This document shows, one piece after another, positions 1-63,961 of a stretch of 63,961 bases of DNA. Each line of letters starts with the position of its first letter. The first letter of the stretch is position 1. The notes beneath the pieces are model-generated. The model was not told the DNA's origin, did no database searches, and was given only the letters and a program-made list of their open reading frames with translations. The DNA is taken from contig CAZWJA010000005.1 in assembly GCA_964634445.1 (NCBI GenBank), positions 1 through 63,961 on the forward strand, written 5' to 3'. The DNA comes from an uncultured Candidatus Saccharibacteria bacterium (GTDB taxonomy: Bacteria; Patescibacteriota; Saccharimonadia; Saccharimonadales; AWTP1-31). Position numbers and translations under genes: made by a program.

Positions 1-56
<56 letters not shown>

Positions 57-203
57 AAAAGTGTTTAATCTTGAATTTTCAAAACAAACCTAGATTTTTT
101 AAAAGAAATCTAGTAAAAACTGACGTTGATTTGCACAATTTAATTTTTAACGTTCGCTCTTTCTGGAGACAATTTAATAGAGTCCCAAAAAGATCTCAAA
201 TCA

Positions 204-231
204 TCTTATATGCTTAAACCGTCTGTGTCAA
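204..231 (-). promoter_or_regulatory. Candidate sigma70-type promoter for the rRNA operon
   Basis: On the minus strand, TTGACA (231..226), a 16-nt spacer, then TATAAG (209..204). It lies between the gyrA stop and the 16S 5' end. Confidence 0.4.
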
Positions 232-292
232 GATAGAACTGCACAATATAGGTGTAACAAATACATCACCTACATTAGCGGTTTGGTAAGCG

Positions 293-2899
293 TTAACTAG
301 CGTCTTTGGCTGGAACTTCAGCCGAAGTCTCGTCGGCAGCTTCTTCATCATCTGCCTTATCTACTAGTGCTAATGAAACAACCTGGTCATCATCCTTAAG
401 CCGCATGATGCGCACGCCCTGAGTGGCTCGACCTAGTTCAGGAATATCTTTTAATCCCAATCTAATAGTTTGTCCTTGTTGGGAGATAATAATTATCTCT
501 TGAGTGTCGTCACCGGTAAGCGTCTTTACTCCGATCAGATCACCCGTCTTTTTGTTTACAACTGCAGATCTGATTCCTACCCCGCCTCTTGCATGAGGTG
601 TAAACTGAGCGACCTTAGTCCGCTTACCGTAGCCTGACTTGCTAATAACAAAGATACTAGAGCCCTCTTGTACTACGTCCATACCAATGACTTGATCTCC
701 AGTGCGAAGCCGAATACCTCTTACACCCCTTGAAGCTCGTCCCATTGGCCGTACGTCCTTCTCGTGGAACCTGATTGCCTGGCCTAGAGCGGTTGAAATA
801 ACTATCTCATTTTCTCCGCTAGTCATTCTAATCCATTTAAGCTCGTCACCGTCATCCAGGTTAATAGTAATCAGTCCGCTCTGACGTACATTTTGATACT
901 GCTCAAATGGAGTTTTCTTGACGACTCCCTTAGCTGTGCACATAAACAAGTGTGCAGCATCGTGCGTCTTTGAAATATTAATGACGGAACTTACTTTTTC
1001 TTCAGGACCAAGCTGAAGCAGATTCACAATCGCGATTCCCTTAGCACTTAAGTTGGTTGCAGGAACCTCATAAGTCTTCAGCCGGAAGACTCTACCTTTA
1101 TTCGTGAAGAACAATAGGTAGTCATGTGTTGAAGCATTAACAACATGTTCAATAACATCTTCTTCCCTTGTAACCATGCCTCGCTTGCCTTTGCCACCAC
1201 GATTCTGCTTGCGGTAATCAGCAATTTGAGACCGCTTAATATAGTTGGCAGACGTAAGCGTTACAACGACTTGCTCGTCAGGAATTAAATCTTCGTCGGC
1301 CATTTTGCCAAGCTCGCCCCGAATAACTTTTGTACGACGCTCGTCGCCGTACTGTTCTTTTAGAGAATTTAATTCTTTCTTGATAATGGCTAGAATTTTC
1401 TTTTCGTCGGCTAAGATTCCCTCTAGTTTTTCAATTAGTTTTTTAAGTTCGGCTAATTCATTCTCGATCTTTTCTCGTTCTAAGCCTGTAAGAACTCTTA
1501 GCTGCATGGCTAGAATAGATTTAGCCTGGATCTCGCTAAGCTTAAAACGTTCAATTAAGTTCTTCTGAGCTTCTTCACTTGTCTGGCTAGCTCGGATTAC
1601 CTTAATAACTTCGTCGATATGATCTAGGGCTATCTTGTAGCCCTCTAGGATGTGTGCCCGTTCCTGTGCTTTACGTAGTTCAAATTCAGTCCTACGGCGT
1701 ACAACTACCTGACGATGTTTTATGTGTTCAGCAATAATATCCTTTAGTCCTAACACTCTAGGCTGAATACCATCGATCAGGGCCATCATATTAAAATGGA
1801 AACTTTGCTGTAAAGGAGTTAGTTTAAATAACTGGTTGATTAGCTTTTTAGGATAAGCATCTTTTTTTAGATCTAGTACGATTCGGACCTCGCCTCGAGC
1901 AGTTTCATCTCGAAGATCACTAATACCACTAATCTTCTTGTCGCGAACTAAATCAGCAATTTTCAGTACTAATGTTTCCTTATTGAGCGAATAAGGAATC
2001 TCAGTAATAACAATCTGATTTCGACCCTTCTTTCCTTCTACTACCTCAGCCACCCCTCTAGTGACAACTCCACCACGTCCAGTCGCATAAGCTGTCCGAA
2101 TCGATTCTTTGCCGTAGATTACGCCGCCGGTTGGGAAATCTGGGCCTTTAATAAATTGAAGTAGGTCATCAACTGTTGCGTCGGGATTATCGATCACATG
2201 TAGCTCGGCATCTACAAGTTCAGTTAGGTTATGTGGGGGTATATTTGTGGCCATTCCGACCGCAATTCCTAGTTGTCCGTTTAACAACAAATTCGGCAAT
2301 TTAGCAGGGAGAACGGTCGGTTCTTGCAGCCTAGAATCGTAGTTATCTCGGAAGTCTACAGTCTCTTTGTCGATGTCTTCCAAAATCTCGTCAGCCAGCC
2401 TCATCATTTTGGCTTCCGTATAACGCATTGCAGCTGGCGGATCCCCATCCATTGATCCAAAGTTACCTTGCCCGTTGATTAATTGGTAGCGCATAGCCCA
2501 TGGCTGAGCCATACGGACCATTGAGTCGTAAATAGAAGCATCGCCATGTGGGTGGTAATCACCCATTACGGCACCGACTACTGTTGCACTCTTACGATGC
2601 TTAGCGCCGCTTCTTAACCCGTCTCTATTCATCGTGAAAAGAATTCGACGATGAACTGGTTTAAGGCCGTCTCTGACATCAGGAAGCGCCCGATCAATAA
2701 TAACGCTCATCGAATATCGCAGATAGCTGTCTTCCATGACATTCTCTACAGTTCTTTGCTCTACGCTCCTAGAGTGACCAGTGTTGAGGATATCGTCCCG
2801 AAGTGCTACACCGCTTCGGCGCTCATCCATAGACAGTTCCTTAGCAGGTTCAATAATTGGTTCTTCGTTTTGTGGTGGTGTCTTTGGTTCTTCGTCCAT
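293..2899 (-). CDS. gyrA: DNA gyrase subunit A
   Basis: 868-aa ORF. N-terminal signature SYLRYSMSVIIDRALPDVRDGLKPVHRRILF, the AAMRYTEA active-site Tyr region and C-terminal beta-pinwheel repeats. It starts directly after the gyrB stop. Confidence 0.97.
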   Translation of the reverse strand: MDEEPKTPPQNEEPIIEPAKELSMDERRSGVALRDDILNTGHSRSVEQRTVENVMEDSYLRYSMSVIIDRALPDVRDGLKPVHRRILFTMNRDGLRSGAKHRKSATVVGAVMGDYHPHGDASIYDSMVRMAQPWAMRYQLINGQGNFGSMDGDPPAAMRYTEAKMMRLADEILEDIDKETVDFRDNYDSRLQEPTVLPAKLPNLLLNGQLGIAVGMATNIPPHNLTELVDAELHVIDNPDATVDDLLQFIKGPDFPTGGVIYGKESIRTAYATGRGGVVTRGVAEVVEGKKGRNQIVITEIPYSLNKETLVLKIADLVRDKKISGISDLRDETARGEVRIVLDLKKDAYPKKLINQLFKLTPLQQSFHFNMMALIDGIQPRVLGLKDIIAEHIKHRQVVVRRRTEFELRKAQERAHILEGYKIALDHIDEVIKVIRASQTSEEAQKNLIERFKLSEIQAKSILAMQLRVLTGLEREKIENELAELKKLIEKLEGILADEKKILAIIKKELNSLKEQYGDERRTKVIRGELGKMADEDLIPDEQVVVTLTSANYIKRSQIADYRKQNRGGKGKRGMVTREEDVIEHVVNASTHDYLLFFTNKGRVFRLKTYEVPATNLSAKGIAIVNLLQLGPEEKVSSVINISKTHDAAHLFMCTAKGVVKKTPFEQYQNVRQSGLITINLDDGDELKWIRMTSGENEIVISTALGQAIRFHEKDVRPMGRASRGVRGIRLRTGDQVIGMDVVQEGSSIFVISKSGYGKRTKVAQFTPHARGGVGIRSAVVNKKTGDLIGVKTLTGDDTQEIIIISQQGQTIRLGLKDIPELGRATQGVRIMRLKDDDQVVSLALVDKADDEEAADETSAEVPAKDAS

Positions 2900-4867
<1,968 letters not shown>

Positions 4868-5030
4868 TTAATACACCCTCTTTAAGACCTTCTAGTCAAT
4901 TAGTTAGTCACTCTTAGTTTTCCACACTTATCCACTATTATAGATGAAAAGCCTATTATAGACAAGTTAATACTTGTTTGAACACATACTTATATGGTTC
5001 AATAATCATAACCAATATAGAAAGTAAAAA

Positions 5031-6962
5031 ATGTTTAACAAATTACTATCAAATCTTCCCTTTAACCCGAGTCTAATTGATCAGGTTTCTTTTTATAGCA
5101 AGAGGCTCCGCAAAGAAGCCGGTATCCGCCGGATGGGCTTTTTGTTTATGGCACTCGCCTTCGCTTTCCAAATTTTTGCTGTCTCCGCTCCTACTGAGGC
5201 GAGCACTCAAGGTAGTAGTAACGATGTTATCTATGGTGGTTTTGATACTAAAGAACAAGCATACGAAAAATGTATCAATAATACCCGGGGTTTTGGAGCA
5301 ATCTTTCTGCACTATGGAATGTCTTGTGAAAAAATCAGGAGCGCAGGAACTCAGACAATAAATACATCAACCCAAGGAGATAAACTGTTCTCAATGGGTC
5401 GGATTGCCCAAAACAAGCGCGGTGAGTATGCTGTAAAAATAGAAGGTGCTGGTACATTTTATCTAAGGCACTTGTCTTCCTGGGGTAATTTTAATACCAA
5501 AGTTCTAGTTATGCAGACTTCGGATAATAAACCATTCTATGTCATGTATGACTGCGGAAACATCGTAATCGAAGGCGGCTACACTCCTCCAGCTCAGCCA
5601 GCACCACCTTCAAAACTCAAATTAGCTAAAGTTAATGAACCGACTGGTGCCGTAAAACCTGGCGACTATATTAATTACGTACTGGCTTTTAGTAATACTG
5701 GTGGTAATTCAGCGTTTTTCGCCGTACACGACCAACTGCCGGATCAAGTAGACTTTGTCAGTTCCGAACAAGGCAATTGGGCCGTGAATCGTAATGGAAA
5801 CAAGTTGGATTGGAACAACAACTCTAAAGAAACTTTGTACAGTTTCGGTAACACCGACGCTTACGGAACGCCTGGTTTTATCAAGTTAAGAGTTAAAGTA
5901 AAATCAGACGTAAAATCGGGTACGGTTCTGTGTAACAAAGGTTGGCTGATCGACGTAAATATCACCACCAAACAACCTCAAAGATGGAGTGATGTCAGTG
6001 TCTGCAATACAGTCGTCTATGAATGCCCTAATGGCCAGATCCCTAATAGTAACGGCGATTGCGAAACACCAACAGTTCCTGATGCCGCTTGCCTGTACCT
6101 GAAGCCGACAGCTATTAACCGGACTAAATACAAGTTCGAAGCCGAATCAAGCCTGGTAAACGGTGCTACGGTTTCTGCCTATACATACAGCTTTGGAGAT
6201 GGCAGTAACTCAGCTCAACATAAGTCAACCAGTACTAAAGATTCAATCGAACATGAATTTTCAAAGCCAGGTACATATAAGGTTACTGTCGTCGTAGCGA
6301 CTTCGGTCGCCGATAAAACAGCCCTTACCTGCCAAACTCAGGTAACTGTCGACAAGGAATTAACACCAATGGTAGTTCCTAGCAAGAAAGCAGCCAATCT
6401 GACCAAGAAGATAGATGATGCCAACAATACTACCGCAAGTGCTGGTGACGTAATCGAATACAGCCTGACTGTTAAGAACTTCGGTGACGGTACCGCAGAA
6501 GACTACGTAATGCAACCTGAAGATCTAAGCGATGTTCTGGAATATGCCGATATAGATCTAAATTCCCTCAACGGCGGTGTATTTGAACAAGACAACCACC
6601 GAATTACTTGGCTGAAACCTATTAATATCAAAGCCGGTGAATCAGTTACTAAGAAGTTTAAGGTCACTGTCAAAAACCCTATCCCAAGTACGCTCAGACC
6701 TAATAACGCACCTGGCAACTCATTCGATATGGTCATGTATAACAAATACGGTAACGATATTCAGATTAAGCTCCCGCCTACTATCCTTAAGACTGCCGAA
6801 ACTACTTCAACCAGCCTCCCAAATACCGGTCCTGGCGAGTCCCTAGCTATCGGAGGACTAATTACGACAATAATTGGATACTTCTTTGCTCGCTCTCGAT
6901 TGCTGGCAAAAGAATTGGATATTGTTAGAAACGAATACGCTACAACTAACGGAGGAATGTAA
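5031..6962 (+). CDS. LPXTG-anchored surface protein with DUF11-like repeats and a PKD-like domain
   Basis: 643 aa with an N-terminal TM/signal segment. Repeats of the type GDYINYVLAFSNTGG and AGDVIEYSLTVKNFGDG. PKD-like YSFGDGSNS...FSKPGTYKVTVVV. C-terminal LPNTG followed by a hydrophobic helix and ARSR (sortase sorting signal). Confidence 0.8.
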   Translation: MFNKLLSNLPFNPSLIDQVSFYSKRLRKEAGIRRMGFLFMALAFAFQIFAVSAPTEASTQGSSNDVIYGGFDTKEQAYEKCINNTRGFGAIFLHYGMSCEKIRSAGTQTINTSTQGDKLFSMGRIAQNKRGEYAVKIEGAGTFYLRHLSSWGNFNTKVLVMQTSDNKPFYVMYDCGNIVIEGGYTPPAQPAPPSKLKLAKVNEPTGAVKPGDYINYVLAFSNTGGNSAFFAVHDQLPDQVDFVSSEQGNWAVNRNGNKLDWNNNSKETLYSFGNTDAYGTPGFIKLRVKVKSDVKSGTVLCNKGWLIDVNITTKQPQRWSDVSVCNTVVYECPNGQIPNSNGDCETPTVPDAACLYLKPTAINRTKYKFEAESSLVNGATVSAYTYSFGDGSNSAQHKSTSTKDSIEHEFSKPGTYKVTVVVATSVADKTALTCQTQVTVDKELTPMVVPSKKAANLTKKIDDANNTTASAGDVIEYSLTVKNFGDGTAEDYVMQPEDLSDVLEYADIDLNSLNGGVFEQDNHRITWLKPINIKAGESVTKKFKVTVKNPIPSTLRPNNAPGNSFDMVMYNKYGNDIQIKLPPTILKTAETTSTSLPNTGPGESLAIGGLITTIIGYFFARSRLLAKELDIVRNEYATTNGGM

Positions 6963-7531
6963 TGAGTGAACAAGCCCCACGAATGCCTGAGATAGAACCA
7001 GATTCACCAGAGATTAGCCAAAGCGAGCTCGGCCGAGAATCTGTTAATGAAAAGCATGAGACGAGTCCTGAACGCTCACCTGAAAAGAATCAGGAAAATC
7101 TAGAACACATTAGGCATAAGGTAGAAAACCTATCACGTAGTAAAAGCGAAGCTAAAACTGATAAGCCTAAACAGTCTCACGCTCCCCAATTTGCTGTTAA
7201 CAAGCAGTTGAAAAAGGAAACACTAACGAAAACCATTCGTCGCATTCAGAGTAAATTGCCTCCAACTCAGCGAGCATTGAGCAAGGTAGTACATAACAGA
7301 GCTGTCGATAAAGTAAGCACAGCCGGTGAAAAAACAATTGCCAGACCAATTGGTATATTGGGTGGTGGCGCGCTTGCCCTTTTGGGAAGCATTTTATCGA
7401 CCTGGTTAGCTAAACAGTTCGGCCTGCCCTATAACTGGCTGGCTTTCATCGTATTGTTCGCTATCGGCTATCTCTTAGCTACGACTCTTGAAATGATCTA
7501 TAAGCTGTTAAAACCATCCAAGTCTAGATAG
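6962..7531 (+). CDS. Hypothetical membrane protein with a charged N-terminus and two C-terminal TM helices
   Basis: 189-aa ORF. Its ATG overlaps the stop of the LPXTG gene (TAATG), suggesting translational coupling. The C-terminus is hydrophobic: GGGALALLGSILSTWL...FIVLFAIGYLLATTL. Confidence 0.55.
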   Translation: MSEQAPRMPEIEPDSPEISQSELGRESVNEKHETSPERSPEKNQENLEHIRHKVENLSRSKSEAKTDKPKQSHAPQFAVNKQLKKETLTKTIRRIQSKLPPTQRALSKVVHNRAVDKVSTAGEKTIARPIGILGGGALALLGSILSTWLAKQFGLPYNWLAFIVLFAIGYLLATTLEMIYKLLKPSKSR

Positions 7532-7571
7532 TTTAAGACTTTAAATAGTTGTTCTAGGCCTAATTCTAATC

Positions 7572-10553
7572 CTAATCCTGATTCCTATTATTCAGGATTA
7601 AAGTATCTTGAGTCTGGTCTTTATTTGTATCTATTTCACCTTGATCTAGTGGCTGTTCGCTAGTCTGACCGACTGGATTAACCGGATATGGATTATTCAC
7701 CTGCTGAGCTAGCTGGGCAGCTTGTGGAGCTTGGCTAAATGGCTGCTGCTGAGTTATAGCTGGCGGCATAAAGTTCTGCTGAGAGACTGGAGTTTGCGAC
7801 TGGTTAATATTACTTAGACTCGGATTGGCTGACTGCTGTACGGTCGGTTCATTTGGATAAGGTGAAAATTGCGGCTGTTGAACTGGAGCAGATGCCTGCG
7901 TTGGCGACATAGGACTGATGGGCTGCTGAGCAGCAGTTGACGGCGGCCTATATGAGGCACCTGGAGCCTGCTGGGGAGTCGCACTTCGCTTAGCAAGCCA
8001 TTCATCCAAAAACGATCCTGTACCAGGCACAGCGGGCTTCTGAGCGGGCTGTCCAAATGCTGGTCTAGCTTGCCCAGGAGCCGATGGTGCTCCAAACTTC
8101 GGAGCCGCTGGCGCAGTTGCCAATCTAGCAAAGATTTCCTTTTCAACTTCTAGCTTAGGCCGTCCATACTTTGCGGCTGAAAGCTGTTTAAGTGCTGACC
8201 CTAGATTTAGATTCGGTGTACCCAACGGTGGCAAACCTGCCATGCTGAAAGGCTGGGTCGGTACACCGCCAATTAAGGATCTGACCACCGCATTCCAGTT
8301 TGGTATTCTCAACAGGTCGTCGCCGTCGAACAACGGTTGGAAGTAGCGCGTCATGGCTTCGACGTCGTTCTGTCCAATTCGGAAAGATACGATCGTACCC
8401 ATGTTACCAAAGACAGCGTCTCTAATTTCTTCGGACAGCTGAGTCGTAAACTGGTTGGCTACGATCAGGTTAAGATGGTATTTCCTAGCTTCTGACATGA
8501 TTGTAGCGAAGGAATCGGTTGAGAAGTTCTGGAACTCATCAACATACAAGCAGAAGTCTTCACGTTCATTTTCAGGAACGTTGGCGCGGCTCATAGCGGC
8601 GGCCTGGAATTTCATAACGAAGATCATACCCATAAGTCGGGAGTTAAGATCGCCTGTTTTACCCTTGCTCAGGTTAACCAGCAAGATTTTTTTGTTGTCC
8701 ATTATTTCCCTAAGGTCGAAAGAGCTCTTAACTTGTCCGATAATATTGCGCATCATCTCATTAGATAGGAATGCGCCGAACTTGCTAACAACCCAGGAAG
8801 TTACTTCACCAGATTCATTTGACCTCTGTGATGCTGGCCACTCCTTAGTCCAAAAATCTATAACATTCTGATCAGTTACGTGTTTCAGTTTTGATTTCAT
8901 GTAGTCTGGGTCGATTAGTACTTTTGGTATGTCAACGAACGTTCCACCTTGAGGATCAGCCATTAGCAGTAAGGCACAGTTTCTGAAGATGTGCTCAAAT
9001 CGAGCACCGATCATACCCTGGCGGTTAGGATCATACAGTTTATACAAAATATTAATCGCCTCTTGAATCAGAAAGTCTTTTTGGGTATCGCTAGTAAATT
9101 CAAATAAGTTTAATCCCATTGGATAGTCCATATCGGCTGGACAAAAGTAAATTACATCCTCGGTTCGCTCTTTCGGTACCATTGAAAGTAATTTTTCGGC
9201 AGTATCCCCGTGCGGATCGACAAATGCGAATCCATCGCCATTCATCATATCTTGTACTGCTAAGTTTTCAAGGAATGTGGATTTACCCGTACCAGTTTGT
9301 CCGACTACATACATATGCCTTTGCCTGTCTTGAAGCATCAGCCGGATAGGTTTCTTGCTGCCTCTGAAAATATTGTAGCCAAGCAACAAACCATCCTCTG
9401 GTATATTCCTAGGGGCGTCAACCTGTTTCGAAGCCTGGCGTTCAAGTTGAGAGGTAGGTATATTCTTTTGATCTGGGAAATGGAATAAAGTTGCCAGTTC
9501 GACAGCATTTAAGATGTTCTGGTTATTTTCAGGTGGAAAGAATCTAAGGATAAACCCAGTTATAAAGCTTTCCATATCTTTAGCTACGGTATACTTAAAT
9601 CCGTTCTTGCCTGGTGCATCATATAGAGAGAAAGCTGCGACGATATTTCTTTGAATGGCTTGTGCCCGTTGGGAGATATTAGATGACGCGACAACTCTAA
9701 TCATCACCTCATAGCCAGGATACCTGGTCTTGTCGTCTATAGAATCAAGGATCTGCTGGTCTAGAGCCGAAAGCTCCTTCTTATCTTCGCCCGGCTTCTT
9801 TTCTTCCGGGGGCTTTACAAGCCCGACGGCAATCTGTTTTACAAACCAAAATAGTCCGTCGAAACCTTTTTTACTTTTTTCTCCCTTTCGTTTCTTGTTG
9901 GCTACTTCTTGAGCGCCTTTACGCCATGACGGATTTGCCGGCCTCATTAGAATCTGGATAGCTGCACCATCCTCTTTATCTAAGGTAGACATGGCGTTTA
10001 GGATCGACTGCATGGCGTCACGTTTTATTTCTTGATATGTAGCAATCGGATACCCAAAGTTTTCCTTTAGAGACAGTTCTCCGCCGATTGTTCCTGCTAA
10101 GCGACCAATCGGGCTGAAGACGTTATGTTCGGCTACTTCTTCCATTTGGGCAGTTGGGTATGCGCTGTTAACAGCCTGTTTGACGACATCTACTAATGCA
10201 ACCGGTACGGCAGCGTAATAATTTACTACTCCGTTGCTACCAATTATTTCAAATCCGAAATGTCTTTGCCCGTAAAAGCTGCTTTTAAAGCCTTTAGTTA
10301 TGGTACTCGCAATAATGCTATATAAGACTTGGGCTTTGGAAATGTTTTCCTCTACGACGTCACGATTATCTCGACCATTACCCTGTATATCTTCACTTGA
10401 CGGCGGTAAATGTATAAGTAGCGGAACCATCTTAAGCCCGCGTTCGTAATTCTTCTGTTGCCTCAGAATCTTACGAGTGTAAATATAAATTACACTTCCG
10501 CCCACAACTAAAAGTCCAAGAAGGAACAAAAGTAAAATAGCTGTTCCCGACAT
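7572..10553 (-). CDS. TraD/VirD4/FtsK-HerA-like coupling-type ATPase with N-terminal TM anchor and a Pro/Gln-rich C-terminal tail
   Basis: 993 aa. N-terminal TM ILLLFLLGLLVVGGSVIYIY, Walker A VVGQTGTGKST, Walker B-like CLYVDEFQNF. The last ~190 residues are low-complexity P/Q/A/S. Confidence 0.7.
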   Translation of the reverse strand: MSGTAILLLFLLGLLVVGGSVIYIYTRKILRQQKNYERGLKMVPLLIHLPPSSEDIQGNGRDNRDVVEENISKAQVLYSIIASTITKGFKSSFYGQRHFGFEIIGSNGVVNYYAAVPVALVDVVKQAVNSAYPTAQMEEVAEHNVFSPIGRLAGTIGGELSLKENFGYPIATYQEIKRDAMQSILNAMSTLDKEDGAAIQILMRPANPSWRKGAQEVANKKRKGEKSKKGFDGLFWFVKQIAVGLVKPPEEKKPGEDKKELSALDQQILDSIDDKTRYPGYEVMIRVVASSNISQRAQAIQRNIVAAFSLYDAPGKNGFKYTVAKDMESFITGFILRFFPPENNQNILNAVELATLFHFPDQKNIPTSQLERQASKQVDAPRNIPEDGLLLGYNIFRGSKKPIRLMLQDRQRHMYVVGQTGTGKSTFLENLAVQDMMNGDGFAFVDPHGDTAEKLLSMVPKERTEDVIYFCPADMDYPMGLNLFEFTSDTQKDFLIQEAINILYKLYDPNRQGMIGARFEHIFRNCALLLMADPQGGTFVDIPKVLIDPDYMKSKLKHVTDQNVIDFWTKEWPASQRSNESGEVTSWVVSKFGAFLSNEMMRNIIGQVKSSFDLREIMDNKKILLVNLSKGKTGDLNSRLMGMIFVMKFQAAAMSRANVPENEREDFCLYVDEFQNFSTDSFATIMSEARKYHLNLIVANQFTTQLSEEIRDAVFGNMGTIVSFRIGQNDVEAMTRYFQPLFDGDDLLRIPNWNAVVRSLIGGVPTQPFSMAGLPPLGTPNLNLGSALKQLSAAKYGRPKLEVEKEIFARLATAPAAPKFGAPSAPGQARPAFGQPAQKPAVPGTGSFLDEWLAKRSATPQQAPGASYRPPSTAAQQPISPMSPTQASAPVQQPQFSPYPNEPTVQQSANPSLSNINQSQTPVSQQNFMPPAITQQQPFSQAPQAAQLAQQVNNPYPVNPVGQTSEQPLDQGEIDTNKDQTQDTLILNNRNQD

Positions 10554-10554
10554 A

Positions 10555-10968
10555 TTATGATTCGCTTACTTTTAAGTCTTTATTATAGCGTTTCTTAAGG
10601 TAGTCAGCTTTAAACTTAGTCATCTCACGGCTCTGCTCATTTGGATTATCTTTAGTCCGATTAACTATTTCTTTAGCCTTAATAACCCATTCTTTTTCAA
10701 TCAGATCGGCATCATCGGCTATTTGCGGTGAATCCTGGCTTAGACTAGTGGTCGGGCCTGAATTGTTAGCACTGCCCATCATAGTAAGTGCCGGTGGTAT
10801 ACCACCTAAAGGAGTTGGTACTGTAGCAGATGGATTTGGCGTATTTTGCGACATACTATTTACGCTTTCATCCTGAGACGATGGCATGACCGAAGAATAA
10901 TCCTGACTGTCGTTTGAAACCGGACTTGGAAGATCGTCACTGCCATTATCGTTTATGCTTGGATTCAT
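10555..10968 (-). CDS. Hypothetical protein with S/P/N-rich N-terminus and a charged helical C-terminus
   Basis: 137-aa ORF ending 1 nt before the start of the ATPase gene, so same operon. No recognisable motif. Confidence 0.5.
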   Translation of the reverse strand: MNPSINDNGSDDLPSPVSNDSQDYSSVMPSSQDESVNSMSQNTPNPSATVPTPLGGIPPALTMMGSANNSGPTTSLSQDSPQIADDADLIEKEWVIKAKEIVNRTKDNPNEQSREMTKFKADYLKKRYNKDLKVSES

Positions 10969-11020
10969 CTAGTACAGTATAACAGATATAGAAATCATTT
11001 TACTACACCTATTTAAGCAC

Positions 11021-11392
11021 CTATTCAGATTGAATATTAAATCTGAGTTTCTTAGCATAGAAACTGGCGACGACTAGAAATATTGTTGTTAGCAATATAT
11101 CTCGGCCGTTTAGCTGATTTACTGATCTAAGTAATAACGCGATTGAAATAACACCCGACCCCACCAAAGAGTAGATAATATCTTTTCTAGAAACTTTATT
11201 TAGATCTATATTCGACCAGTTAAGCCCTAGATAGAAACTTAAACTAAGAATTACGAATAACCAAGCGACCGGAGCTATTAATAATATTACGGGAAGACTT
11301 TTAGGGTCTGTTTTCATAAAAAAGGCTAAAAGAATCACAAACATTACTAATATAAGTTCTATGATCCTTTTACGGTGATGAGTTGCTGTCAT
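11021..11392 (-). CDS. Hypothetical integral membrane protein (about 4 TM)
   Basis: 123-aa ORF, strongly hydrophobic, first gene of the minus-strand operon leading to the ATPase. Confidence 0.5.
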   Translation of the reverse strand: MTATHHRKRIIELILVMFVILLAFFMKTDPKSLPVILLIAPVAWLFVILSLSFYLGLNWSNIDLNKVSRKDIIYSLVGSGVISIALLLRSVNQLNGRDILLTTIFLVVASFYAKKLRFNIQSE

Positions 11393-12410
11393 TCATGGTG
11401 CCCTTCTTTTTGTATTCGTTTTTGTTATTTGTTTATAAATGTGGCTTCCGAAGAGGTTTTGATGGAAGTGTAATTTGGAGCCGGACGGTAAATGCGCTGC
11501 TGTAAAATTACTATTAAGCGCTTACCGTCCTAGCTGTGACTGACCGCTCTTTCTGCGTTTAACGCAGATTGAGCGACGAAGAGATTTGTAAGTTTTTATT
11601 TTTGTCCTTACGCTTTTTACCATACTAGAACAAAATCCTTATGTCAATAACTTTATGTAGTATTCTTTACTACTTTACAGTAGTCGTACGTTATATTTAC
11701 GTACTTTTCGGCAAAATACTTTGTTATATTATTTACATCGTATGTTTTGATTTGTATAGTTTTATAGCCTTATAAAACCCCTTATTTGTCAGTATTTTTC
11801 TAATTTATAGCCTAAACAAATATCATTAATAATGATCATCAAAATATAAAAATACAGCAAAAAACCTGACTACTTTTTTTATATTAAATGCTCTAATCGA
11901 TATGTATTTGGTACGTGGATGACCTTCTAATATTTCTGTAAGTTTTAAAATATTCTAATAATTAGGCTTTAATTTTAACTACTAAGCTAGTTTGTTATTT
12001 ATGAAAAGCACTCAGTTTTCAACTTTTTATCTAGTTTCGTAGTTTTAAATAACCATTTTCTATTAAAAAGCCTATATCTCACACGATAATATTTGTTGTT
12101 GTTTATTGCAGAAAAGTGATTAAACCTATAAATCTATAACAAACTTGAGCTAATTTGCCTGTTAATAGTCACTACTGCGGCTAATTTCACTAATCCTAGT
12201 GATGCATTACTAAGCATTGTTTAGTTCAGCCCTATATTTCTCGAAATTGTGTTTTACCCTACTTTTCATATTTTTTGTTTTATTAATATCTATAAGAATA
12301 TTGTCTTTATTTGCCTCAAAATTGATAAAAAGCGTATTCAATAATAAGCTGCCTTTAAGGCTTAGGATTGAGTTATACACAGGTATTTTTATATTTTAAT
12401 CATTATCGTA

Positions 12411-12439
12411 TTGACATAGTTTCAGACTATTTATAAGAT
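12411..12439 (+). promoter_or_regulatory. Candidate promoter P1 (TTGACA-17-TAAGAT)
   Basis: TTGACA at 12411-12416, a 17-nt spacer, TAAGAT at 12434-12439. Predicted start near 12446. Confidence 0.5.
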
Positions 12440-12445
12440 AGGCGT

Positions 12446-12616
12446 AGCACTTGAATAAAAAAAGTGCTCAAAAACAAAAACGACATTGTAACAACGGCTT
12501 CTCGCAAGCCGTTGTTCCATCCAAAACCAAACCAAAAATAATCAAATCAAAAAGCAAAACTAAAACTCTAAACTAAAAAGAAAACAGCTCCACCTCGTAA
12601 GGAGCTGTTTTTATTT
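12446..12616 (+). ncRNA. Candidate small RNA or ribosomal-protein (L20-type) leader/attenuator upstream of infC
   Basis: Follows promoter P1. Hairpin AGCACTT...AAGTGCT (12446-12468). Perfect 11-bp hairpin AACAACGGCTT-CTCGC-AAGCCGTTGTT (12490-12516). A ~65-nt unstructured A/C-rich tract, then an intrinsic terminator. No ATG-initiated ORF. Confidence 0.35.
12583..12616 (+). terminator. Rho-independent terminator
   Basis: AACAGCTCC-loop-GGAGCTGTT followed by TTTTATTT. Confidence 0.65.
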
Positions 12617-12710
12617 GTTAGCTAACTTAATATTTATATTCCCTTTATTACTAACTTTATAAATCTAATTATTAACATCAATAATCTTATGCCATACATA
12701 CATAAATTAC

Positions 12711-12739
12711 TTGACCCCTGTTACTAAGTCTGTTACACT
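12711..12739 (+). promoter_or_regulatory. Candidate proximal promoter P2 for infC-rpmI-rplT (TTGACC-17-TACACT)
   Basis: TTGACC at 12711-12716, a 17-nt spacer, TACACT at 12734-12739, about 50 nt upstream of infC. Confidence 0.45.
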
Positions 12740-12791
12740 AATGCCTAACCTTAATCGATGCAAGGAGTAAGTAATCACCAAGGTAACTCGC

Positions 12792-13304
12792 TTGAATCAT
12801 ATGATTCGAGCCTCACAACTTAGGGTCATTGACCAAGACGGCAAGCAACTCGGAGTGATGTCCAAAGAGGAAGCACTACGTGAAGCGGAAGAACAAGGAT
12901 TAGATCTCGTTGAGATTTCACCTGAAGCCAACCCGCCTGTCGTAAAGATCATTGACTGGGGCAAGTACAACTACCAGAAGACTAAGCAGCTGCAAAAGAA
13001 TAAACGCAGTGCAAAGTCATTTGAAGTTAAACAAATGCGCTTCGGGTTGAAAATTGGTGAGCACGATCTGGATGTTAAGACTCGAAAGATCAATGGATTT
13101 CTAGAGTCCGGCCACAAGGTGAAGATAACAATCTTTTACCGCGGACGTGAATTAGCGCATAAGGATCTAGGATTTACCCTTGCCGATAAAGTAATTGGTG
13201 GTTTCGGTGATACAATATCAGTCGACCAAAAGCCCCAGTTAAATGGAAAGCAGTTAAGTTTTGTGATTAGGAGCAACAACAATGCCAAAGCTAAAAACCC
13301 ATAG
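12792..13304 (+). CDS. infC: Translation initiation factor IF-3
   Basis: 170 aa with IRASQLRVIDQDGKQLGVMSKEEALREAEEQGLDLVEISPEANPPVVKIIDWGKY. The start is non-ATG (TTG at 12792 with AAGGT 8 nt upstream; ATG at 12801 is an alternative). Classical infC-rpmI-rplT order. Confidence 0.93.
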   Translation: MNHMIRASQLRVIDQDGKQLGVMSKEEALREAEEQGLDLVEISPEANPPVVKIIDWGKYNYQKTKQLQKNKRSAKSFEVKQMRFGLKIGEHDLDVKTRKINGFLESGHKVKITIFYRGRELAHKDLGFTLADKVIGGFGDTISVDQKPQLNGKQLSFVIRSNNNAKAKNP

Positions 13305-13476
13305 TGGAACAAAAGACCGAGTAAAAGTAACCAAGAATGGTAAAGTTCTTAGGCGCAAGTCTATGGCCAGTCACTTTTTGCAGAAAAAGACCGGCAGCCG
13401 CAAGCGAACGCTGGCAGGACTACATACTGTTAGCGGTAAAGCTAAAAAGAACCTTAAAACAGCCCTAGGAGCGTAA
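13282..13476 (+). CDS. rpmI: 50S ribosomal protein L35
   Basis: 64 aa, [26 protein letters not shown]. Overlaps the infC end by 23 nt. Confidence 0.93.
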
Positions 13477-13478
13477 GA

Positions 13479-13823
13479 ATGAGAGTAAAAAGAGGCGTTA
13501 CAAGCCACGCAAAGCACCAGAAAATCAGGAAAGCAACCAAAGGGTTTACCCGTGGCAACCGATCCAGCATCAAACGAGGCCGTCAAGCTATAACTAAAGG
13601 CCTACAATTCGCATACCGAGACCGAAGAAACAAGAAACGTACCTTCCGCGCACTTTGGAACTCAAGAATTAATGCTGCAGCTAGAATCAACGGTACTACA
13701 TATAGCAAGCTAATTGCCGGTCTTAAAGCTGTAAATATTAGCTTGGACCGTAAAGTACTTAGCGAATTAGCTGTAAACGAGCCAGATGCATTTACTGCAG
13801 TAGTTAAAGCTACTCAAAAATAA
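13479..13823 (+). CDS. rplT: 50S ribosomal protein L20
   Basis: 114 aa, [23 protein letters not shown]...[24 protein letters not shown]. Confidence 0.95.
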
Positions 13824-13837
13824 TATAACCTAGATAT

Positions 13838-14086
13838 ATGACAACGAGTGAGATAAATTCAGGTACATTCGAAGAAAGTATGAGTGAAGTATTTAGAACT
13901 TTCACTGAAGGCAAATATGTTGATCTGGATGAAGCAGCAGAATTACTTTCAAAAGTGGAGTCTGCAATTGGTAATGTTGCTTTCGTTTGTGGAATTTTGC
14001 CACAACGAAGCGATTTAGATAAAGTTGATCTGCTTAGATACATAGCGGTAGGTCCACCCAAAAGCATAGTTCTTGGTGAAAACTAG
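13838..14086 (+). CDS. Hypothetical small acidic protein
   Basis: 82-aa ORF directly after rplT, followed by a strong terminator. No motif recognised. Confidence 0.45.
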   Translation: MTTSEINSGTFEESMSEVFRTFTEGKYVDLDEAAELLSKVESAIGNVAFVCGILPQRSDLDKVDLLRYIAVGPPKSIVLGEN

Positions 14087-14110
14087 AATAAATTAAAATT
14101 GTCATAAACT

Positions 14111-14150
14111 AAAAAACCGCTCGATTGAATTTCAAAAGAGCGGTTTTTTA
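14111..14150. terminator. Bidirectional intrinsic terminator between the rplT operon and rnpB
   Basis: AAAAAACCGCTC-loop-GAGCGGTTTTTT, with A-run and T-run flanks so it can work on both strands. Confidence 0.7.
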
Positions 14151-14152
14151 GT

Positions 14153-14490
14153 GTCAGATTATCCGTAAGCCGGGTTCTGTTCTATCTAGCCATCTATCTA
14201 GTTCTACAATTGCTCATAGAATCATGCGGATATATTGATTAGCTCCAGCGGGACGCTTTAATGGAACATATCTCCTTGCAGCGGACAGGGTTTACCTAAT
14301 TCTTACGTCACCGTACGAATTTGTGGGCTCTTACCCCACTCGTTTCACCCTTACCTGGCAAGCCAGGCGGTATCGTTTCTGTGGCACTTTCCCTAAGGTT
14401 GCCCTTGGTTGCCGTTAGCAACTGTCCTTCCCTATGCTGCCCGGACTTTCCTCCTGAGTTTTACCTCAGGCGACTAGTCGATAATCTAAC
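14153..14490 (-). ncRNA. rnpB: RNase P RNA (bacterial type)
   Basis: The minus strand contains GAGGAAAGTCCGGGC (P4 5' strand) near the 5' end and ACAGAACCCGGCTTAC (P4 3' strand) near the 3' end. The termini AGATTATC / GATAATCT can pair as P1. No ORF. Confidence 0.9.
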
Positions 14491-14514
14491 ATAAGTATTA
14501 TATCATATTTACGC

Positions 14515-15291
14515 TTATTGAGAAGTGTTAAGGACTTCGTTAACTATGGCATCCGCCTGCTTATTATGTTCCCTTGGAACATGTTCAAAGATTACCTTGC
14601 TAAACCTTCCAACTAGTTCTTTTGTCGAGTGATTAATCGCAACAAGATCTTTATTACTAACTTTATATGCACCCTTCATTTGATTTACTACCAGCATACT
14701 GTCCATGTAAACATGTACAATTGTCGCTTTGCGTTTCAAAGCCTCCTCTAATCCTAGTTTTAAGGCTTGGTATTCAGCCTGATTGTTAGTCGTTACGCCT
14801 AAATACAGCCCATTCTTGGCAATAATAGTGTCATTCATATCCATAAGCACAAATCCGGAAGCCGAAGGCCCTGGGTTGCCTCTCGACCCGCCATCGGTAA
14901 ATAATTTAACTTCTAACGGTTTAGTTTGTTGGACATTTTCTTGTCCACTGTCTTTATTGAAAGCAAAACAAATTATTTTTACCGGCGTTTCCGCAGTCAC
15001 TTGATTGCCGTAGTATTCCCTGAATTTCTTTAGTAAAGCGTCGAGTGGAGCCAGTTTTTCGGTTGGTAGCAAGTCCCCTTTAAGTATCTTGCCAAGTTGT
15101 TTTTCAAGAACGCTGGTGATCTGAGCAGTACCGATAGTCACCCAGGTTTCAGGTTTCAATGGATCAACTTTATCAATTAGAGCTACTTTGTCGTTTACAT
15201 GGAGGTCTTTGTCGTCATTAATCCTCCATGTGCATGTATTTCCGTTTATTACTTCTTGGGCGTGGTCGTGGTTTAGTTTTAGACTTTTCAT
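14515..15291 (-). CDS. rnhA: Fusion protein: N-terminal ASCH/PUA-like domain plus C-terminal RNase HI
   Basis: 258 aa. The C-terminal half has FTDGGSRGNPGPSASGFV, NNQAEYQALKLGLEEAL, VYMDSMLVVNQM and HNKQADAIVNE (the DEDD-type RNase H motifs). The first ~115 aa (LKLNHDHAQEVINGNTCTWRINDDKDLHVNDKVALID) resemble ASCH domains. Confidence 0.75.
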   Translation of the reverse strand: MKSLKLNHDHAQEVINGNTCTWRINDDKDLHVNDKVALIDKVDPLKPETWVTIGTAQITSVLEKQLGKILKGDLLPTEKLAPLDALLKKFREYYGNQVTAETPVKIICFAFNKDSGQENVQQTKPLEVKLFTDGGSRGNPGPSASGFVLMDMNDTIIAKNGLYLGVTTNNQAEYQALKLGLEEALKRKATIVHVYMDSMLVVNQMKGAYKVSNKDLVAINHSTKELVGRFSKVIFEHVPREHNKQADAIVNEVLNTSQ

Positions 15292-15308
15292 GTCTTTATT
15301 CTACATGC

Positions 15309-15599
15309 TTAACTTTCATATATTCCGTATTCCGCAGTATCCGTACTTAATGAACCTGGATCTATTACTGGAGCTCTTAACATAATAAAGTCAGGGGGAG
15401 TTTCCACACGGTTAACTGGAACTGATTTAACAGTTCCTTCCCTCAATATCACTCTCTTCTCACTCGTCCACTTCTGTACCCTTTCATAAAGTTCTTCAAC
15501 TGCTTCATCGACTGTATATGTATTTAAGTCTAAGGTGGCATGAAGTAATCCTAGATTAGGGAAATAACCTATGAACCATTCTATATTTTTTTCTTCCAT
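15309..15599 (-). CDS. Hypothetical protein
   Basis: 96-aa ORF between tRNA-Pro and the RNase H gene. No motif recognised. Confidence 0.45.
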   Translation of the reverse strand: MEEKNIEWFIGYFPNLGLLHATLDLNTYTVDEAVEELYERVQKWTSEKRVILREGTVKSVPVNRVETPPDFIMLRAPVIDPGSLSTDTAEYGIYES

Positions 15600-15608
15600 T
15601 TTTCCTCC

Positions 15609-15684
15609 TGGTCAGGGTGAGAGGACTTGAACCTCCGGTCTCTGGACCCCCAGCCCAGCGCTTTACCAACTAAGCTACACCCTG
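15609..15684 (-). tRNA. tRNA-Pro (anticodon GGG), CCA encoded
   Basis: The minus strand reads CAGGGTG-TA-GCTT..AAGC-G-CTGGG-CTGGGGG-TCCAG-...GGTTCAAGTCC...CACCCTG-A-CCA. The cloverleaf folds by hand, with G37 after the anticodon. TATAAT lies at 15698..15693, just upstream. Confidence 0.9.
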
Positions 15685-15710
15685 TTATTTCAATTATATC
15701 CGTATTTCTA

Positions 15711-15738
15711 GAATAAAGAAAAAGCACCGCTTGGGTGC
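15711..15738 (-). terminator. Intrinsic terminator closing the site-2-protease transcript or a candidate sRNA
   Basis: Minus strand GCACC-CAAGC-GGTGC followed by TTTTTCTTTATT. Confidence 0.55.
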
Positions 15739-15904
15739 TTGGTTCGGCTGGCTTCCAACATGACAACCTGGATTTTGAAACCAGGTGGGTTTCCGCACGA
15801 CCAAAGCCACGGCTCGATCAAATATTGGAATCCCCTATGATAAGTAATCAGATTATCATATTGTTGGCACCAGCCATATGCATATTATATCGGATGAAAT
15901 CTAT

Positions 15905-16534
15905 TTACGTAAGTAAAATAGAATACAGACTTTCCACTACATTTGACACTACCGGACCAACAAATGGGAAAAACACGAACATGAATATAACGATCGACAT
16001 TAGTCCGCCCATTTCTATCTGGTACATGAGCCGTTGTAAGGGTTCGGGTGCAAAAGCAAACAGCAAGCGCGATCCGTCTAATGGTGGAAAAGGAATCATA
16101 TTGAAGACAAAGAAGCTGAGATTAATAATTACAAACGTACTAATGATGTTGAATAAGTCTGTACCGACTGCTATACCGGTAATTCGTACCACTAAAGCTG
16201 CAATCACCGCTAAGGCAAGATTTGTTAGCGGACCGGCTATACCAACCAGAGCTGCCCCAAACTCTTCGTACTTTACGCTGTTAGGGTTAAACGGAACTGG
16301 TTTTGCAATAAAGAACGGTGGAATACCCATAAGTATCAATACCATTGGCAACAATACGGTAGTAAGAATATCTATATGCTTTAAGGGGTTTAAAGTCAGC
16401 CGGCCCATGTCTTTAGCAGTTGTGTCCCCTAGCCAGTGGGAAGTAAAGGCATGCATAGCTTCGTGTATCGCCATGGACAACAAAATACAAGCGAAAATAA
16501 TTAATAATTGGCCACCAGAAGTATCATTCAGCAT
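15905..16534 (-). CDS. Site-2 protease family (M50-like) zinc metalloprotease, membrane embedded
   Basis: 209 aa, polytopic. HExxH motif in AIHEAMHAF and a second conserved region NMIPFPPLDGSRLL. Confidence 0.75.
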   Translation of the reverse strand: MLNDTSGGQLLIIFACILLSMAIHEAMHAFTSHWLGDTTAKDMGRLTLNPLKHIDILTTVLLPMVLILMGIPPFFIAKPVPFNPNSVKYEEFGAALVGIAGPLTNLALAVIAALVVRITGIAVGTDLFNIISTFVIINLSFFVFNMIPFPPLDGSRLLFAFAPEPLQRLMYQIEMGGLMSIVIFMFVFFPFVGPVVSNVVESLYSILLT

Positions 16535-16631
16535 AACCTAACCAGTATAACAAAAATTTTCCCTTAAAGATCCTTGACTAAAATACTTAAAACCACTACA
16601 ATAACCCCTTGAATCTAAAGGAAACAATGTA

Positions 16632-16823
16632 ATGCAGAAATGTGAAATCACAGGCAAAGGAAAACAGTTCGGACATAACGTCAGCTTTTCCCAGCGCCAC
16701 ACCAAGAAAGTTTGGAAACCGAACCTACAGACAAAGACAGTTACTGTTGACGGCAAGAAAGTTACCCTTAAAATCAGTACCCAAGCAATCAGGACTTTGA
16801 AGAAAAAAGGCTTGCTAGTCTAA
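16632..16823 (+). CDS. rpmB: 50S ribosomal protein L28
   Basis: 63 aa, MQKCEITGKGKQFGHNVSFSQRHTKKVWKPNLQ. Confidence 0.92.
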   Translation: MQKCEITGKGKQFGHNVSFSQRHTKKVWKPNLQTKTVTVDGKKVTLKISTQAIRTLKKKGLLV

Positions 16824-16840
16824 ATTCTTTTTAAAAAGTC

Positions 16841-17470
16841 TTATTGTCTTTCTAAAACAATAAGTTGAGGTTGTTCGTTAAGCAAGTCGCTAGCCTTTAA
16901 TTTTAGCCTAGCGACTTTTTCTTTTGGCTCCATGGCTAGTGTTATTAATACTTCGTCCAGGCTAACTGCAGGAACAGGATAGTTCAGCTTATCATCTTTA
17001 TACTGCGTAGGAATAATTATTTTCGGCTCAATCTGCTTGATAACCTGCGCAGCTCCTTCGGCATCTAGAGTAAAGCCATGGCCGCCAACCGGAACGATTA
17101 ATACGTCTATCACTCCAAGCTCTTCCAACTGTTTTTCACTAAGGCCAGGGTATATATGACCGACAACCGCTATCCTTATTTCGTCAGCTACTATCTTGTA
17201 CATTGTAGCGGACAGCTTATCTTCTTCGTCGACATGCGCTCTGGCTGCCACACCTATTACCGTTATGTCTGAGGCTTCATATTCTCCCGGGGCATCAATA
17301 ACTAAGTTTTCCGACTTTACTTCTTTTTCTGGCCGCAACGTGAAAAGCTGCATATCAGATGGTTTGGCTACGGCTGATCCGCCCAAGCTTTTAATATCGT
17401 CATCAATTACAATGTTAGATTTTTTCGAGCTGATTTTCACGCAGTTTGCACCGTAGAACTGTATTTCCAT
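16841..17470 (-). CDS. MBL-fold metal-dependent hydrolase (UlaG-like small family)
   Basis: 209 aa, MEIQFYGANCVKISSKKSNIVIDD...VGHIYPG...VPVGGHGFTLD, the pattern of the Lactamase_B_3-type family. Confidence 0.6.
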   Translation of the reverse strand: MEIQFYGANCVKISSKKSNIVIDDDIKSLGGSAVAKPSDMQLFTLRPEKEVKSENLVIDAPGEYEASDITVIGVAARAHVDEEDKLSATMYKIVADEIRIAVVGHIYPGLSEKQLEELGVIDVLIVPVGGHGFTLDAEGAAQVIKQIEPKIIIPTQYKDDKLNYPVPAVSLDEVLITLAMEPKEKVARLKLKASDLLNEQPQLIVLERQ

Positions 17471-17482
17471 GTTTCCCCTAAC

Positions 17483-18088
17483 TTACTTTTCTGACTGAGT
17501 CATTAAATTGTGTTTATCTATTATTACCTGTTTTTTAGCTGCTTTTACATTAGCTATGAACCTGTCCTTAATAGTCTCACGGTATTTATAATCAGACAGT
17601 GACATTACTGTATATCTAATTTCCTTGCCCTCTTTCTTCTCTAAATCGGCAACAAACTTATTTAACTGGGTTTGGTTAATATCTCCGACCAGTAGAAGAT
17701 CAATTCCAGAAGTTTCATCCCTAGTAAATTGGCCGGAATAAATAACCAGTTCTACGTTTCCAAGTGTCTTAAAGTTGTCGTCTGGTGCTGACGACTTGCC
17801 TTCAACAGCGGCTTTCTTGCCTTTTGCTGGTTTTTTGCCACCGAATATTTCAGATAGCGGCGAATAATAATCAAAGTCCTGGTTTACTTCATAGTAAAGC
17901 CGGTTATTGGTAGTGTCCGAACTTATGATTCCGATACTAAGTAGGTTCGCAAGTTCTCGTCTAACCGAATTTATCTGCTCGTCGATTTTTCGGGTTATTT
18001 CTCGAACATAAAAAGACCGGTTGGGATTACTATAAAAAAGCTGCAGCAGCTTTACCCTCGTTTTGGATCCAAATAGTTGTTCGATCAT
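17483..18088 (-). CDS. Winged-helix (ArsR-like) transcriptional regulator
   Basis: 201 aa. The N-terminus LFGSKTRVKLLQLFYSNPNRSFYVREITRKIDEQINSVRRELANL is a typical wHTH. Confidence 0.55.
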   Translation of the reverse strand: MIEQLFGSKTRVKLLQLFYSNPNRSFYVREITRKIDEQINSVRRELANLLSIGIISSDTTNNRLYYEVNQDFDYYSPLSEIFGGKKPAKGKKAAVEGKSSAPDDNFKTLGNVELVIYSGQFTRDETSGIDLLLVGDINQTQLNKFVADLEKKEGKEIRYTVMSLSDYKYRETIKDRFIANVKAAKKQVIIDKHNLMTQSEK

Positions 18089-18120
18089 ACCCCTATTGTA
18101 TCAGTTCTAAAGTAATTTGT

Positions 18121-18996
18121 TCAGGTGAATTTGTTCAAGAACTTTGCAACATCTGCTTCTACTTTACTGGGGTCGGCATACCAACGAATACTATTATTCC
18201 GCTTGAACCAGGTCTTTTGTTTTTTAGCTAGTTTCATATCCAAGTCCACATTTTGTTTAATGCAGCTCTCGATATCCTGATTAGCCGTGAAGTATGCTTT
18301 GAACGCCTTATAGGCTGGTGCTTGCATAGGAGCAACATCCCAACCGTATTTAATTGATAATCGTTTAATTTCTTCAAGCAGTCCGAATTTTAAAGTCTGC
18401 TCGACTCTGAACTCGGAACGTCGTCTTAGTTCATCTTTTTCTATTTCAAGACCAATTATTAAAATATTAGGCTGAATAGTATTGTGTTTTTTCGGTTCCG
18501 CACCTGCTTCTAGCGAACGAAGTAAATACCGAGGGTTATATTTATTTTCAGGTAGCGGAATTCCTCTTTGCGTAAGCTCAGACTTCAGTTCTTCAATGCT
18601 GACATCAGAAAAAGTGTCTCTTATTTTTTGGTTAACTGGTCTAAATTCATAATCAAATATAACGCTGTCTATATATAGCCCGCCACCCCCGACTAATATC
18701 GGCAGCTTATTTCGTGATTGTATTTCTTCAATCGCCGCTTCAGTAAGTTTTTTAAACTGCGCTACCGTAAAACTCTCGTTAGGATAAACAACATCAAGCA
18801 GATGATGCTTAACCTCTTTTTGATCTTGCGCAGTTGGTTTAGCGGTCCCGATATCCATATCTTTATATACTGTTCTGGAATCAGCACAGATAATTTCACC
18901 ATTAAACTTACTTGCCAATTGCATAGCTAGTGCAGACTTACCGCTTGCAGTCTGGCCGACTATTACTATTAAAGGTCCGTAATATTTGGTTTCCAT
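18121..18996 (-). CDS. miaA: tRNA dimethylallyltransferase
   Basis: 291 aa. P-loop GQTASGKSALAMQLA, IICADSRTVYKDMDIGTAKPT and PILVGGGGLY. Confidence 0.88.
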   Translation of the reverse strand: METKYYGPLIVIVGQTASGKSALAMQLASKFNGEIICADSRTVYKDMDIGTAKPTAQDQKEVKHHLLDVVYPNESFTVAQFKKLTEAAIEEIQSRNKLPILVGGGGLYIDSVIFDYEFRPVNQKIRDTFSDVSIEELKSELTQRGIPLPENKYNPRYLLRSLEAGAEPKKHNTIQPNILIIGLEIEKDELRRRSEFRVEQTLKFGLLEEIKRLSIKYGWDVAPMQAPAYKAFKAYFTANQDIESCIKQNVDLDMKLAKKQKTWFKRNNSIRWYADPSKVEADVAKFLNKFT

Positions 18997-19298
18997 ATGT
19001 ATTTCTCAATGTCTACTTTAAAATCTTCACTCACTTCATAACCTTCTGCTTCTAATACTTGCTTATGGCCGCTTTTACCACCTGGATATCCACTAGCCAA
19101 TCCACCCTGCTTATTCACAACTCGGTGCCACGGCAGTTTAATATCTCCGAAATGTGCTATCCCACCGACTATCCGAGCCGATCTAGGGCTGCCGCAAAAC
19201 GCAGCAATTTGACCATAAGTCATTACTTTGCCGTTGGGTATAAGCGCAACCAAATCATTTACTTTGCTTCTAAAGCCATCTTCCGGACTAGATTCCAC
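18969..19298 (-). CDS. Alkyltransferase-like (ATL) protein / MGMT-family DNA-binding domain lacking the acceptor cysteine
   Basis: 109 aa, GKVMTYGQIAAFCGSPRSARIVGGIA...LPWHRVVN. The canonical PCHRV motif carries Trp in place of Cys. Confidence 0.7.
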   Translation of the reverse strand: MESSPEDGFRSKVNDLVALIPNGKVMTYGQIAAFCGSPRSARIVGGIAHFGDIKLPWHRVVNKQGGLASGYPGGKSGHKQVLEAEGYEVSEDFKVDIEKYIWKPNITDL

Positions 19299-21121
19299 TA
19301 TATTTTCTCTAGATATGATTTAAGATCCGTAAGTTTAACTTTTTCTTCTTTGTCTTTCAGTCGTACGCTTACCTCACCTGCTTCAACATCCTTTGGTCCA
19401 ACTATTAGAGTAACTGGTATCTTCATGGCTGCTGCATCTCTGATCTTTTTACCTAACGATTCGTTTCTATCGTCTACCGTATACCTAATCTCATTGTATT
19501 TGACAGGCTTCATCAGTACGGTATCAGCAAGTATCTCTTTTATCTGGTCGACATAATGGTTTACAGTGTCGTTAATAGTTAGGATTCTTATCTGTTCTGG
19601 TGCCAGCCAGAACGGAAGCCACCCTGCGGTTTTCTCTAGTAAAACGACCATGAATCGTTCTAAAGAACCCAGAATTGCACGATGAACCATGATTGGAGTC
19701 TGCTTTTCTCCATTTTCATCTATGTATTCAAGTCCGAATCTCTTTGGCGTAGCGAAATCAAGCTGAATTGTTGCTAGCTGAGTCTCTTTGCCCATTGCAG
19801 TCGGATACATAAAGTCCAGTTTAGGTCCGTAAAGCGCAGCTTCACCTTCCATAGGTTTTGCGTCTAGACCAGCTTTTTCAGCTATTTCGTTTAAAGTTTT
19901 TTCTGCTTCAACCCAATCTGCATCGTCTCCTATATATGATTCAGGTGTAGATGGGTCTCTGAGCGATAGTGAAACCCAGTGATCGCCATACATCCCCAAA
20001 CCGCTATGAACTTCTTTAATTGTTTTACAAAAACCTTCAATGACTTCGTTTAAATGTTCTCTAGTTAAGAAAATATGGCCATCATCGCAAGAAATTGCGC
20101 GTACTCTTTGCAGCCCGCCTATTTGACCTGGTTTTTCGTCACGGTACTGCATAGTTACCTGCATATAATGTATAGGTAGATCTTTGTAGCTTCTAGGTAC
20201 CGCGTTATATATTTGTATATGATGTGGACAGTTAACTGGTTTCATCACAAAATCTATATCGTAATGACTTTTTACTTCAAATAGCTCTCCGGCAAATTTT
20301 TGTGCGTGGCCTGAAGTTTCGTATAAAGCCTTCCTTGCAAAATGAGGTATTTCTACTTCTTGAGCCCCGTACTTTGTGCCAACCTGGCGCATTAGTTCAG
20401 TAAGTAATCTTCTAATAGTAGTGCCTCTAGGAGTGAAAAGCGGCAGCCCTGGTCCGACTAGATCTGAGAATACGAATAAATCTAGCTCTTTCCCTAATTT
20501 GCGGTGATCACGTTCTTTAGCTTCCTCAAGCATTTTAATGTGAGCGTTAAGTTCTTCTTCCGATTCAAAAGCCACTCCGTAAAGACGTTGCATTTGGGGA
20601 TTTGTTTCCTTGCCTCTCCAATATGCACCGGCAACCCTCATCAGCTTGAAGGCGCCAACTTTTCCTGTTGATTCAACATGAGGACCACGGCATAGGTCGG
20701 TAAACTTGCCGTTTGAATAAAAAGACACTTTCTCTACCTTACCTTCGCCCTCTGCGACTGTCCCGAACTCATCCTCATCCAAATCTTTAGCGATTGTAGT
20801 ACCGGCACGTTTAAGATCATTCAATAGTTCTTCTTTATATGGCTGATTTGTCTCTTTAGCCCAGGTAATTGCATCGTCTATATTTTTCTCAGATCGTTCA
20901 AACTTTTGGTTCTGAGCGATAATGCCCCTCATTTTCTTCTCTATTTTGTTGAAGTCATCTTCTGAGACAGTTGTATTACCTAGATCTATATCGTAATAAA
21001 AGCCGTTTTCCACTACTGGGCCGACTCCGAACTTAGCATGAGGCCAGAGTTCTTGGACGGCAGATGCAGTTATATGCGCCAAAGAATGCCTCATAGCGTG
21101 CAGATTGTCAGATTTGTCCAT
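19298..21121 (-). CDS. thrS: Threonyl-tRNA synthetase (no N-terminal TGS domain)
   Basis: 607 aa. It starts in the editing domain (RHSLAHITASAVQELWP...GPVVENGFYYD) and has class II motifs (FRDE-like YRDEKPGQIGGLQRVRA; GSLERFMVVLLE). Confidence 0.93.
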   Translation of the reverse strand: MDKSDNLHAMRHSLAHITASAVQELWPHAKFGVGPVVENGFYYDIDLGNTTVSEDDFNKIEKKMRGIIAQNQKFERSEKNIDDAITWAKETNQPYKEELLNDLKRAGTTIAKDLDEDEFGTVAEGEGKVEKVSFYSNGKFTDLCRGPHVESTGKVGAFKLMRVAGAYWRGKETNPQMQRLYGVAFESEEELNAHIKMLEEAKERDHRKLGKELDLFVFSDLVGPGLPLFTPRGTTIRRLLTELMRQVGTKYGAQEVEIPHFARKALYETSGHAQKFAGELFEVKSHYDIDFVMKPVNCPHHIQIYNAVPRSYKDLPIHYMQVTMQYRDEKPGQIGGLQRVRAISCDDGHIFLTREHLNEVIEGFCKTIKEVHSGLGMYGDHWVSLSLRDPSTPESYIGDDADWVEAEKTLNEIAEKAGLDAKPMEGEAALYGPKLDFMYPTAMGKETQLATIQLDFATPKRFGLEYIDENGEKQTPIMVHRAILGSLERFMVVLLEKTAGWLPFWLAPEQIRILTINDTVNHYVDQIKEILADTVLMKPVKYNEIRYTVDDRNESLGKKIRDAAAMKIPVTLIVGPKDVEAGEVSVRLKDKEEKVKLTDLKSYLEKI

Positions 21122-21151
21122 ATAAACTCCTGTATTACATTAATAACCATT

Positions 21152-21320
21152 AAAAAAAGACGTAGGTATTTAGAAATCTCGCAATAATCTAAATGTTATC
21201 CTACGTCTCGGGTCCAATCTCTGGAGGTTCCACCTAAGACTTTTACTCTTGCCGGCACGATTTCGTTCGTTCTGGCCCTGCCAACGAGGCTCCCCGGGTG
21301 GTGAATCCGACTCATTACCT
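21152..21320 (-). promoter_or_regulatory. T-box leader (Thr specifier ACC) with terminator/antiterminator, controlling thrS
   Basis: The minus strand has TTCACCACCCGG (ACC followed by A), AAGAGTAAAAG (AGTA/S-turn-like) and the T-box sequence TTAGGTGGAACCTCC. A terminator follows: GACGTAGG...CCTACGTC plus T7, ending ~30 nt before the thrS ATG. Confidence 0.7.
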
Positions 21321-21326
21321 AAGCAA

Positions 21327-21356
21327 ATTATAGCATAACCCCTGTAATGGCCCCAA
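21327..21356 (-). promoter_or_regulatory. Extended -10 promoter for the thrS leader
   Basis: Minus strand TTGGGG-18 nt-(TGc)TATAAT. Confidence 0.5.
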
Positions 21357-21358
21357 AA

Positions 21359-21390
21359 TAAAAAATCGAGTGGTCTCGCAAATCCACTCG
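21359..21390 (-). terminator. Intrinsic terminator
   Basis: Minus strand CGAGTGG-ATTTGCGAGA-CCACTCG followed by ATTTTTTATTTT. Confidence 0.5.
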
Positions 21391-21574
21391 ATCGATTGAA
21401 AACCTCTCCCAAAACTCAACCTAGTGCTAATTATCATAACAAGGATAGTACTATTAGGCTAGTAGAAAAGTAATGTCTTTTTTACATTTTCAACTGGGGA
21501 AAACAATTCATATTATTATACCCTGCCTGGTATATTATTTATGCTTAAGATATCTCATGAATTGTGCGACACAT

Positions 21575-21600
21575 AAAAAGAGATCCGGATATGGATCTCT
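21575..21600 (-). terminator. Intrinsic terminator downstream of tRNA-Val
   Basis: Minus strand AGAGATCC-ATATCC-GGATCTCT followed by TTTTAT. Confidence 0.6.
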
Positions 21601-21605
21601 ACTTA

Positions 21606-21682
21606 TGGTGGGCGATATAGGATTTGAACCTATCACCTCCACAACGTCAATGTGGCGCTCTAGCCAAATGAGCTAATCGCCC
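21606..21682 (-). tRNA. tRNA-Val (anticodon GAC), CCA encoded
   Basis: Minus strand GGGCGAT-TA-GCTC..GAGC-G-CCACA-TTGACGT-TGTGG-...GGTTCAAATCC...ATCGCCC-A-CCA. Confidence 0.9.
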
Positions 21683-22069
21683 GGCTGCAGTTCTAACCCG
21701 TTAATGTTACTGCATAACAGAGATAAAATCAACCTTACTGCCCGAATTAATGTTGTACTAACTATTGCTTGTATTGATTTTTTTACCTGTTTATGTTATC
21801 ATAAGCGTGTTAATTGAGGTGTTTTACGGTTTGAGTACCAAGAAACAAAGCACACTGGAGGAATTTAAGCTTTTCTATGAAGAGCTGGCTTCATCAGTGA
21901 ACATAAGTCGAATCCGACGTACCAGATTAGCTGATAAATAAATCAGCTACTTTGATACACCGAATTACCCCTTGGGCAATCCAAGTTTCTCTTCTTCAAC
22001 TCTTTTTTCCCACAGTTATTCCATGCTTATCCACTAGCATTATAAATAGCTTTATGACAATATGTAGAC

Positions 22070-22468
22070 ATGGTTTGTATATATTGCGGTGGTAAAACAC
22101 AAGTTTCTAACAGCCGTACGCAGAAACGGAGCAACTCAGTTTGGCGACGTCGTACCTGTACACAGTGCCTGGCTACCGTGTCGTCAAATGAAAAAATAGA
22201 TTACGAAACAGCTATTATTATTACCGGCGAGAAGTCGTCTCAGCCCTTCTCGCGCGACATATTATTCATTAGCGTTTATGACTCATGTCGGCATAGGAAA
22301 ACCGCCATAAAGGACTCAATTGGCCTCACAGACACAATTATTAAGCAGCTTATACCCCAAATTAAGCACGCTTCATTGTCTAAAGCTCAAATCAAAGAAA
22401 CTACCGGCAAAATACTTGCCCGCTTCGATAGCGCAGCCGGCGTCCAATACAAAGCTTACCACCCCTAA
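22070..22468 (+). CDS. nrdR: NrdR-like transcriptional repressor (zinc ribbon plus short ATP-cone)
   Basis: 132 aa, CIYCGGKTQVSNSR...WRRRTCTQC (CxxC...RRRxCxxC), then an ATP-cone-like PFSRDILFISVYDSC. Confidence 0.6.
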   Translation: MVCIYCGGKTQVSNSRTQKRSNSVWRRRTCTQCLATVSSNEKIDYETAIIITGEKSSQPFSRDILFISVYDSCRHRKTAIKDSIGLTDTIIKQLIPQIKHASLSKAQIKETTGKILARFDSAAGVQYKAYHP

Positions 22469-22498
22469 TTGAATAGATCGCTTAGTACTAATATAGGG

Positions 22499-24094
22499 TT
22501 AAATTACTGTCTTGTTGTCTTCTGTTTTTGTAGCTTTGTCGGTTACGTCGAATTTGTCTAGATATTTGCCGAACATCAACCTGGTTTGGGCATTAATAGC
22601 TGCCATTGAGTTGTAAAGTATTGTCGTTACTGGAAGCAGCACCCATTGCAGAACCATGAATACGGTCCGGTGTTTCTTGTATCGTTCTGGTTTTGGAGGC
22701 AGTGTCTTTAGGCTAAGATACAGCGTAGCCAATATACCGACCATAGCTATAGTCTGGATACGACCCGCGATAACCGGCAATTGATTAGATGCGTAGTCGT
22801 TATTATTGAATAGCGCCGGTATAAAACCAGCAAAAGCCAGTATCAACGGTGCTGTCGACCAGCTGATATGGCCTTCCAAAAGCCGGCTAAACTTCATAAT
22901 TAGATCGCCTTTAGGAACATTATTCTGAGAGAAGAAGCCCTTTTCGACTACATATGCTACGTCTGACGCGCCCCACGCCCAACGCCTAATCTGAATGAAT
23001 TGCATCTTAAGGGTCTTAATATAAGAAGATGAAAAGACAGCATCTTGATAAATTGGAACATATAATGGATATACCTCGTGTTTGCCGTCAAACCGGAAAT
23101 AAGTCCGCCAGAACTGGTGACCGTCTTCTACGATGGTACGAACACTCCAGTAATCTGTTTCGATCAGGGCGGCCATACCTTGGGCATGCGATGAGAAGTT
23201 GCGAATCATGTGCGGCCGCATAGACAGTACAATATTCCAGAATGAATTTCCGGTTGCTATCACCCTCATTAGTGCCGGTGCATCCCATATATTATTGGTA
23301 TAAATTGGAACCGGTTGGAAGGATGAATAAAGCGGATCCGGACAAATGCAGTACAGGTATGCCAGTGACGCTAAATATCCTTTATGCGGACGATTGTCCG
23401 AGTCTAGCGTCGTAACTATTACGTTGATCGGGTCAATATTTGCCTTTTCCAGATAACTTTCCAGCTGCCTGGCAGCAAAGGTAATGTTTCCACCTTTGCC
23501 TCTGACTTCTTTTTCAGTCAGCGGGTGCTTGGCGGTTAGAGTATGGGCGAACTGGCTGCCGTATTCTTTGGCTAAATCAAGTACAGCTGTTTCCGACTGG
23601 GCGCCGTCCCGGCCTTCGTATGCAAGCACTAGAATTACTTTTTTCATGTCGTAATCTGACGCTATGACAGATTGGATAGTTGGTTCCAGCACTTCCCTAG
23701 TCTCGTTATAGGCAGCAATAATAATCGCATGGTATACATCGTCAGGCTTAATGTCTTTAACCAGCTTCAGATTATCTCTATGCCAGCTTGGACTGTTATT
23801 AGTGTTTACTGTACCGGTCTGCAGGTCATCCAGCATTCCCCGCCAGTTTAATGCCGAGAATTCATCTATTTTCTTAATTCCCTGGAAATTCCTAAGCAAC
23901 AGTCCCATAGATTTAACGAACCAAAGAAGGATATAGATAATTACGATGAATATAACTACCCTAGGGATAAAGAAGCTTAAGATAAACGGAAGTAACAGGA
24001 TCGACCAAGTTAATAGCCCAGGCAGTATCTCAAAAAAGCGGTACCGGCGGGTTCTGTCTTCTTCATATGGGATCTCTATGTCGGCTTTGCGCAT
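22499..24094 (-). CDS. Processive family-2 glycosyltransferase (cellulose/chitin-synthase-like), polytopic membrane protein
   Basis: 531 aa, IIAAYNETREVLEPTIQS, TTLDSDNRP (DxD region), QIRRWAWG (QxxRW), with multiple TM helices at both ends. Confidence 0.75.
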   Translation of the reverse strand: MRKADIEIPYEEDRTRRYRFFEILPGLLTWSILLLPFILSFFIPRVVIFIVIIYILLWFVKSMGLLLRNFQGIKKIDEFSALNWRGMLDDLQTGTVNTNNSPSWHRDNLKLVKDIKPDDVYHAIIIAAYNETREVLEPTIQSVIASDYDMKKVILVLAYEGRDGAQSETAVLDLAKEYGSQFAHTLTAKHPLTEKEVRGKGGNITFAARQLESYLEKANIDPINVIVTTLDSDNRPHKGYLASLAYLYCICPDPLYSSFQPVPIYTNNIWDAPALMRVIATGNSFWNIVLSMRPHMIRNFSSHAQGMAALIETDYWSVRTIVEDGHQFWRTYFRFDGKHEVYPLYVPIYQDAVFSSSYIKTLKMQFIQIRRWAWGASDVAYVVEKGFFSQNNVPKGDLIMKFSRLLEGHISWSTAPLILAFAGFIPALFNNNDYASNQLPVIAGRIQTIAMVGILATLYLSLKTLPPKPERYKKHRTVFMVLQWVLLPVTTILYNSMAAINAQTRLMFGKYLDKFDVTDKATKTEDNKTVI

Positions 24095-24095
24095 G

Positions 24096-24449
24096 TTATC
24101 TCAGCACCAATAAGGCGTTGCTCACGATTATAGCCAGCAGCATTAATAACGCGCCTAGGCTCAAGACCATGACAGAATAGTTTCGGTGATGGTCGTATAC
24201 TTTAGCACTTAATACCATGTTTATTCCGAAAACAACTATCAGGAACACTACAAAAGCTAGAATATCGGTGATTTTACCAGCTTTGTAGGCACTAATTCCC
24301 AAATTAGATCTAAACTCTACAATATAGCTGCTTCCCCGTCCGCTTCCCAGTCGCAAGAACACCAAGATCGTTCCGATAACTGCGAAAAAGCTGTTGAGGC
24401 TGAGCAATAAAAGAACTAGTCGGTCCTGGAGATAATCTTTTGGAAACAT
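24096..24449 (-). CDS. Small integral membrane protein (3-4 TM)
   Basis: 117-aa hydrophobic ORF ending 1 nt before the GT2 start codon. Confidence 0.5.
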   Translation of the reverse strand: MFPKDYLQDRLVLLLLSLNSFFAVIGTILVFLRLGSGRGSSYIVEFRSNLGISAYKAGKITDILAFVVFLIVVFGINMVLSAKVYDHHRNYSVMVLSLGALLMLLAIIVSNALLVLR

Positions 24450-24469
24450 ATGGATTAATTTTACACTTT

Positions 24470-25384
24470 TTATCTACCGACAACTAGCTTATTGTAGGTA
24501 TCTTCAAGCACTTCGTATAAATTCCAGTACTGTGGCCATGATTTAGATACGCAAGCAGGATGAACAAATTCTATTTCTATTCCTGAGAACAGCCCGAAAA
24601 AGGCTAGAGCTTGAACAACTCTGTGGTCTCTACTATCTACTGGTTGTCCCTCTACTGCTTTATTTAGCATCAGAGGAAGTTCAGCTATTCTATTAGATTC
24701 ATGTCCTCGTAGAGATGGAAATCTCTGGTCTGCTTCTTCTATCGATATTTCACCGAATACATAGCCGTGAGGTACGTCTTCAGCTTGCTTTACTTCAAAC
24801 TCGGCGTCTTCGCCGTGAATAAGCCTTACAATATGTAGCGCCTGATTAAATAACGTTTCATCTAACCTTCTGACCCACCTTTCACCCGTTTGTTGCTTTT
24901 CATGCCACTCATCCCATACATCATAAGTTAACCCTAGTTTATATGGAGGATTTGAAATCCGCTCAGGATCTCCGATAAGCACTGCTGCTGTTGCCCATTG
25001 CGAAGTCCTATCTCTAAGGTGAAGCAATTCAGTTTGATTACTACATGCCAACACTTCTTCTTCGGTAGCAATATCTCTACTTATTAGCGTTCCATGCTTA
25101 ATGATCTGCTTTCCCCAACTCTGCTTCCAGTTGCTAAAACTGAAAATTCTTGCCAGTGTTCCAGATTCGCCAACGTCCAATGGTTTGTCCGTCGGCAGAT
25201 CTAGAATTATTTGTTCAAGAACCCGAATATCATCTGACGGATGAGCAATCGAATCAAGCTGTTCGAGCGCATAACCCGGATCACCATAGAATGTTTCTAA
25301 AACTGCCATTCTAATATCGTATGACTTATCATCATCAATAAAGGGGGTAATTAGTTTTTCGTGCTCAGTGATTGTGTTTATCAT
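24470..25384 (-). CDS. Short, degenerate EPSP-synthase/MurA-fold (enolpyruvyl transferase-like) protein
   Basis: 304 aa. GESGTLARIF (compare AroA GNAGTAMR), SLRGHESNRIAEL (compare LRVKESDRI) and RDHRVVQALAFFGL (compare DHRMAM). It is about 130 aa shorter than AroA/MurA, and the Lys and Asp of the KESDR motif are replaced. Confidence 0.45.
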   Translation of the reverse strand: MINTITEHEKLITPFIDDDKSYDIRMAVLETFYGDPGYALEQLDSIAHPSDDIRVLEQIILDLPTDKPLDVGESGTLARIFSFSNWKQSWGKQIIKHGTLISRDIATEEEVLACSNQTELLHLRDRTSQWATAAVLIGDPERISNPPYKLGLTYDVWDEWHEKQQTGERWVRRLDETLFNQALHIVRLIHGEDAEFEVKQAEDVPHGYVFGEISIEEADQRFPSLRGHESNRIAELPLMLNKAVEGQPVDSRDHRVVQALAFFGLFSGIEIEFVHPACVSKSWPQYWNLYEVLEDTYNKLVVGR

Positions 25385-25392
25385 ATTACCTC

Positions 25393-25467
25393 TGGTGCGG
25401 ACGGAGGGAGTCGAACCCTCGTCTCAACCTTGGGAAGGTTACATATTAGCCGTTATACGACGCCCGC
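25393..25467 (-). tRNA. tRNA-Gly (anticodon CCC), CCA encoded
   Basis: Minus strand GCGGGCG-TC-GTAT..ATAT-G-TAACC-TTCCCAA-GGTTG-AGAC-GAGGG-TTCGACT-CCCTC-CGTCCGC-A-CCA. Confidence 0.88.
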
Positions 25468-25468
25468 C

Positions 25469-25545
25469 TGGAGCCACCTTGGGGACTCGAACCCCAGGCC
25501 CCCACTTTACGAAAGTGATGCTCTAGCCAGCTGAGCTAAGGTGGC
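25469..25545 (-). tRNA. tRNA-Thr (anticodon CGT), discriminator U, CCA encoded
   Basis: Minus strand GCCACCT-TA-GCTC..GAGC-A-TCACT-TTCGTAA-AGTGG-...GGTTCGAGTCC...AGGTGGC-T-CCA. Only 1 nt separates it from tRNA-Gly. Confidence 0.88.
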
Positions 25546-25654
25546 ATTCAATATTGAATTATATCAAAATAAAGCTTAGAACGGTTGCATTTTACCCCTG
25601 ATATTGTTAGACTAACCTCCGTTGCTTTATTATTTAAACCAACAAAACAAACGC

Positions 25655-25732
25655 GGGCCCGTGGTGTAGCTGGCCTAACACGCCTCCCTGTCACGGAGGA
25701 GATCGCCGGTTCGAATCCGGTCGGGCCCGCCA
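25655..25732 (+). tRNA. tRNA-Asp (anticodon GTC), CCA encoded
   Basis: GGGCCCG-TG-GTGT..ACAC-G-CCTCC-CTGTCAC-GGAGG-AGATC-GCCGG-TTCGAAT-CCGGT-CGGGCCC-G-CCA. Confidence 0.9.
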
Positions 25733-25779
25733 AGCTTAAGCAATACCCAATATACCTGGAATATGGTATTTTTTGTTTT

Positions 25780-26157
25780 ATGGCTGAAGATGAATTTACC
25801 CCGAATTTAGCAGAACGAGAAGATTCACGCTTTTGGTATGTAGACAGTAAGATGAATGTTACTAAACCTGGCGATACCGTTATTATTAGCGAAGTATGTG
25901 GAGATAGTTTTGGTGAATATAGTCGAATTAAACACTTAGGAATAGCTGCAACTTTTTTATTAAATTTTAATGAGGATGAACAAAGTAGCATCGAGTTAGC
26001 AAAAGTATTCTGTGACCCAGGTGAAATAGATGCATTATCACCTGAAGAAGTAGATTCATTTTCAAGAATGCCTTACTTTTCAGCAAATTTTGAAGGAATT
26101 GGTACCATTACATTTAGCGGCATGGAATGTTTTTGGGGATCTGTTCAAGATCAATAG
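25780..26157 (+). CDS. Hypothetical acidic protein
   Basis: The supplied ORF 25585..26157 overlaps tRNA-Asp. The first ATG downstream of the tRNA (25780, MAEDEFTPN...) gives 125 aa. No motif recognised. Confidence 0.4.
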   Translation: MAEDEFTPNLAEREDSRFWYVDSKMNVTKPGDTVIISEVCGDSFGEYSRIKHLGIAATFLLNFNEDEQSSIELAKVFCDPGEIDALSPEEVDSFSRMPYFSANFEGIGTITFSGMECFWGSVQDQ

Positions 26158-26369
26158 TTAAATAGTTCGGAAATCAGACTCGATACCCCGCCAGTAAGAA
26201 ATACTGGAAAGATTACTTGAATATATTAAATATAACTTTATCTGAACTTTATAGATAAGCTATATAGCCCTCAAAGTATTTCGTAAACTAAATATTTACA
26301 GATAGATTATCAATAAATTCATTTAGTCATTTCCTTGACTTTTTTTCTATTTTGTGCTATCATTTATCC

Positions 26370-26729
26370 ATGAAAACAACTCCGGAATCCAGCGTAGCAT
26401 CAGAATTAGAATCGACTAGAGAAAAATATAATATTGGTATAGGTTCTATCGTAGACCGCATAGACTTAGGCGAACGTGCTTTTGTTATAAGCGAAGCTTT
26501 CGGAGACACAGACATAGTAAATGCAAATAAGATTGAAGTTAACGAAGACGGCAAATATGTAGTTAGCATGTTTGGTGGTAGTGGCTCCCTTTCTGAAATG
26601 AAATTAGTAGACGTCGATAAGTTAACTGTAGATGAAATTGTTGAAGGCGTTAGTCGCGGTCTGCCTGAATACCTAAGACCGCAAGAAGCTGAAATGCTCG
26701 AATCCTTTAGGCAATCCTTAGAGCAATAG
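26370..26729 (+). CDS. Hypothetical acidic protein
   Basis: ORF 26352..26729. The likely start is the ATG of MKTTPESS at 26370. No motif recognised. Confidence 0.4.
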   Translation: MKTTPESSVASELESTREKYNIGIGSIVDRIDLGERAFVISEAFGDTDIVNANKIEVNEDGKYVVSMFGGSGSLSEMKLVDVDKLTVDEIVEGVSRGLPEYLRPQEAEMLESFRQSLEQ

Positions 26730-26781
26730 ATACTTAGCTCTTAAACTAGTTTGCATAACTTTATTACTCAGCTATAACAGA

Positions 26782-27855
26782 TCACAGCTTTATATATACG
26801 GTCGCTTTTTTCTTATCTTTTAGGTCGTTAATAAAACCGTTGATGTCTTTAAAATTAATGACTATATGAGCTGCTCTAACCTTTTCGCCCTGCACTTCAA
26901 TGTTTTTAACAATTTCTAAACAGTAGGTATTTACGCAGTATCCGGAATTAATAACGTCGGATACTTGACCAGGTTTTAGCTTAAATATGGCATCAGCCGT
27001 CCTAGGTGTAATATCCCTATTAGTCTTATCTATTACGCTTTCATATTCCCCGCCATTGTCTTTTGTTGCTTGGTCTTCAGAATATTTTTTTGCTACGTCT
27101 GCAAAAGAAACTCCGCTGTCTAATTCTGCTTTAGCAGCTTTTGCTTTAGCCATTGCTTCCGGATCAAGTTCTGGCATTAGCTTTTGTTCCATTAGCTGAG
27201 TTTTAACGTTGCGTTTAAAATCTTGAGTTGTCCAACCCCAATACTGTTTAAGTACGTCTTCGAATACTTTATCACTTCCCCCTAGTCTGTTCTGAGTTTT
27301 GACAATCTTAATTTCGTCATTCACCTCTACATCGCTGACTGAAACTTTCTTATCTTTGGCCATCATTTTGATATAGGCGTCGTTAATTACTTTATTCAGT
27401 GCCCGTTTTTTGTAATCCTGAAGCTGCTGCTTGCCAGATTCGCTGTTAAAGTCTAGTTTCTGTTCGTTTTGGTAATAATGAATGTAATGTTTAAGTTCAA
27501 ACAGATAATTCTCATAAGCTACAAAGTTATTGCCGGCTTTTGCAATTGGAAAAGGAATAACCTGTGTGACTCCGTACAAGAAAGCCGAATGTGATTTTAG
27601 CTTATATAGTGAAAAGGTTGTAAAGCCGAAGAATCCGACCAAAGCGGCAATAAACAACGAAGTCGTGATCAACACGATCTTGTGCTTGGAGTGCTGTAGG
27701 GGGTAGATATACTTTCGAGCACTGGATAAGACTTCTTCTCTGTGTTCGGCAACTGTCTCATTAGTTATCTTTGGTAGGTGCTCTCTGACTTGTTCTTCGA
27801 GTTTAGCAGCTTTCCTAGCCTTAGGTGATAATAGTTTTCTTATTCTTTTCTTCAT
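26782..27855 (-). CDS. Membrane-anchored parvulin-type peptidyl-prolyl isomerase (PrsA/SurA-like)
   Basis: 357 aa with an N-terminal TM. SurA-N-like helical region, then FADVAKKYSEDQATKDNGGEY...KPGQVSDVI (rotamase-type motif). Confidence 0.65.
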   Translation of the reverse strand: MKKRIRKLLSPKARKAAKLEEQVREHLPKITNETVAEHREEVLSSARKYIYPLQHSKHKIVLITTSLFIAALVGFFGFTTFSLYKLKSHSAFLYGVTQVIPFPIAKAGNNFVAYENYLFELKHYIHYYQNEQKLDFNSESGKQQLQDYKKRALNKVINDAYIKMMAKDKKVSVSDVEVNDEIKIVKTQNRLGGSDKVFEDVLKQYWGWTTQDFKRNVKTQLMEQKLMPELDPEAMAKAKAAKAELDSGVSFADVAKKYSEDQATKDNGGEYESVIDKTNRDITPRTADAIFKLKPGQVSDVINSGYCVNTYCLEIVKNIEVQGEKVRAAHIVINFKDINGFINDLKDKKKATVYIKL

Positions 27856-28424
27856 TCTTCTATTTCCCTTTCGGATTGAGTTTCCGTTACATCAACACCC
27901 TCTTGCCTCAATATCTTTAGTAGCTGCTTCTGTATTTTAGCCGGATGGTGAATATCATGGATAATCAAGTCGCCGACGTAAGTTTGCATCATAATAGTAC
28001 CATATCCTAAAGCGGTTTGTTGCAGTCCGGCTATCTGGTAGTTGACCATTTGGATCTGGCTTAAGCCAAGGTCTACAACAGTACGGTTAAATAGTCCTTT
28101 CTGAGTAATCTGAATCAATCTTTGGTCGGTTACTATGAATACGCTGTAGTACCAGCCAATCCAAGACGGAAATAATATCAAGCAGCCAAACAATATACTA
28201 AACAGCAGGCTTAAGAAGAAAAACGACATGCTTGGCAGCTCGTTTGGTCGGACGTAAGTCAGAATCAGCGTATACAATGGTCCTATAAGCCAAGCGGCCA
28301 TACCAAAGATAAGACCCCGACGCATCACAATTGGATGCTTGCGAAATACAAACAAAACTTCTTCGTCTTCGAATTGGTCCTCAAAGTATTTTTGACGGCC
28401 TGTTTGTTTTTTAGCCATATGCAC
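27852..28424 (-). CDS. Membrane protein with bacterial PH (bPH_2/YdbS-like) domain
   Basis: 190 aa. Two TM helices, then VTDQRLIQITQKGLFNRTVVDLGLSQIQMVNY. 4-nt overlap with the downstream PPIase gene. Confidence 0.55.
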   Translation of the reverse strand: MHMAKKQTGRQKYFEDQFEDEEVLFVFRKHPIVMRRGLIFGMAAWLIGPLYTLILTYVRPNELPSMSFFFLSLLFSILFGCLILFPSWIGWYYSVFIVTDQRLIQITQKGLFNRTVVDLGLSQIQMVNYQIAGLQQTALGYGTIMMQTYVGDLIIHDIHHPAKIQKQLLKILRQEGVDVTETQSEREIEE

Positions 28425-28484
28425 TATTATAGACTATAACCAGATAATTCCTATCTGTTGTATACTGTTATGCGGAGTTTATGC

Positions 28485-28559
28485 GTCCCCATAGTTCAAT
28501 GGATAGAATACTTCCGTCCTAAGGAATAGATAGCGGTTCGAATCCGTTTGGGGATACCA
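28485..28559 (+). tRNA. tRNA-Arg (anticodon CCT), CCA encoded
   Basis: GTCCCCA-TA-GTTC..GAAT-A-CTTCC-GTCCTAA-GGAAT-...AGCGG-TTCGAAT-CCGTT-TGGGGAT-A-CCA. It has a G1-U72 pair and one mismatch in the anticodon stem. Confidence 0.75.
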
Positions 28560-28589
28560 GAATATCGTCATCAGCAAGTCATAATATTT

Positions 28590-28844
28590 CTAGTGTTTAA
28601 GGTATTTGTCAGCGTATGATCCAAGAACTCCATTTATCATGGTCTGATATTTAGCATTATGCTTGTCAGCATATTGCTTGAAAAGATTAAGGCTATCCTT
28701 GTCTATAGCAATAGTGATCTTTTCTTTAACTGATTTTCGAACAAGATCTGCCGGCAACGGTAAATTATCACTTATAATAACTGCTTCGTCCAATGACCGC
28801 TCTACATCATCCGGCGCATCAGTATAGTTAATTGTTTGAGTCAT
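28590..28844 (-). CDS. brnA: BrnA-type antitoxin
   Basis: The likely start is MTQTINY (28844). The C-terminus DSLNLFKQYADKHNAKYQTMINGVLGSYADKYL is typical of BrnA, and it sits immediately downstream of brnT. Confidence 0.7.
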   Translation of the reverse strand: MTQTINYTDAPDDVERSLDEAVIISDNLPLPADLVRKSVKEKITIAIDKDSLNLFKQYADKHNAKYQTMINGVLGSYADKYLKH

Positions 28845-29097
28845 ATATCTTTTTCCCTTTCCGCCAGTATCCGGCACCGATAATGCGAATCTGGCTTTTT
28901 CTTAATGTAAACCTAACAGTGGCTATACCATTTGAGGTTTTGCCTATACAAAAATAACGCGTTTCTTTTGATGAATGTAATACATCTTTCATGAGTATTC
29001 TATTTTTATCAAAGAAAGCTTCTTGAGCTTCATAGAAAGATAGATTATGTTTGGCAATATTTGCTTGGTTTTTGCTATCATCCCATTCAAAACCCAT
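28828..29097 (-). CDS. brnT: BrnT-type (DUF497) ribonuclease toxin
   Basis: 89 aa, MGFEWDDSKNQANIAKHNLSFYEAQEAFFD...RIIGAGYWRKGKKIY. Confidence 0.8.
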   Translation of the reverse strand: MGFEWDDSKNQANIAKHNLSFYEAQEAFFDKNRILMKDVLHSSKETRYFCIGKTSNGIATVRFTLRKSQIRIIGAGYWRKGKKIYDSNN

Positions 29098-29453
29098 ACA
29101 TACTATTATACATACTTTTATATGTATAGCAAGTCACTTTTTTCAAAATACTGTCGTTCTGCCAATTTTAAAGCAGTTTATGTCGCTTGAATTCCCCTAA
29201 TAGATCATTGAAAGAGTATGTTGGTTCATCTTCTCGACGCTTCGCTTCTTCTATATCCTCTAAATCTTCAAGTATCTGGAATTTTATAGTGTCTTCTATA
29301 ATTGAAGAGGTGCTGACATTGTTTTTTACTGCAAACAATTCTATTTCCCTATAAAAGTTTGTCGTTAATTGTAATTGTTAAACGCATAATCTACTTTTTA
29401 GAGAACTAATATCCTTAATCTGTTTAACCTTTGAGTAATAATACTAAAATTTA

Positions 29454-29963
29454 CTATTTTTTCGGTTTAGCTTGAGTAAAGTATTCGTGAACCGTACTGT
29501 AGTCACAGAGTTCTGAGTTACTGAACCAATGCGCTATTTCCTTCTTAGCTTCGTCTAATTCAGCTGAGGCATGGATGATATTGGCAACTCCCTTGCCTGT
29601 CTGAGCTGCTTGTCCGAAACTGACGTGGGCATAGTCGCCCCTGATAGTTCCCGGCAACGCTTTCTTAGGCTCCGTCTCGCCCACCATCTTGCGAACAGTT
29701 TCTACGGCATCAACACCTTCTAGTACCATGGCAATTACCGGTCCTTCTAGCATAGAAGACAGAGTGCTGGCAAAAATATCGTCACCTTTCCTGGTTTTCA
29801 GAGTACCAATACCTTCGTAATGCTGGTGGTAATGGGCTTCATCCGGTTGTAGCAGCTTAGCTCCAATTATTTTGTAGCCTGCTCGTTCAAACCGGCTGAT
29901 AACTTCTCCAACAATGCCGCGCATTAATGCATCTGGCTTGAGAATAATTAAAGTTCTTTCCAT
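29454..29963 (-). CDS. ndk: Nucleoside diphosphate kinase
   Basis: MERTLIILKPDALMRGIVGEVISRFERAGYKI...NIIHASA. The start is trimmed to the MERTL ATG at 29963 because the longer ORF would overlap the divergent xer gene. Confidence 0.9.
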   Translation of the reverse strand: MERTLIILKPDALMRGIVGEVISRFERAGYKIIGAKLLQPDEAHYHQHYEGIGTLKTRKGDDIFASTLSSMLEGPVIAMVLEGVDAVETVRKMVGETEPKKALPGTIRGDYAHVSFGQAAQTGKGVANIIHASAELDEAKKEIAHWFSNSELCDYSTVHEYFTQAKPKK

Positions 29964-30015
29964 ATCTTCCTTTGTTTTATTTATGTAATTATAACAGATA
30001 TGCGCATACCCTTCT

Positions 30016-30942
30016 ATGTCGTACAATATACTTATGTTATTCCAAAAAGCCAAAACAGATTTCTTAGAATACTTAGAGATTGAACAAAACCGGTCTCAGA
30101 AAACAATTGCCAACTACGACCATTACCTGACCCGGCTAATAGACTACGCTGGCGATATAAAGGTCGGCGATATAGATGCCGAATTAATCAGGAAATGGCG
30201 CCTCTGGCTTAACAGATTGGGCACCAATAGTAGCGATGAACTGCAGAAATCTACCCAGAACTACCACCTTATAGCACTAAGATCCTTCTTAAAATTCTGC
30301 GTAAAACGTGAAATTCCGGCCCTGCAGCCGGATAAGATCGAGCTAGCTAAAACTAATCGTAAGCAAGTTACTTTCCTCACCCCTGAAGAATTAGATAGAT
30401 TGTTCAAAACTTGTAATCTAACTAACTTGGCAGGCTTGCGCGACCGAGCCATACTTGAATTGTTGTTCAGTAGCGGACTTCGGGTGTCCGAATTAGTTGG
30501 ACTGGATAAAGATCATATTAATCTCAAGCGCCGTGAGTTCATGGTCAGAGGTAAAGGCCAGAAAGACCGCCCCATATTTATCAGTCCCTCAGCGGCTGAA
30601 TGGGTGCAATTATACTTAGATAAGCGCAAAGACACCGTCAAACCCCTCTTTATCCGCTACAGCGGCCAGAAAAAGGTCGATATGAGCGGAAACTTCCATA
30701 GACTAACCGCTAGAAGTATCCAACGAATGGTAGCCAAGAATGCCCTTCTTGCAGGAATTACCAAGCATGTCTCCCCTCATACCCTCAGGCACAGTTTTGC
30801 AACTGACCTACTCATGAACGGAGCCGACTTACGAAGCGTACAAGCTATGCTCGGTCACAGTAATATTGCTACAACTCAAATCTATACCCATGTGACAGAT
30901 CCGCATCTCAAAGAGATTCACCAGAAGTTTCATCACAAATAG
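30016..30942 (+). CDS. Tyrosine site-specific recombinase, XerC/XerD family
   Basis: 308 aa. N-terminal SAM-like domain (FLEYLEIEQNRSQKTIANYDHYL), ELLFSSGLRVSEL, HTLRHSFATDLL and LGHSNIATTQIYTHV (R..HxxR..Y catalytic set). Confidence 0.88.
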   Translation: MSYNILMLFQKAKTDFLEYLEIEQNRSQKTIANYDHYLTRLIDYAGDIKVGDIDAELIRKWRLWLNRLGTNSSDELQKSTQNYHLIALRSFLKFCVKREIPALQPDKIELAKTNRKQVTFLTPEELDRLFKTCNLTNLAGLRDRAILELLFSSGLRVSELVGLDKDHINLKRREFMVRGKGQKDRPIFISPSAAEWVQLYLDKRKDTVKPLFIRYSGQKKVDMSGNFHRLTARSIQRMVAKNALLAGITKHVSPHTLRHSFATDLLMNGADLRSVQAMLGHSNIATTQIYTHVTDPHLKEIHQKFHHK

Positions 30943-30946
30943 TCGA

Positions 30947-32497
30947 CTATGGTGTCCTATACCCACCCTGATCTATACAGTCTTCTGTACCCTGGTAACC
31001 TGAAGGTACACTTCTTGTGGAGGTATAGGTAGCTGGTGGAGCGTTCGTAAATGTCCTTGTAAGTGTAACTGTATACTTGTAGCATCTCAAAGGATTCTGG
31101 AGTATTGGATATTGATGCGACAAACTTTCACCATAGCTACAAGCACGGTTCCTTACTATTGAAGTAGAAGTCCTATCTCCAAAATTCCATGTACAGTCAC
31201 CCGTAGGATTTACTCCAGGTCTGTCAACAGATTGATTCCAAAACCACTGGTCCCATCTAAATGCAACTGTGGAGACTGTACTGTTTGTAGCATTACAAGG
31301 CGGCGCATTAGGGATTACAACGTTTGGATCGCATGCTCCGGCATATGCTGCCTGGCCATATAAACTATTGTTTGTGGGTGTGTTACCAGTTGGAGATGGT
31401 CCAGGACCGGGTGTAGGTGCTGGTGCAGGTACATTTCCACAAAGATCTAATGTCGATGTAGGCTCAGTAGAAATTTTCTTACAAATTCCAGCTTGAACTT
31501 CCATGCCGTAATCTGGAAACATATCATTTAACCCACTATCGGGAGATTTTGATCTGACTTTAATGCGCTTTAATACGTCTCCTGCTTTACCGGTTGAGTC
31601 TATGTCTATCTGTCCGCCTACCATCTGCTTATTAGGATCTGTTGGTTTGACTATGAGCTTATTCGCGCTATAAATTGACCTCACTCTTAAAACAAAATTG
31701 CTGTAATTTAAGCCAGTTACTCGCATAGTACAGTAGTAGTCACCACTGCCGTTGCATGTCGCGTTTACAATCGCACCTTGTGCGGCAGGATTGCCTGTTA
31801 CATAAGAGACTGTATTGCTACCAGCCGGCTGAGGGTAAAGAAAGACCGTAAATTGATTTGAAGATAAACTGGTTCTACTTAAATTATCTAGCTTAGCTAC
31901 ATCTACCCGTAATATTCCAGTTTTTATAGATCCGGAATTCCATGCGCCCTCTGTCGGTAATGCTGGTGGAGAAAAAGTATTAGCAGACTGAGTACTCGCA
32001 TCCTTAGCTTGCCAGCTTAAAGTTAGATCATCGACATTTGTAGCCGATCCTCCAGAGTTAATCGTCTTAACATTTACTAGAGTAGAATGATCTGTGCTAA
32101 TATTATCAAATGTTTGATCTGGTGGAGACTGGTCAATTAACAAGCAGCTATATGATACGTTATCGCTTAATCTATTTGTATTAGGTCCAAGAAATGTACT
32201 CGTAGGGTTTGGCTGGCAATCTGTCTTATCCGCACTACCGTTCTTAGCACTATATGGATTTTGAGTAGGAGTAGATGCAGACGGATCGAATATTGCTCGT
32301 TTAGCATCATTTATACCAGATTCAGCAGCATATGTTGCCTGAGTACTGAGCTGGCGGTCTAAAGATAATCTACCTTCCCTTCGAGCTATCTGTGCAAATC
32401 CAGTAACTATCAAAGATAGGACGATCATGATAATGAATGTCACAACTAAAGATACTAGTCCTGATTCGTTTTGGTATATTTTAGTGTTCTTATACAT
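30947..32497 (-). CDS. PilX-N-type large minor pilin / pilus-associated protein with extra C-terminal Cys-rich domain
   Basis: 516 aa. The N-terminus ESGLVSLVVTFIIMIVLSLIVTGFAQIARRE is PilX_N-like. A PAPAPTPGPGPSPTG linker precedes a ~150-aa C-terminal module with several Cys. Confidence 0.6.
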   Translation of the reverse strand: MYKNTKIYQNESGLVSLVVTFIIMIVLSLIVTGFAQIARREGRLSLDRQLSTQATYAAESGINDAKRAIFDPSASTPTQNPYSAKNGSADKTDCQPNPTSTFLGPNTNRLSDNVSYSCLLIDQSPPDQTFDNISTDHSTLVNVKTINSGGSATNVDDLTLSWQAKDASTQSANTFSPPALPTEGAWNSGSIKTGILRVDVAKLDNLSRTSLSSNQFTVFLYPQPAGSNTVSYVTGNPAAQGAIVNATCNGSGDYYCTMRVTGLNYSNFVLRVRSIYSANKLIVKPTDPNKQMVGGQIDIDSTGKAGDVLKRIKVRSKSPDSGLNDMFPDYGMEVQAGICKKISTEPTSTLDLCGNVPAPAPTPGPGPSPTGNTPTNNSLYGQAAYAGACDPNVVIPNAPPCNATNSTVSTVAFRWDQWFWNQSVDRPGVNPTGDCTWNFGDRTSTSIVRNRACSYGESLSHQYPILQNPLRCYKYTVTLTRTFTNAPPATYTSTRSVPSGYQGTEDCIDQGGYRTP

Positions 32498-32511
32498 ATT
32501 AATTGTTATCC

Positions 32512-33090
32512 TTATAAGTTTATACGAGTTGTGACTATTGTTTCAAGTATTGCAACGCTGCAGAACTGGCTGCCATAGCCTCCATTACATTCGTTTAAGA
32601 CAGGATCGCCTCCAACGAATAAATCAGCATCTCCAGCAGTTATCTTAACTCTTACTCTTGATACATTTGTATTTTTAATAATTTCAAAGTCGCTTAGGCG
32701 CATATTACTCGGTAGAAGTTCCCTTTTGGTTGGTGCGTTATAAGGAACATTTGCTAAGGTATCGCAAGATGTAGGCTCGTCATAATTAAGATATGTGTTA
32801 TTGAGGCCTTTTTGAAAGGAATACCTTGATTTCCCATAGCAATAAACACCGGTATTGCCAGAAGCAAATGTTTCCAGCTCTGCCCCTGCATACTGAGCGG
32901 TTTGAGAAATATTATCTGTTATATTCCTGACTGTAGTTTGAGTCCGAGACGACAGCACTCCTTTATAATAAGTATTGCCGATGCTCATAAGTCCATATAC
33001 GCAAAGCAGTAAAACAACTGAAAATACGGTCGTAGCTATCAAAAGCTCTAATACGGTAAACCCTTTTTGATTTACAGATTTTTTTCTCAT
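32512..33090 (-). CDS. Minor (pseudo)pilin with prepilin-type N-terminal cleavage/methylation motif
   Basis: 192 aa, NQKGFTVLELLIATTVFSVVLL. Confidence 0.75.
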   Translation of the reverse strand: MRKKSVNQKGFTVLELLIATTVFSVVLLLCVYGLMSIGNTYYKGVLSSRTQTTVRNITDNISQTAQYAGAELETFASGNTGVYCYGKSRYSFQKGLNNTYLNYDEPTSCDTLANVPYNAPTKRELLPSNMRLSDFEIIKNTNVSRVRVKITAGDADLFVGGDPVLNECNGGYGSQFCSVAILETIVTTRINL

Positions 33091-33515
33091 ATTGCCAGCC
33101 TGTACAAGAATTCAACTTTTTGCTCCGTACCATCCAATCCATCCCAAAAAGTTTTCACTTGATATGTATCTGGGTTCTGAGAGATTCTGGTTACGACGGT
33201 GTAATATTCTACACCTACAGATGCCTCTCTGCAGGCAGGGGGCTTTGGTGCAACTCCAGGGTCGCTCCCGTCAGCACAGAATTTAGGTCCCGCACTAGCG
33301 TATAGCGAAGGATCGGCATAGAGTCTCTCAATCATAGACTGGGCGTACTTTGTTCCGGTTGCCCTTTCTTGAGACATTCTGATTGATTTTGAACTTCGGT
33401 TGGATATTGCAAATGCTCCAGTCAGAACTAGGCTTACGATCGCAACTGCAATAATTACCTCTATGATAGTGTCACCTTTTTGATTTTTATAGATTTTAGA
33501 TAAATTTTTTAACAT
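33087..33515 (-). CDS. Minor (pseudo)pilin
   Basis: 142 aa, NQKGDTIIEVIIAVAIVSLVL. 4-nt overlaps with both neighbours. Confidence 0.7.
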   Translation of the reverse strand: MLKNLSKIYKNQKGDTIIEVIIAVAIVSLVLTGAFAISNRSSKSIRMSQERATGTKYAQSMIERLYADPSLYASAGPKFCADGSDPGVAPKPPACREASVGVEYYTVVTRISQNPDTYQVKTFWDGLDGTEQKVEFLYRLAI

Positions 33516-34330
33516 GTGCCGTTCTCAATTCTAAGGTCAGTTGTATTATTGCCGGTTCCACCGATCGTTATCTTCGCTATCTGATTACCGTCTCCCTTCA
33601 TGCACACTGTGACCCCTGTGGGAGAATTTCTAAACGCACTATTCGGTAAAATGTAACTAGCAGGAAATGAATTTAAAGCATTTGCACCTAGAGAAGCTGG
33701 AGTAGCCGAACTAATTGCACCGCTTATTCCAGCAGGAAATGTAACGTAATCTATTTGCTGCACGCCAGAACCCTGGCTCCCGTTACTTGTATTGTATCCT
33801 GGATTTATCACGTTAAAGAAGCCGACTGTACTAGTATTAGTAAGACCTTTTTTTACTGTTTCAACGGTAATTCCATTTTTCAATGTATGGGTGGTTTTTG
33901 TTTGTACTGCAATTTGAGGCCTTGCTTCGTCCAGATTTTTAACTAAAGAGTTGTCAGAGTTATTCTTACGTCTACCAACTACGGTGTACACGTCAAACGT
34001 ATTGCCTCTACCAAACTGAATGACTTTGCCGATTACTATACAGTCTCCACTTTCACCAAGTAAATTAGATGTTCCACTGACTATGTTTGGAGGATTATTC
34101 CCATTTGCAATACATCTGAGTCCGTCCTGGCCACCCGTGTATCCAGAGCTTACGTTGTCTATAACATCGTTCAACTGCTGCTGAGCGTCCCTGATTCCCT
34201 GATTAAACTGTGTTTTACGTTGAGCACCGCTAATCAAAGTTAGCGCACTAACTAAAATAGCCGATGATACACCCAGGAATATCATAGTTTCAACAATAGT
34301 AAACCCTAGGGACTTTAGCCCACTTTTCAT
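33509..34330 (-). CDS. Minor (pseudo)pilin
   Basis: 273 aa, KSLGFTIVETMIFLGVSSAIL. Confidence 0.7.
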   Translation of the reverse strand: MKSGLKSLGFTIVETMIFLGVSSAILVSALTLISGAQRKTQFNQGIRDAQQQLNDVIDNVSSGYTGGQDGLRCIANGNNPPNIVSGTSNLLGESGDCIVIGKVIQFGRGNTFDVYTVVGRRKNNSDNSLVKNLDEARPQIAVQTKTTHTLKNGITVETVKKGLTNTSTVGFFNVINPGYNTSNGSQGSGVQQIDYVTFPAGISGAISSATPASLGANALNSFPASYILPNSAFRNSPTGVTVCMKGDGNQIAKITIGGTGNNTTDLRIENGTC

Positions 34331-34362
34331 GCTTGAATTATAGCATAGAACTTACGCTTAAA

Positions 34363-35190
34363 TTAAACGCCAAGCTGGGTTTTATACCAAGTTATCATTC
34401 TTCCGCCAACAAGCAGGACTATGACGCACGCGGCGATTAAAAACGGTCCGAACGGTACATGATGCTGCTTGCCTAGCTTTTTCTTATATATAAGCGGCAT
34501 AGCAGCAAAAGTACCTAGTAGTGAAGCTATAAATATAAGCAGGAGGCTTGCCAATGGACCGCCGACTATTATTCCAAGTAGCCAGCCTAGTTTCACATCC
34601 CCTCCTCCAATCCATTTGCCATTTGAAACCTGAAATAAAATCCAAAATATACCCCCGCCTATTAGAAGTCCCCACATAGATGACCCAAGTACGGGAATTA
34701 AGTCATTTCTATTAATAATCAGTCTTAATAACAAATATATGCCTGTTATACCAAATAAAGGAAAAACTATTCTGTTTGGCAGGATAAACCATTTTAAATC
34801 GTATACAGCTAGTGCTATAAGCCCTGTAAGTAAAATTAACCATAAAGCAAAAACTGTTGCTCCTAGTCCATTTAAAGCATATGGCCATGAGTAATACGAT
34901 ACTAAAAATAGTATTGCAGTTAGGAGCTCTACGGCAGGATACTGCCAAGAGATATTCTTCCGGCAATACCGGCATTTACCTTTAAGCACAAGCCAGCTTA
35001 TAACTGGTATTAGATCTTTAGCAGCTAAGGTATGTTTACAATTCGGGCACATAGACCGCCCCTGAGAGATTGAATATTTTGCCTTGTCTCTCTTATTCTT
35101 TGTGTGTTCCTGTTTATATACCCGCCATACCAAAGCATTTACAAAACTGCCAAGGCAGATACCAAGCACGAACATTATTAAAATAAGCAT
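34363..35190 (-). CDS. pilD: Prepilin peptidase / N-methyltransferase (A24 family)
   Basis: 275 aa, polytopic. CPNC...CRYC zinc motif and the IGGGDVKL aspartyl-protease motif. Confidence 0.88.
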   Translation of the reverse strand: MLILIMFVLGICLGSFVNALVWRVYKQEHTKNKRDKAKYSISQGRSMCPNCKHTLAAKDLIPVISWLVLKGKCRYCRKNISWQYPAVELLTAILFLVSYYSWPYALNGLGATVFALWLILLTGLIALAVYDLKWFILPNRIVFPLFGITGIYLLLRLIINRNDLIPVLGSSMWGLLIGGGIFWILFQVSNGKWIGGGDVKLGWLLGIIVGGPLASLLLIFIASLLGTFAAMPLIYKKKLGKQHHVPFGPFLIAACVIVLLVGGRMITWYKTQLGV

Positions 35191-35213
35191 TAGGTATATA
35201 TTATCATTAAATT

Positions 35214-35240
35214 AAAAAACGGGGCTTGGTGCCCCGTTTT
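35214..35240 (-). terminator. Intrinsic terminator after the major pilin gene
   Basis: Minus strand AAAACGGGGC-ACCAA-GCCCCGTTTT followed by TTAATTT, 20 nt after the pilA stop. Confidence 0.75.
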
Positions 35241-35260
35241 AATTGCTAATTTAAGTTCTT

Positions 35261-35794
35261 TTAGCTTTCTTGGCAAACTGGGGCAAATGTACCAGCTGTA
35301 TTTTCAATTGTGTAAACTGCTGCCCACTGCCTTGCTGATCCTGCAGTAGTTTGACCTACTGTAGTAGTGCTGCATCTTGCAGCAGGAACTAGTGTTACGA
35401 AGTCCTGGTTAGCTGTCGTATAAGGACCTGTGTTAGCATAAGTTGCTCTTATACCTGCGCGTCCTACCGCACTAGCATCTCCCTGTGCGCAACCGACGTT
35501 GTAGTATCCCACCTTAGCTTCAGCTGCAACAGAACCTGTAGTAGTGTTGGTGACACTTACAACTGCATTACCGGTACAACTATTCGCCATTCGTCCATTA
35601 TTATTGTTCGAAAACTCTGCCGCAGCCCCTAATAGTGCTGCTACGTCATTCTTACGCTGTGTGTTTCTTGAGTTTCTCTGCAATGCAGGAACTGCCAAGA
35701 ATACAATCAACAAGATCAAACCGGCTATAGCCAGTACGATCAAGACTTCGATGATGGTGAAGCCTTTGTTACGATTTTTTATTTTGTTTAGCAT
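35261..35794 (-). CDS. pilA: Major type IV pilin
   Basis: 177 aa, NKGFTIIEVLIVLAIAGLILLIV, with paired C-terminal cysteines. It has its own strong terminator. Confidence 0.8.
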   Translation of the reverse strand: MLNKIKNRNKGFTIIEVLIVLAIAGLILLIVFLAVPALQRNSRNTQRKNDVAALLGAAAEFSNNNNGRMANSCTGNAVVSVTNTTTGSVAAEAKVGYYNVGCAQGDASAVGRAGIRATYANTGPYTTANQDFVTLVPAARCSTTTVGQTTAGSARQWAAVYTIENTAGTFAPVCQES

Positions 35795-35904
35795 TCTTAA
35801 TGCCCCCTTAAGATTATTAATTTGTTTATGCTTACAATAATACTGTTTCTATGGAGAAAAGCAAGTACTTTTGTAAATTCAAGCTTAGCAATACTCTGTT
35901 TAGT

Positions 35905-37125
35905 TTAAGTGCCGCTTAAATTCTGCCCCGCAAGCCCGTAAATTGGCAACAATACGGCAGCAACAATAATAAATGCGAATATTCCCAGAATCACCATCAG
36001 CGCCGGTTCAATGATGCTGCTAATATTTCGAATTTGGGTATCGACTTCCTTCTCGTAGTAATCAGCAATTTTTTCGAGCATTGCCTCTAATGCACCGGAC
36101 TGCTCTCCAATTCTAAGCATATTTGGTACTAACTGAAGAAAATTAGGATCTCCTTCTATAGAATCGCTCAATGCTTTACCACCCTTAACTTTTTCTGAGG
36201 CTTTTGCAAGCGCTTGTTCAATATGGTAGTTGTTAATAGCATCGCCGGTAATTTGTAGCATTTGCAGTAAAGGCACCCCACTACCAACAAGTGTTGCACC
36301 AGTTCGTGCAAACCGCGCCATATATAATTTCATAAATAATGGACCTATTGGCCATGCCGTCATCTTAAGCTTGTCAAAAACTGACTTTCCACCATCTGTT
36401 TTTGCCCACCGACCGAAGAAAATCCCTAAAACAATAGATACAACAATGATTATGTACCAATACTTAGTAATAAAATGGGACAAACCAAGCATCAGTCGTG
36501 TGACAAGTGGCAAAGTAGCACCAGGCAAATCTTCGTACAAGACTTCTACTTGAGGCAATACTTTTACAATCATAAAGCCTACAACTGCGAACATAACTAC
36601 TAAAACGACTGCGGGATAAATTAATGCGCCTCTTACCTTGCTCAAGATTTCTGCGTCTTTTTCTTGTTGGTTTGCAAGCCTTTCCAGTGATTTATCAAGA
36701 GTTCCTGAAGTTTCTCCAGAAGCGACCATACTTACAAACACTTTATTAAATACATCTGGATGTCTTTCAAGAGCGACATGAAGCGCTGAGCCGCCCTCAA
36801 TGTCTGTCGTGATACTTCCTATAATGTTTTTAAGTCTTTTGTTCTGAGTTTGCCCCTGTACGTTTCGTAAGCTTTGTACAAGTGGCAAGCCTGCATTTAT
36901 CAACGTCGAAAGCTGTCTCGAAAAAAGAACTTTATCAGAAGTTTTAATTCTGTTAGTTATTTTCCCAATTCCTGAAGCGGAGCTTGATTGCAGCTTTATT
37001 TCTAATGGAGAGTAGCCTTGAGACTGTATTAATTTTGCCGCTGCCTGTTCTGAATCAGCTTCAACTTGAGCGTGAATTTTCTCACCGGTTGAAGCGTGAC
37101 GAGCGGTATAATCAAATGTCTGCAT
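35905..37125 (-). CDS. pilC: Type IV pilus platform protein PilC (GspF family)
   Basis: 406 aa. Duplicated GspF domains and three TM segments, located next to pilT/pilB. Confidence 0.88.
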   Translation of the reverse strand: MQTFDYTARHASTGEKIHAQVEADSEQAAAKLIQSQGYSPLEIKLQSSSASGIGKITNRIKTSDKVLFSRQLSTLINAGLPLVQSLRNVQGQTQNKRLKNIIGSITTDIEGGSALHVALERHPDVFNKVFVSMVASGETSGTLDKSLERLANQQEKDAEILSKVRGALIYPAVVLVVMFAVVGFMIVKVLPQVEVLYEDLPGATLPLVTRLMLGLSHFITKYWYIIIVVSIVLGIFFGRWAKTDGGKSVFDKLKMTAWPIGPLFMKLYMARFARTGATLVGSGVPLLQMLQITGDAINNYHIEQALAKASEKVKGGKALSDSIEGDPNFLQLVPNMLRIGEQSGALEAMLEKIADYYEKEVDTQIRNISSIIEPALMVILGIFAFIIVAAVLLPIYGLAGQNLSGT

Positions 37126-37132
37126 CGCAGTA

Positions 37133-38203
37133 TTATCCTCTCATTAGCCTGTCTAGCTCATCAATGTCTACGGCGTAGTTGCGAGCTTCTTCATAAGTTA
37201 TGGTTCCATTATGAATAAGATTAACTAATGTTCGATCCATAGACTGCATGCCAAATTCTGCTCCAGTCTGAATTACAGCTTCTAGCTGATGACTCTTACC
37301 TTCTCTAATAATGTTTCGTACTGCTGGTGTAGCTATAAGAACTTCTGCTGCGGCCATACGACCACCACCAATAGATGGAATCAGTCTCTGAGAACATATT
37401 GCCATAAGAATGTTAGCCAGCTGTGATCGGATCTGAGGCTGCTGGTGAGGTGGAAATACGTCAATCATACGGTCGATACTCTGAGCTGCTGAGTTAGTGT
37501 GAAGAGTTGCAAAGACTAAGTGGCCTGTTTCCGCAATAGTAATCGCTGAGCTGATAGTTTCTAGATCTCGCATCTCTCCAATAAGTACAACGTCCGGATC
37601 TTCACGAAGGCTGGATCTAAGTGCTGCGGAGAATGAATAAGTATCGTAGTGGACTTCCCTCTGAACGATTACAGACTTTACTGACTTATGAGTAAATTCG
37701 ATTGGGTCCTCAATAGTAATAATATGAGCTGCCCGTTCATGGTTGATTTTACTAACGAGAGCAGCTAAAGAAGTAGATTTTCCTGAGCCAGTTGGACCTG
37801 TTACAAGTACTAAGCCTCTTGGATAGTCAGCGAATTTATTGACAATTGGAGGGAGTCCAAGTTGCTCAATGCTTAAGATCTCATTTGGAATTAAACGCAG
37901 TGCAGCAGCCAAGTTTCCTCTTTCATGAAAAGCATTTACACGAAATCTACCGAGGTCACCGAATGCAAATGAAAAGTCGAATTCTTTATCCTTTAGTAGA
38001 ATTTGTTTCTGGTCTTCATCCAAGATCGCAAAGATTAACAACTCAATAGTTTCTTCTGTTAAAGCATCAACACCGTTTACTGGTAGTAACGCACCATCTA
38101 CTCGAAGCATTGGCGGCAAGCCTACTTGCAGGTGAAGGTCTGAAGCTTTCTTTTTAATAACTTCTTCTAAAAGTATTTCTATTCTTGGTTGTATGTTTGC
38201 CAT
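37133..38203 (-). CDS. pilT: Twitching-motility retraction ATPase PilT
   Basis: 356 aa, GLVLVTGPTGSGKST, IITIEDPIEF, GHLVFATLHT. Confidence 0.88.
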   Translation of the reverse strand: MANIQPRIEILLEEVIKKKASDLHLQVGLPPMLRVDGALLPVNGVDALTEETIELLIFAILDEDQKQILLKDKEFDFSFAFGDLGRFRVNAFHERGNLAAALRLIPNEILSIEQLGLPPIVNKFADYPRGLVLVTGPTGSGKSTSLAALVSKINHERAAHIITIEDPIEFTHKSVKSVIVQREVHYDTYSFSAALRSSLREDPDVVLIGEMRDLETISSAITIAETGHLVFATLHTNSAAQSIDRMIDVFPPHQQPQIRSQLANILMAICSQRLIPSIGGGRMAAAEVLIATPAVRNIIREGKSHQLEAVIQTGAEFGMQSMDRTLVNLIHNGTITYEEARNYAVDIDELDRLMRG

Positions 38204-38216
38204 GTTTGTTCTTTCC

Positions 38217-40007
38217 TTACGCGGTGTCTCCAGCCGCCACCCTGTTTACTTCTGCCAAGGTTGTCTGCCCTGTCAGTGCTTTTAAATAGCCATCTTCCCG
38301 CATGGTGACCATACCTTCTGCCCGAGCCTGCTTTTGGATTTCCGCGCTGGTCGAGCGTTTTAAGATAAGATCCTGGATGGATTCGGATATTTCGAATACT
38401 TCGTAAAGTCCCATTCGACCCTTATACCCACCGGGTGTTTCGGGAGCATCTATGCCCTTGAATAAAGTATAAGCTTTTTCAGTCCTTAGAGGCAAATTCT
38501 CGTAACCAAAATCTTCTGCCGCCTTCTTGCGATCTGCATCAGTTGCCGGTAATATCTTGCTTAGTGTTGCTTGAATTGCTGCGGTTTCAGCTTTGTCCGA
38601 TTGATATGATTCTTTTTGCTCGCTAATTCTACGCACTAGTCGCTGACCAATTACTGTGTGCACTGTGCTGGCTATCAAGAAAGGTTCAATGCCCATATCT
38701 AGAAGACGAGGTAAAATTCCAGCTGCAGAGTTCGTGTGAAGCGTACTGAAGACTAAATGTCCTGTTAATGCAGCCTGTACGGCCAGCTGGGCTGTTTCCT
38801 TGTCTCTAATCTCTCCTACCATGACAACGTTAGGATCTTGACGAAGAATTGATCTAAGTCCTGTTGCAAATGTTAAACCGACATCGGCATTAACTTGTAT
38901 CTGGTTAATGCCTTGCATCTTGTATTCAACTGGGTCTTCCAAAGTAACAATATTAATAGAATCGTTCTTTATTTCTTGGAGAAGTGCATAAAGAGACGTA
39001 GATTTACCAGAACCCGTAGGCCCGGACGTAAGAATCATTCCGTTTGGCTCTTTTAAAGCCTTCTGGATAGTCCTTAGAGCACGGCCATGGTAGCCCATAT
39101 CAGATAGATTTAAACTAGTTCCGCTCTTATCCAATAATCGAATGACTACTTGCTCTCCCCAAACGACAGGGCTGATTGAAATACGCAGGTCAATTGCATG
39201 CTTATCAACTACGATAGCAAAACCTCCATCTTGAGGTATACGGTGCTCGTCAATTTTCAAATTGGATAAGATTTTAATCCTGGAAACCAAAGGTGCTTCA
39301 GTACTCTTTGGGAGTTTCATTATTTCTCTTAAAACTCCGTCAATCCTAGCTCTGATCCGCAGAATTTTTTCTAATGGCTCAATGTGGATATCGCTAGCTC
39401 TGTTCTTGGCTGCATATTCCATAATTGTTGATAATGCTTTACTAATCGGTGAATCTTGGACGATAGTCTTCATCTGTTCTTGAGCGGTATTTTTCGACTG
39501 GCTATCGTCTTTTTCAAATGAATCTGCGGTAGATTTTAAATCTCCAACTAAAGCATTGTCTAGACGTTCTGAATACTGCTTTAATACTCTTTTTATTCCA
39601 GCTTCACTAGCGGCATATACTTTTAAAGGTCGCCCAATTTTGTTTGCTAAAAAGTCTGCCGCCTGCACGTTGTCAGCATCCAGCATGGCTACTACTAACC
39701 TGTGCTGCATCTCGCCCAAAGGTACAGCCATGTATCGCTGAGCTATATCCTGAGGAAGCAAAGATAATACGTCACCATCTATCCTTGCATCACTTAAGTT
39801 CACATATGGAACTCTGTTAACTTTTGCCGTAATTCGCGTTAAATCTTCATCCGAAATGTGGCCATCTTCTATTAGTAAACTGAGTATCGGCGTGCCCTCA
39901 GACTCTGATTTCTTGCGAATTTCCTCAAGCTTTTCTTCTGTAATTAGCCCCTGAGCAAGTAATTCTATCTCTACCTGTTTCTGACTTGATGCAGAAAGCA
40001 CGCTCAT
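38217..40007 (-). CDS. pilB: Type IV pilus assembly ATPase PilB (GspE family)
   Basis: 596 aa. N-terminal GSPII_E_N-like region, GMILTSGPTGSGKST, IVTLEDPVEY, GHLVFSTLHT. Confidence 0.9.
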   Translation of the reverse strand: MSVLSASSQKQVEIELLAQGLITEEKLEEIRKKSESEGTPILSLLIEDGHISDEDLTRITAKVNRVPYVNLSDARIDGDVLSLLPQDIAQRYMAVPLGEMQHRLVVAMLDADNVQAADFLANKIGRPLKVYAASEAGIKRVLKQYSERLDNALVGDLKSTADSFEKDDSQSKNTAQEQMKTIVQDSPISKALSTIMEYAAKNRASDIHIEPLEKILRIRARIDGVLREIMKLPKSTEAPLVSRIKILSNLKIDEHRIPQDGGFAIVVDKHAIDLRISISPVVWGEQVVIRLLDKSGTSLNLSDMGYHGRALRTIQKALKEPNGMILTSGPTGSGKSTSLYALLQEIKNDSINIVTLEDPVEYKMQGINQIQVNADVGLTFATGLRSILRQDPNVVMVGEIRDKETAQLAVQAALTGHLVFSTLHTNSAAGILPRLLDMGIEPFLIASTVHTVIGQRLVRRISEQKESYQSDKAETAAIQATLSKILPATDADRKKAAEDFGYENLPLRTEKAYTLFKGIDAPETPGGYKGRMGLYEVFEISESIQDLILKRSTSAEIQKQARAEGMVTMREDGYLKALTGQTTLAEVNRVAAGDTA

Positions 40008-40019
40008 ACTAAATTAACC

Positions 40020-40271
40020 TTACTGTTGTTTAGTGTTAAACGGAGTTTTATTAGCATTGTCTTCAATCTGTATTCTTTTTGTAGGATTGTTTGAATCCTG
40101 GTTAAAATATTTGGAGTCAGGATTCTTAAACTCGGGTGTAATCGGTTGTACTACTTCTGCAGTCTGGTTCCTGCCAGACTTAGGGGTAATGAGAAACCTA
40201 GATATTCCTACTGAAAATAATGCGCTTATAAACCCAACAACTATTAATAGAGCTATATCTTTTTGTTTCAT
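40020..40271 (-). CDS. Small single-TM pilus-operon protein
   Basis: 83 aa with an N-terminal TM. 4-nt overlap with the upstream PilO-like gene. Confidence 0.45.
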   Translation of the reverse strand: MKQKDIALLIVVGFISALFSVGISRFLITPKSGRNQTAEVVQPITPEFKNPDSKYFNQDSNNPTKRIQIEDNANKTPFNTKQQ

Positions 40272-40942
40272 TGCACAACCTCGGTTTTAATTTCAAGCGA
40301 TTTTTCTGGTTGATAAAATGTCTTACCGTCTAATAAAAGTTTCATCTTATCATTACCACCGCTAAGAGTAAGTTTTTGAATTTGAAGAGGCCTGATAGAC
40401 TTTTCCATAGTGGTCAAAAGCTCTTGAGCCGAGCTGTAATTACCTTCTACGTCAAATTGGAAAGGCATGTCGACAGGCTTAGGGTCAGAACTGGCTTCAG
40501 CTTTAGACTGGGCCACTTCGTCGTCGGTGCCTGTTAGACCAGTAATTTTAAAACTTTTCTCAGTTAATATCTTTTCTAGACTAGCAGTAAGGGCGGGAAA
40601 ATCGTACTTACTAGGTAAAGCATCTAAGATAATTCTTGCGTTATCACCATCTTTCTCTCCCTGTCCTGTCGGATTACCCTTAAGTACGTTTTCAGATCTA
40701 CCAACAAATTCCTTGTACGATACCTCTAAGTCTTCTACTGCTTCTACATTCTTTTGAAGCTGTTTGTCTGCTTTATCTTTCCTGTCTATTACTCTAGCCT
40801 GGTAAGTTCTTTGGCTCCAAAGAGATTTAGCTGAAACTAGTGAGAACACACTAATAAACACCGCTCCGGCAATAATACCAATGGTTGTAGCCTGTGCCTT
40901 ATCGATCTGTACTCGCTTGGATGTCAAATTAATTTTTGCCAT
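40268..40942 (-). CDS. pilO: PilO-like pilus assembly protein
   Basis: 224 aa. Single TM, then a coiled-coil and an alpha/beta domain. Positioned directly after pilN. Confidence 0.55.
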   Translation of the reverse strand: MAKINLTSKRVQIDKAQATTIGIIAGAVFISVFSLVSAKSLWSQRTYQARVIDRKDKADKQLQKNVEAVEDLEVSYKEFVGRSENVLKGNPTGQGEKDGDNARIILDALPSKYDFPALTASLEKILTEKSFKITGLTGTDDEVAQSKAEASSDPKPVDMPFQFDVEGNYSSAQELLTTMEKSIRPLQIQKLTLSGGNDKMKLLLDGKTFYQPEKSLEIKTEVVQ

Positions 40943-41634
40943 TATATTTGTTTCTCCGGTAATGCTTTAAATAAGTCTTGCGGTTTTTCAATGTCCGACC
41001 TAGTAGTCGTCTGTTTTGGAACATCTAGTTTGATTTTAAGTTTACTGTCGAAAATTTCTGGATTAAAGTTAAATGAAATCGTATAAGTAGTTTCCTTTTC
41101 ATCTCTTGAAAAACTTGCCATTACTACATCGTTAAATGGCTTGTTATCGCTCAGAGTCACTATGTTATCGTCTCCAATCGTTCCGTATTTAGTAAACTTA
41201 ATCGTATCGACATATTTATTAATTGCCGCAAATGAATTAGTAGATCCCGTAACTTCCATTTTATTTTCTGCATAGTTAACATCAAGCTTGCCTATACTAA
41301 TTTCAGCGGGAGTGATTTGAGACATGAATCCTGCTAATCTAGTTGCAACCGGTTTTGCGTCATGCAGCGCTGGCAAGCTGTTCAATTGGTTTTGAATAGT
41401 TAATACTTTACCTAAATCTTTTTTATCTTCTAACTTCTTAGTATTTTCCTTAATACTGTCATTCATGGAACTTATTCTTATTTTTTGAAATACCCTAACA
41501 GAAAGGAACAGAGTTACAAAAATAGCTAAGCTAGATACGGCTACTAAAATAGAAACAACTATAACGGTACGCTTAATTCTTGCGGTCTTAATGTATTTCT
41601 GTTTTACATCTGGAAGTAGATTGAATTGAATCAT
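40942..41634 (-). CDS. pilN: PilN-like pilus assembly protein
   Basis: 230 aa. The N-terminus MIQFNLLPDVKQ followed by a TM is the PilN signature. Overlaps pilM by 4 nt. Confidence 0.7.
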   Translation of the reverse strand: MIQFNLLPDVKQKYIKTARIKRTVIVVSILVAVSSLAIFVTLFLSVRVFQKIRISSMNDSIKENTKKLEDKKDLGKVLTIQNQLNSLPALHDAKPVATRLAGFMSQITPAEISIGKLDVNYAENKMEVTGSTNSFAAINKYVDTIKFTKYGTIGDDNIVTLSDNKPFNDVVMASFSRDEKETTYTISFNFNPEIFDSKLKIKLDVPKQTTTRSDIEKPQDLFKALPEKQI

Positions 41635-42671
41635 ACGTCCCTCTCCGCTAATCCTGCAGCTACGCCAAAATGGTTGGATGCTGCTAGTAACTCACTTTGT
41701 CGATCTGCTGGAAATGATACGTTTCTCCAGGCATTTCCTATTTCTACGTTCAAACCGAACTTATTAGCTACATACAAAGGGAATTCTGGAAGAGCTGATG
41801 CTCCTCCAGTCATTATTATCCTATCGATCTTTAACACCGGATATCTTGCTTGGAAAAACTTGATTGATTTATCTATTTCGGTAACCAAAATATCAATCGT
41901 TCCGATAATCGCATTGTATATCTGGCCTTCCAGCTTATCTTTGCTCAAGCCGAATTTATTAACAAACTGCTGAGCTTGTTTTTCATCTATATTTAAATAT
42001 TGTACTGCAGCCCTAATAATTGCTTCACTTCCTGTAGGAATAGTTCGTGCAAGTCTTGGTGATCCATTAACGCTGACAACTAAGTCGGTTGCTCTGTTGC
42101 CGATGTCTATAACCATTTGCGGAACGGACGTACCAAATGGAATGACTGCACGAGACAGCGCCATATGGTCGGGCTCGAATGAAATAACGTTTAATCCGAT
42201 TGATTCAAGCATGTCAAGCCTTGATTCAATAAATTCATTAGATACACTAGACAAAAGTAATTCAAGCTTATTCTTGTCTTTAGGTGAATCTCCCAGAATT
42301 GCCCAGTCAATTTTCGATTCTGCTAACGGCGTAGGAATTAGTGAATCGGCTTGATACTGAATAGTCTTGCCTATTTCATCCTCGCTTAGCTTGTCTATGT
42401 CAATGACAGTAGTAAATACTCTTTGGGACGGTAATCCTACGGCAACATGCTTTGTAACTACTTTAGACTGGTCAATTAGATCCTTAATAGTCTTGGCTAG
42501 CTTCTGCTGGTCGCCTTTAGAATCGCTCACAGCGATATTATTCTCCAATGGAACATAGGCGTACTTTACTAATGCCTTGGATTTTCCAGCATTGTGAAGC
42601 TCTACCATCCTGACTGCTGTAGTACCGATATCAAGTCCGAAAAACTCTGATACGCCGCTAAGTATTCCCAT
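41631..42671 (-). CDS. pilM: PilM, actin-like ATPase of the pilus alignment complex
   Basis: 346 aa, FGLDIGTTAVRMVEL...IIMTGGASALPEF. Confidence 0.85.
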   Translation of the reverse strand: MGILSGVSEFFGLDIGTTAVRMVELHNAGKSKALVKYAYVPLENNIAVSDSKGDQQKLAKTIKDLIDQSKVVTKHVAVGLPSQRVFTTVIDIDKLSEDEIGKTIQYQADSLIPTPLAESKIDWAILGDSPKDKNKLELLLSSVSNEFIESRLDMLESIGLNVISFEPDHMALSRAVIPFGTSVPQMVIDIGNRATDLVVSVNGSPRLARTIPTGSEAIIRAAVQYLNIDEKQAQQFVNKFGLSKDKLEGQIYNAIIGTIDILVTEIDKSIKFFQARYPVLKIDRIIMTGGASALPEFPLYVANKFGLNVEIGNAWRNVSFPADRQSELLAASNHFGVAAGLAERDV

Positions 42672-42830
42672 TAGGTTAACCTCTTACCTTGGTCGAGAAT
42701 TTGATTGTATATATTTCTTTTTTTCATTTTGCCCACCTAAACCTTTATATGGTTCATAGTTACTTCAGATTATACCATAAGCGATTATAATTATGCCCTG
42801 TTTAAATTCAAAATTATTTTATTAATCTCC

Positions 42831-45119
42831 CTATAGAATTGGCGGCAGGACCGTATTGAAATAATTTCCGTTCAAATCATTTGGATCAGGATCGCCAATT
42901 GGCAAGCTTAAGTAAATTTCAGGGTTGAAGTTGAATACTTCGCCTGCACATACTGGCGCAGATCCATTAAGCGCTCCATTGCAAGCTCTGGCACCGTCAG
43001 AAGGATCCTCGCCGTTAGTAGCATTTCGGATAGATCCAAACGTCCTTAAGAGCTGGACGTGACGGGCTACAAACGAGCCGTTTACAACTAACTGTATCTT
43101 ACATGCATCAAATAAGTTCGCTTCATTACCGGCATAGACATTAGTGCCATTTGTACATGTATATATAACACCTCCGTTAGGCTGGGCAGCACTTGGCTGC
43201 GCGACATATACTCCGTCAAGATTTGGTACAGATTGGTCAATTTTAATATTCCTTGCAACGATTACCAAGCTAGGAATATCAGTACGACTGTTTCTTCTAT
43301 TACCCGGAGTGTCAGGTTCAAAGTTAATCGGCCCAGTAATTGTCAGAGTGCCGTTTACGAAAATCCTAACATGCCTGGCTTTCCTGACCATTCCACCAGT
43401 TATAGTCAAGTCGCCATTATGAATATAGTCGCCGGAAGCCGCATTTAATGACATAGGGTTGCTAGGTACAGGATCGCTCACGTCTGCTGAATCTGCAAAA
43501 TAGTCGTGAATACATTTCGAATTAGTAAATTGACCTAGTGGAGCTGTCTGATTAGAGAATGTCAGGCCGTTGCCGAATCTTGGTAAAGGTAAGGCTGCAC
43601 CTCTAGTCTTTAAACTTGCTGAGTTAAACTTGCTGATTTGTCCGAGCGCAAATGCCGCAAACTGTACTCCGCTACCGAATCCAGATGCATCGCTTGTATA
43701 CGTATCAATATTCCCAAGCTGGTTACAAGGAGAGGCTCCCGTGCGAAATCCACCTCCAGCTGAAATATCAGAACCGAAAACAGAGACGTATGGTTTATTC
43801 GCTACCGTAACGCATCTATTTGCAGTTGCATTTCCAGAACCGGTAACTATATTTCCCGATCCGTCCAAAGTTCCGCTTTGTGGTGTTGCCGTAATTACAA
43901 GACAAACAGTATCTCCTGCACTGAGTGGAGGAAAACTGAGTGAATCATTATAGTTCTCATTAGTATTTAATCTACCGCTGTAAGGAAACGAGTTTGTAGT
44001 GTTAGATCCTGACTTCGTAACGGTAATAGTCCTTGTAACATTAGGCGTAATACCGCCCCCGGGATTTATCCCTGTATACCCTCCACCGGTAGGATATGTA
44101 ATTCCAAGTGTAGATGCAGCATTTACACCAGTGGGGTTATCGTCACCCCCTGTGAGTGCTAAATTATTAATTCCTACACCCACCGTATATCTGTTACATG
44201 CCGAATCCCTTACCCATTGATGAGACTTATATGCATTAGAAGATTGTCCAGGACCAGCAATTCCATAAACATCCAATGTAGTACCTGGAGCAACAACTCC
44301 ATTTAGGTTTATGAATCCTGATTGTGCACTTCCAGTTCCACCAATAGGTGTGGGTCCAGGACCATATACATCTACTCTTGCCCCACTAGTACTTACGTTA
44401 ATACCATCACAACCTACATTATTAACAGTAAGCGTAGGTGCGTTTGGCGTAACATTAACCCAAAATGAAGCTGTTAGATTTACTGTGCTGCATGGTCCAA
44501 AATCTAATAGATTGACTGGATCTCTAGTACCACCACTTACGCATCCAAAACTGCCTGGAAACTGGTTAATCCTTTTGGCTGCAATGGTAAAAGTGTATGC
44601 ACCGCTCGTAGTAAAACCGCCCAAAGGTGCATAGTTAAAATCAACAAATCCACCTAAAGGACTAGCTCCTCTATAAGTACCGGGAACATTAGAATCTCCA
44701 GGCCCAGCACCTGAGGTATAATTTAAGCTCATGCCAGGAGGTAATCCGTTTACTCCAGGAGGAATAGTAGAAAATTGCAATGCCGTTTGCGAAACGGCAC
44801 TATTTGTAAAGCATACTGTTCCTGACCAGTTGAACCTTAATGGAACGCTAGTTGTACCATATGGCACAGTCTGAGCTGCTGGCACATCAACATTCGATGC
44901 TCCTGAATTAGAAAACCAGTAATTAAACTTTGGTGACTGACTACCGGCGTCACAGTTCTGGGCATCCCAATGAATTGAAAATGGTATGAAATTACCTACA
45001 TCCGGTGTTAAATTTAATAATGCATTTGCTTTAGGTGTGGCTATAATCTGAATAACAACGAAGGAGAATACGGTTAGTAGTGTTGATAATAAGATCCGTT
45101 TAAATTTTGTGTATTTCAT
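42831..45119 (-). CDS. Large secreted Gly/Asn/Thr/Ser-rich beta-rich protein (candidate pilus-associated adhesin)
   Basis: 762 aa with an N-terminal signal-like TM (LLSTLLTVFSFVVIQIIATPKANA). No pilin motif and no LPXTG. Many paired Cys. Encoded at the 5' end of the pilus gene block. Confidence 0.5.
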   Translation of the reverse strand: MKYTKFKRILLSTLLTVFSFVVIQIIATPKANALLNLTPDVGNFIPFSIHWDAQNCDAGSQSPKFNYWFSNSGASNVDVPAAQTVPYGTTSVPLRFNWSGTVCFTNSAVSQTALQFSTIPPGVNGLPPGMSLNYTSGAGPGDSNVPGTYRGASPLGGFVDFNYAPLGGFTTSGAYTFTIAAKRINQFPGSFGCVSGGTRDPVNLLDFGPCSTVNLTASFWVNVTPNAPTLTVNNVGCDGINVSTSGARVDVYGPGPTPIGGTGSAQSGFINLNGVVAPGTTLDVYGIAGPGQSSNAYKSHQWVRDSACNRYTVGVGINNLALTGGDDNPTGVNAASTLGITYPTGGGYTGINPGGGITPNVTRTITVTKSGSNTTNSFPYSGRLNTNENYNDSLSFPPLSAGDTVCLVITATPQSGTLDGSGNIVTGSGNATANRCVTVANKPYVSVFGSDISAGGGFRTGASPCNQLGNIDTYTSDASGFGSGVQFAAFALGQISKFNSASLKTRGAALPLPRFGNGLTFSNQTAPLGQFTNSKCIHDYFADSADVSDPVPSNPMSLNAASGDYIHNGDLTITGGMVRKARHVRIFVNGTLTITGPINFEPDTPGNRRNSRTDIPSLVIVARNIKIDQSVPNLDGVYVAQPSAAQPNGGVIYTCTNGTNVYAGNEANLFDACKIQLVVNGSFVARHVQLLRTFGSIRNATNGEDPSDGARACNGALNGSAPVCAGEVFNFNPEIYLSLPIGDPDPNDLNGNYFNTVLPPIL

Positions 45120-45130
45120 TTATATATCCA

Positions 45131-45667
45131 TTAGAAACTAATATTATTTTTTACTTTTTCAAGCTGCTCAACCCTGAATTTTAAATACTCAAGTGTTTTT
45201 ATTAATTCAGGGCTACTTTGAATAGGCTTCGCATATTTAGTATCTTTATTTGCTACCTTAACTAACTTGTCATAGTATTTACGCAAATTCTCTGCGTCAG
45301 ATGCTCGGTCAAAATAGAAAGTCATTACATATAAGCATGTAGGATCACTATCCACGTTCTTCATTGATTTCATTTTTAAGACTGTTTTTAATAAATTTGA
45401 GTTAGCGCTTGGATTCATAACATTAGCTGCTTCTGTGTAAATTGGGCTGTCGTCTTTGCCGTTACATTGCTTAGTGATATCTTTTTCATTTTTCTGCTGA
45501 ATAAATAGCACTCCACCAATTCCTAGAATACATATAATTACAAGAAGAATGAGTAGTATTTTTTTATGATTTCTAAGTTTTTTAAAAGATTTTGGCAACT
45601 TGAAATTTAAACTTTTTCGTTTTTTTACAGGATATACCGTGACTTTAGAGTCATTACCTTCGTCCAT
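45131..45667 (-). CDS. Hypothetical membrane-anchored protein
   Basis: 178 aa. Basic N-terminus, one TM (ILLILLVIICILGIGGVLFI), then a helical ectodomain. Confidence 0.5.
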   Translation of the reverse strand: MDEGNDSKVTVYPVKKRKSLNFKLPKSFKKLRNHKKILLILLVIICILGIGGVLFIQQKNEKDITKQCNGKDDSPIYTEAANVMNPSANSNLLKTVLKMKSMKNVDSDPTCLYVMTFYFDRASDAENLRKYYDKLVKVANKDTKYAKPIQSSPELIKTLEYLKFRVEQLEKVKNNISF

Positions 45668-45684
45668 TTGTCTTGATTATACTT

Positions 45685-45903
45685 ATGCTTGGACTTAATA
45701 ACAAGTCTGATTCATATATAAAATCATTTTTACTCCACCTCTGTTATACTATTACCCATGGGTTCACTTTCAATCGGTATTCACAAGACGCAACCATACC
45801 ATTCGATATAACGTTTTCGATGCCTCCACTAGATAAAAGAACTAGGGGCTACACGCCACAACAGATCAAAGAACTACAAGAAACGGTTGGTGGGCAGTGG
45901 TAA
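45685..45903 (+). CDS. Small conserved ORF embedded in repeat R1 (function unknown)
   Basis: The last 43 codons (45775-45903) align without gaps to 51516-51644. 14 codons differ, 12 of them synonymously, which indicates this frame is translated. The start is uncertain (ATG 45685 or ATG 45820). Confidence 0.45.
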   Translation: MLGLNNKSDSYIKSFLLHLCYTITHGFTFNRYSQDATIPFDITFSMPPLDKRTRGYTPQQIKELQETVGGQW

Positions 45904-46048
45904 AATGATAATATTCACCTGTCAAGTAAATTCGGTTCATCTTTTTTCTTTTTGTCAAACAGTGCAACGTCACGGAAATTTTTTTTCCAGAAATCAGGTC
46001 TAGTATTTCTACCCCACCATGCTCACCACTATATTTACACACCTAAAC
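45741..46048. repeat. Direct repeat R1 (~308 bp), left boundary of cassette 1
   Basis: Aligns with 51482-51776. It covers the mini-ORF, then TCGTTCAT-type and T-run motifs, then CTACCCCACCAYRCTCACCACTATATTTRCAC. It ends in CCTAAAC, which supplies the stop codon of the adjacent minus-strand gene. Confidence 0.85.
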
Positions 46049-46690
46049 TGTAAGCTCCATCTTTTTTTCAAGGAGCTCGGTGTCTATTAATATGCCTCGA
46101 TCCTTGAATGATACTAGCCCGTCCGCTTCCAGCCTATGTAACTCACGGCTGACTGTTTCTCTCGCAAGTCCACTCCGGGCAGCTAAAACAGACTGTCTTA
46201 TCTTTACGAAGCACTTATTATCATCTTGCTTAACACCAAAGCGATAGCTTTCTACCAATAACTCAAACGCTAGGCGGTTCGTGGCAACATTACGAGCCGT
46301 TATGACCAATCTCTTTAGTAATGCGTCAGTACCTCTGTACACTCGGCTCAATAAGTCGAAAAGCACGTCAGGATTGTTTTGTATAAACTCAACCGTCTCC
46401 TCAGCATCAGCACGCTTTAACTTAACGTCAGTAAGCGCAGCAAAAAAATAAGCGTTAGGTGTCTTATTTATTGCCCAAGACATTGGGAAAAATGCAGGCG
46501 GTCTAAATACATTGACGGTTATTTTATTGCCTTCGGGTGTAACATCATACTGCTCTACGACGCCCTCAAGCAGGAATGAGACGCCTTGAGGCTCTTGATT
46601 CGCAAACGTTAGGATTTTTCCCTTGGGGTACGATTCATTCTTGCTACTGCTGAAGTGCTTGTTCAATTTATCTAATAATTTCTCGTTCAT
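46043..46690 (-). CDS. Crp/Fnr-family transcriptional regulator
   Basis: 215 aa. N-terminal cNMP-binding-like beta-roll (ILTFANQEPQGVSFLLEGVVEQY) and a C-terminal HTH (RQSVLAARSGLARETVSRELHRLEADGLV). No Fnr-type Cys cluster. Confidence 0.8.
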   Translation of the reverse strand: MNEKLLDKLNKHFSSSKNESYPKGKILTFANQEPQGVSFLLEGVVEQYDVTPEGNKITVNVFRPPAFFPMSWAINKTPNAYFFAALTDVKLKRADAEETVEFIQNNPDVLFDLLSRVYRGTDALLKRLVITARNVATNRLAFELLVESYRFGVKQDDNKCFVKIRQSVLAARSGLARETVSRELHRLEADGLVSFKDRGILIDTELLEKKMELTV

Positions 46691-46755
46691 AACTTCAATT
46701 CTCTATACGGCATAAAAAGTTGATCACAGTCACATACTTATTCTATACGTATTGC

Positions 46756-46771
46756 TATCATGAACATGATA
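46756..46771. promoter_or_regulatory. Perfect 16-bp palindrome, candidate operator of the Crp-family regulator
   Basis: TATCATGAACATGATA (ATCAT-N4-ATGAT core, the same 5-4-5 geometry as Fnr/Crp-family sites). It lies in the divergent intergenic region between 46690 and 46823. Confidence 0.4.
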
Positions 46772-46822
46772 AATCCATAAACAAATGCAATTTATGACAA
46801 AACCTAATGAGAAATTTTATCT

Positions 46823-47314
46823 ATGAACCTCATGCTGATTAGTGGTATCGCCTGTTTTGTTATTGGTTGCCTGTTCTTCTGGGTATATCGCTTCGTTACC
46901 AATATCGTAAAGAGTGAACTAAGTGCTCAAAAGATATATTTCCCTGAACAAGGGAGTCCAGAATTTGACTCAACAGTATATCCCGATCTTCAGCAATATG
47001 CAGGTCAACTGGTCGATAACCCTAAGAAAGCTAGAGCGTATGCAGACGGCTTCATAGGACGACACTTGAAAAAGATTGCTAATGGCAAAACATATGCTGA
47101 ACTAAACGTTGCGTCAATGAAGAACCCTGATGACAAAAAGTTGCAACAGCAAAAGCAAGTATTATTTCAAGGTGAAGCTCTAAGAGGCTTATTACTCATG
47201 GGTGGTTACGGTTTTGGTACCATAGGCAGAGTAGCGGGTCTCGTATGCTACGCTACCTTTACAATAAGCTGTTTCTTCTTCCTTTTGTACATAATATTTT
47301 TAATAGAAACGTAG
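46823..47314 (+). CDS. Hypothetical membrane protein (TM at both ends)
   Basis: 163-aa ORF, first gene of the plus-strand cassette operon. Confidence 0.5.
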   Translation: MNLMLISGIACFVIGCLFFWVYRFVTNIVKSELSAQKIYFPEQGSPEFDSTVYPDLQQYAGQLVDNPKKARAYADGFIGRHLKKIANGKTYAELNVASMKNPDDKKLQQQKQVLFQGEALRGLLLMGGYGFGTIGRVAGLVCYATFTISCFFFLLYIIFLIET

Positions 47315-47321
47315 GCTTTCG

Positions 47322-47930
47322 ATGTCGCATACAAAACCACAATTAACCATTCAGAAAACATTACCTTACCTACTGATTGCGGTGGGTATTATAGGATTAA
47401 TCGCTTCATTTGTTCTGACATACGACAAGATACACGTCCTTACAGACAAAGGCTATGAACCGAGTTGCAATATAAATCCAATATTAAGTTGCGGCTCAGT
47501 GATGAAAACCGAACAAGCCAGCTTACTGGGTGTACCTAATACTGTTTTTGGGCTTATTGCCTTTAGCATGCTGCTTACTTTTGGTTTCTTATTAGCTGGC
47601 GGAGCAAAAGTCAAAAAGTGGGTTTGGATCGGTGCTCAACTAGCGGCCACTATTGGTGTGATATTTATGCACTACTTATTCTTTCAGGGCGTTTATAGGA
47701 TAAATGCAATCTGTCCTTGGTGCTCTGTCGTATGGATTATAACTATACCGACATTTTGGTATATAACGCTCTATAACTTGCGTGAACAAAATATAAATCT
47801 GCCAGCCAATATGTCTAAACTAAGCGCATTTGTTCAGAAACATCACGGAGATATACTTGTAGTGTGGTACCTTGTCCTACTTGGCATATTGTTGGAGCAT
47901 TTTTGGTATTACTGGTCAACTTTAATTTAA
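47322..47930 (+). CDS. Vitamin K epoxide reductase (VKOR) family thiol oxidoreductase
   Basis: 202 aa with 4-5 TM. Loop cysteines in CNINPILSC and the redox CxxC in AICPWCSVVW. Confidence 0.8.
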   Translation: MSHTKPQLTIQKTLPYLLIAVGIIGLIASFVLTYDKIHVLTDKGYEPSCNINPILSCGSVMKTEQASLLGVPNTVFGLIAFSMLLTFGFLLAGGAKVKKWVWIGAQLAATIGVIFMHYLFFQGVYRINAICPWCSVVWIITIPTFWYITLYNLREQNINLPANMSKLSAFVQKHHGDILVVWYLVLLGILLEHFWYYWSTLI

Positions 47931-47966
47931 TAGATAAGGGTTTCCTAATAGAGGTACAATTAGAGC

Positions 47967-49436
47967 ATGGAAGAATCGCTTCATCTACCAATAATCATAG
48001 TAATACTACACCTGGTCAACCTGTTCTGTCTTATATTGCTCATTCGGAGCGGTATACAAATACTCTTTGATCACCCCAAGCTGTATTGGACAGACGACAC
48101 TACCGATGATAACCATTGGTTGCGATTTGGCAAAAAAATAATGCCAAAGGATAAGCTTTGGACGTCTTTAGATGAAGCTGAAGACCCTGGAAAATTGGCG
48201 CTTCCTGGCGGTACGCATAATCTTGGTTCGGCACGGCATTGGCATTTCAGTATAGCTATCGTCTGGGTTGTCACGGGAATGATTTATATAGGATACATGC
48301 TTGTCAGTGGACAATGGCAGCGTCTTATTCCAACTGATGTTGGTGTCTTTTCTCGTGCCATTGATACGATGTATCAATATTTAACCCTGAATATTCCAGT
48401 AGAGGGGGCAACCTATAATGCACTACAGCAGCTCACCTATGCAGGTGTTGTCTTTGTACTGGCACCGCTTGCAATTATCACGGGGCTGGCACTTTCACCT
48501 GCGTTAGTTGCAAAATATCCAGGATTTCTAAAATTATTTGGTGGTCGCCGTCAAGTTGCACGAAGTCTGCATTTTATCGCCATGGTCCTGTTCTCACTTT
48601 TCATACTAGTACACGTAACAATGGCACTTGGTTTTCACTTCTACGACAGCGTCAAACGGATAACACTTGGCAGTACTGACGTTGACTTTGCCCTTGCCCT
48701 CACAATATTTCTAATGGCACTTACCTTGCTGGTAGCATTCAATATTTGGGCATCATTCTTCACGCTTGGTGATCAAGTGCGTTTACGACGTATCCTTACA
48801 AAGTTCTACACTCCTGTTGTGCGTTTACTATTTGGAAGGATGAAATCTGATCAACATTACACCAAAAAGGACATATCGCCATTCTTCCGAGTAAACGGTT
48901 ATCCTCCGAAGTCTGAAGAATATGCAGAGCTCAAAGCTAATAACTTCAAAAACTGGAAGCTAAAAATCTATGGTCTGGTAGAAAATCCCCTAGAGATGTC
49001 TCTCGATGACATTAAGGATTTACGGAAACAAGACCAAATCACCAAACATAACTGTATCCAAGGATGGACCGCCGTTGCAGAATGGGGCGGTTTGCCTATG
49101 CGAGATGTGGTCGAGATGTGCAAACCAAAAGCCAATGCAAAGTACGTGATTTTTTACTGTTATGACATTGACGATGAAGGAAATGCTTACTACTCTGGCC
49201 TACGACTGAGCGACATGTTCGATAAACAGACGATCTTAGCATACGAAATGAATGGAGAACCGTTACCGATTCAATACGGCGCACCACTTCGCTTGCGTTG
49301 CGAGAAGAAATACGGTTACAAGATGGCCAAGTACATACATTCTATAGAGTTCGTAGAGAGCTTCGCTCATATAGGTAAAGGACGAGGCGGTCACCGTGAG
49401 GACAATGTCTTCTTTGACTGGGAAGCTGCCGTATAA
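47967..49436 (+). CDS. Fusion of a b-type-cytochrome-like membrane domain with a YedY/MsrP-like (sulfite-oxidase-fold) molybdopterin domain
   Basis: 489 aa. The N-terminal ~280 aa are polytopic, with ARHWHFSIAIVWVVTGMIY and conserved His. The C-terminal part has ITKHNCIQGWTAVAEWGGLPMRDV (candidate Mo-ligand Cys in an xCxxGW context) and YEMNGEPLPIQYGAPLRLRCEKKYGYKMAKYIHSIEF. Confidence 0.65.
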   Translation: MEESLHLPIIIVILHLVNLFCLILLIRSGIQILFDHPKLYWTDDTTDDNHWLRFGKKIMPKDKLWTSLDEAEDPGKLALPGGTHNLGSARHWHFSIAIVWVVTGMIYIGYMLVSGQWQRLIPTDVGVFSRAIDTMYQYLTLNIPVEGATYNALQQLTYAGVVFVLAPLAIITGLALSPALVAKYPGFLKLFGGRRQVARSLHFIAMVLFSLFILVHVTMALGFHFYDSVKRITLGSTDVDFALALTIFLMALTLLVAFNIWASFFTLGDQVRLRRILTKFYTPVVRLLFGRMKSDQHYTKKDISPFFRVNGYPPKSEEYAELKANNFKNWKLKIYGLVENPLEMSLDDIKDLRKQDQITKHNCIQGWTAVAEWGGLPMRDVVEMCKPKANAKYVIFYCYDIDDEGNAYYSGLRLSDMFDKQTILAYEMNGEPLPIQYGAPLRLRCEKKYGYKMAKYIHSIEFVESFAHIGKGRGGHREDNVFFDWEAAV

Positions 49437-49439
49437 CGT

Positions 49440-50639
49440 ATGCCAAAACAAAAACCTGCAAAAACAATACATGGGGCATATTTTGCACTCGGAATAGCTA
49501 CCCTGGCGCTTATTGTGAACTTTTGGGCTTGGTCCCTGTTGAGTCCTTTAGGCGCAAAACTTGCCAGTGAGCTAACACTAACACCCGTAATGCTTTCGTT
49601 ATTGCTAGCGGTACCAGTTATCATTGGCTCTTTAGGTCGTATTGGATTCGGCATGTTGACGGATAAATTTGGCGGTAAAACTATGTTTGCGGCCATTTCT
49701 TTACTAACTGCAATCCCTGTTTTTGCCCTAACATTTGCTGACAACTACCAGCAGTTCGCTATAACTGCAATATTCCTTGGGCTGGGTGGCGCAGCTTTTG
49801 TTATTGGTATTCCATATATTAGTGCATGGTTTCCACCAGAGCGTAGAGGATTTGTTTTGGGCGTATATAGTATGGGCAATGCGGGCACGGCATTATCGGG
49901 ATTTGCTACGCCAAGACTAGCAGACAGCTTTGGTCGGGATACAACATTTATTATAGTAGCCTGTATATTGTCACTAGTGGCCGTGGTATTCATGTTCTGG
50001 GGAAAGAATGCACCAGGCTGGAAGCCAGCTAATGGCTCGTCGGTCACTCGGTTAGCTATAGCCGCTAGACTACGATTAACTTGGGATTTATCGTCAGTGT
50101 ATGCGATAACGTTTGGCGCTTTTGTGGCCTTTGGTGTCTATCTACCTGTGCTTCTGAAAGTTTCATATGGTTTATCTCTTACCGATGCCGCTGCACGTGC
50201 AGCTGGATTCATATTGCTTGCTACGATAGCACGGCCTATCGGTGGCTGGATGAGTGATAAAGTTGGTGCCAAGTATGTGACACAGCTGGCGCTTTGTGTT
50301 GTTATTCCCCTTGCAGCATTTGTAGCATTACAGCCTACACTAGAGCCACAGACGACAGTTGCATATCTGTCATTAGCATTTGTACTTGGCTGCGCCAATG
50401 GTGCGGTATTCGCTCTTGTCGGTAAGTTAGCAAAACCTGAGGTTATGGGCAGCGTAACGGGTATCGTAGGTGCTGCTGGAGGCTTTGGAGGCTTCTTGCC
50501 ACCGTTATTACTAGGGTTTACCTATCAACGTATGCATTCCTATGCTTTAGCATTAATCCTACTATCTGTTGCGGCGGCAATTTCTTTGGCATATATTCAT
50601 CGGCGGTTCAAAGATAAAAATCTGTATGGTGCGATCTGA
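49440..50639 (+). CDS. MFS transporter, nitrate/nitrite porter (NarK/NNP)-like
   Basis: 399 aa with 12 predicted TM, NFWAWSLLSPLG and GxxxDxxGG-type MFS motifs. Confidence 0.6.
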   Translation: MPKQKPAKTIHGAYFALGIATLALIVNFWAWSLLSPLGAKLASELTLTPVMLSLLLAVPVIIGSLGRIGFGMLTDKFGGKTMFAAISLLTAIPVFALTFADNYQQFAITAIFLGLGGAAFVIGIPYISAWFPPERRGFVLGVYSMGNAGTALSGFATPRLADSFGRDTTFIIVACILSLVAVVFMFWGKNAPGWKPANGSSVTRLAIAARLRLTWDLSSVYAITFGAFVAFGVYLPVLLKVSYGLSLTDAAARAAGFILLATIARPIGGWMSDKVGAKYVTQLALCVVIPLAAFVALQPTLEPQTTVAYLSLAFVLGCANGAVFALVGKLAKPEVMGSVTGIVGAAGGFGGFLPPLLLGFTYQRMHSYALALILLSVAAAISLAYIHRRFKDKNLYGAI

Positions 50640-50641
50640 CT

Positions 50642-51376
50642 ATGGAAGTACTAACGCCTCGTCATCTGGTACTTGTACGCCACGGAGAGAGTGAGGGTGA
50701 TGTGAGACGAAAACAAAAGTTGCCAGCACTAAAGCACCCTATACATGAGGAGCAAACCAAAGTAGGCCATGAACAGTCTCGTGCAGCTGGCTCATGGATA
50801 ACTAAACATATACTCGGGGCGTATGGCTTAAATGGATTCAACAAATATCTAGTCTCTCCTCTTATCAGGACAAGGCAATCTGCTAATTCACTTGATTTGT
50901 CAGATGTATGGGTTGAAGACCCACGATTAGCAGAAAGAAATAGGGGTGATATTCAAGGATTAACAAATAAGCAACATATAGAACGCTTTCCAAAGAGCTA
51001 TAAGCAAATGTCAGAACATCCATTCCATTGGGTGCCGCCACATGGCGAATCAATTCTTGCTGTCTCTCACAGATTTGGCGAATTGGTCAACGACGTAGTG
51101 AACACTAGCAACGTACTGATAATGACGCATCGCGATGTCATATGGGCGGCTCTAGTCCCGCTTGAGGGTATGAACCTCGAAGAGGTTGAATCAATAAACA
51201 CGGATATTATTAGTAATGGTCAGGTTGTACATTACACCAACGTCAACCCCTCAACGGGAGTAGCTGAGAGCTTAGAGATGATTTGGAAACGATCCGTAGA
51301 CCCTTCAGCAGTAAATATCTCTGTACAAAATATTGAATGGATAAACGTAAGTGACATACGTCAAAGCCAGGTTTAG
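50642..51376 (+). CDS. Histidine phosphatase superfamily (phosphoglycerate-mutase-like) protein
   Basis: 244 aa, LVLVRHGESEGD (RHG catalytic motif) and a later H in MTHRDVI. Confidence 0.7.
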   Translation: MEVLTPRHLVLVRHGESEGDVRRKQKLPALKHPIHEEQTKVGHEQSRAAGSWITKHILGAYGLNGFNKYLVSPLIRTRQSANSLDLSDVWVEDPRLAERNRGDIQGLTNKQHIERFPKSYKQMSEHPFHWVPPHGESILAVSHRFGELVNDVVNTSNVLIMTHRDVIWAALVPLEGMNLEEVESINTDIISNGQVVHYTNVNPSTGVAESLEMIWKRSVDPSAVNISVQNIEWINVSDIRQSQV

Positions 51377-51481
51377 GTTTTGTGACTTTGTAGATCGCCT
51401 GCTCTTAGTTAATACCCGTCATCATAACAACATTTTGTATCTTTTATCGCCCATACTCGTTCATTACACACACTAGGTTAT

Positions 51482-51776
51482 CTGTTACAATAACACCTAT
51501 GAGTTCGCTTCAAATAGGTATTCACAAGACGCAACCATACCATTTGAAATAACCTTCTCGATGCCACCATTAGATAAAAGAACTAGGGGTTATACCCCCC
51601 AACAGATTAAAGAATTACAAGAAGCAGTTGGTGGGCAGTGGTAAGTAATTAACCTACCGTAAGATAATTCGAATTTTCGTTCATCTTATTGTTTGGTATC
51701 AACAAGAGCAATGCTACAGAAATTTTTTTCTGAAATACTACCCCACCACACTCACCACTATATTTGCACCCTAAAC
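51482..51776. repeat. Direct repeat R2 (~295 bp), boundary between cassettes 1 and 2
   Basis: A copy of R1. The mini-ORF copy (51516-51644) is preceded by an in-frame TAG at 51474 and has no canonical upstream start other than the internal ATG at 51561. It ends by providing the TAG stop of the HEPN gene. Confidence 0.85.
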
Positions 51777-52481
51777 GATTAACCAGTCTGGCCTATTGTC
51801 ATGATCGTATCCAAATATGTTGGAGTGCCAAACTGGCGAGAGATTGAATGATAAATCACCCTGATCAAGTCCGAGAGTACGAATCAGCATATCTTGTATA
51901 AGCAATTCAAACACATGTGCAAGGTGTATCCTATTCTGCACGTCAGTATTTTGCTGATTTTTGTTAAACTCATAGTCTTCAAAAAATTGTCTAAGTCGTA
52001 CTGGGTCATTCTGATTTTTATAAGCTCCTAACACGCCCGTGATTGTACCTGTATGCATTACATCGTTACGCAGAATTCTAATAGCATGAGCCGTATCCGA
52101 TGGCATCTTCCATTTGTATATCTCCTCAAAAACCACTCGTAGCTTTTTATGAAATCCAGCCTCTGTGTCGAGGCTTATGCTGGAACTGGTGCTTGCGATA
52201 TTAAAGTAAAGTAACTCAAGAGCTTGAGCATGAAGGGATAATTTTATTTCAACCACGCTTTTTGTGGATATTCCGTAATAGATTGAGAAAACATGCGTCC
52301 TTTGCGGAAATGCAGATTGCCACTCTGATGTCTGTATCTTGCTCATGATCTTTTCAATGCAACTGTCGAAATGACCAGTCACATTTTTGCCACCAACAAT
52401 ATTTTCGACTAGGTATCTTACAAGAGCTTTATCTTGAGCTAAAGTGCTATCGCTCCACAAAATAGAATGATTGTTACTCAT
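51771..52481 (-). CDS. HEPN-domain protein (putative RNase), third gene of a three-gene operon
   Basis: 236 aa. AHAIRILRNDVMHTG contains R138-N-D-V-M-H143, i.e. the RNxxxH / Rx4-6H HEPN signature. The rest is predicted helical. Confidence 0.55.
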   Translation of the reverse strand: MSNNHSILWSDSTLAQDKALVRYLVENIVGGKNVTGHFDSCIEKIMSKIQTSEWQSAFPQRTHVFSIYYGISTKSVVEIKLSLHAQALELLYFNIASTSSSISLDTEAGFHKKLRVVFEEIYKWKMPSDTAHAIRILRNDVMHTGTITGVLGAYKNQNDPVRLRQFFEDYEFNKNQQNTDVQNRIHLAHVFELLIQDMLIRTLGLDQGDLSFNLSPVWHSNIFGYDHDNRPDWLIV

Positions 52482-52504
52482 AAAGTCTCAGTGTAGGTTT
52501 AAGA

Positions 52505-55060
52505 TTACGCAACAACGTTACGATACTCGGTATAGCCCTTTGCGACTAACTTATTCGCTAAGTCTAAAGCTAACTGTTTTATGGTGCTGTCATCTGAACT
52601 ATAAACAGTCTTGATAATAGCAGTCGTATTTTTACTCCAACTTGATACTGACCAGCGATCTCTCGTTCCGTCGACCATAGTAGATAATGCCTTGATGACT
52701 TCCTTGGAGTATTGATCGGCTATTGTTTCCATATACTCCAGTACAGCAAAGTCTAAATTAATGTTTCCAGCTTTTGAAGCAGCGTAGGTAAGCTGGTCCA
52801 AAGACCATTTCGGATCAAACTTGCCTGAAGCAAACCAAGTACCAAACTCCTCAAGTGCTTCAAGCTTTGTGGAATCGCTTTTCGTAAGTTCAACGATAGC
52901 TTTCCAAAGCTCGATAAGTTTCTTTATTTGAGCATCTTCAAATTCTGTCTCTTTGCTCTTATATAATCTAAAACCAATGAAATTAGCCAGCTCTTTTATG
53001 TACTTTGTGTCAGCGGTTTTCAGTAATGTATTCATGATCGATTCATCAGACAAATCTAAATCGGTATGCCAGTAATGTAATGCGAGGTGCTGTACGAAAT
53101 TCTTTAGCCCGTCGTGGCGTGCTTTACCGTCTTCGGTAGGCGGTGCTGCAAGCCGTGCTATCTGTCTCATAAAAACATCTCCTAGAACTTGCAATGCGTC
53201 TTCATGGACACGATTAAACATCACATAAGCGTCAAAGGCAGCATTGCCTAAACTATCATCAGAAAATATGGCATCTGTGTTCTTGGTAGCCCAATCTTTA
53301 TCCGTGCCGTATAAAAGCTCAAAACGCCAACCGTAGACTGAACGCATAGCTGGAACTGAATCATTGTCAGGGTTCAGGTGCCAATCAAGCTCGTCAAAAA
53401 TCAACTTATACTTATCCTTATCGATCTTATTCCTATTCATCCATGCCAATAAGTAAGCCAACGCATGCAGTGCTTTACCTCGATTTGAATTAATAGACAA
53501 ATCCGCTGGGTCAAAACTTGAAGTATCTTTGCCTGTTGGGTCTTCTGATCGGCACAGTAGAAGTATTAGCTTGGCGATAGCGTCAAAACTTTTAATAGTA
53601 ATTCGCTCCGTCTTATCTTCTTTTCTGCTTACCAGCTTTTCAATTAATCTGATCGCACTAGACTTAGACCACTCATAGTAGTTATGTCTTTCTTGCTCCT
53701 CATCTTCACTGCCAGCTTTATAGACCTCCGTCAGGTCTTCAAGTATCTTGACGACATTATCTTCGCTTAAATTGTCGGAAACCTCCTCGATAGCACGTAT
53801 AGTTTCATCAAGATATTCATTCTTGGTAGCTGCAACATCTTTAATTAGCAATGCAAAGCGATTAGGATCAACTTTGACCAGAAGTCCCAATTCCTTTGAA
53901 ATAGAATCACGCTCAAACGACCAACCCGATTCATCCTTATAGGTCTTTAGCTTTTCTATTAAGTCAGTGTCTGACAGGTCTTTTAGAACTTCCGTCGGAT
54001 TTTCAGTAACAAATCCAGATGTTACTTCACTGCCGCCACTTTTTTCATTTGCTAATATACGCTTAAGCTGTTCATCTTTACTTAGTGAATCGTAAAACGG
54101 CTTAAACGTTTTATTACTTTTATATTCACGCAGACCAAACTCTACTACACGTTTGAATATAGAGTATTTGTTGATAGCTAGTTCTTTGAGTTTCGCTAAT
54201 TTCTCCTCACCGCTAATCGACGAATCTTCCATCAGGGCTATCACACTATCACGCAATGCTGTGGTTAAAACATCTTCGGGGTCGTGGCTGTGATCATTGT
54301 CTTCGGCTATTTTTGGTCGCCAGATATATGATAGGTCATCTTTCTTTTCGCTAGGGTCTTCTTTTTCCTCATCGCCTTCCTCAAGCTTAAAGTGAGTGTA
54401 CTCGTAGCTAATAGCTTTTTGAAGCAACTCTGCGTACATATCTATCGTGCTCAATGGCGAAGCTTTTGCTAATGAGGGGGTTACCTTATCTACAATACTT
54501 TTATAATCATAGTCTCTGTATTTTGTGTCAGCCTTCATCATCACGTAGTCTGATTTAAGCTTTTCTTCTTTTTCGGGGTCGGGAGATACATCAAGCATTT
54601 CTTTTGCAAGTTCCAACGCAGAATCATATTGATTATTATCAGCTAACTTACAAATCAATTCTGAGACCGTTGTATGCAGCATGAGAAAACGAGATGTGTT
54701 GATGTATTTCTTTAGCTGATCAGTATATCTAGCTGCCTTACTTGGGCTTACTTTGAGCAATATGTTTGCCACATCATCCATTACACGTTCGTTATCGGTA
54801 TCTGGAAAAGCCTTGATAATTTTTAGCACCTCATTCTGTGCTTTGTCAGCAACTTTTAACAGATAGCCGCTTTCAGGCCACACAGGAAACTGTATGTAGC
54901 CATCCTTGCGTATGGCTGGTATCGGGTTCTTAAAGAAGCCCTTTTCTTTCAGTGGCAACAGCCAAGCAGGGTTATCTATTTTTTGGAAGAAATAGTTATA
55001 AGCGACTGGGGTCTTATTAATATTCTCCAGAGTCTTATTTATTAGGTCGTCAGAAATCAT
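52505..55060 (-). CDS. Large (851 aa) all-alpha repeat protein of unknown function
   Basis: No Walker, nuclease, protease or TM motif that I can see. It is a long series of amphipathic helices with acidic linkers (HEAT/ARM/TPR-like by composition). Its start overlaps the upstream gene stop (ATGA). Confidence 0.5.
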   Translation of the reverse strand: MISDDLINKTLENINKTPVAYNYFFQKIDNPAWLLPLKEKGFFKNPIPAIRKDGYIQFPVWPESGYLLKVADKAQNEVLKIIKAFPDTDNERVMDDVANILLKVSPSKAARYTDQLKKYINTSRFLMLHTTVSELICKLADNNQYDSALELAKEMLDVSPDPEKEEKLKSDYVMMKADTKYRDYDYKSIVDKVTPSLAKASPLSTIDMYAELLQKAISYEYTHFKLEEGDEEKEDPSEKKDDLSYIWRPKIAEDNDHSHDPEDVLTTALRDSVIALMEDSSISGEEKLAKLKELAINKYSIFKRVVEFGLREYKSNKTFKPFYDSLSKDEQLKRILANEKSGGSEVTSGFVTENPTEVLKDLSDTDLIEKLKTYKDESGWSFERDSISKELGLLVKVDPNRFALLIKDVAATKNEYLDETIRAIEEVSDNLSEDNVVKILEDLTEVYKAGSEDEEQERHNYYEWSKSSAIRLIEKLVSRKEDKTERITIKSFDAIAKLILLLCRSEDPTGKDTSSFDPADLSINSNRGKALHALAYLLAWMNRNKIDKDKYKLIFDELDWHLNPDNDSVPAMRSVYGWRFELLYGTDKDWATKNTDAIFSDDSLGNAAFDAYVMFNRVHEDALQVLGDVFMRQIARLAAPPTEDGKARHDGLKNFVQHLALHYWHTDLDLSDESIMNTLLKTADTKYIKELANFIGFRLYKSKETEFEDAQIKKLIELWKAIVELTKSDSTKLEALEEFGTWFASGKFDPKWSLDQLTYAASKAGNINLDFAVLEYMETIADQYSKEVIKALSTMVDGTRDRWSVSSWSKNTTAIIKTVYSSDDSTIKQLALDLANKLVAKGYTEYRNVVA

Positions 55061-55764
55061 ACGTTATCTCCCTCGGCGATAATACTATCCAACACATCAA
55101 GTGTGTCTATAGGTACAGAACGTTCTGGGTATTTTATGTCTAGAATGAAATCTTCTAAAGTAATAATCTTAGCCTTCAACTCCACTACTGTGGTTGTCTT
55201 CTGATGATGTGCCACGCCCTTGAAGAAATCATCTAACTCACCCCATAGCTTTAGCCGTTCTTTTGTAATAGCCTCTGGGATAGGTTGCCCAGACCCGTCA
55301 AGCGTTGTAAGCACGGCTTTGTGCTGTGCACTGCGTGGTCTATGTTCCGCAGAAAAAGTGGTAAAGAATTCCCCCATTGCTTTGAGCACCTTTTGGAAAG
55401 GGTTATCTACTGTACCAGACCAGTCTGAAGTGCTAATCGATTTCGTACCTTGTATTGCCGTCGTCCATTTTTCAGTAAGTGATATAACGGCACTCTTTAG
55501 CCCATTACCCTCTATCTTTACAGGGACTTCAACCATATAGTCATGTGCCTTTTCCATAAGTTCCCGCATAGAGTGGGCAACCTGTGCAAGCACATCGGGG
55601 TTCCCCGACAACTCAAGAGTAATCCATGCACCTCTTAACATATTTGCAAGGTCTTCTGAATTTTTAGAAAATAACTCAAGCAATCTAAGGGTTCGTGAGT
55701 CATAACTGACAGCACTTTGGGCACTTCGTTCATCCATCTCATTACCTTCAGCATCCATGCCCAT
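55057..55764 (-). CDS. Hypothetical helical protein, first gene of the three-gene operon
   Basis: 235 aa. VAHSMRELMEKAH could be a degenerate R-x6-H motif. Otherwise unrecognised. Confidence 0.45.
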   Translation of the reverse strand: MGMDAEGNEMDERSAQSAVSYDSRTLRLLELFSKNSEDLANMLRGAWITLELSGNPDVLAQVAHSMRELMEKAHDYMVEVPVKIEGNGLKSAVISLTEKWTTAIQGTKSISTSDWSGTVDNPFQKVLKAMGEFFTTFSAEHRPRSAQHKAVLTTLDGSGQPIPEAITKERLKLWGELDDFFKGVAHHQKTTTVVELKAKIITLEDFILDIKYPERSVPIDTLDVLDSIIAEGDNV

Positions 55765-55880
55765 ATTATGGCATAAAAACAGATAGGAAACAGATGAAGA
55801 CGTTATCCCCTCAACTTCCGTCCTAAAACACGTCCAACACGCTCCAAATGCGTCACAGAGGGTATACTATTACAGAGGTG

Positions 55881-55936
55881 TCGTTCATCTTTTGATGTCT
55901 GAATTTACTGAACAACCTTAGACAAATTTTTTTTGG
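55881..55936. repeat. Inter-cassette element copy C
   Basis: TCGTTCATC...(38 nt)...ACAAATTTTTTTTGG, with the same end motifs and spacing as copies at 45933, 51677 and 62496. It continues with AGCCTTAACGTCATTTT, which resembles copy D. Confidence 0.5.
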
Positions 55937-55983
55937 AACTTTTTAGCCTTAACGTCATTTTTTGCTTATGCAGCTCAGCCACC

Positions 55984-56880
55984 TTAGTGACTTTCGTGAT
56001 CTTCGTGCTTCGTGCAGTCCTCAAGCTCAACTTCTATAGTTGCGTGTTGAATGTCATAGTCTTTTCTCAACTTGGCTTTTACAACTTCTACAATGTTTCT
56101 ACTGTCTTTTAGATCGCTCTCATCAATAGCTATATGGCAGCTCAAAGCGTTGTAGCCAGAGCGAATAGCCCAAACGTGCATATCATCAACAGATAATACT
56201 TTATTTGTGTCCGTAATGGCTTGGGTTATAGAGGCGATGTCCAAGTCTTTTGGTGTTCCCTCAAGTAATATCTGCACAGCTTCCTTGAGTATTTTTAAGG
56301 TGTTATAAAGTAATAATGCTGCTATAAGCAAACCAACAATACTGTCCACATACTGAATATCAGTAAACATCATGATCAAGCCAGCTATAACTGCACCGAG
56401 TGAAGATAGTGCGTCAAATGCCATATCTACGAATGCACTCCGCATATTTAGGTCTTTACGGTTTTTTGATAGTACATAAGCTATAGAGCCATTAACCAGA
56501 ATACCTACAGACGCAACAACGGCAACAATGCCGCCTTCAATCTCTACGGGGTTTTGTAAACGATCTATAGCCTCAAATGCGATGAAGACTGCTACCGCAA
56601 TCATTACACTCGCATTGAGTAGTGCTGCAAGGATCGTGGCTCTTCCGTAGCCGAATGTCTTGCTCTCGTTAGCTTCACGCCTTGCCAGCCGATTAGCACC
56701 GTATGAGACACTTAGAGTAAACGTATCAGTAAGGTTGTGGGTTGCATCTGCGATCAAGGCTAAAGAACCCGTAAACAGACCAAACCCGAACTCAACTATC
56801 GTGTATAGACTATTTAGGATTAGTCCAAACTTAATACTGCCGTCTTTAGCTTCGTGTTCGTGAGTGTGGCTCATCAGCAT
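55984..56880 (-). CDS. Cation diffusion facilitator (CzcD/ZitB-like) metal efflux transporter
   Basis: 298 aa. His-rich termini (MSHTHEHE.., ..KHEDHESH), six TM with HNLTD/DAxxD-type metal sites, and a C-terminal cytoplasmic domain. Confidence 0.82.
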   Translation of the reverse strand: MLMSHTHEHEAKDGSIKFGLILNSLYTIVEFGFGLFTGSLALIADATHNLTDTFTLSVSYGANRLARREANESKTFGYGRATILAALLNASVMIAVAVFIAFEAIDRLQNPVEIEGGIVAVVASVGILVNGSIAYVLSKNRKDLNMRSAFVDMAFDALSSLGAVIAGLIMMFTDIQYVDSIVGLLIAALLLYNTLKILKEAVQILLEGTPKDLDIASITQAITDTNKVLSVDDMHVWAIRSGYNALSCHIAIDESDLKDSRNIVEVVKAKLRKDYDIQHATIEVELEDCTKHEDHESH

Positions 56881-57497
56881 AAATCCTTATATTTAATTGC
56901 CGTGTAACCCTCTTTGACCAAAATAAAAACAAAAAATAGTCCAGCCACTGGGTCTAGCCACCAAATACCATATAAATAGTTAGCAACAAGCCCAATAAGT
57001 AGTGCTAAGGACATAAGCACACATACGACTGTTTGCTTACTATCAGCTATTAGGCTATGACTACCTATTTCTTTACCTGTTTTATTTTTTAGATACGCAA
57101 GCGTCGGAATAACCAAAAGCGACAGTACCGCTATAACAATGCCAAATAGGCTTGGAGTTGCAACTTCATTGCCAATAAGACTCTTCATAGCTTCATAGAG
57201 CACGTAAGCTGCGAGTATAAAGAATGTTGCACCCACTAGATTGGCAGCTTTGGCCTCTACCCGCTCTTCTTCTTCCTCGCTAATTTTGCCGTGCTTACTC
57301 AGTCGCCAAATCATCACACTACCCGAAAGGCTCTCAATAAAACTATCAAGCCCGAATCCAACGAGAGCTACACTTCCAGTAGCTGCACCTACAACAACCG
57401 AAATAATTCCTTCAATGACATTGTACGCAACGGTTACGTAAGAAAGTAAAAGACCAAATCTGTATTTATCTGCAATTTCTGTATTTGTACTAGACAT
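56874..57497 (-). CDS. CDF-like cation transporter, transmembrane domain only
   Basis: 207 aa. LSYVTVAYNVIEGIISVVVG...VGFGLDSFIESLSG resembles the CDF TM core. There is no C-terminal domain. It overlaps the next CDF gene by 7 nt. Confidence 0.55.
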   Translation of the reverse strand: MSSTNTEIADKYRFGLLLSYVTVAYNVIEGIISVVVGAATGSVALVGFGLDSFIESLSGSVMIWRLSKHGKISEEEEERVEAKAANLVGATFFILAAYVLYEAMKSLIGNEVATPSLFGIVIAVLSLLVIPTLAYLKNKTGKEIGSHSLIADSKQTVVCVLMSLALLIGLVANYLYGIWWLDPVAGLFFVFILVKEGYTAIKYKDLC

Positions 57498-57509
57498 AAT
57501 GTAATTCTA

Positions 57510-57992
57510 TCAGTTATCAGTCTTAGTTACTTTACTATTCGTGATCATATGAACAGCCAGATTGGTTAATAGAGTAGCAAGTAATGCAATTCCTATGCCG
57601 CCAATAATGTCCTCTACGTGATGAACTTTGGCTAACACCCTAGCGATACCAACTAAGCAAGCGGCGATAAATAATATTCCTGCAAATTGCTTACTATATC
57701 GCCATAGTAATGAAGTTATCAAAACTGCTGCTACGGTATGGTTTGAGGGAAACCCATTAGTGGAGCTGTGCGGAAACAATGGCGTAAAGTTGCCGTCTAC
57801 AAAAGGACGAGGATTGTAATAAATGTCTCCAGCTATCTTCACCAAAATCAGAGCAACCAAAACACCAATGACATATACGAGAATAATTGATTTGAGTTCC
57901 CCTCTTGGTAATCTAAGGAAAAAGTAAAGCAGTACAAAAATACCTATCAGATATATCAGATATTGAGCAACGAAGATTGTCATCGTGTCCAT
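57510..57992 (-). CDS. PAP2-family membrane phosphatase (undecaprenyl-diphosphatase-like)
   Basis: 160 aa. YYNPRPF, FPSNHT and ARVLAKVHHVEDIIGG match the three PAP2 motifs. Confidence 0.75.
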   Translation of the reverse strand: MDTMTIFVAQYLIYLIGIFVLLYFFLRLPRGELKSIILVYVIGVLVALILVKIAGDIYYNPRPFVDGNFTPLFPHSSTNGFPSNHTVAAVLITSLLWRYSKQFAGILFIAACLVGIARVLAKVHHVEDIIGGIGIALLATLLTNLAVHMITNSKVTKTDN

Positions 57993-57995
57993 ACG

Positions 57996-58451
57996 TTATT
58001 TACTTCTTGTCTTGTATAGGAAGTATAGGGGGACGCTCACAAGCGGTATCATTAAAAATAGCCCTGGATATAACAAAGGCAACAATATGTGATTTGGTTC
58101 GTAGCTACCGCCTATTAGTATCTGAGCAGTCGCAAAAGTTACATAACTGATACATACAAACATCACAACGTGGCACAGTGCAAACAACCAGTCAGCCAGC
58201 ATATCTGGCTTAGTAGATTTTTTTATATAGAACAAATATACGTAAAAGATCGCCCGAACAATAAACACCGCACCGAACGTAATAAGTGGGATAAAAACCG
58301 CTCTAGCAACTTCAACTATTGCCCCACTGTACAACCACATAAAGTAATTGAGTCCCAATATTAGAAACGTATGAGTTGCTTCCCAAGTAGCGTGTAGGTA
58401 TTCCCCGCCCTTATCTAACGGCTTACCGATGCGACGAAATGCAATAAACAA
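57996..58451 (-). CDS. Small polytopic membrane protein downstream of cydA (possible non-canonical oxidase subunit; upstream part separated by an in-frame TAG)
   Basis: 151-aa ORF from TTG at 58451. A 20-codon hydrophobic ORF (ATG at 58514, overlapping the cydA stop as TAATG) runs in the same frame and ends at TAG 58454..58452, directly before it. Confidence 0.45.
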   Translation of the reverse strand: MFIAFRRIGKPLDKGGEYLHATWEATHTFLILGLNYFMWLYSGAIVEVARAVFIPLITFGAVFIVRAIFYVYLFYIKKSTKPDMLADWLFALCHVVMFVCISYVTFATAQILIGGSYEPNHILLPLLYPGLFLMIPLVSVPLYFLYKTRSK

Positions 58452-58513
58452 CTAAACAAGAAACATTGGAATATAAATAACGAGTGGTACGATCACAAAC
58501 CAGATTGCAGACA

Positions 58514-59851
58514 TTACAATAAGCCTTCCGCTGGCTTAACCTTGCCCTGTTTCTTGAACAGCAGCCACAGGGCTATCGTAGTAACGATAAAGAGTACTAT
58601 AAACAGAACTGGGAATATATAACCCCACGAACCTATTTGTCCCGAAAAGGCTTGATCAGTACGCATATAGCCATTAACTACAAATGGCTGGCGACCAAAC
58701 TCTGCAACCATCCAGCCAAGCTCCACAATTACTATTGCTAGTGGACCAAGCGGTAATAATGCAATGAGTAGCGGTTTCTTGTAACGCCAAGCACGATAAC
58801 TTTCCTTTAGCTTTTTGTAATGTAATGCGGTGAACAAGATAATTACCCCAGAAACTATTGCGACCAGTAGCAGCTTTGACTCAAACAAAATATTCACAAA
58901 TAGCATAGGCCATGTATTTTTCGGAAATTCTTGCAGACCTTTCACTTCGGTTGAAGGACTATTGCCAGCCAAGACACTTAGCATGTTCGGTATGCGAATA
59001 CCGCCCTCAACTGTGCCATCCTCTTGCCATTCTCCGCCAATAATGTACGGTGCATTTGTACGAGTTTCTTCATTTAACTCTATGGCTGCAAACTTTCTAG
59101 GTTGCGACTTTGCCAAGTATTGTGATTGGAAATGACCTAATAATGCCGTTACTGCTACAATCAAAACCGCAGTAGCCGAGAGACGGAACATAATCTGCCT
59201 GACTGCCTGCTGATCTTTACCGCTAGGCTTAAACTTCAAAGTGTAAAAAGCGTAAATCCCAAGTACACAGAGCACAGTGGCAAGGTAGTAGCCAGCAACT
59301 GAATGACTAACCATATAGAATGCGGTTTTAGAGAGTAACGCTCCAAGCGGATTGTCTGTCTGCACCACTCCATCAACAACATTAAGTACGCCTGGATTCT
59401 GCATCCACGCATTTCCAAGAGTAATAGCAAAAGCTGACCCAAATGAACCTATGGCGACAGGTACGCCCAATAACCAGTGTTTCCAGCCTTTTACTTTGCC
59501 CCATGTGGAAACATAAAACGCTAAGAACACGGCTTCCAACATAAAGGCGTAACCTTCCCAACCAAACGCAAGCCCCATAACTGGACCACCAAACTCAATC
59601 AACTTGCCCCACATCAGAGACATTTGAATTGATATGATTGTCCCTGATGCAACTCCTGCCACAACCAAAATTACGGTGGCATAAGAAAGTCGTTTGGCGT
59701 GTTCTAGAATTAAAGGGTCTTTTCTGCGTAACCCAAGTTGCTCTATCAGCAAAATTACTAACGGAAGACCGACACCAAGCAACGCAAAAATGATGTGAAA
59801 GCCGAGGCTATCTGCCATTAGAGCTCTAGCTGCGTCAGTATCAATGGGCAT
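58514..59851 (-). CDS. cydA: Cytochrome bd-type oxidase subunit I (short Q-loop type)
   Basis: 445 aa. N-terminal ARALMADSLGFHIIFALLGVG (heme b558 His region) and the signature ELGWMVAEFGRQPFVV (GWxxxExGRQPW). Confidence 0.85.
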   Translation of the reverse strand: MPIDTDAARALMADSLGFHIIFALLGVGLPLVILLIEQLGLRRKDPLILEHAKRLSYATVILVVAGVASGTIISIQMSLMWGKLIEFGGPVMGLAFGWEGYAFMLEAVFLAFYVSTWGKVKGWKHWLLGVPVAIGSFGSAFAITLGNAWMQNPGVLNVVDGVVQTDNPLGALLSKTAFYMVSHSVAGYYLATVLCVLGIYAFYTLKFKPSGKDQQAVRQIMFRLSATAVLIVAVTALLGHFQSQYLAKSQPRKFAAIELNEETRTNAPYIIGGEWQEDGTVEGGIRIPNMLSVLAGNSPSTEVKGLQEFPKNTWPMLFVNILFESKLLLVAIVSGVIILFTALHYKKLKESYRAWRYKKPLLIALLPLGPLAIVIVELGWMVAEFGRQPFVVNGYMRTDQAFSGQIGSWGYIFPVLFIVLFIVTTIALWLLFKKQGKVKPAEGLL

Positions 59852-59853
59852 AT

Positions 59854-60360
59854 TTATTCAACAACTGTAACGCTGCCTTTCATATAGGGGTGCGGTGAAC
59901 AGTGGTATGGGCTGCTACTAACCTCATTAAAAGTGAAGCTATAACTTTCGCCTTTAGCCAGTAAGCGACTTGCTAAGACGTCAGACTTTTCTTCATCTTT
60001 AGTTGGTGCGTCGTGAGCGTCATTATCGTTTTCGTGCTCTTGCATTACATTGTGCTGTACTGCGTCTTGGTTGGTCCAAGTTACAGTTGTACCTTTTTTA
60101 ATCTTTATATTGGGCTGCTCGTACTTGAAATCCTTTATGTCCATTGATACTTCTGTCTGATTGGTCAAATCAACTGCATCACCTAAATCTGCGTTATCGC
60201 TATTATGATGACCGTCACTATTTGTTTGGTCATGAGCAGCAGTGCTGGTTTTAGCATTTTGCTTTTCTTTGACTGACGGACTGAGTACCAACACGGCTCC
60301 CGCAAGACCAACACCGAAGACTACTACTGTTAATGCTATGATTGTTTCTTTTGTGCTCAT
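59854..60360 (-). CDS. Membrane-anchored cupredoxin (type 1 copper) domain protein
   Basis: 168 aa with an N-terminal TM. VQHNVM and YHCSPHPYMKG supply the H...C-x2-H-x2-M blue-copper ligand pattern. Confidence 0.7.
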   Translation of the reverse strand: MSTKETIIALTVVVFGVGLAGAVLVLSPSVKEKQNAKTSTAAHDQTNSDGHHNSDNADLGDAVDLTNQTEVSMDIKDFKYEQPNIKIKKGTTVTWTNQDAVQHNVMQEHENDNDAHDAPTKDEEKSDVLASRLLAKGESYSFTFNEVSSSPYHCSPHPYMKGSVTVVE

Positions 60361-60364
60361 ATTG

Positions 60365-61126
60365 TTATTGGCCTTGTTGAGTTTCTCTGTCGTGCTCCTC
60401 TTGGGTTTCTCCAGGATTTAGACCACTGCCCGAAGTTGGTGCAGTCTGAGTATTTGTAGGTTGAGCAGAGGATGGCTTGGGTGTAACTCCCGCTTCTTTC
60501 AAAGCATCTTCTATCATTTTCGAAAGAGCCTCGGCTGTTGGTCCAGGATTCTCTACCTTCTTACCGTTGATCGCAAATGTAGGAGTACCTGAACCTCCGA
60601 GTGTTTTTACATCTGCCAAGTCTTTATTAACAACTGCATTTACCTCACTGCTAATAAAATCGGCTTTATATTTGGTCATATCCAGTCCAATCTCTTTGGC
60701 GTAACTATCAAAGTAGCTTGTCGGGTCTTTCGTTTGCTCCCATGTCTTTTGACCCTCAAATAACTTATCGTGCATTTCCCAGAACTTACCTTGTCTTGCA
60801 GCAGCTTCTGCTGTTCGTGCAGCTTGCATAGCAAATTGATGTCCTGAAGTTATCGGGAAATATCGTACTTGAAACCTTACTTGGTCTTTGTATTGTTCTT
60901 TAACCTGTTTTACATATGGGTAGTAGGCATAGCAAGCCTCACACTGAAAATCCACAAACTCGGTTATTGTTACGGGGCTGTCTTCTTTACCGTAGTAATT
61001 ACTTGAGCCTTTGGAGGCTGCCGAACTATCACCTGCGTTATTTTTATCTGATTTGCCAAACATAGCGAAGCCGAAAAAGCCGACTATGATAACCGCTAAT
61101 ACAATCCAAAACTTCTTACCGTCCAT
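60365..61126 (-). CDS. DsbA-like thiol:disulfide oxidoreductase (thioredoxin fold), membrane anchored
   Basis: 253 aa with an N-terminal TM. FVDFQCEACYAY (CxxC) and GTPTFAINGKK (cis-Pro loop region). Confidence 0.78.
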   Translation of the reverse strand: MDGKKFWIVLAVIIVGFFGFAMFGKSDKNNAGDSSAASKGSSNYYGKEDSPVTITEFVDFQCEACYAYYPYVKQVKEQYKDQVRFQVRYFPITSGHQFAMQAARTAEAAARQGKFWEMHDKLFEGQKTWEQTKDPTSYFDSYAKEIGLDMTKYKADFISSEVNAVVNKDLADVKTLGGSGTPTFAINGKKVENPGPTAEALSKMIEDALKEAGVTPKPSSAQPTNTQTAPTSGSGLNPGETQEEHDRETQQGQ

Positions 61127-61171
61127 TTATAACTCCTTATATTTAAAATTACCGTTGCTAAACAGGTAATC

Positions 61172-61513
61172 TCAAAATCGGAGTTGTGTCGTCAGGTGTA
61201 TCTTTTGTTTATTACTTACAAACCATAAAACACCAAAAACAGGCATCACGTATAACAAAGCCAGATCGATAGGTATCTGTAACCAGCCAAATACTGGTGG
61301 TATAGGTTCTTTATCGTCTTCTTCATCTTTATTTTCTTGGTTATTAATTGCATTTGCTTGGCCGTGTGAGTGACACGATGAGTTACAACTAGCTTTCTGC
61401 TGGTTAGGATTGCTCGTATGAGCCGACAGCACACCTAGTGAGCATACCGTTAACAATGCTCCTATAAGCAAGGTAGCTAGTGTTCTGCTAGAAGATTTAA
61501 TCAACCGCCGCAC
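61172..61513 (-). CDS. Small bitopic protein with Cys/His-rich ectodomain
   Basis: 113 aa with an N-terminal signal/TM. CNSSCHSHGQ, then an acidic stretch and a C-terminal TM. Confidence 0.45.
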   Translation of the reverse strand: MRRLIKSSSRTLATLLIGALLTVCSLGVLSAHTSNPNQQKASCNSSCHSHGQANAINNQENKDEEDDKEPIPPVFGWLQIPIDLALLYVMPVFGVLWFVSNKQKIHLTTQLRF

Positions 61514-62373
61514 GTACTATCCGTAAGCGGTTCAAGATCATTGAACCTATCTTTAATTTGCTGGTCAGTTGGTTTATCTTTTTGTGCAAAAATAACGATA
61601 TTGCCGACAAGGTTGTTTATGCGAGTGAGCTTTTGTTCCTCGGTTTCTGTATCTGCTGTTGTAGCATTGGTTGTTGAGTGATCTTCATCTCCATGAGCGT
61701 AGGCTTTCGGGAAGACCTTATCTAATAGGCTCGTCTTACCTTTATTTATGTCGTGGGCTGGGAAGTTGCTGGTTGTATTGAAGAAAGTTTCTAAGTCTTG
61801 GTCTTTCCATTCATTAAAACTGCGTTCTTTATAGCCGTTCTCGTCGCCTGTATAGACATAGAACTTAGCGTCTTTGGGTACGTCTGGCAGGTAATCGCCG
61901 TGCGTTGTAACCTTTTGTATATCCTTGAGGTTGTCGAGCTTGTAGCCTAAAGCATTGTCCATACCACCGATATAATTCCAGCCGTAATACTTCATTACCA
62001 TACCGCCAGTCATGCCTTCCCAGTGAATATGAGTAAACTGGTCTTTATTGTCGTGGAAATGAATAGGCTGTTCTGGTAGGTTAGCGTTGCATTGGTCTTT
62101 GGCATAGCCTGTTTGGTAGGCTTTGGTACTGAAGTCTTCGGCTTTACCGTTTACCAATATTTGCATACGGAAGTGATAGTGTTCTAGCTTAGGGTCACGG
62201 ACAACTGCTGGTGAAGTTGCATAGACGTAGCCAGCATAGGATAGAGGTATCAAAGCTATGGCAACAGCAACTGCCAGCCCGATTCTCACACGCTTGCCGA
62301 TCCGTCGTTTTGATGTAGATTTTTCTTGTATCGCACTACCCTCAATAGGAACTTCATCACTTTTTTCAGTCAT
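61501..62373 (-). CDS. Membrane-anchored His-rich protein of unknown function
   Basis: 290 aa with an N-terminal TM. LEHYHFRMQILVNG...PIHFHDNKDQFTHIHWEG...AHGDEDH suggests extracytoplasmic metal binding. TATAAT lies 6 nt upstream of the ATG with no Shine-Dalgarno sequence, so the transcript may be leaderless. Confidence 0.5.
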   Translation of the reverse strand: MTEKSDEVPIEGSAIQEKSTSKRRIGKRVRIGLAVAVAIALIPLSYAGYVYATSPAVVRDPKLEHYHFRMQILVNGKAEDFSTKAYQTGYAKDQCNANLPEQPIHFHDNKDQFTHIHWEGMTGGMVMKYYGWNYIGGMDNALGYKLDNLKDIQKVTTHGDYLPDVPKDAKFYVYTGDENGYKERSFNEWKDQDLETFFNTTSNFPAHDINKGKTSLLDKVFPKAYAHGDEDHSTTNATTADTETEEQKLTRINNLVGNIVIFAQKDKPTDQQIKDRFNDLEPLTDSTCGG

Positions 62374-62495
62374 AGGCTAATTATAAACCATTTCCCCCTG
62401 TTTCTTTAGATTACAGTCTACTTGTCATCTTTCGCATAAAAACCTCCTCAACGACCCCTGGAAGCTCTCCAGAGCGTATTTGAATTGGTCAACAG

Positions 62496-62551
62496 TCGTT
62501 CATTAAAATTGCTAGGAATAATAGGGCGAACTGCTCACAGATTTTTTTTGG
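62496..62551. repeat. Inter-cassette element copy D
   Basis: TCGTTCATT...(38 nt)...CACAGATTTTTTTTGG, followed by ACCTTTAATGTCATTTTAGC, which resembles copy C. Confidence 0.45.
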
Positions 62552-62740
62552 GTATATTTACCTTTAATGTCATTTTAGCTGTTAATTATAGGCAATATTA
62601 CCGTGATTATTTCGTCAGTATCAACTTGCTGTTTTTTTCTTTTTTCTCGTGTCATATTTTCATACTAACAGGAGTGGTGATCTTACACAAAATTGAAGAA
62701 AACCCCACAAAAGCAAGGGAGTTTTTGCATAACTGTCAGA

Positions 62741-62971
62741 TCAACGGGTTGTAAAAAAAGGCGTAGGTACTTCGCTCTGATACTTATACGCTTTGATTAT
62801 TAGCTCCGTGAATTCAGGCTCATTATTCAAGTATCTGTAGAAGGAATCTCTAGAAATTTTATTCTTCCGACAAGTCTCTGACACAGAATTATTATGTTGA
62901 ATATCGTCTGCAATGTTGATTAAGGTTAGGTAAGTTATTTTATGGCGATTGCTGATTGTCTTTTTGATCAT
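62741..62971 (-). CDS. Small helix-turn-helix protein
   Basis: 76 aa. SVSETCRKNKISRDSFYRYL is a typical HTH of small phage/IS-type regulators. Confidence 0.5.
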   Translation of the reverse strand: MIKKTISNRHKITYLTLINIADDIQHNNSVSETCRKNKISRDSFYRYLNNEPEFTELIIKAYKYQSEVPTPFFTTR

Positions 62972-63064
62972 ATTAGATTCCTCTTTTTGTGTTAGTCTCC
63001 TCTTTTTATTATCTCAAATTCACTATTCTGCTAGATGTTGCAAATCACCTATAATAGTTAGCAA

Positions 63065-63856
63065 ATGAGCGAAAACACTGATAACGCAAACGATTATGCA
63101 TTAGCTAGACTTCTGAACGAACGTGTAATTAGAATATTCTACCAACTAGATGATCTGAGGGTCTTACCTGATCACGCATCCCTTAATCGGAGCTATGTAT
63201 TGCTGGCAAATGAACTTAAACAGATTTACGCACGCCAGCCTGAACTACAGAAAATTGGTGGAACTATTTGCTGGCGAGTAATGGACAACGTTGAGATGTT
63301 TCATGAAAATATTGGAGAGTACAAAACGATAGCATATGAATACACACACTCAGGGGCTGATTATGGCGAGGAGCATAATGCAAATGTAACCACGCTCTGT
63401 ATTAAAGCAGGAATACGTCAGCCAGTATTATCGTCAAAACTTGAAAAACTATTGGCTGAAGCTGATTCTAGTATCAATGCTTTTCAGTATGAATTAGATA
63501 AGATGGAAGCCAGACTATCATTTGAGAAAATTACCATTCCAGTAATTACTATTGGAGATACATCCTATCGTTTGTCATCAATGCGTAATGGTATAGCATT
63601 TGAGATTATTTCCTACTGCTTTGAAAAATTCCCAGACGAGTTCGTCGGACTGCCAAGTATCAAAAAATATCTGCAATTAGAGGAATTAGACGAAGCTGAT
63701 ATAACCAACCTGCGAGATAAAATGCGTGGCTCACATTTTGATGATAAGGGTCCACTTCAACCATTTATAGAAATTTCACCACGAAAGCTGAAAATTAAGA
63801 AAATAACTGCACTAACAGATGAAGAAGTTGCTTCAATCAAAGCTGCCAGCAAGTAA
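63065..63856 (+). CDS. Hypothetical protein
   Basis: 263-aa ORF divergent from the HTH gene. No motif recognised. Confidence 0.45.
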   Translation: MSENTDNANDYALARLLNERVIRIFYQLDDLRVLPDHASLNRSYVLLANELKQIYARQPELQKIGGTICWRVMDNVEMFHENIGEYKTIAYEYTHSGADYGEEHNANVTTLCIKAGIRQPVLSSKLEKLLAEADSSINAFQYELDKMEARLSFEKITIPVITIGDTSYRLSSMRNGIAFEIISYCFEKFPDEFVGLPSIKKYLQLEELDEADITNLRDKMRGSHFDDKGPLQPFIEISPRKLKIKKITALTDEEVASIKAASK

Positions 63857-63961
63857 AACAATTCGTATTTATTCGTAGTAAACAACTTTCTTTCGGACTA
63901 ACACGGTACGTAAACAACTCAAGACCTTTGCAACATCTGACTAGGCGTCAGTAACTGTATG

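What the first reader, a model, noticed from the sequence alone, without database searches (positions are those of the whole stretch)
45741..51776. ~300-bp direct repeats flank a 5.4-kb gene cassette, and the embedded mini-ORF differs almost only at synonymous sites
45741-46048 and 51482-51776 are clearly homologous direct repeats.

Within them, 43 codons (45775-45903 versus 51516-51644) align without gaps. 14 codons differ, 12 synonymously; the two replacements are D/E and T/A. The two copies are therefore not a recent duplication. They are diverged alleles of a translated sequence: ...RYSQDATIPF(D/E)ITFSMPPLDKRTRGYTPQQIKELQE(T/A)VGGQW.

Copy 1 has upstream ATG or TTG starts. Copy 2 is cut off by an in-frame TAG 14 codons upstream of the aligned block, leaving only the internal ATG (27-aa peptide).

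This is the pattern expected when an element integrates into the 3' end of a gene and brings its own version of that gene end. The repeats also end exactly in the stop codons (CTA on the plus strand) of the two flanking minus-strand genes.
Basis: seen in the sequence. Interest (0 to 1): 0.62.

Follow-up and report, generated by a model that had tools for sequence, protein, structure and literature searches.

The report
Serine-recombinase scars bounding a ychF island
The two repeats are recombination scars: each joins the displaced start of the ychF gene to the detached tail end of a mobile element's recombinase gene, and together they mark a foreign gene block stacked inside an island in a Saccharibacteria genome.

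Summary
45740-46048 and 51481-51776 are homologous direct repeats. Their 43-codon block differs at 14 codons, 12 synonymously (dN/dS 0.03, dS 0.69).

The block is not a free-standing mini-gene and not the 3' end of a host gene. It is the C-terminal tail of large serine recombinases (LSRs) whose attP lies inside their own 3' end.

The left 38 nt of each repeat are a ychF promoter plus the first ychF codons, so each repeat is an attL-type junction.

In 7 same-family genomes the pilus locus abuts ychF with nothing inserted, and 2 others hold one LSR element there. In this genome ychF sits on another contig, fused to the only LSR gene.

Copy 1 is therefore the true left end of an island of at least 23 kb at the ychF start. 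Copy 2 is an internal junction. The 5.4-kb block between them is an LSR-less module, and its msrPQ-like gene cluster is horizontally spread.

The synonymous bias was probably inherited from full-length recombinase genes.

The same architecture lies on one contig in another Saccharibacteria family, and tail arrays occur in about 15% of genomes of the order.

How the cassette entered is inferred, not shown.

The parts
45740..46048 (+). Repeat copy 1: attL-type junction, the true left end of the island
   Evidence: The sequence to its left, and its first 38 nt, are homologous to the intergenic region and ychF promoter/start of same-family genomes with an empty site.
45740..45777 (+). B arm of copy 1: native ychF promoter (TG-extended -10, TGTTATACT, 45742-45750), 7-nt spacer, then ATG 45758 and the first ychF codons (M G S L S I G)
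   Evidence: Empty-site relatives read ACCTCTGTTATAAT-N7-ATGAGTTCACTTTCnATyGG and then continue as ychF (IVGLPNVGKS).
45773..45781 (+). Shared core ATCGGTATT, where the ychF-type sequence changes to the recombinase-tail sequence. This is the inferred crossover region.
   Evidence: Comparison of attB in relatives, the LSR/ychF junction on C20, attP-type relics (L081) and attL units. The exact crossover dinucleotide was not determined.
45778..45903 (+). Detached LSR C-terminal tail, allele 1 (YSQDATIPFDITFSMPPLDKRTRGYTPQQIKELQETVGGQW, stop)
   Evidence: The same tail type ends full-length LSRs P0009 and P0013. It also follows an LSR 3' relic in L081. Omega is 0.03-0.06.
45904..46048 (+). Element-end sequence after the tail: about 107 nt holding an 8-T run, the 26-nt motif ACCCCACCATGCTCACCACTATATTT (46011-46036), then the junction with the cargo
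   Evidence: In G300, G030 and other genomes the motif follows the tail stop directly.
46043..51376 (.). Cassette 1, the LSR-less cargo module: Crp/FNR regulator (-), 163-aa unknown, VKOR, cytochrome b561 fused to a molybdopterin oxidoreductase (MsrPQ-like), MFS transporter, histidine phosphatase (+)
   Evidence: Pfam. The msrPQ-like gene is in 20 of 301 genomes of the order, in none of the own family, and at 96% amino-acid identity in another family.
51481..51776 (+). Repeat copy 2: internal junction. It consists of a ychF-type promoter/start arm (51481-51518, M S S L Q I G), the tail allele 2 (51519-51644), and the 3' region with the motif (51740-51765).
   Evidence: It matches the attL of C20-type LSR elements in G300 and G058.
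51771..55764 (-). Cassette 2: a three-gene operon (236, 851 and 235 aa) with no confident Pfam family. It is further island cargo, not chromosomal flank.
   Evidence: It is absent from the pilM-ychF interval of all 11 same-family loci examined.
55860..55983 (+). Decayed third unit. It keeps the -10-like TATACTATTAC and the GTTCATC...AAATTTTTTTT part, and has lost the crossover region, the tail and the motif.
62480..62580 (+). Decayed fourth unit (80% identical to the third over 40 nt)
62741..63856 (.). Start of the element's core module: a 76-aa HTH protein (-), 60% identical to the HTH of the G300 and G058 elements, and a 263-aa protein (+). The module continues on contig C20 with a 109-aa protein, Toprim primase, HTH_17 excisionase-like protein, LSR and ychF.
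   Evidence: The contig join is inferred from synteny and is not proven.
41631..45667 (-). Conserved chromosomal left flank: pilM, a 762-aa protein and a 178-aa protein
   Evidence: PilM_2. In relatives the same genes lie divergently next to ychF.

Best explanation
The genome is a Saccharibacteria (CPR) genome of about 1 Mb. In this lineage a family of integrative elements (Toprim primase, HTH_17 excisionase-like protein, large serine recombinase) inserts into the first codons of the GTPase gene ychF.

Their attP lies inside the recombinase gene, about 41 codons before its stop.

Integration has two consequences:
- The recombinase loses its native tail and runs out of frame into ychF. Its 3' end supplies ychF with a new ATG and first codons.
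- The displaced ychF promoter and first codons become fused to the detached tail at the far end of the element. That fusion is attL.

Each repeat in the window is such a fusion. Copy 1 carries the genome's own ychF promoter and is the left end of the whole island. Copy 2 is most simply the attL of the resident LSR element, which runs through cassettes 2 and 3 to the LSR next to ychF on contig C20.

Cassette 1, together with the tail of copy 1 and the promoter arm of copy 2, is a second module without an LSR. It was added by recombination at the same core, as in tandem accretion.

The synonymous-only divergence arose while the tails were parts of working recombinase genes. The tails are not expressed as peptides where they now lie.

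Shown: homology, junction anatomy, empty sites, and the LSR/ychF fusion.
Inferred: the order of events, trans-mobilisation of cassette 1, the join of the two contigs, and any function of the tail.
For: 1. The tail is the in-frame C-terminus of LSR genes.
- G055 (truncated LSR).
- G300 LSR of 603 aa.
- P0009 and P0013, 584 and 589 aa, ending in a tail of the window's type.
- A relic with an LSR 3' arm plus this tail (L081).

2. The only LSR in G000 (C20 10980-12659, Resolvase plus Recombinase domains) is conserved up to ..EQVGLNAKYW. It then overlaps the ychF start ATGCTAAGTATTGG|CATTGTCGG. Most close homologues (559-567 aa) end the same way, with frameshifted ychF read-through.

3. In 11 same-family genomes pilM and ychF are divergent neighbours 2.8-12.9 kb apart.
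- Seven have no element (G012, G025, G010, G020, G011, G009, G018).
- G013 and G016 have one 7-8-kb element, bounded by an attL unit and by LSR-ychF.
- G023 and G008 carry only small relics.

4. The left arm of copy 1 and its upstream flank align with the native ychF promoter region of these relatives.

5. G300 shows attL with this tail type and motif, then cargo, primase, xis and LSR over 10.4 kb. That LSR is fused to the tail of a resident G016-like element, which is an observed case of accretion.

6. G058 shows the whole architecture on one contig: unit, cassette, unit, 14 kb of cargo, HTH, xis, LSR (89% identical), ychF.

7. Of 61 units classified, at least 38 have a promoter/ATG left arm and about 7 have an LSR-3' left arm.

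8. Omega is 0.03-0.06, and the other frames are closed.
Against: - No excised circle or empty-site read was observed.
- C5 and C20 are not joined in the assembly. C5 ends in a 54-nt sequence shared by four contig ends, and C20 in a 55-nt sequence shared by three. Adjacency therefore rests on synteny with G300 and G058.
- Canonical LSRs recombine only attP with attB. Stacking needs attP-like sites to recombine with attL-like units. This is seen as an outcome in G300 and L139, but the mechanism is unexplained.
- The promoter-type left arm of the internal copy 2 is not predicted by simple accretion of LSR-bearing elements. It needs an LSR-less module that carries such an arm.
- Elsewhere the msrPQ-like cluster is not flanked by tail units.
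- Dyad symmetry of the inferred att sites is weak, 14 of 24.
Confidence: 0.82

Rival explanations
1. The block is a free-standing translated small gene, or the 3' end of a host gene. It was duplicated because an element integrated into that gene's 3' end and brought a replacement end. Purifying selection acts on the peptide where it now lies.
For: There is a strong synonymous bias. Copy 1 has upstream in-frame ATG and TTG codons.
Against: - Copy 2 is closed by a TAG 14 codons upstream.
- No start codon is conserved in that frame across 61 units. What is conserved upstream is a -10 box plus an ATG in the ychF frame.
- About 10 of 68 related tails have internal stops.
- The same sequence is the in-frame end of 584-603-aa recombinases.
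- No larger host gene precedes any unit.
Confidence: 0.04
2. Decay model. Every unit is the attL of a once-complete LSR element. The cassettes are what remains after each element lost its primase-xis-LSR module by deletion. No LSR-less module was ever mobile.
For: Decay does occur.
- L081 and others keep only about 28 codons of LSR 3' end before the tail.
- G008 keeps an LSR-arm scar before ychF with no LSR.
- G058 has lost the primase.
- Units 3 and 4 in the window are eroded.
Against: - Deletion of an LSR leaves an LSR-type left arm. Copy 2, and the internal units of G058, G161 and G030, instead have promoter/ATG arms of differing ychF alleles.
- G161 has three units, each followed by a single toxin-antitoxin pair and then an intact promoter-bearing ychF. 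This would need three equally precise decays.
Confidence: 0.2
3. Cassette 1 entered by homologous recombination, for example after natural transformation. The about 300-bp units, or longer island flanks, served as homology arms. The LSR played no part in this particular step.
For: - The units are 72-85% identical over about 300 bp and are shared across families at up to 91%.
- The msrPQ-like cluster moves between families without tail units elsewhere.
Against: - 85% identity over 160 nt is a poor substrate for homologous exchange.
- The left boundary of homology falls exactly at the -10 box in both copies, and the switch point at the same core as in site-specific junctions.
- The same unit-cassette-unit layout recurs in many genomes with unrelated cargo.
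Confidence: 0.15

Closest known systems
SCC / SCCmec composite islands of staphylococci (CcrAB/CcrC large serine recombinases at orfX/rlmH). Cited from general knowledge; also named as closest known in earlier notes of this scan.
   Same: - LSR-driven insertion at one fixed end of a conserved housekeeping gene.
- Tandem stacking of modules separated by direct-repeat integration-site sequences.
- Recombinase-less modules sit beside one recombinase-bearing module.
- Cargo is accessory genes.
   Different: - The target here is the 5' end and promoter of ychF, not the 3' end of rlmH.
- attP lies inside the recombinase's own coding sequence, so each junction carries about 41 codons of recombinase tail. 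The repeats are about 300 bp rather than about 15-20 bp.
- The element must supply ychF with a new start codon.
- The hosts are CPR bacteria.
Integration-dependent immunity of mycobacteriophages BPs, Brujita and Charlie (Broussard & Hatfull 2013, PMC3694055)
   Same: attP lies within a coding sequence, so the free and integrated forms of the element encode proteins with different C-termini. Integration itself switches the gene product.
   Different: - There the gene is the repressor, the recombinase is a tyrosine integrase, and the removed tail is a proteolysis tag with a shown function.
- Here the gene is the serine recombinase itself, and the function of the tail is unknown. It does not look like an ssrA-type tag.
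dusA-specific integrases and their islands (Farrugia et al. 2015, PMC4482086)
   Same: Diverse islands share one target in the 5' end of a conserved housekeeping gene, and the integrase is the only common feature. A section heading of the paper suggests that integration may restore the gene's function (abstract and outline only).
   Different: - These are tyrosine recombinases in Proteobacteria.
- No recombinase tail is exchanged.
- The abstract reports no stacked recombinase-less modules.
Tandem accretion of ICEs and cis-mobilisable elements (CIMEs) at the fda locus of Streptococcus thermophilus (general knowledge; not checked in the library)
   Same: An incoming element recombines with an att site flanking a resident element. 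This gives composite islands with internal att sites and integrase-less modules that can be mobilised in cis.
   Different: - Those systems use a tyrosine integrase with identical core repeats and a 3'-end target.
- Here the junction units are hybrids of a promoter arm and a coding tail.
Integron cassette arrays
   Same: - Arrays of small, promoter-poor cassettes, often toxin-antitoxin pairs as in G161.
- Cassettes are separated by a repeated recombination unit next to one fixed site.
   Different: - There is no IntI tyrosine recombinase, no attI and no attC hairpin.
- The repeated unit is a gene start fused to a recombinase tail.
- This is not an integron.

Membership tests
Large serine recombinase (serine integrase) integrative element | Recombinase with an N-terminal resolvase catalytic domain, a recombinase domain and a zinc ribbon | tested here: met
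   The G000 C20 LSR has Resolvase (1.3e-27) and Recombinase (1.6e-18). Its 86%-identical G300 homologue also has Zn_ribbon_recom, weakly (1.5e-4, below the Pfam cut-off).
Large serine recombinase (serine integrase) integrative element | Hybrid attL/attR junctions around a short common core, with an uninterrupted attB in related genomes | tested here: met
   Seven same-family genomes have an intact promoter-ychF next to the pilus genes. attL (copy 1) and attR (LSR/ychF on C20) switch sequence at ATyGG|yAT.
Large serine recombinase (serine integrase) integrative element | att sites of about 40-50 bp with imperfect dyad symmetry around a central dinucleotide | tested here: inconclusive
   The best dyad in the reconstructed attP is 14 of 24, centred about 5 nt from the junction. 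attB is weaker.
Large serine recombinase (serine integrase) integrative element | Excision to a circular form with a recombination directionality factor | not testable with these tools
   An HTH_17 protein is encoded just upstream of the LSR, but its role is untested.
SCC-like / accretion-type composite island | Several modules in tandem at one anchor, separated by direct copies of the integration site, with recombinase-less modules | tested here: met
   The window has two full units and two decayed units with one LSR in the genome. G058 has the same layout on one contig. Arrays occur in about 15 of the 47 genomes of the order that have tail hits.
SCC-like / accretion-type composite island | Recombinase-less modules are mobilised in trans by the recombinase | not tested
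   This rests only on inference from the junction anatomy (promoter-type arms of differing ychF alleles).
Integron | IntI tyrosine recombinase, attI, attC sites | tested here: not met
   The only recombinase at the locus is an LSR. The units are a promoter/ATG plus a coding tail, not attC-type palindromes.
Free-standing small protein gene | A conserved start codon and open frame in all copies, under selection as an independent unit | tested here: not met
   A TAG closes copy 2. There is no conserved in-frame start. About 10 of 68 related tails have stops. The sequence is the end of LSR genes.
Integration-dependent gene-end switch | attP inside a coding sequence, so that the free and integrated forms encode different C-termini | tested here: met
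   Tail-bearing LSRs of 584-603 aa contrast with integrated LSRs of 559-567 aa that end in frameshifted ychF sequence.
Integration-dependent gene-end switch | The removed tail has a regulatory function (stability, activity or directionality) | not testable with these tools
   Only purifying selection is shown (omega 0.06). The AlphaFold model is uninformative for the tail (pLDDT below 50).

The most novel reading that the evidence does not exclude
Integration rewrites the recombinase. The free form of these Saccharibacteria elements encodes an LSR with a conserved tail of about 41 aa. Insertion into the ychF start detaches that tail and parks it, fused to the displaced ychF promoter, at the other end of the element. 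This would give the enzyme a built-in sensor of its own integration state, acting on directionality or stability. The parked promoter-plus-tail units would then serve as portable landing pads. LSR-bearing elements and small LSR-less cassettes could recombine with them, making the ychF start an SCC- or integron-like gene-capture platform in a phylum with minimal genomes.
Probability: 0.35. Interest if true: 0.8.

Novelty: new variant of a known kind. Interest (0 to 1): 0.6.

Why it matters
Saccharibacteria have genomes of about 1 Mb and depend on host bacteria, and little is known about how they gain genes. This locus shows a concrete route: a fixed hotspot at the start of ychF where serine-recombinase elements and smaller modules stack.

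The cargo here includes:
- a redox and repair gene set (VKOR, an MsrPQ-like fusion, a transporter);
- cation-efflux genes in the third block;
- an unknown three-gene operon.

The recombinase gene spans its own attachment site, so integration changes the enzyme. If the detached tail controls activity or direction, this would be a new and simple way to make a serine integrase state-dependent. That would interest people who build recombinase tools.

The work also gives a caution for small-ORF discovery. A clean synonymous-substitution signature can be inherited from a larger gene that is no longer attached.

Tried and rejected
- Rfam scan of 44000-53500 at E up to 1: no RNA family, so a structured RNA does not explain the conservation.
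- tRNA scan: no tRNA lies at or near the repeats, so this is not a tRNA-end duplication.
- The 23-nt motif as a tRNA-like 3' end: rejected. On C20 and in G300 it is the reverse complement of the primase C-terminal codons YSGEHGG.
- Exact look-up of the 178-aa flank protein, to find strain variants with another array content: not on record.
- Suffix-prefix overlap of the C5 and C20 ends: none. The ends are multicopy repeat nodes.
- AlphaFold2 of a tail-bearing LSR (P0013) with a 30-row alignment: mean pLDDT 57.9, tail below 50. No structural clue to tail function, so no fold search was run.
- Dyad-symmetry search of the inferred att sites: weak, not decisive.
- Consensus promoter and terminator scans: counts are not above shuffles. 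Only copy 2's TG-extended -10 was picked up.
- Search for tail units around the msrPQ-like cluster in seven other genomes: none. Cassette 1 is therefore not demonstrably a dedicated unit-bearing cassette elsewhere.
- Literature searches (Saccharibacteria + serine recombinase + integrative; ychF + integration site + serine recombinase; attP within the integrase gene; Saccharibacteria + mobile genetic elements + integrase + genomic island): no description of this system was found.

Full report
**1. The observation**

The two repeats are real. 45740-45903 and 51481-51644 align without gaps at 85% identity. The following roughly 140 nt align at 72-75% with one 15-nt indel.

Twelve are synonymous and two are replacements (D/E, T/A), and nucleotide changes fall 4/0/11 on codon positions 1/2/3. 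Nei-Gojobori estimates are dS 0.69, dN 0.021 and omega 0.03. None of 20,000 random placements of the same number of changes gave so few replacements, and the other five frames are closed by stops.

The copies are therefore old alleles of a sequence that evolved as coding DNA. No Rfam family and no tRNA explains them. The genome holds exactly these two copies, plus one 23-nt piece on contig C20.

**2. What the coding block is**

The genome is about 0.98 Mb in 30 contigs, and its relatives are 0.7-1.6 Mb. Named records with the same sequence are almost all Candidatus Saccharibacteria or Saccharimonadales.

A search of relatives with the peptide found near-identical copies in other families (91%, 85%, 81%). 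It also found many weaker relatives. One of these is the last 45 residues of a long open frame typical of a large serine recombinase (LSR).

A profile search of 301 genomes of the order gave 68 hits in 47 genomes. Nearly all lie in short open frames, about 10 have internal stops, and two form the C-terminus of LSR genes.

One of those is a 603-aa LSR in G300. It ends a 10.4-kb element comprising cargo, a Toprim primase, an HTH_17 protein and the LSR. The other end of that element carries a stand-alone tail of exactly the window's type, followed by the motif ACCCACCACACTCACCACTATATTT.

Metagenomic proteins P0009 (584 aa) and P0013 (589 aa) are full-length LSRs ending in this tail type. In contrast, 20 close homologues of 559-567 aa stop a few residues after the conserved ..VGLNAK(Y/H)W.

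**3. Where these elements integrate**

G000 has one LSR (C20 10980-12659, minus strand), 86% identical to the G300 enzyme. It is conserved up to ..EQVGLNAKYW and then overlaps the start of ychF by 32 nt. The LSR's last codons supply ychF's ATG: ATGCTAAGTATTGG|CATTGTCGG.... The short ends of the 559-567-aa homologues are ychF's first codons read out of frame.

In the same family, pilM and ychF are divergent neighbours on one contig in 11 genomes.
- Seven have no element between them.
- G013 and G016 have one 7-8-kb element, bounded by a tail unit on the pilus side and by xis-LSR-ychF on the other.
- G023 and G008 have small relics.

In the empty sites the sequence reads ACCTCTGTTATAAT-N7-ATGAGTTCACTTTCnATyGG|TATTGTnGG..., which encodes MSSLSIG|IVGLPNVGKS. 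The left 38 nt of copy 1, and the roughly 70 nt upstream of it, are homologous to exactly this region.

So copy 1 is the native ychF promoter and first six codons, fused at the core ATCGGTATT to a recombinase tail. That is an attL. The matching attR is the LSR/ychF fusion on C20.

**4. The island in this genome**

Nothing to the right of copy 1 in the window (cassette 1, the 236/851/235-aa operon, the cation-efflux and oxidase block) is present in the pilM-ychF interval of any relative examined.

The window ends with a 76-aa HTH gene, 60% identical to the one in the G300 and G058 elements, followed by a 263-aa gene. C20, read in reverse, begins with the next genes of that element: a p95-like protein, primase, xis, LSR and ychF.

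The assembly does not join the two contigs. C5 ends in 54 nt shared by four contig ends, and C20 in 55 nt shared by three. The two sequences are imperfect reverse complements, as expected for the ends of a multicopy insertion sequence missing from the bin. Adjacency is therefore inferred.

It is strongly supported by G058, from another family. There one contig carries unit A, a hydrolase, unit B (promoter arm, the window's tail type, motif), 14 kb of cargo, the HTH, p95, xis, an LSR 89% identical to G000's, and ychF.

By analogy:
- copy 2 is the attL of the resident LSR element, about 17 kb long;
- copy 1 plus cassette 1 is an extra LSR-less module on its outer side;
- two further, eroded units at 55860-55983 and 62480-62580 split the remaining cargo.

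**5. How stacking happens (inference)**

G300's LSR is fused to a tail of a second subfamily. The genes that follow it are those that sit next to the attL of the G016 element (88-91% identical). So the G300 element integrated into the attL of a resident element. L139 shows the same kind of event with a third LSR type. Units can therefore act as targets.

The internal units of G000, G058, G030 and G161 have promoter/ATG left arms, not LSR 3' ends. Those arms represent different ychF alleles. In G161, three units each precede one toxin-antitoxin pair, and an intact promoter-bearing ychF follows.

The simplest reading is as follows. Modules consisting of tail, cargo and promoter arm can be cut out and inserted by recombination between units, at the same core that the LSR uses. 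I could not test this.

Two alternatives remain open: decay of complete elements, or entry by homologous recombination. They fit the promoter-type arms and the fixed boundaries less well.

The msrPQ-like cluster of cassette 1 is clearly horizontally spread. It is present in 20 of 301 genomes of the order, in none of the own family, and at 96% amino-acid identity in another family. Elsewhere, however, it is not flanked by units.

**6. Why the changes are synonymous**

The tail is encoded downstream of the crossover. It is part of the recombinase only in the free (attP) configuration, or after integration into another unit. Across 15 alleles of this tail type, omega is about 0.06 over 41 codons. 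That stretch is far longer than a 20-25-bp half-site, so selection was on the protein.

In the stand-alone units nothing suggests translation. The only conserved ATG is ychF's, in another frame, and it gives a 17-codon reading (45758-45811 and 51499-51552). Copy 2's tail frame is closed upstream by TAG.

The signature was therefore most likely inherited from full-length genes. Tail swapping at each recombination would keep the parked copies young.

The function of the tail is unknown. An AlphaFold model was too poor to help.

**7. Comparison with known systems**

The closest overall analogue is the SCC/SCCmec type of composite island. It shares an LSR, one anchor gene, stacked modules separated by integration-site repeats, and recombinase-less partners.

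Two features differ here: the 5'-end target and attP inside the recombinase gene. The second feature resembles the integration-dependent immunity of mycobacteriophages, where attP lies inside the repressor gene and integration removes a C-terminal degradation tag (PMC3694055). Islands that target the 5' end of dusA are a tyrosine-recombinase parallel for the choice of target (PMC4482086).

It is not an integron, because there is no IntI and no attC.

Four full-text searches found no description of this system. Earlier AI notes of this scan describe like arrangements in other Saccharibacteria genomes. I saw them after forming my reading, and I treat them as leads only.

**8. Verdict**

- The thing is a new variant of a known kind: an LSR-built composite island with tail-carrying junctions.
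- Confidence in the identity of the repeats is high. Confidence in how cassette 1 arrived is moderate to low.

Noticed in passing
window 46011-46036 and 51740-51765; G000 C20 13037-13059; L056 (G300) 3232 and 11246-11266: The 21-26-nt motif after the tail recurs in inverted orientation as the last codons (YSGEHGG) of the element's primase gene. In the circular form, inverted copies would bracket the xis-LSR-attP module. Its function is unknown; it could be a binding site or a module-exchange point.
   Followed up: partly
G000 C20 about 11000-11120 (LSR 3' end); P0009 / L139 11560-11760: C20-type LSRs carry two tandem arm-like stretches (NKVGLDVEH and EQVGLNAKYW). The 3' end of P0009 is a chimera: its own arm (..KVKYEPNN) is joined to SDTRDTT..VGLDAKHW plus the tail. 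Recombinase 3' ends seem to be built up from nested older junctions.
   Followed up: partly
window 63908-63961 (C5 end); G000 C20 15615-15669; ends of C1, C18, C28, C9, C14: Seven contig ends share one of two 54-55-nt sequences. The two sequences are imperfect reverse complements of each other. This probably marks the terminal inverted repeats of a multicopy insertion sequence whose interior is missing from the bin.
   Followed up: partly
L059 (G161:C20) 3560-6450: Three tail units each precede one type II toxin-antitoxin pair (YafQ/ParE-like; PIN with Phd; PIN with MazE). They lie directly upstream of an intact ychF, with no recombinase nearby.
   Followed up: partly
window 47967-51376; L132 (G300:C3) 3467-6844: The msrPQ-like fusion, MFS and histidine phosphatase cluster is 83% identical in DNA to a genome of another family, and its MsrPQ-like protein is 96% identical. 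It is absent from all 25 same-family genomes searched for it.
   Followed up: partly
window 51771-55764: The three-gene operon (236, 851 and 235 aa) has no Pfam family, apart from a weak pPIWI-associated nuclease hit in the 235-aa protein (E 1e-3, below the cut-off). As island cargo it is a candidate defence module.
   Followed up: no
L067 (G008:C4), just upstream of ychF: ychF starts with an LSR-arm-type sequence (..GAACAGGTTACATGCTAAGTATTGG) although no LSR is left. This is a scar showing that ychF can keep the element-supplied start after the element is lost.
   Followed up: no
window 45758-45811 and 51499-51552: In both units the displaced ychF promoter and ATG open a 17-codon frame (MGSLSIGIHKTQPYHSI / MSSLQIGIHKTQPYHLK) that ends at the same TAA. 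If the promoter still fires, this would be a leaderless transcript.
   Followed up: no

Follow-up and report, generated by a model that had tools for sequence, protein, structure and literature searches.

Dsr1 and Avs7 use a common TPR sensor whose trigger, known for EcDsr1 and SeAvs7, is the phage major capsid protein (PMC12803255, a 2026 preprint). This sensor is found paired with many swapped N-terminal effectors, among them NADase, nuclease, kinase and HEPN-like domains, split proteins included (PMC12803255). DSR2 is described as SIR2, MID and an alpha-solenoid CTD that binds the phage tail tube protein (PMC11850899, PMC10981675). We compared these and other systems with three adjacent genes of an uncultured Candidatus Saccharibacteria bacterium, lying on a stretch of 63,961 nt that was analysed as a whole (the window). 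On balance, we favour reading them as two defence-type modules: a split Dsr1/Avs7-family pair, A and B, plus a separate HEPN-like RNase gene, C. The features are:

55057..55764, minus strand: gene A (ORF 55764->55057), 235 aa, interpreted as the sensor's N-terminal effector, encoded separately
52505..55060, minus strand: gene B (ORF 55060->52505), 851 aa, alpha-solenoid/TPR-like, homologue of the non-SIR2 sensor of Dsr1
51771..52481, minus strand: gene C (ORF 52481->51771), 236 aa, candidate HEPN-like RNase of a small all-helical family
55561..55575, minus strand: H64-S-M-R67-E68 motif of A, candidate active site together with E204 at 55153-55155
52523..53998, minus strand: residues 355-846 of B, aligned to 737-1217 of the 1227-position PADLOC Dsr1 model PDLC04166
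52053..52070, minus strand: R138-N-D-V-M-H143 motif of C, with the invariant R138 and H143
55765..55983, minus strand: intergenic region upstream of A, presumed promoter and 5' UTR of the A-B(-C) transcript

The three minus-strand ORFs, the 4-nt ATGA overlap of A and B (positions 55057-55060), the 23-nt gap between B and C (52482-52504) and the AIRILRNDVMHTG motif are all as an earlier reading of the DNA (the sequence-only reading) had described them. As many full-length homologues exist for each (30 clusters for A, 47 for B and 33 for C), the ORFs are real genes and not chance occurrences. No terminator-like site was found on the minus strand between A, B and C, the first one lying downstream of C (51603-51582), and the two modules are probably transcribed together. 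Conservation of the first ~130 nt before A is 72-74% in loci L006/L015 and L012. The earlier picture of a repeat-bounded cassette in an accessory array holds in part: the flanking repeats are real (a ~290-nt element at 51481-51769 with a second copy at 45740-46040, and a 40-nt repeat at 55922-55961 with a second copy at 62537-62576), but the region does not look integron-like, judged by its transport and redox neighbours (metal-efflux, MFS, oxidoreductase and cytochrome bd genes).

Sequence comparison shows B to be a homologue of all of Dsr1 that follows the SIR2 domain, its sensor part. The Dsr1 model PDLC04166 matches window B at E=2.5e-30, aligned only from model position 737; for the remote full-length homologues P0044-P0047 the alignment starts near model position 300 and reaches the model's end (E 2e-41 to 3.3e-56), and eight B relatives gave E-values from 3.8e-23 to 3.3e-56. 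Thus the supposition of an 851-aa helical sensor or scaffold is borne out by homology to the Dsr1/Avs7 sensor (PMC12803255), whereas the statement that the trio could not be mapped to a named system is not upheld, since B maps to Dsr1-type sensors. The earlier remark that B has no NTPase motif was correct: it contains neither a Walker A motif nor a significant Pfam domain, and no NTPase family of Pfam or NCBIfam was found in it. In this B resembles Dsr1, which likewise has no STAND NTPase, and differs from Avs7 and the STAND NTPase receptors with their central NOD domain and P-loop. Neither single-sequence nor profile searches with B hit a PDB entry, its identity to characterised Dsr1 being too low for this. 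With DSR2 it would share the principle of a helical-repeat C-terminal sensor through which a phage structural protein unleashes an N-terminal effector (PMC11850899, PMC10981675); however, B has no sequence match to the DSR2 models, and both sensor family and effector differ. The relatives of B are spread patchily over many phyla of bacteria and archaea, the pattern that horizontal transfer would produce; Dsr1 and Avs7 show a similarly transferred distribution, a variable effector position and split forms (PMC12803255). Decay or frameshifts, typical of dispensable genes, affect the B-family genes of L049 and L052, and three actinomycete relatives (L039, L045, L048) carry N-terminal extensions of ~200 aa.

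Among the relatives of A, the only recurrent family is pP_pnuc_1 (PF18165), described by Pfam as "predicted pPIWI-associating nuclease". Window A itself stays below the gathering cut-off of 26.3 bits (19.2 bits, covering only model positions 5-41 of 133); the model is matched by 21 of 22 close relatives (best E 1.3e-6) and by 16 of 23 distant ones (best E 8.9e-9), and for several homologues precomputed PF18165 matches are listed. Across 23 sequences, taken from an archaeon and several bacterial phyla, R67 and E204 never vary, and conservation of H64 and E68 is 90% or higher. The AF2 model of A consists entirely of helices (pLDDT 77) and has no significant structural neighbour in the PDB. Going by the name of its Pfam family alone, A is possibly a nuclease; to our knowledge, an enzymatic function has never been shown for pP_pnuc_1, so A may be an adaptor rather than an effector. 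The degenerate R-x6-H (RELMEKAH) that had been proposed for A is not a conserved motif, as most relatives have Pro or Ser in place of H74.

A is the sole recurrent neighbour of B. It lies upstream of B with a 4-nt overlap in 17 distinct loci (from Saccharibacteria, Actinomycetota, Chloroflexota, Bdellovibrio, Anaeromyxobacteraceae and a Methanothrix archaeon) and forms the N-terminal part of a fused A-B protein in at least nine others (P0024, P0027, P0042; L025-L043). Since A is thus the constant partner of B, overlapping or fused, we regard A+B as one split effector-sensor protein, built like Dsr1 and Avs7 from an N-terminal effector and a large helical-repeat sensor. There are also differences from Dsr1: no SIR2 match was found in A, B or C, a pP_pnuc_1 domain stands at the effector position in place of the SIR2 NADase, and effector and sensor are separate genes in the window, whereas Dsr1 is one polypeptide. 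The Streptomyces "HEPN-like RNase" protein, compared here by its depiction in Fig. 2a of PMC12803255, also combines a Dsr1/Avs7-type sensor with a nuclease-type effector instead of a NADase, but A shows no HEPN motif, and hhalign found no relation between A and C.

From these homologies the following mechanism can be proposed for A+B. A and B would be made by translational coupling through the ATGA overlap, with A, as a separate polypeptide, standing where Dsr1 has its N-terminal SIR2 NADase. As a large helical-repeat sensor, B would bind a conserved phage structural protein, by analogy with its homologues E. coli Dsr1 and Salmonella Avs7. Phage sensing would then switch on A, and the cell would be killed or arrested, possibly through nuclease action. 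The trigger of B is extrapolated from proteobacterial homologues with about 20-25% identity or less.

C contains AHAIRILRNDVMHTG, including R138, N139 and H143. Its family is small and previously undescribed: a search of 1.84 billion proteins gave only 44 representative clusters, including one false positive. An alignment of 34 C sequences, with identities down to 21%, has just two columns without variation, R138 and H143; conservation at N139 is 90% or more. The AF2 model (pLDDT 91.4, pTM 0.90) has nine helices, and the RNxxxH motif is predicted to form the C-terminal end of helix 128-144. The sub-threshold Pfam matches of the family are mostly HEPN, from eight HEPN-clan families: HEPN_Swt1 (four members), HEPN_Apea (three), pEK499_p136 and Ribonuc_2-5A (two each), Cthe2314 and DUF4145 (one each), RiboL-PSP (the best, E 0.0011) and LA2681 (E 0.0014); no HEPN-family match reached the gathering score. 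Foldseek found no significant match of the C model in the PDB (best E 0.44, TM<0.25) and none among the predicted viral structures of BFVD (best E 0.22), where a MAE_28990-like HEPN protein appeared at E 1.4 only; profile searches against the PDB gave nothing relevant and, for C, were empty. As the structure and profile searches brought no significant match, the HEPN assignment of C draws on the motif and the sub-threshold matches, on which the RNxxxH signature noted earlier is upheld. C is most likely a HEPN-type, metal-independent RNase, because its sole invariant residues form R-N-x3-H. It resembles stand-alone HEPN proteins (ApeA, AbiD/AbiF-type, Swt1-like, RiboL-PSP and LA2681-like) in its small size and predicted all-helical fold, in the invariant R-N-x3-H that closes a long helix and in forming a single-gene unit in variable genome regions, and its weak Pfam matches are to just these families, but differs from them by its tiny family and by having neither a gathering-score match nor a significant structural match.

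The sequence-only reading had taken the three genes for one novel unit in which the giant protein holds the HEPN RNase in check; this is borne out only in part. A defence-type function is supported by the strong match of B to the Dsr1 sensor model and by relatives that lie near defence genes. The idea of a single unit applies to A and B, which co-occur universally and are fused in some lineages, but not to C, which is not a conserved partner: it is found in none of the 41 representative-genome loci with a B relative. A three-component system, in which B senses phage and restrains or activates C while A serves as adaptor or second effector, seems unlikely to us, although the genes are co-directional, A and B overlap by 4 nt, 23 nt separate B from C and terminator-like sites are absent in between. 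In fact, the survey of gene neighbourhoods suggested for the trio did recover the A-B-C order: apart from the window, C directly follows B only in two contig types (L010/L011 and L012), at 72-79% B identity and with a B-C spacing in L010 and L012 similar to that of the window, and a few further contigs, judged by their equal lengths in the homologue lists of A, B and C, appear to carry A-B-C. In addition, other B clades have third genes of their own: L001 and L018 carry PLDc_2, and L032, L033, L037 and L040 a 597-aa gene. Against a three-component system, C is absent at the same position in L006/L015, despite 91% B identity, and the ~290-nt repeat element directly follows B there; the presence/absence difference between the window and L006 is clean. 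Moreover, C homologues (58-75% identity, compared with 76-77% in A-B contexts) occur without A or B in four unrelated contexts, and fusions join A to B but never C to B. Restraint of C by B finds no comparative support, and the protein controlled by B is most likely A. As the linkage is tight, terminator-free and kept across 72-79% B identity, C may nevertheless be functionally tied to A-B in this sub-lineage. Its recruitment here as a second, RNA-targeting effector under B, giving a three-part system of sensor, split pP_pnuc_1 effector and HEPN-like RNase, is a doubtful proposition in our view.

Judging from its distribution, C moves independently among Saccharibacteria genomes and is probably an autonomous module, its close relatives being restricted to Saccharibacteria-type contigs. 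HEPN proteins are commonly toxins of toxin-antitoxin systems, e.g. HEPN-MNT. C could accordingly be imagined as such a toxin, with a neighbouring small gene or RNA, e.g. in the downstream repeat, as its antitoxin, and would then not be an anti-phage gene in the strict sense; C is a mobile gene, found at the end of operons that are unrelated, and directly downstream of it in the window there is a conserved repeat containing a 27-aa ORF. We nevertheless think this improbable: no gene family is common to the seven contexts of C, no MNT-type nucleotidyltransferase domain or MNT antitoxin gene was found in A, B or the flanking genes, and the ~290-nt repeat does not travel with C, as it also follows a Crp-like gene and, in L006, a B gene that has no C beside it. 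Under the reading with two modules, C is most likely a stand-alone abortive-infection or toxin gene, which in this lineage sits between B and the repeated small-ORF element. That the genes are non-immune, with B a housekeeping TPR scaffold, A and C unrelated helical proteins and the R and H of C used for binding, is very improbable: no enzymatic domain is significant in A, B or C, the models of A and C have no structural neighbours and metabolic and transport genes surround the locus, but B strongly matches a defence-sensor model, its family is patchy over bacterial phyla and archaea and includes the decayed or frameshifted genes of L049 and L052, presence varies between close relatives, and relatives adjoin type II R-M genes, a PLD nuclease gene, an Abi_alpha gene, DNA methylases and serine recombinases.

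Taken together, A-B would be a widely distributed case of a phage-capsid-sensing domain that is reused with many effectors, the effector here being pP_pnuc_1, and its split and fused forms offer a convenient natural system for studying how sensors control a separately supplied effector. C defines a small candidate RNase family with a strict R-N-x3-H and no structural relative found. Current ideas are refined by these findings, and none is overturned. If C were indeed a second effector of B, the locus would represent a modular "one sensor, two effectors" immunity in an ultra-small episymbiont, with C in addition a helical fold without a solved relative. Saccharibacteria, members of the candidate phyla radiation, have genomes of about 1 Mb and few known immune systems; each defence module found in them therefore helps to explain how they survive phages.

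The three genes of the locus are read from the minus strand as follows:

55764->55057, minus strand, gene A, ORF of 235 aa
55060->52505, minus strand, gene B, ORF of 851 aa
52481->51771, minus strand, gene C, ORF of 236 aa

A shares 4 nt with B, and C follows B after a gap of 23 nt; the ORF listing reproduced exactly the positions of the sequence-only reading, which had proposed a three-gene HEPN operon with a defence function, B restraining C. As dozens of full-length homologue clusters were found for each of A, B and C, we consider all three to be real genes. The only terminator-like hairpin of the minus strand in this region lies downstream of C (51603-51582) and none was found between the genes, so that a single transcript is plausible. 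A search against Rfam revealed no RNA family within or adjoining the locus.

We discovered that B, which the sequence-only reading could assign to no named system along with its two neighbours, maps to the sensor of defence-associated sirtuin 1 (Dsr1) and of the STAND protein Avs7: residues 355-846 of B align with positions 737-1217 (of 1227) of the PADLOC Dsr1 model PDLC04166 with E=2.5e-30. Since four remote full-length B homologues (P0044-P0047; 21-26% identity to B in a joint alignment) match PDLC04166 from about position 300 to the model end (E 2e-41 to 3.3e-56), B, judged by these alignments, corresponds to the entire portion of Dsr1 after the SIR2 domain. Both a SIR2 domain (Pfam scan) and a Walker A motif (motif search) are absent from B, scans with Pfam and NCBIfam gave no significant match, and single-sequence and profile searches of PDB sequences reached no solved relative. 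According to a January 2026 preprint (PMC12803255), Dsr1 and Avs7 have a bilobed TPR sensor in common, phage major capsid protein is the trigger of EcDsr1 and SeAvs7, and some proteins with this sensor are split across adjacent genes. By its sequence, B fits as a member of this sensor family.

The position of A in the A-B pair is that of SIR2 in Dsr1 and of the effector in Avs7. Scanning 41 representative-genome loci and additional metagenomic loci with local HMMs, we found a separate upstream A that overlaps the start of B at 17 distinct loci (Saccharibacteria and other Patescibacteria, Actinomycetota, Chloroflexota, Anaeromyxobacteraceae, Bdellovibrio and a Methanothrix archaeon), and A fused to the N-terminus of B at at least nine loci, mostly in Patescibacteria. 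With a broader local profile, two additional long forms (loci L028 and L027) were clearly recognised as A-like, others only weakly so, and a Pfam scan of the N-terminal extensions of the more distant B relatives (L027-L051) gave no match. When all neighbours were compared with one another, A was the sole gene family recurring beside B across lineages. Because of this recurrence and the pattern of upstream overlap and fusion, gene order and sequence indicate that A and B are one functional unit, an obligate pairing with fusion variants.

The Pfam family pP_pnuc_1 ('predicted pPIWI-associating nuclease') matches A itself weakly, with 19.2 bits (cut-off 26.3 bits) over residues 36-72 only. Among A relatives the family is matched consistently, by 21 of 22 close ones (best E 1.3e-6) and by 16 of the 23 more distant (best E 8.9e-9), no other Pfam family recurs among them, and in three B homologues of 1029-1040 aa the domain is found at the N-terminus. 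A+B is a split variant, with a putative pP_pnuc_1 effector, of a very recently described kind of system. That A is a nuclease is Pfam's prediction; literature searches on pP_pnuc_1, and on pPIWI and HEPN together, returned nothing, and no description of the domain is given in the 2013 PIWI-RE paper. The polar residues R67 and E204 are invariant in A across all these lineages, G45, H64, E68 and F181 are conserved to at least 90%, and many of the relatives share an [AS]-H-H motif (H186, H187). The degenerate R-x6-H (RELMEKAH) suspected in A is not a conserved motif, as H74 is usually replaced by Pro, which rules out A as a HEPN protein on this ground. An AF2 model of A is all-helical at moderate confidence (pLDDT 77); Foldseek found nothing significant for it in the PDB, searches of PDB sequences with A, both as single sequence and as profile, gave spurious matches only, and an NCBIfam scan of A was empty.

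The expectation of a conserved trio held for A and B, which recur together, but not for C, which is distributed independently. The order A-B-C is found again on contigs L010/L011 and L012, with B identities of 72-79%, and might reflect a functional link of the three genes in this lineage. We regard such a link as unlikely, however: C is encoded within 6 kb at none of the 41 representative-genome loci, and in a relative with a 91%-identical B (L006/L015) the stop codon of B is directly followed by the repeat element that comes after the stop codon of C in the window, so that C and the 23-nt spacer constitute a clean presence/absence difference. Moreover, C homologues with 58-75% identity occur without A or B in four other contexts, which have no neighbour in common:

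L007, after an unrelated 314-aa gene and near SocA_Panacea and a T5orf172-ResIII-Eco57I giant
L054, after a 163-aa gene
L056, after a HAD hydrolase gene
L057, near a resolvase gene

No antitoxin-like neighbour is conserved across the seven contexts of C that were compared. Other B clades also have differing lineage-specific third genes, namely PLDc_2 at L001 and L018 or, at four Patescibacteria loci, a 597-aa gene. Most simply, these gene arrangements are explained by C being a self-contained mobile gene that happens to lie downstream of A-B.

The small PLDc_2 (phospholipase-D-type nuclease) genes beside A-B are located at 6960-7442 in L001 and 9117-9560 in L018, both from Saccharibacteria; the one in L001 lies directly upstream of A and has a type II R-M system on its other side. 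The conserved gene of about 590-597 aa (L032, L033, L037, L040; e.g. L033 8744-10537) has no Pfam match, overlaps or closely follows the fused A-B, and may be a clade-specific third component of the fused form in Patescibacteria. About 4 kb downstream of A-B in L006 (14587-17561), a 173-aa gene overlaps an 818-aa gene. Neither has a recorded Pfam match, rescanning the 818-aa protein against Pfam gave nothing, and neither protein was detected with the profiles of A, B and C; with its A-B-like layout the pair could be another effector-sensor pair.

Two repeats flank the locus. An element of about 290 nt occurs twice in the window (51481-51769 and 45740-46040; 72-85% identity) and once in L006 (10555-10724). 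Its plus strand contains a 27-aa ORF, MPPLDKRTRGYTPQQIKELQE[AT]VGGQW (51561-51644 and 45820-45903), whose changes are mostly synonymous (the window copies differ by 8 synonymous changes and 1 non-synonymous change). The far end, CCACCAYRCTCACCACTATATTTRCAC, each time adjoins the stop codon of a convergent gene, namely C, a Crp-like gene and, in L006, B. The element could be either a gene for a small conserved protein or a mobile intergenic sequence. A 40-nt direct repeat with 80% identity, ACAAATTTTTTTTGGAAC...TTAACGTCATTTT, is found in the intergenic region upstream of A (55922-55961) and about 6.6 kb away at 62537-62576; its role could be that of a promoter or regulatory site common to both places.

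Searching 1.84 billion representative proteins with a profile of C yielded 44 clusters, nearly all of them stand-alone proteins of 205-245 aa. One is a false positive, P0147 (1158 aa), a beta-rich repeat protein that matches only ...IRIVANTLVHTG.... C contains AHAIRILRNDVMHTG with R138, N139 and H143, and loss of the arginine and histidine among homologues would have spoken against the HEPN assignment; in an alignment of 34 sequences, down to 21% identity, R138 and H143 are the only invariant columns, with N139 conserved to at least 90%. The AF2 model is of high confidence (pLDDT 91.4, pTM 0.90), has nine helices and places the R-N-x3-H motif at the end of helix 128-144. Pfam scans of all 34 members at a permissive threshold gave recurrent weak matches that almost all belong to the HEPN clan (HEPN_Swt1, HEPN_Apea, pEK499_p136, Ribonuc_2-5A, RiboL-PSP, LA2681, Cthe2314, DUF4145; best E 0.0011, none at gathering score). 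An NCBIfam scan gave nothing, Foldseek found no significant match in the PDB or BFVD (predicted viral structures), and single-sequence and profile searches of PDB sequences returned nothing relevant (designed helical repeats, PPR designs and similar). Cas1, at the top of the Foldseek list (E 0.44, TM<0.25), was treated as noise, HEC-01B from PADLOC (E 0.0079 over 34 residues) as chance, and homology of A and C is ruled out (hhalign probability 0.3). C represents a new small family that is probably HEPN-like; the case for it founding a divergent HEPN-like family is good but not conclusive.

The window starts inside a minus-strand 16S rRNA gene (1-59) and contains an RNase P RNA gene (14150-14489) and six tRNA genes (within 15609-28559), and is therefore chromosomal, not a piece of a plasmid or phage. 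Several 1-kb stretches with clearly lower G+C (0.32-0.35 versus a window average of ~0.41; 11001-13000, 26001-27000 and 45001-46000) may be recently acquired or intergenic-rich segments. The supposed accessory cassette array does not look integron-like by its gene content, the neighbours being cation-efflux, MFS, molybdopterin-oxidoreductase, histidine-phosphatase and cytochrome bd genes. All close homologues of A, B and C come from Saccharibacteria/Patescibacteria assemblies, which makes a Saccharibacterium the very probable source of the window. The defence-type reading is supported by relatives: the A-B-C locus varies between them, A-B adjoins type II R-M genes, Abi_alpha-like genes, DNA methylases and serine recombinases in other genomes, and frameshifts or decay have affected several of the distant B genes (L049, L052), all of which is usual for defence genes.

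Taken together, what had been observed in the sequence stands, and its interpretation is supported in part only. We propose that B would bind a conserved phage structural protein and thereby activate A, made as a separate chain through coupled translation; activated A might then damage nucleic acids of the cell or the phage, or stop growth otherwise. C would act independently of them, as a HEPN-type RNase serving either as a toxin or in abortive infection. New are the split variant with a putative pP_pnuc_1 effector (A+B) and the small C family.
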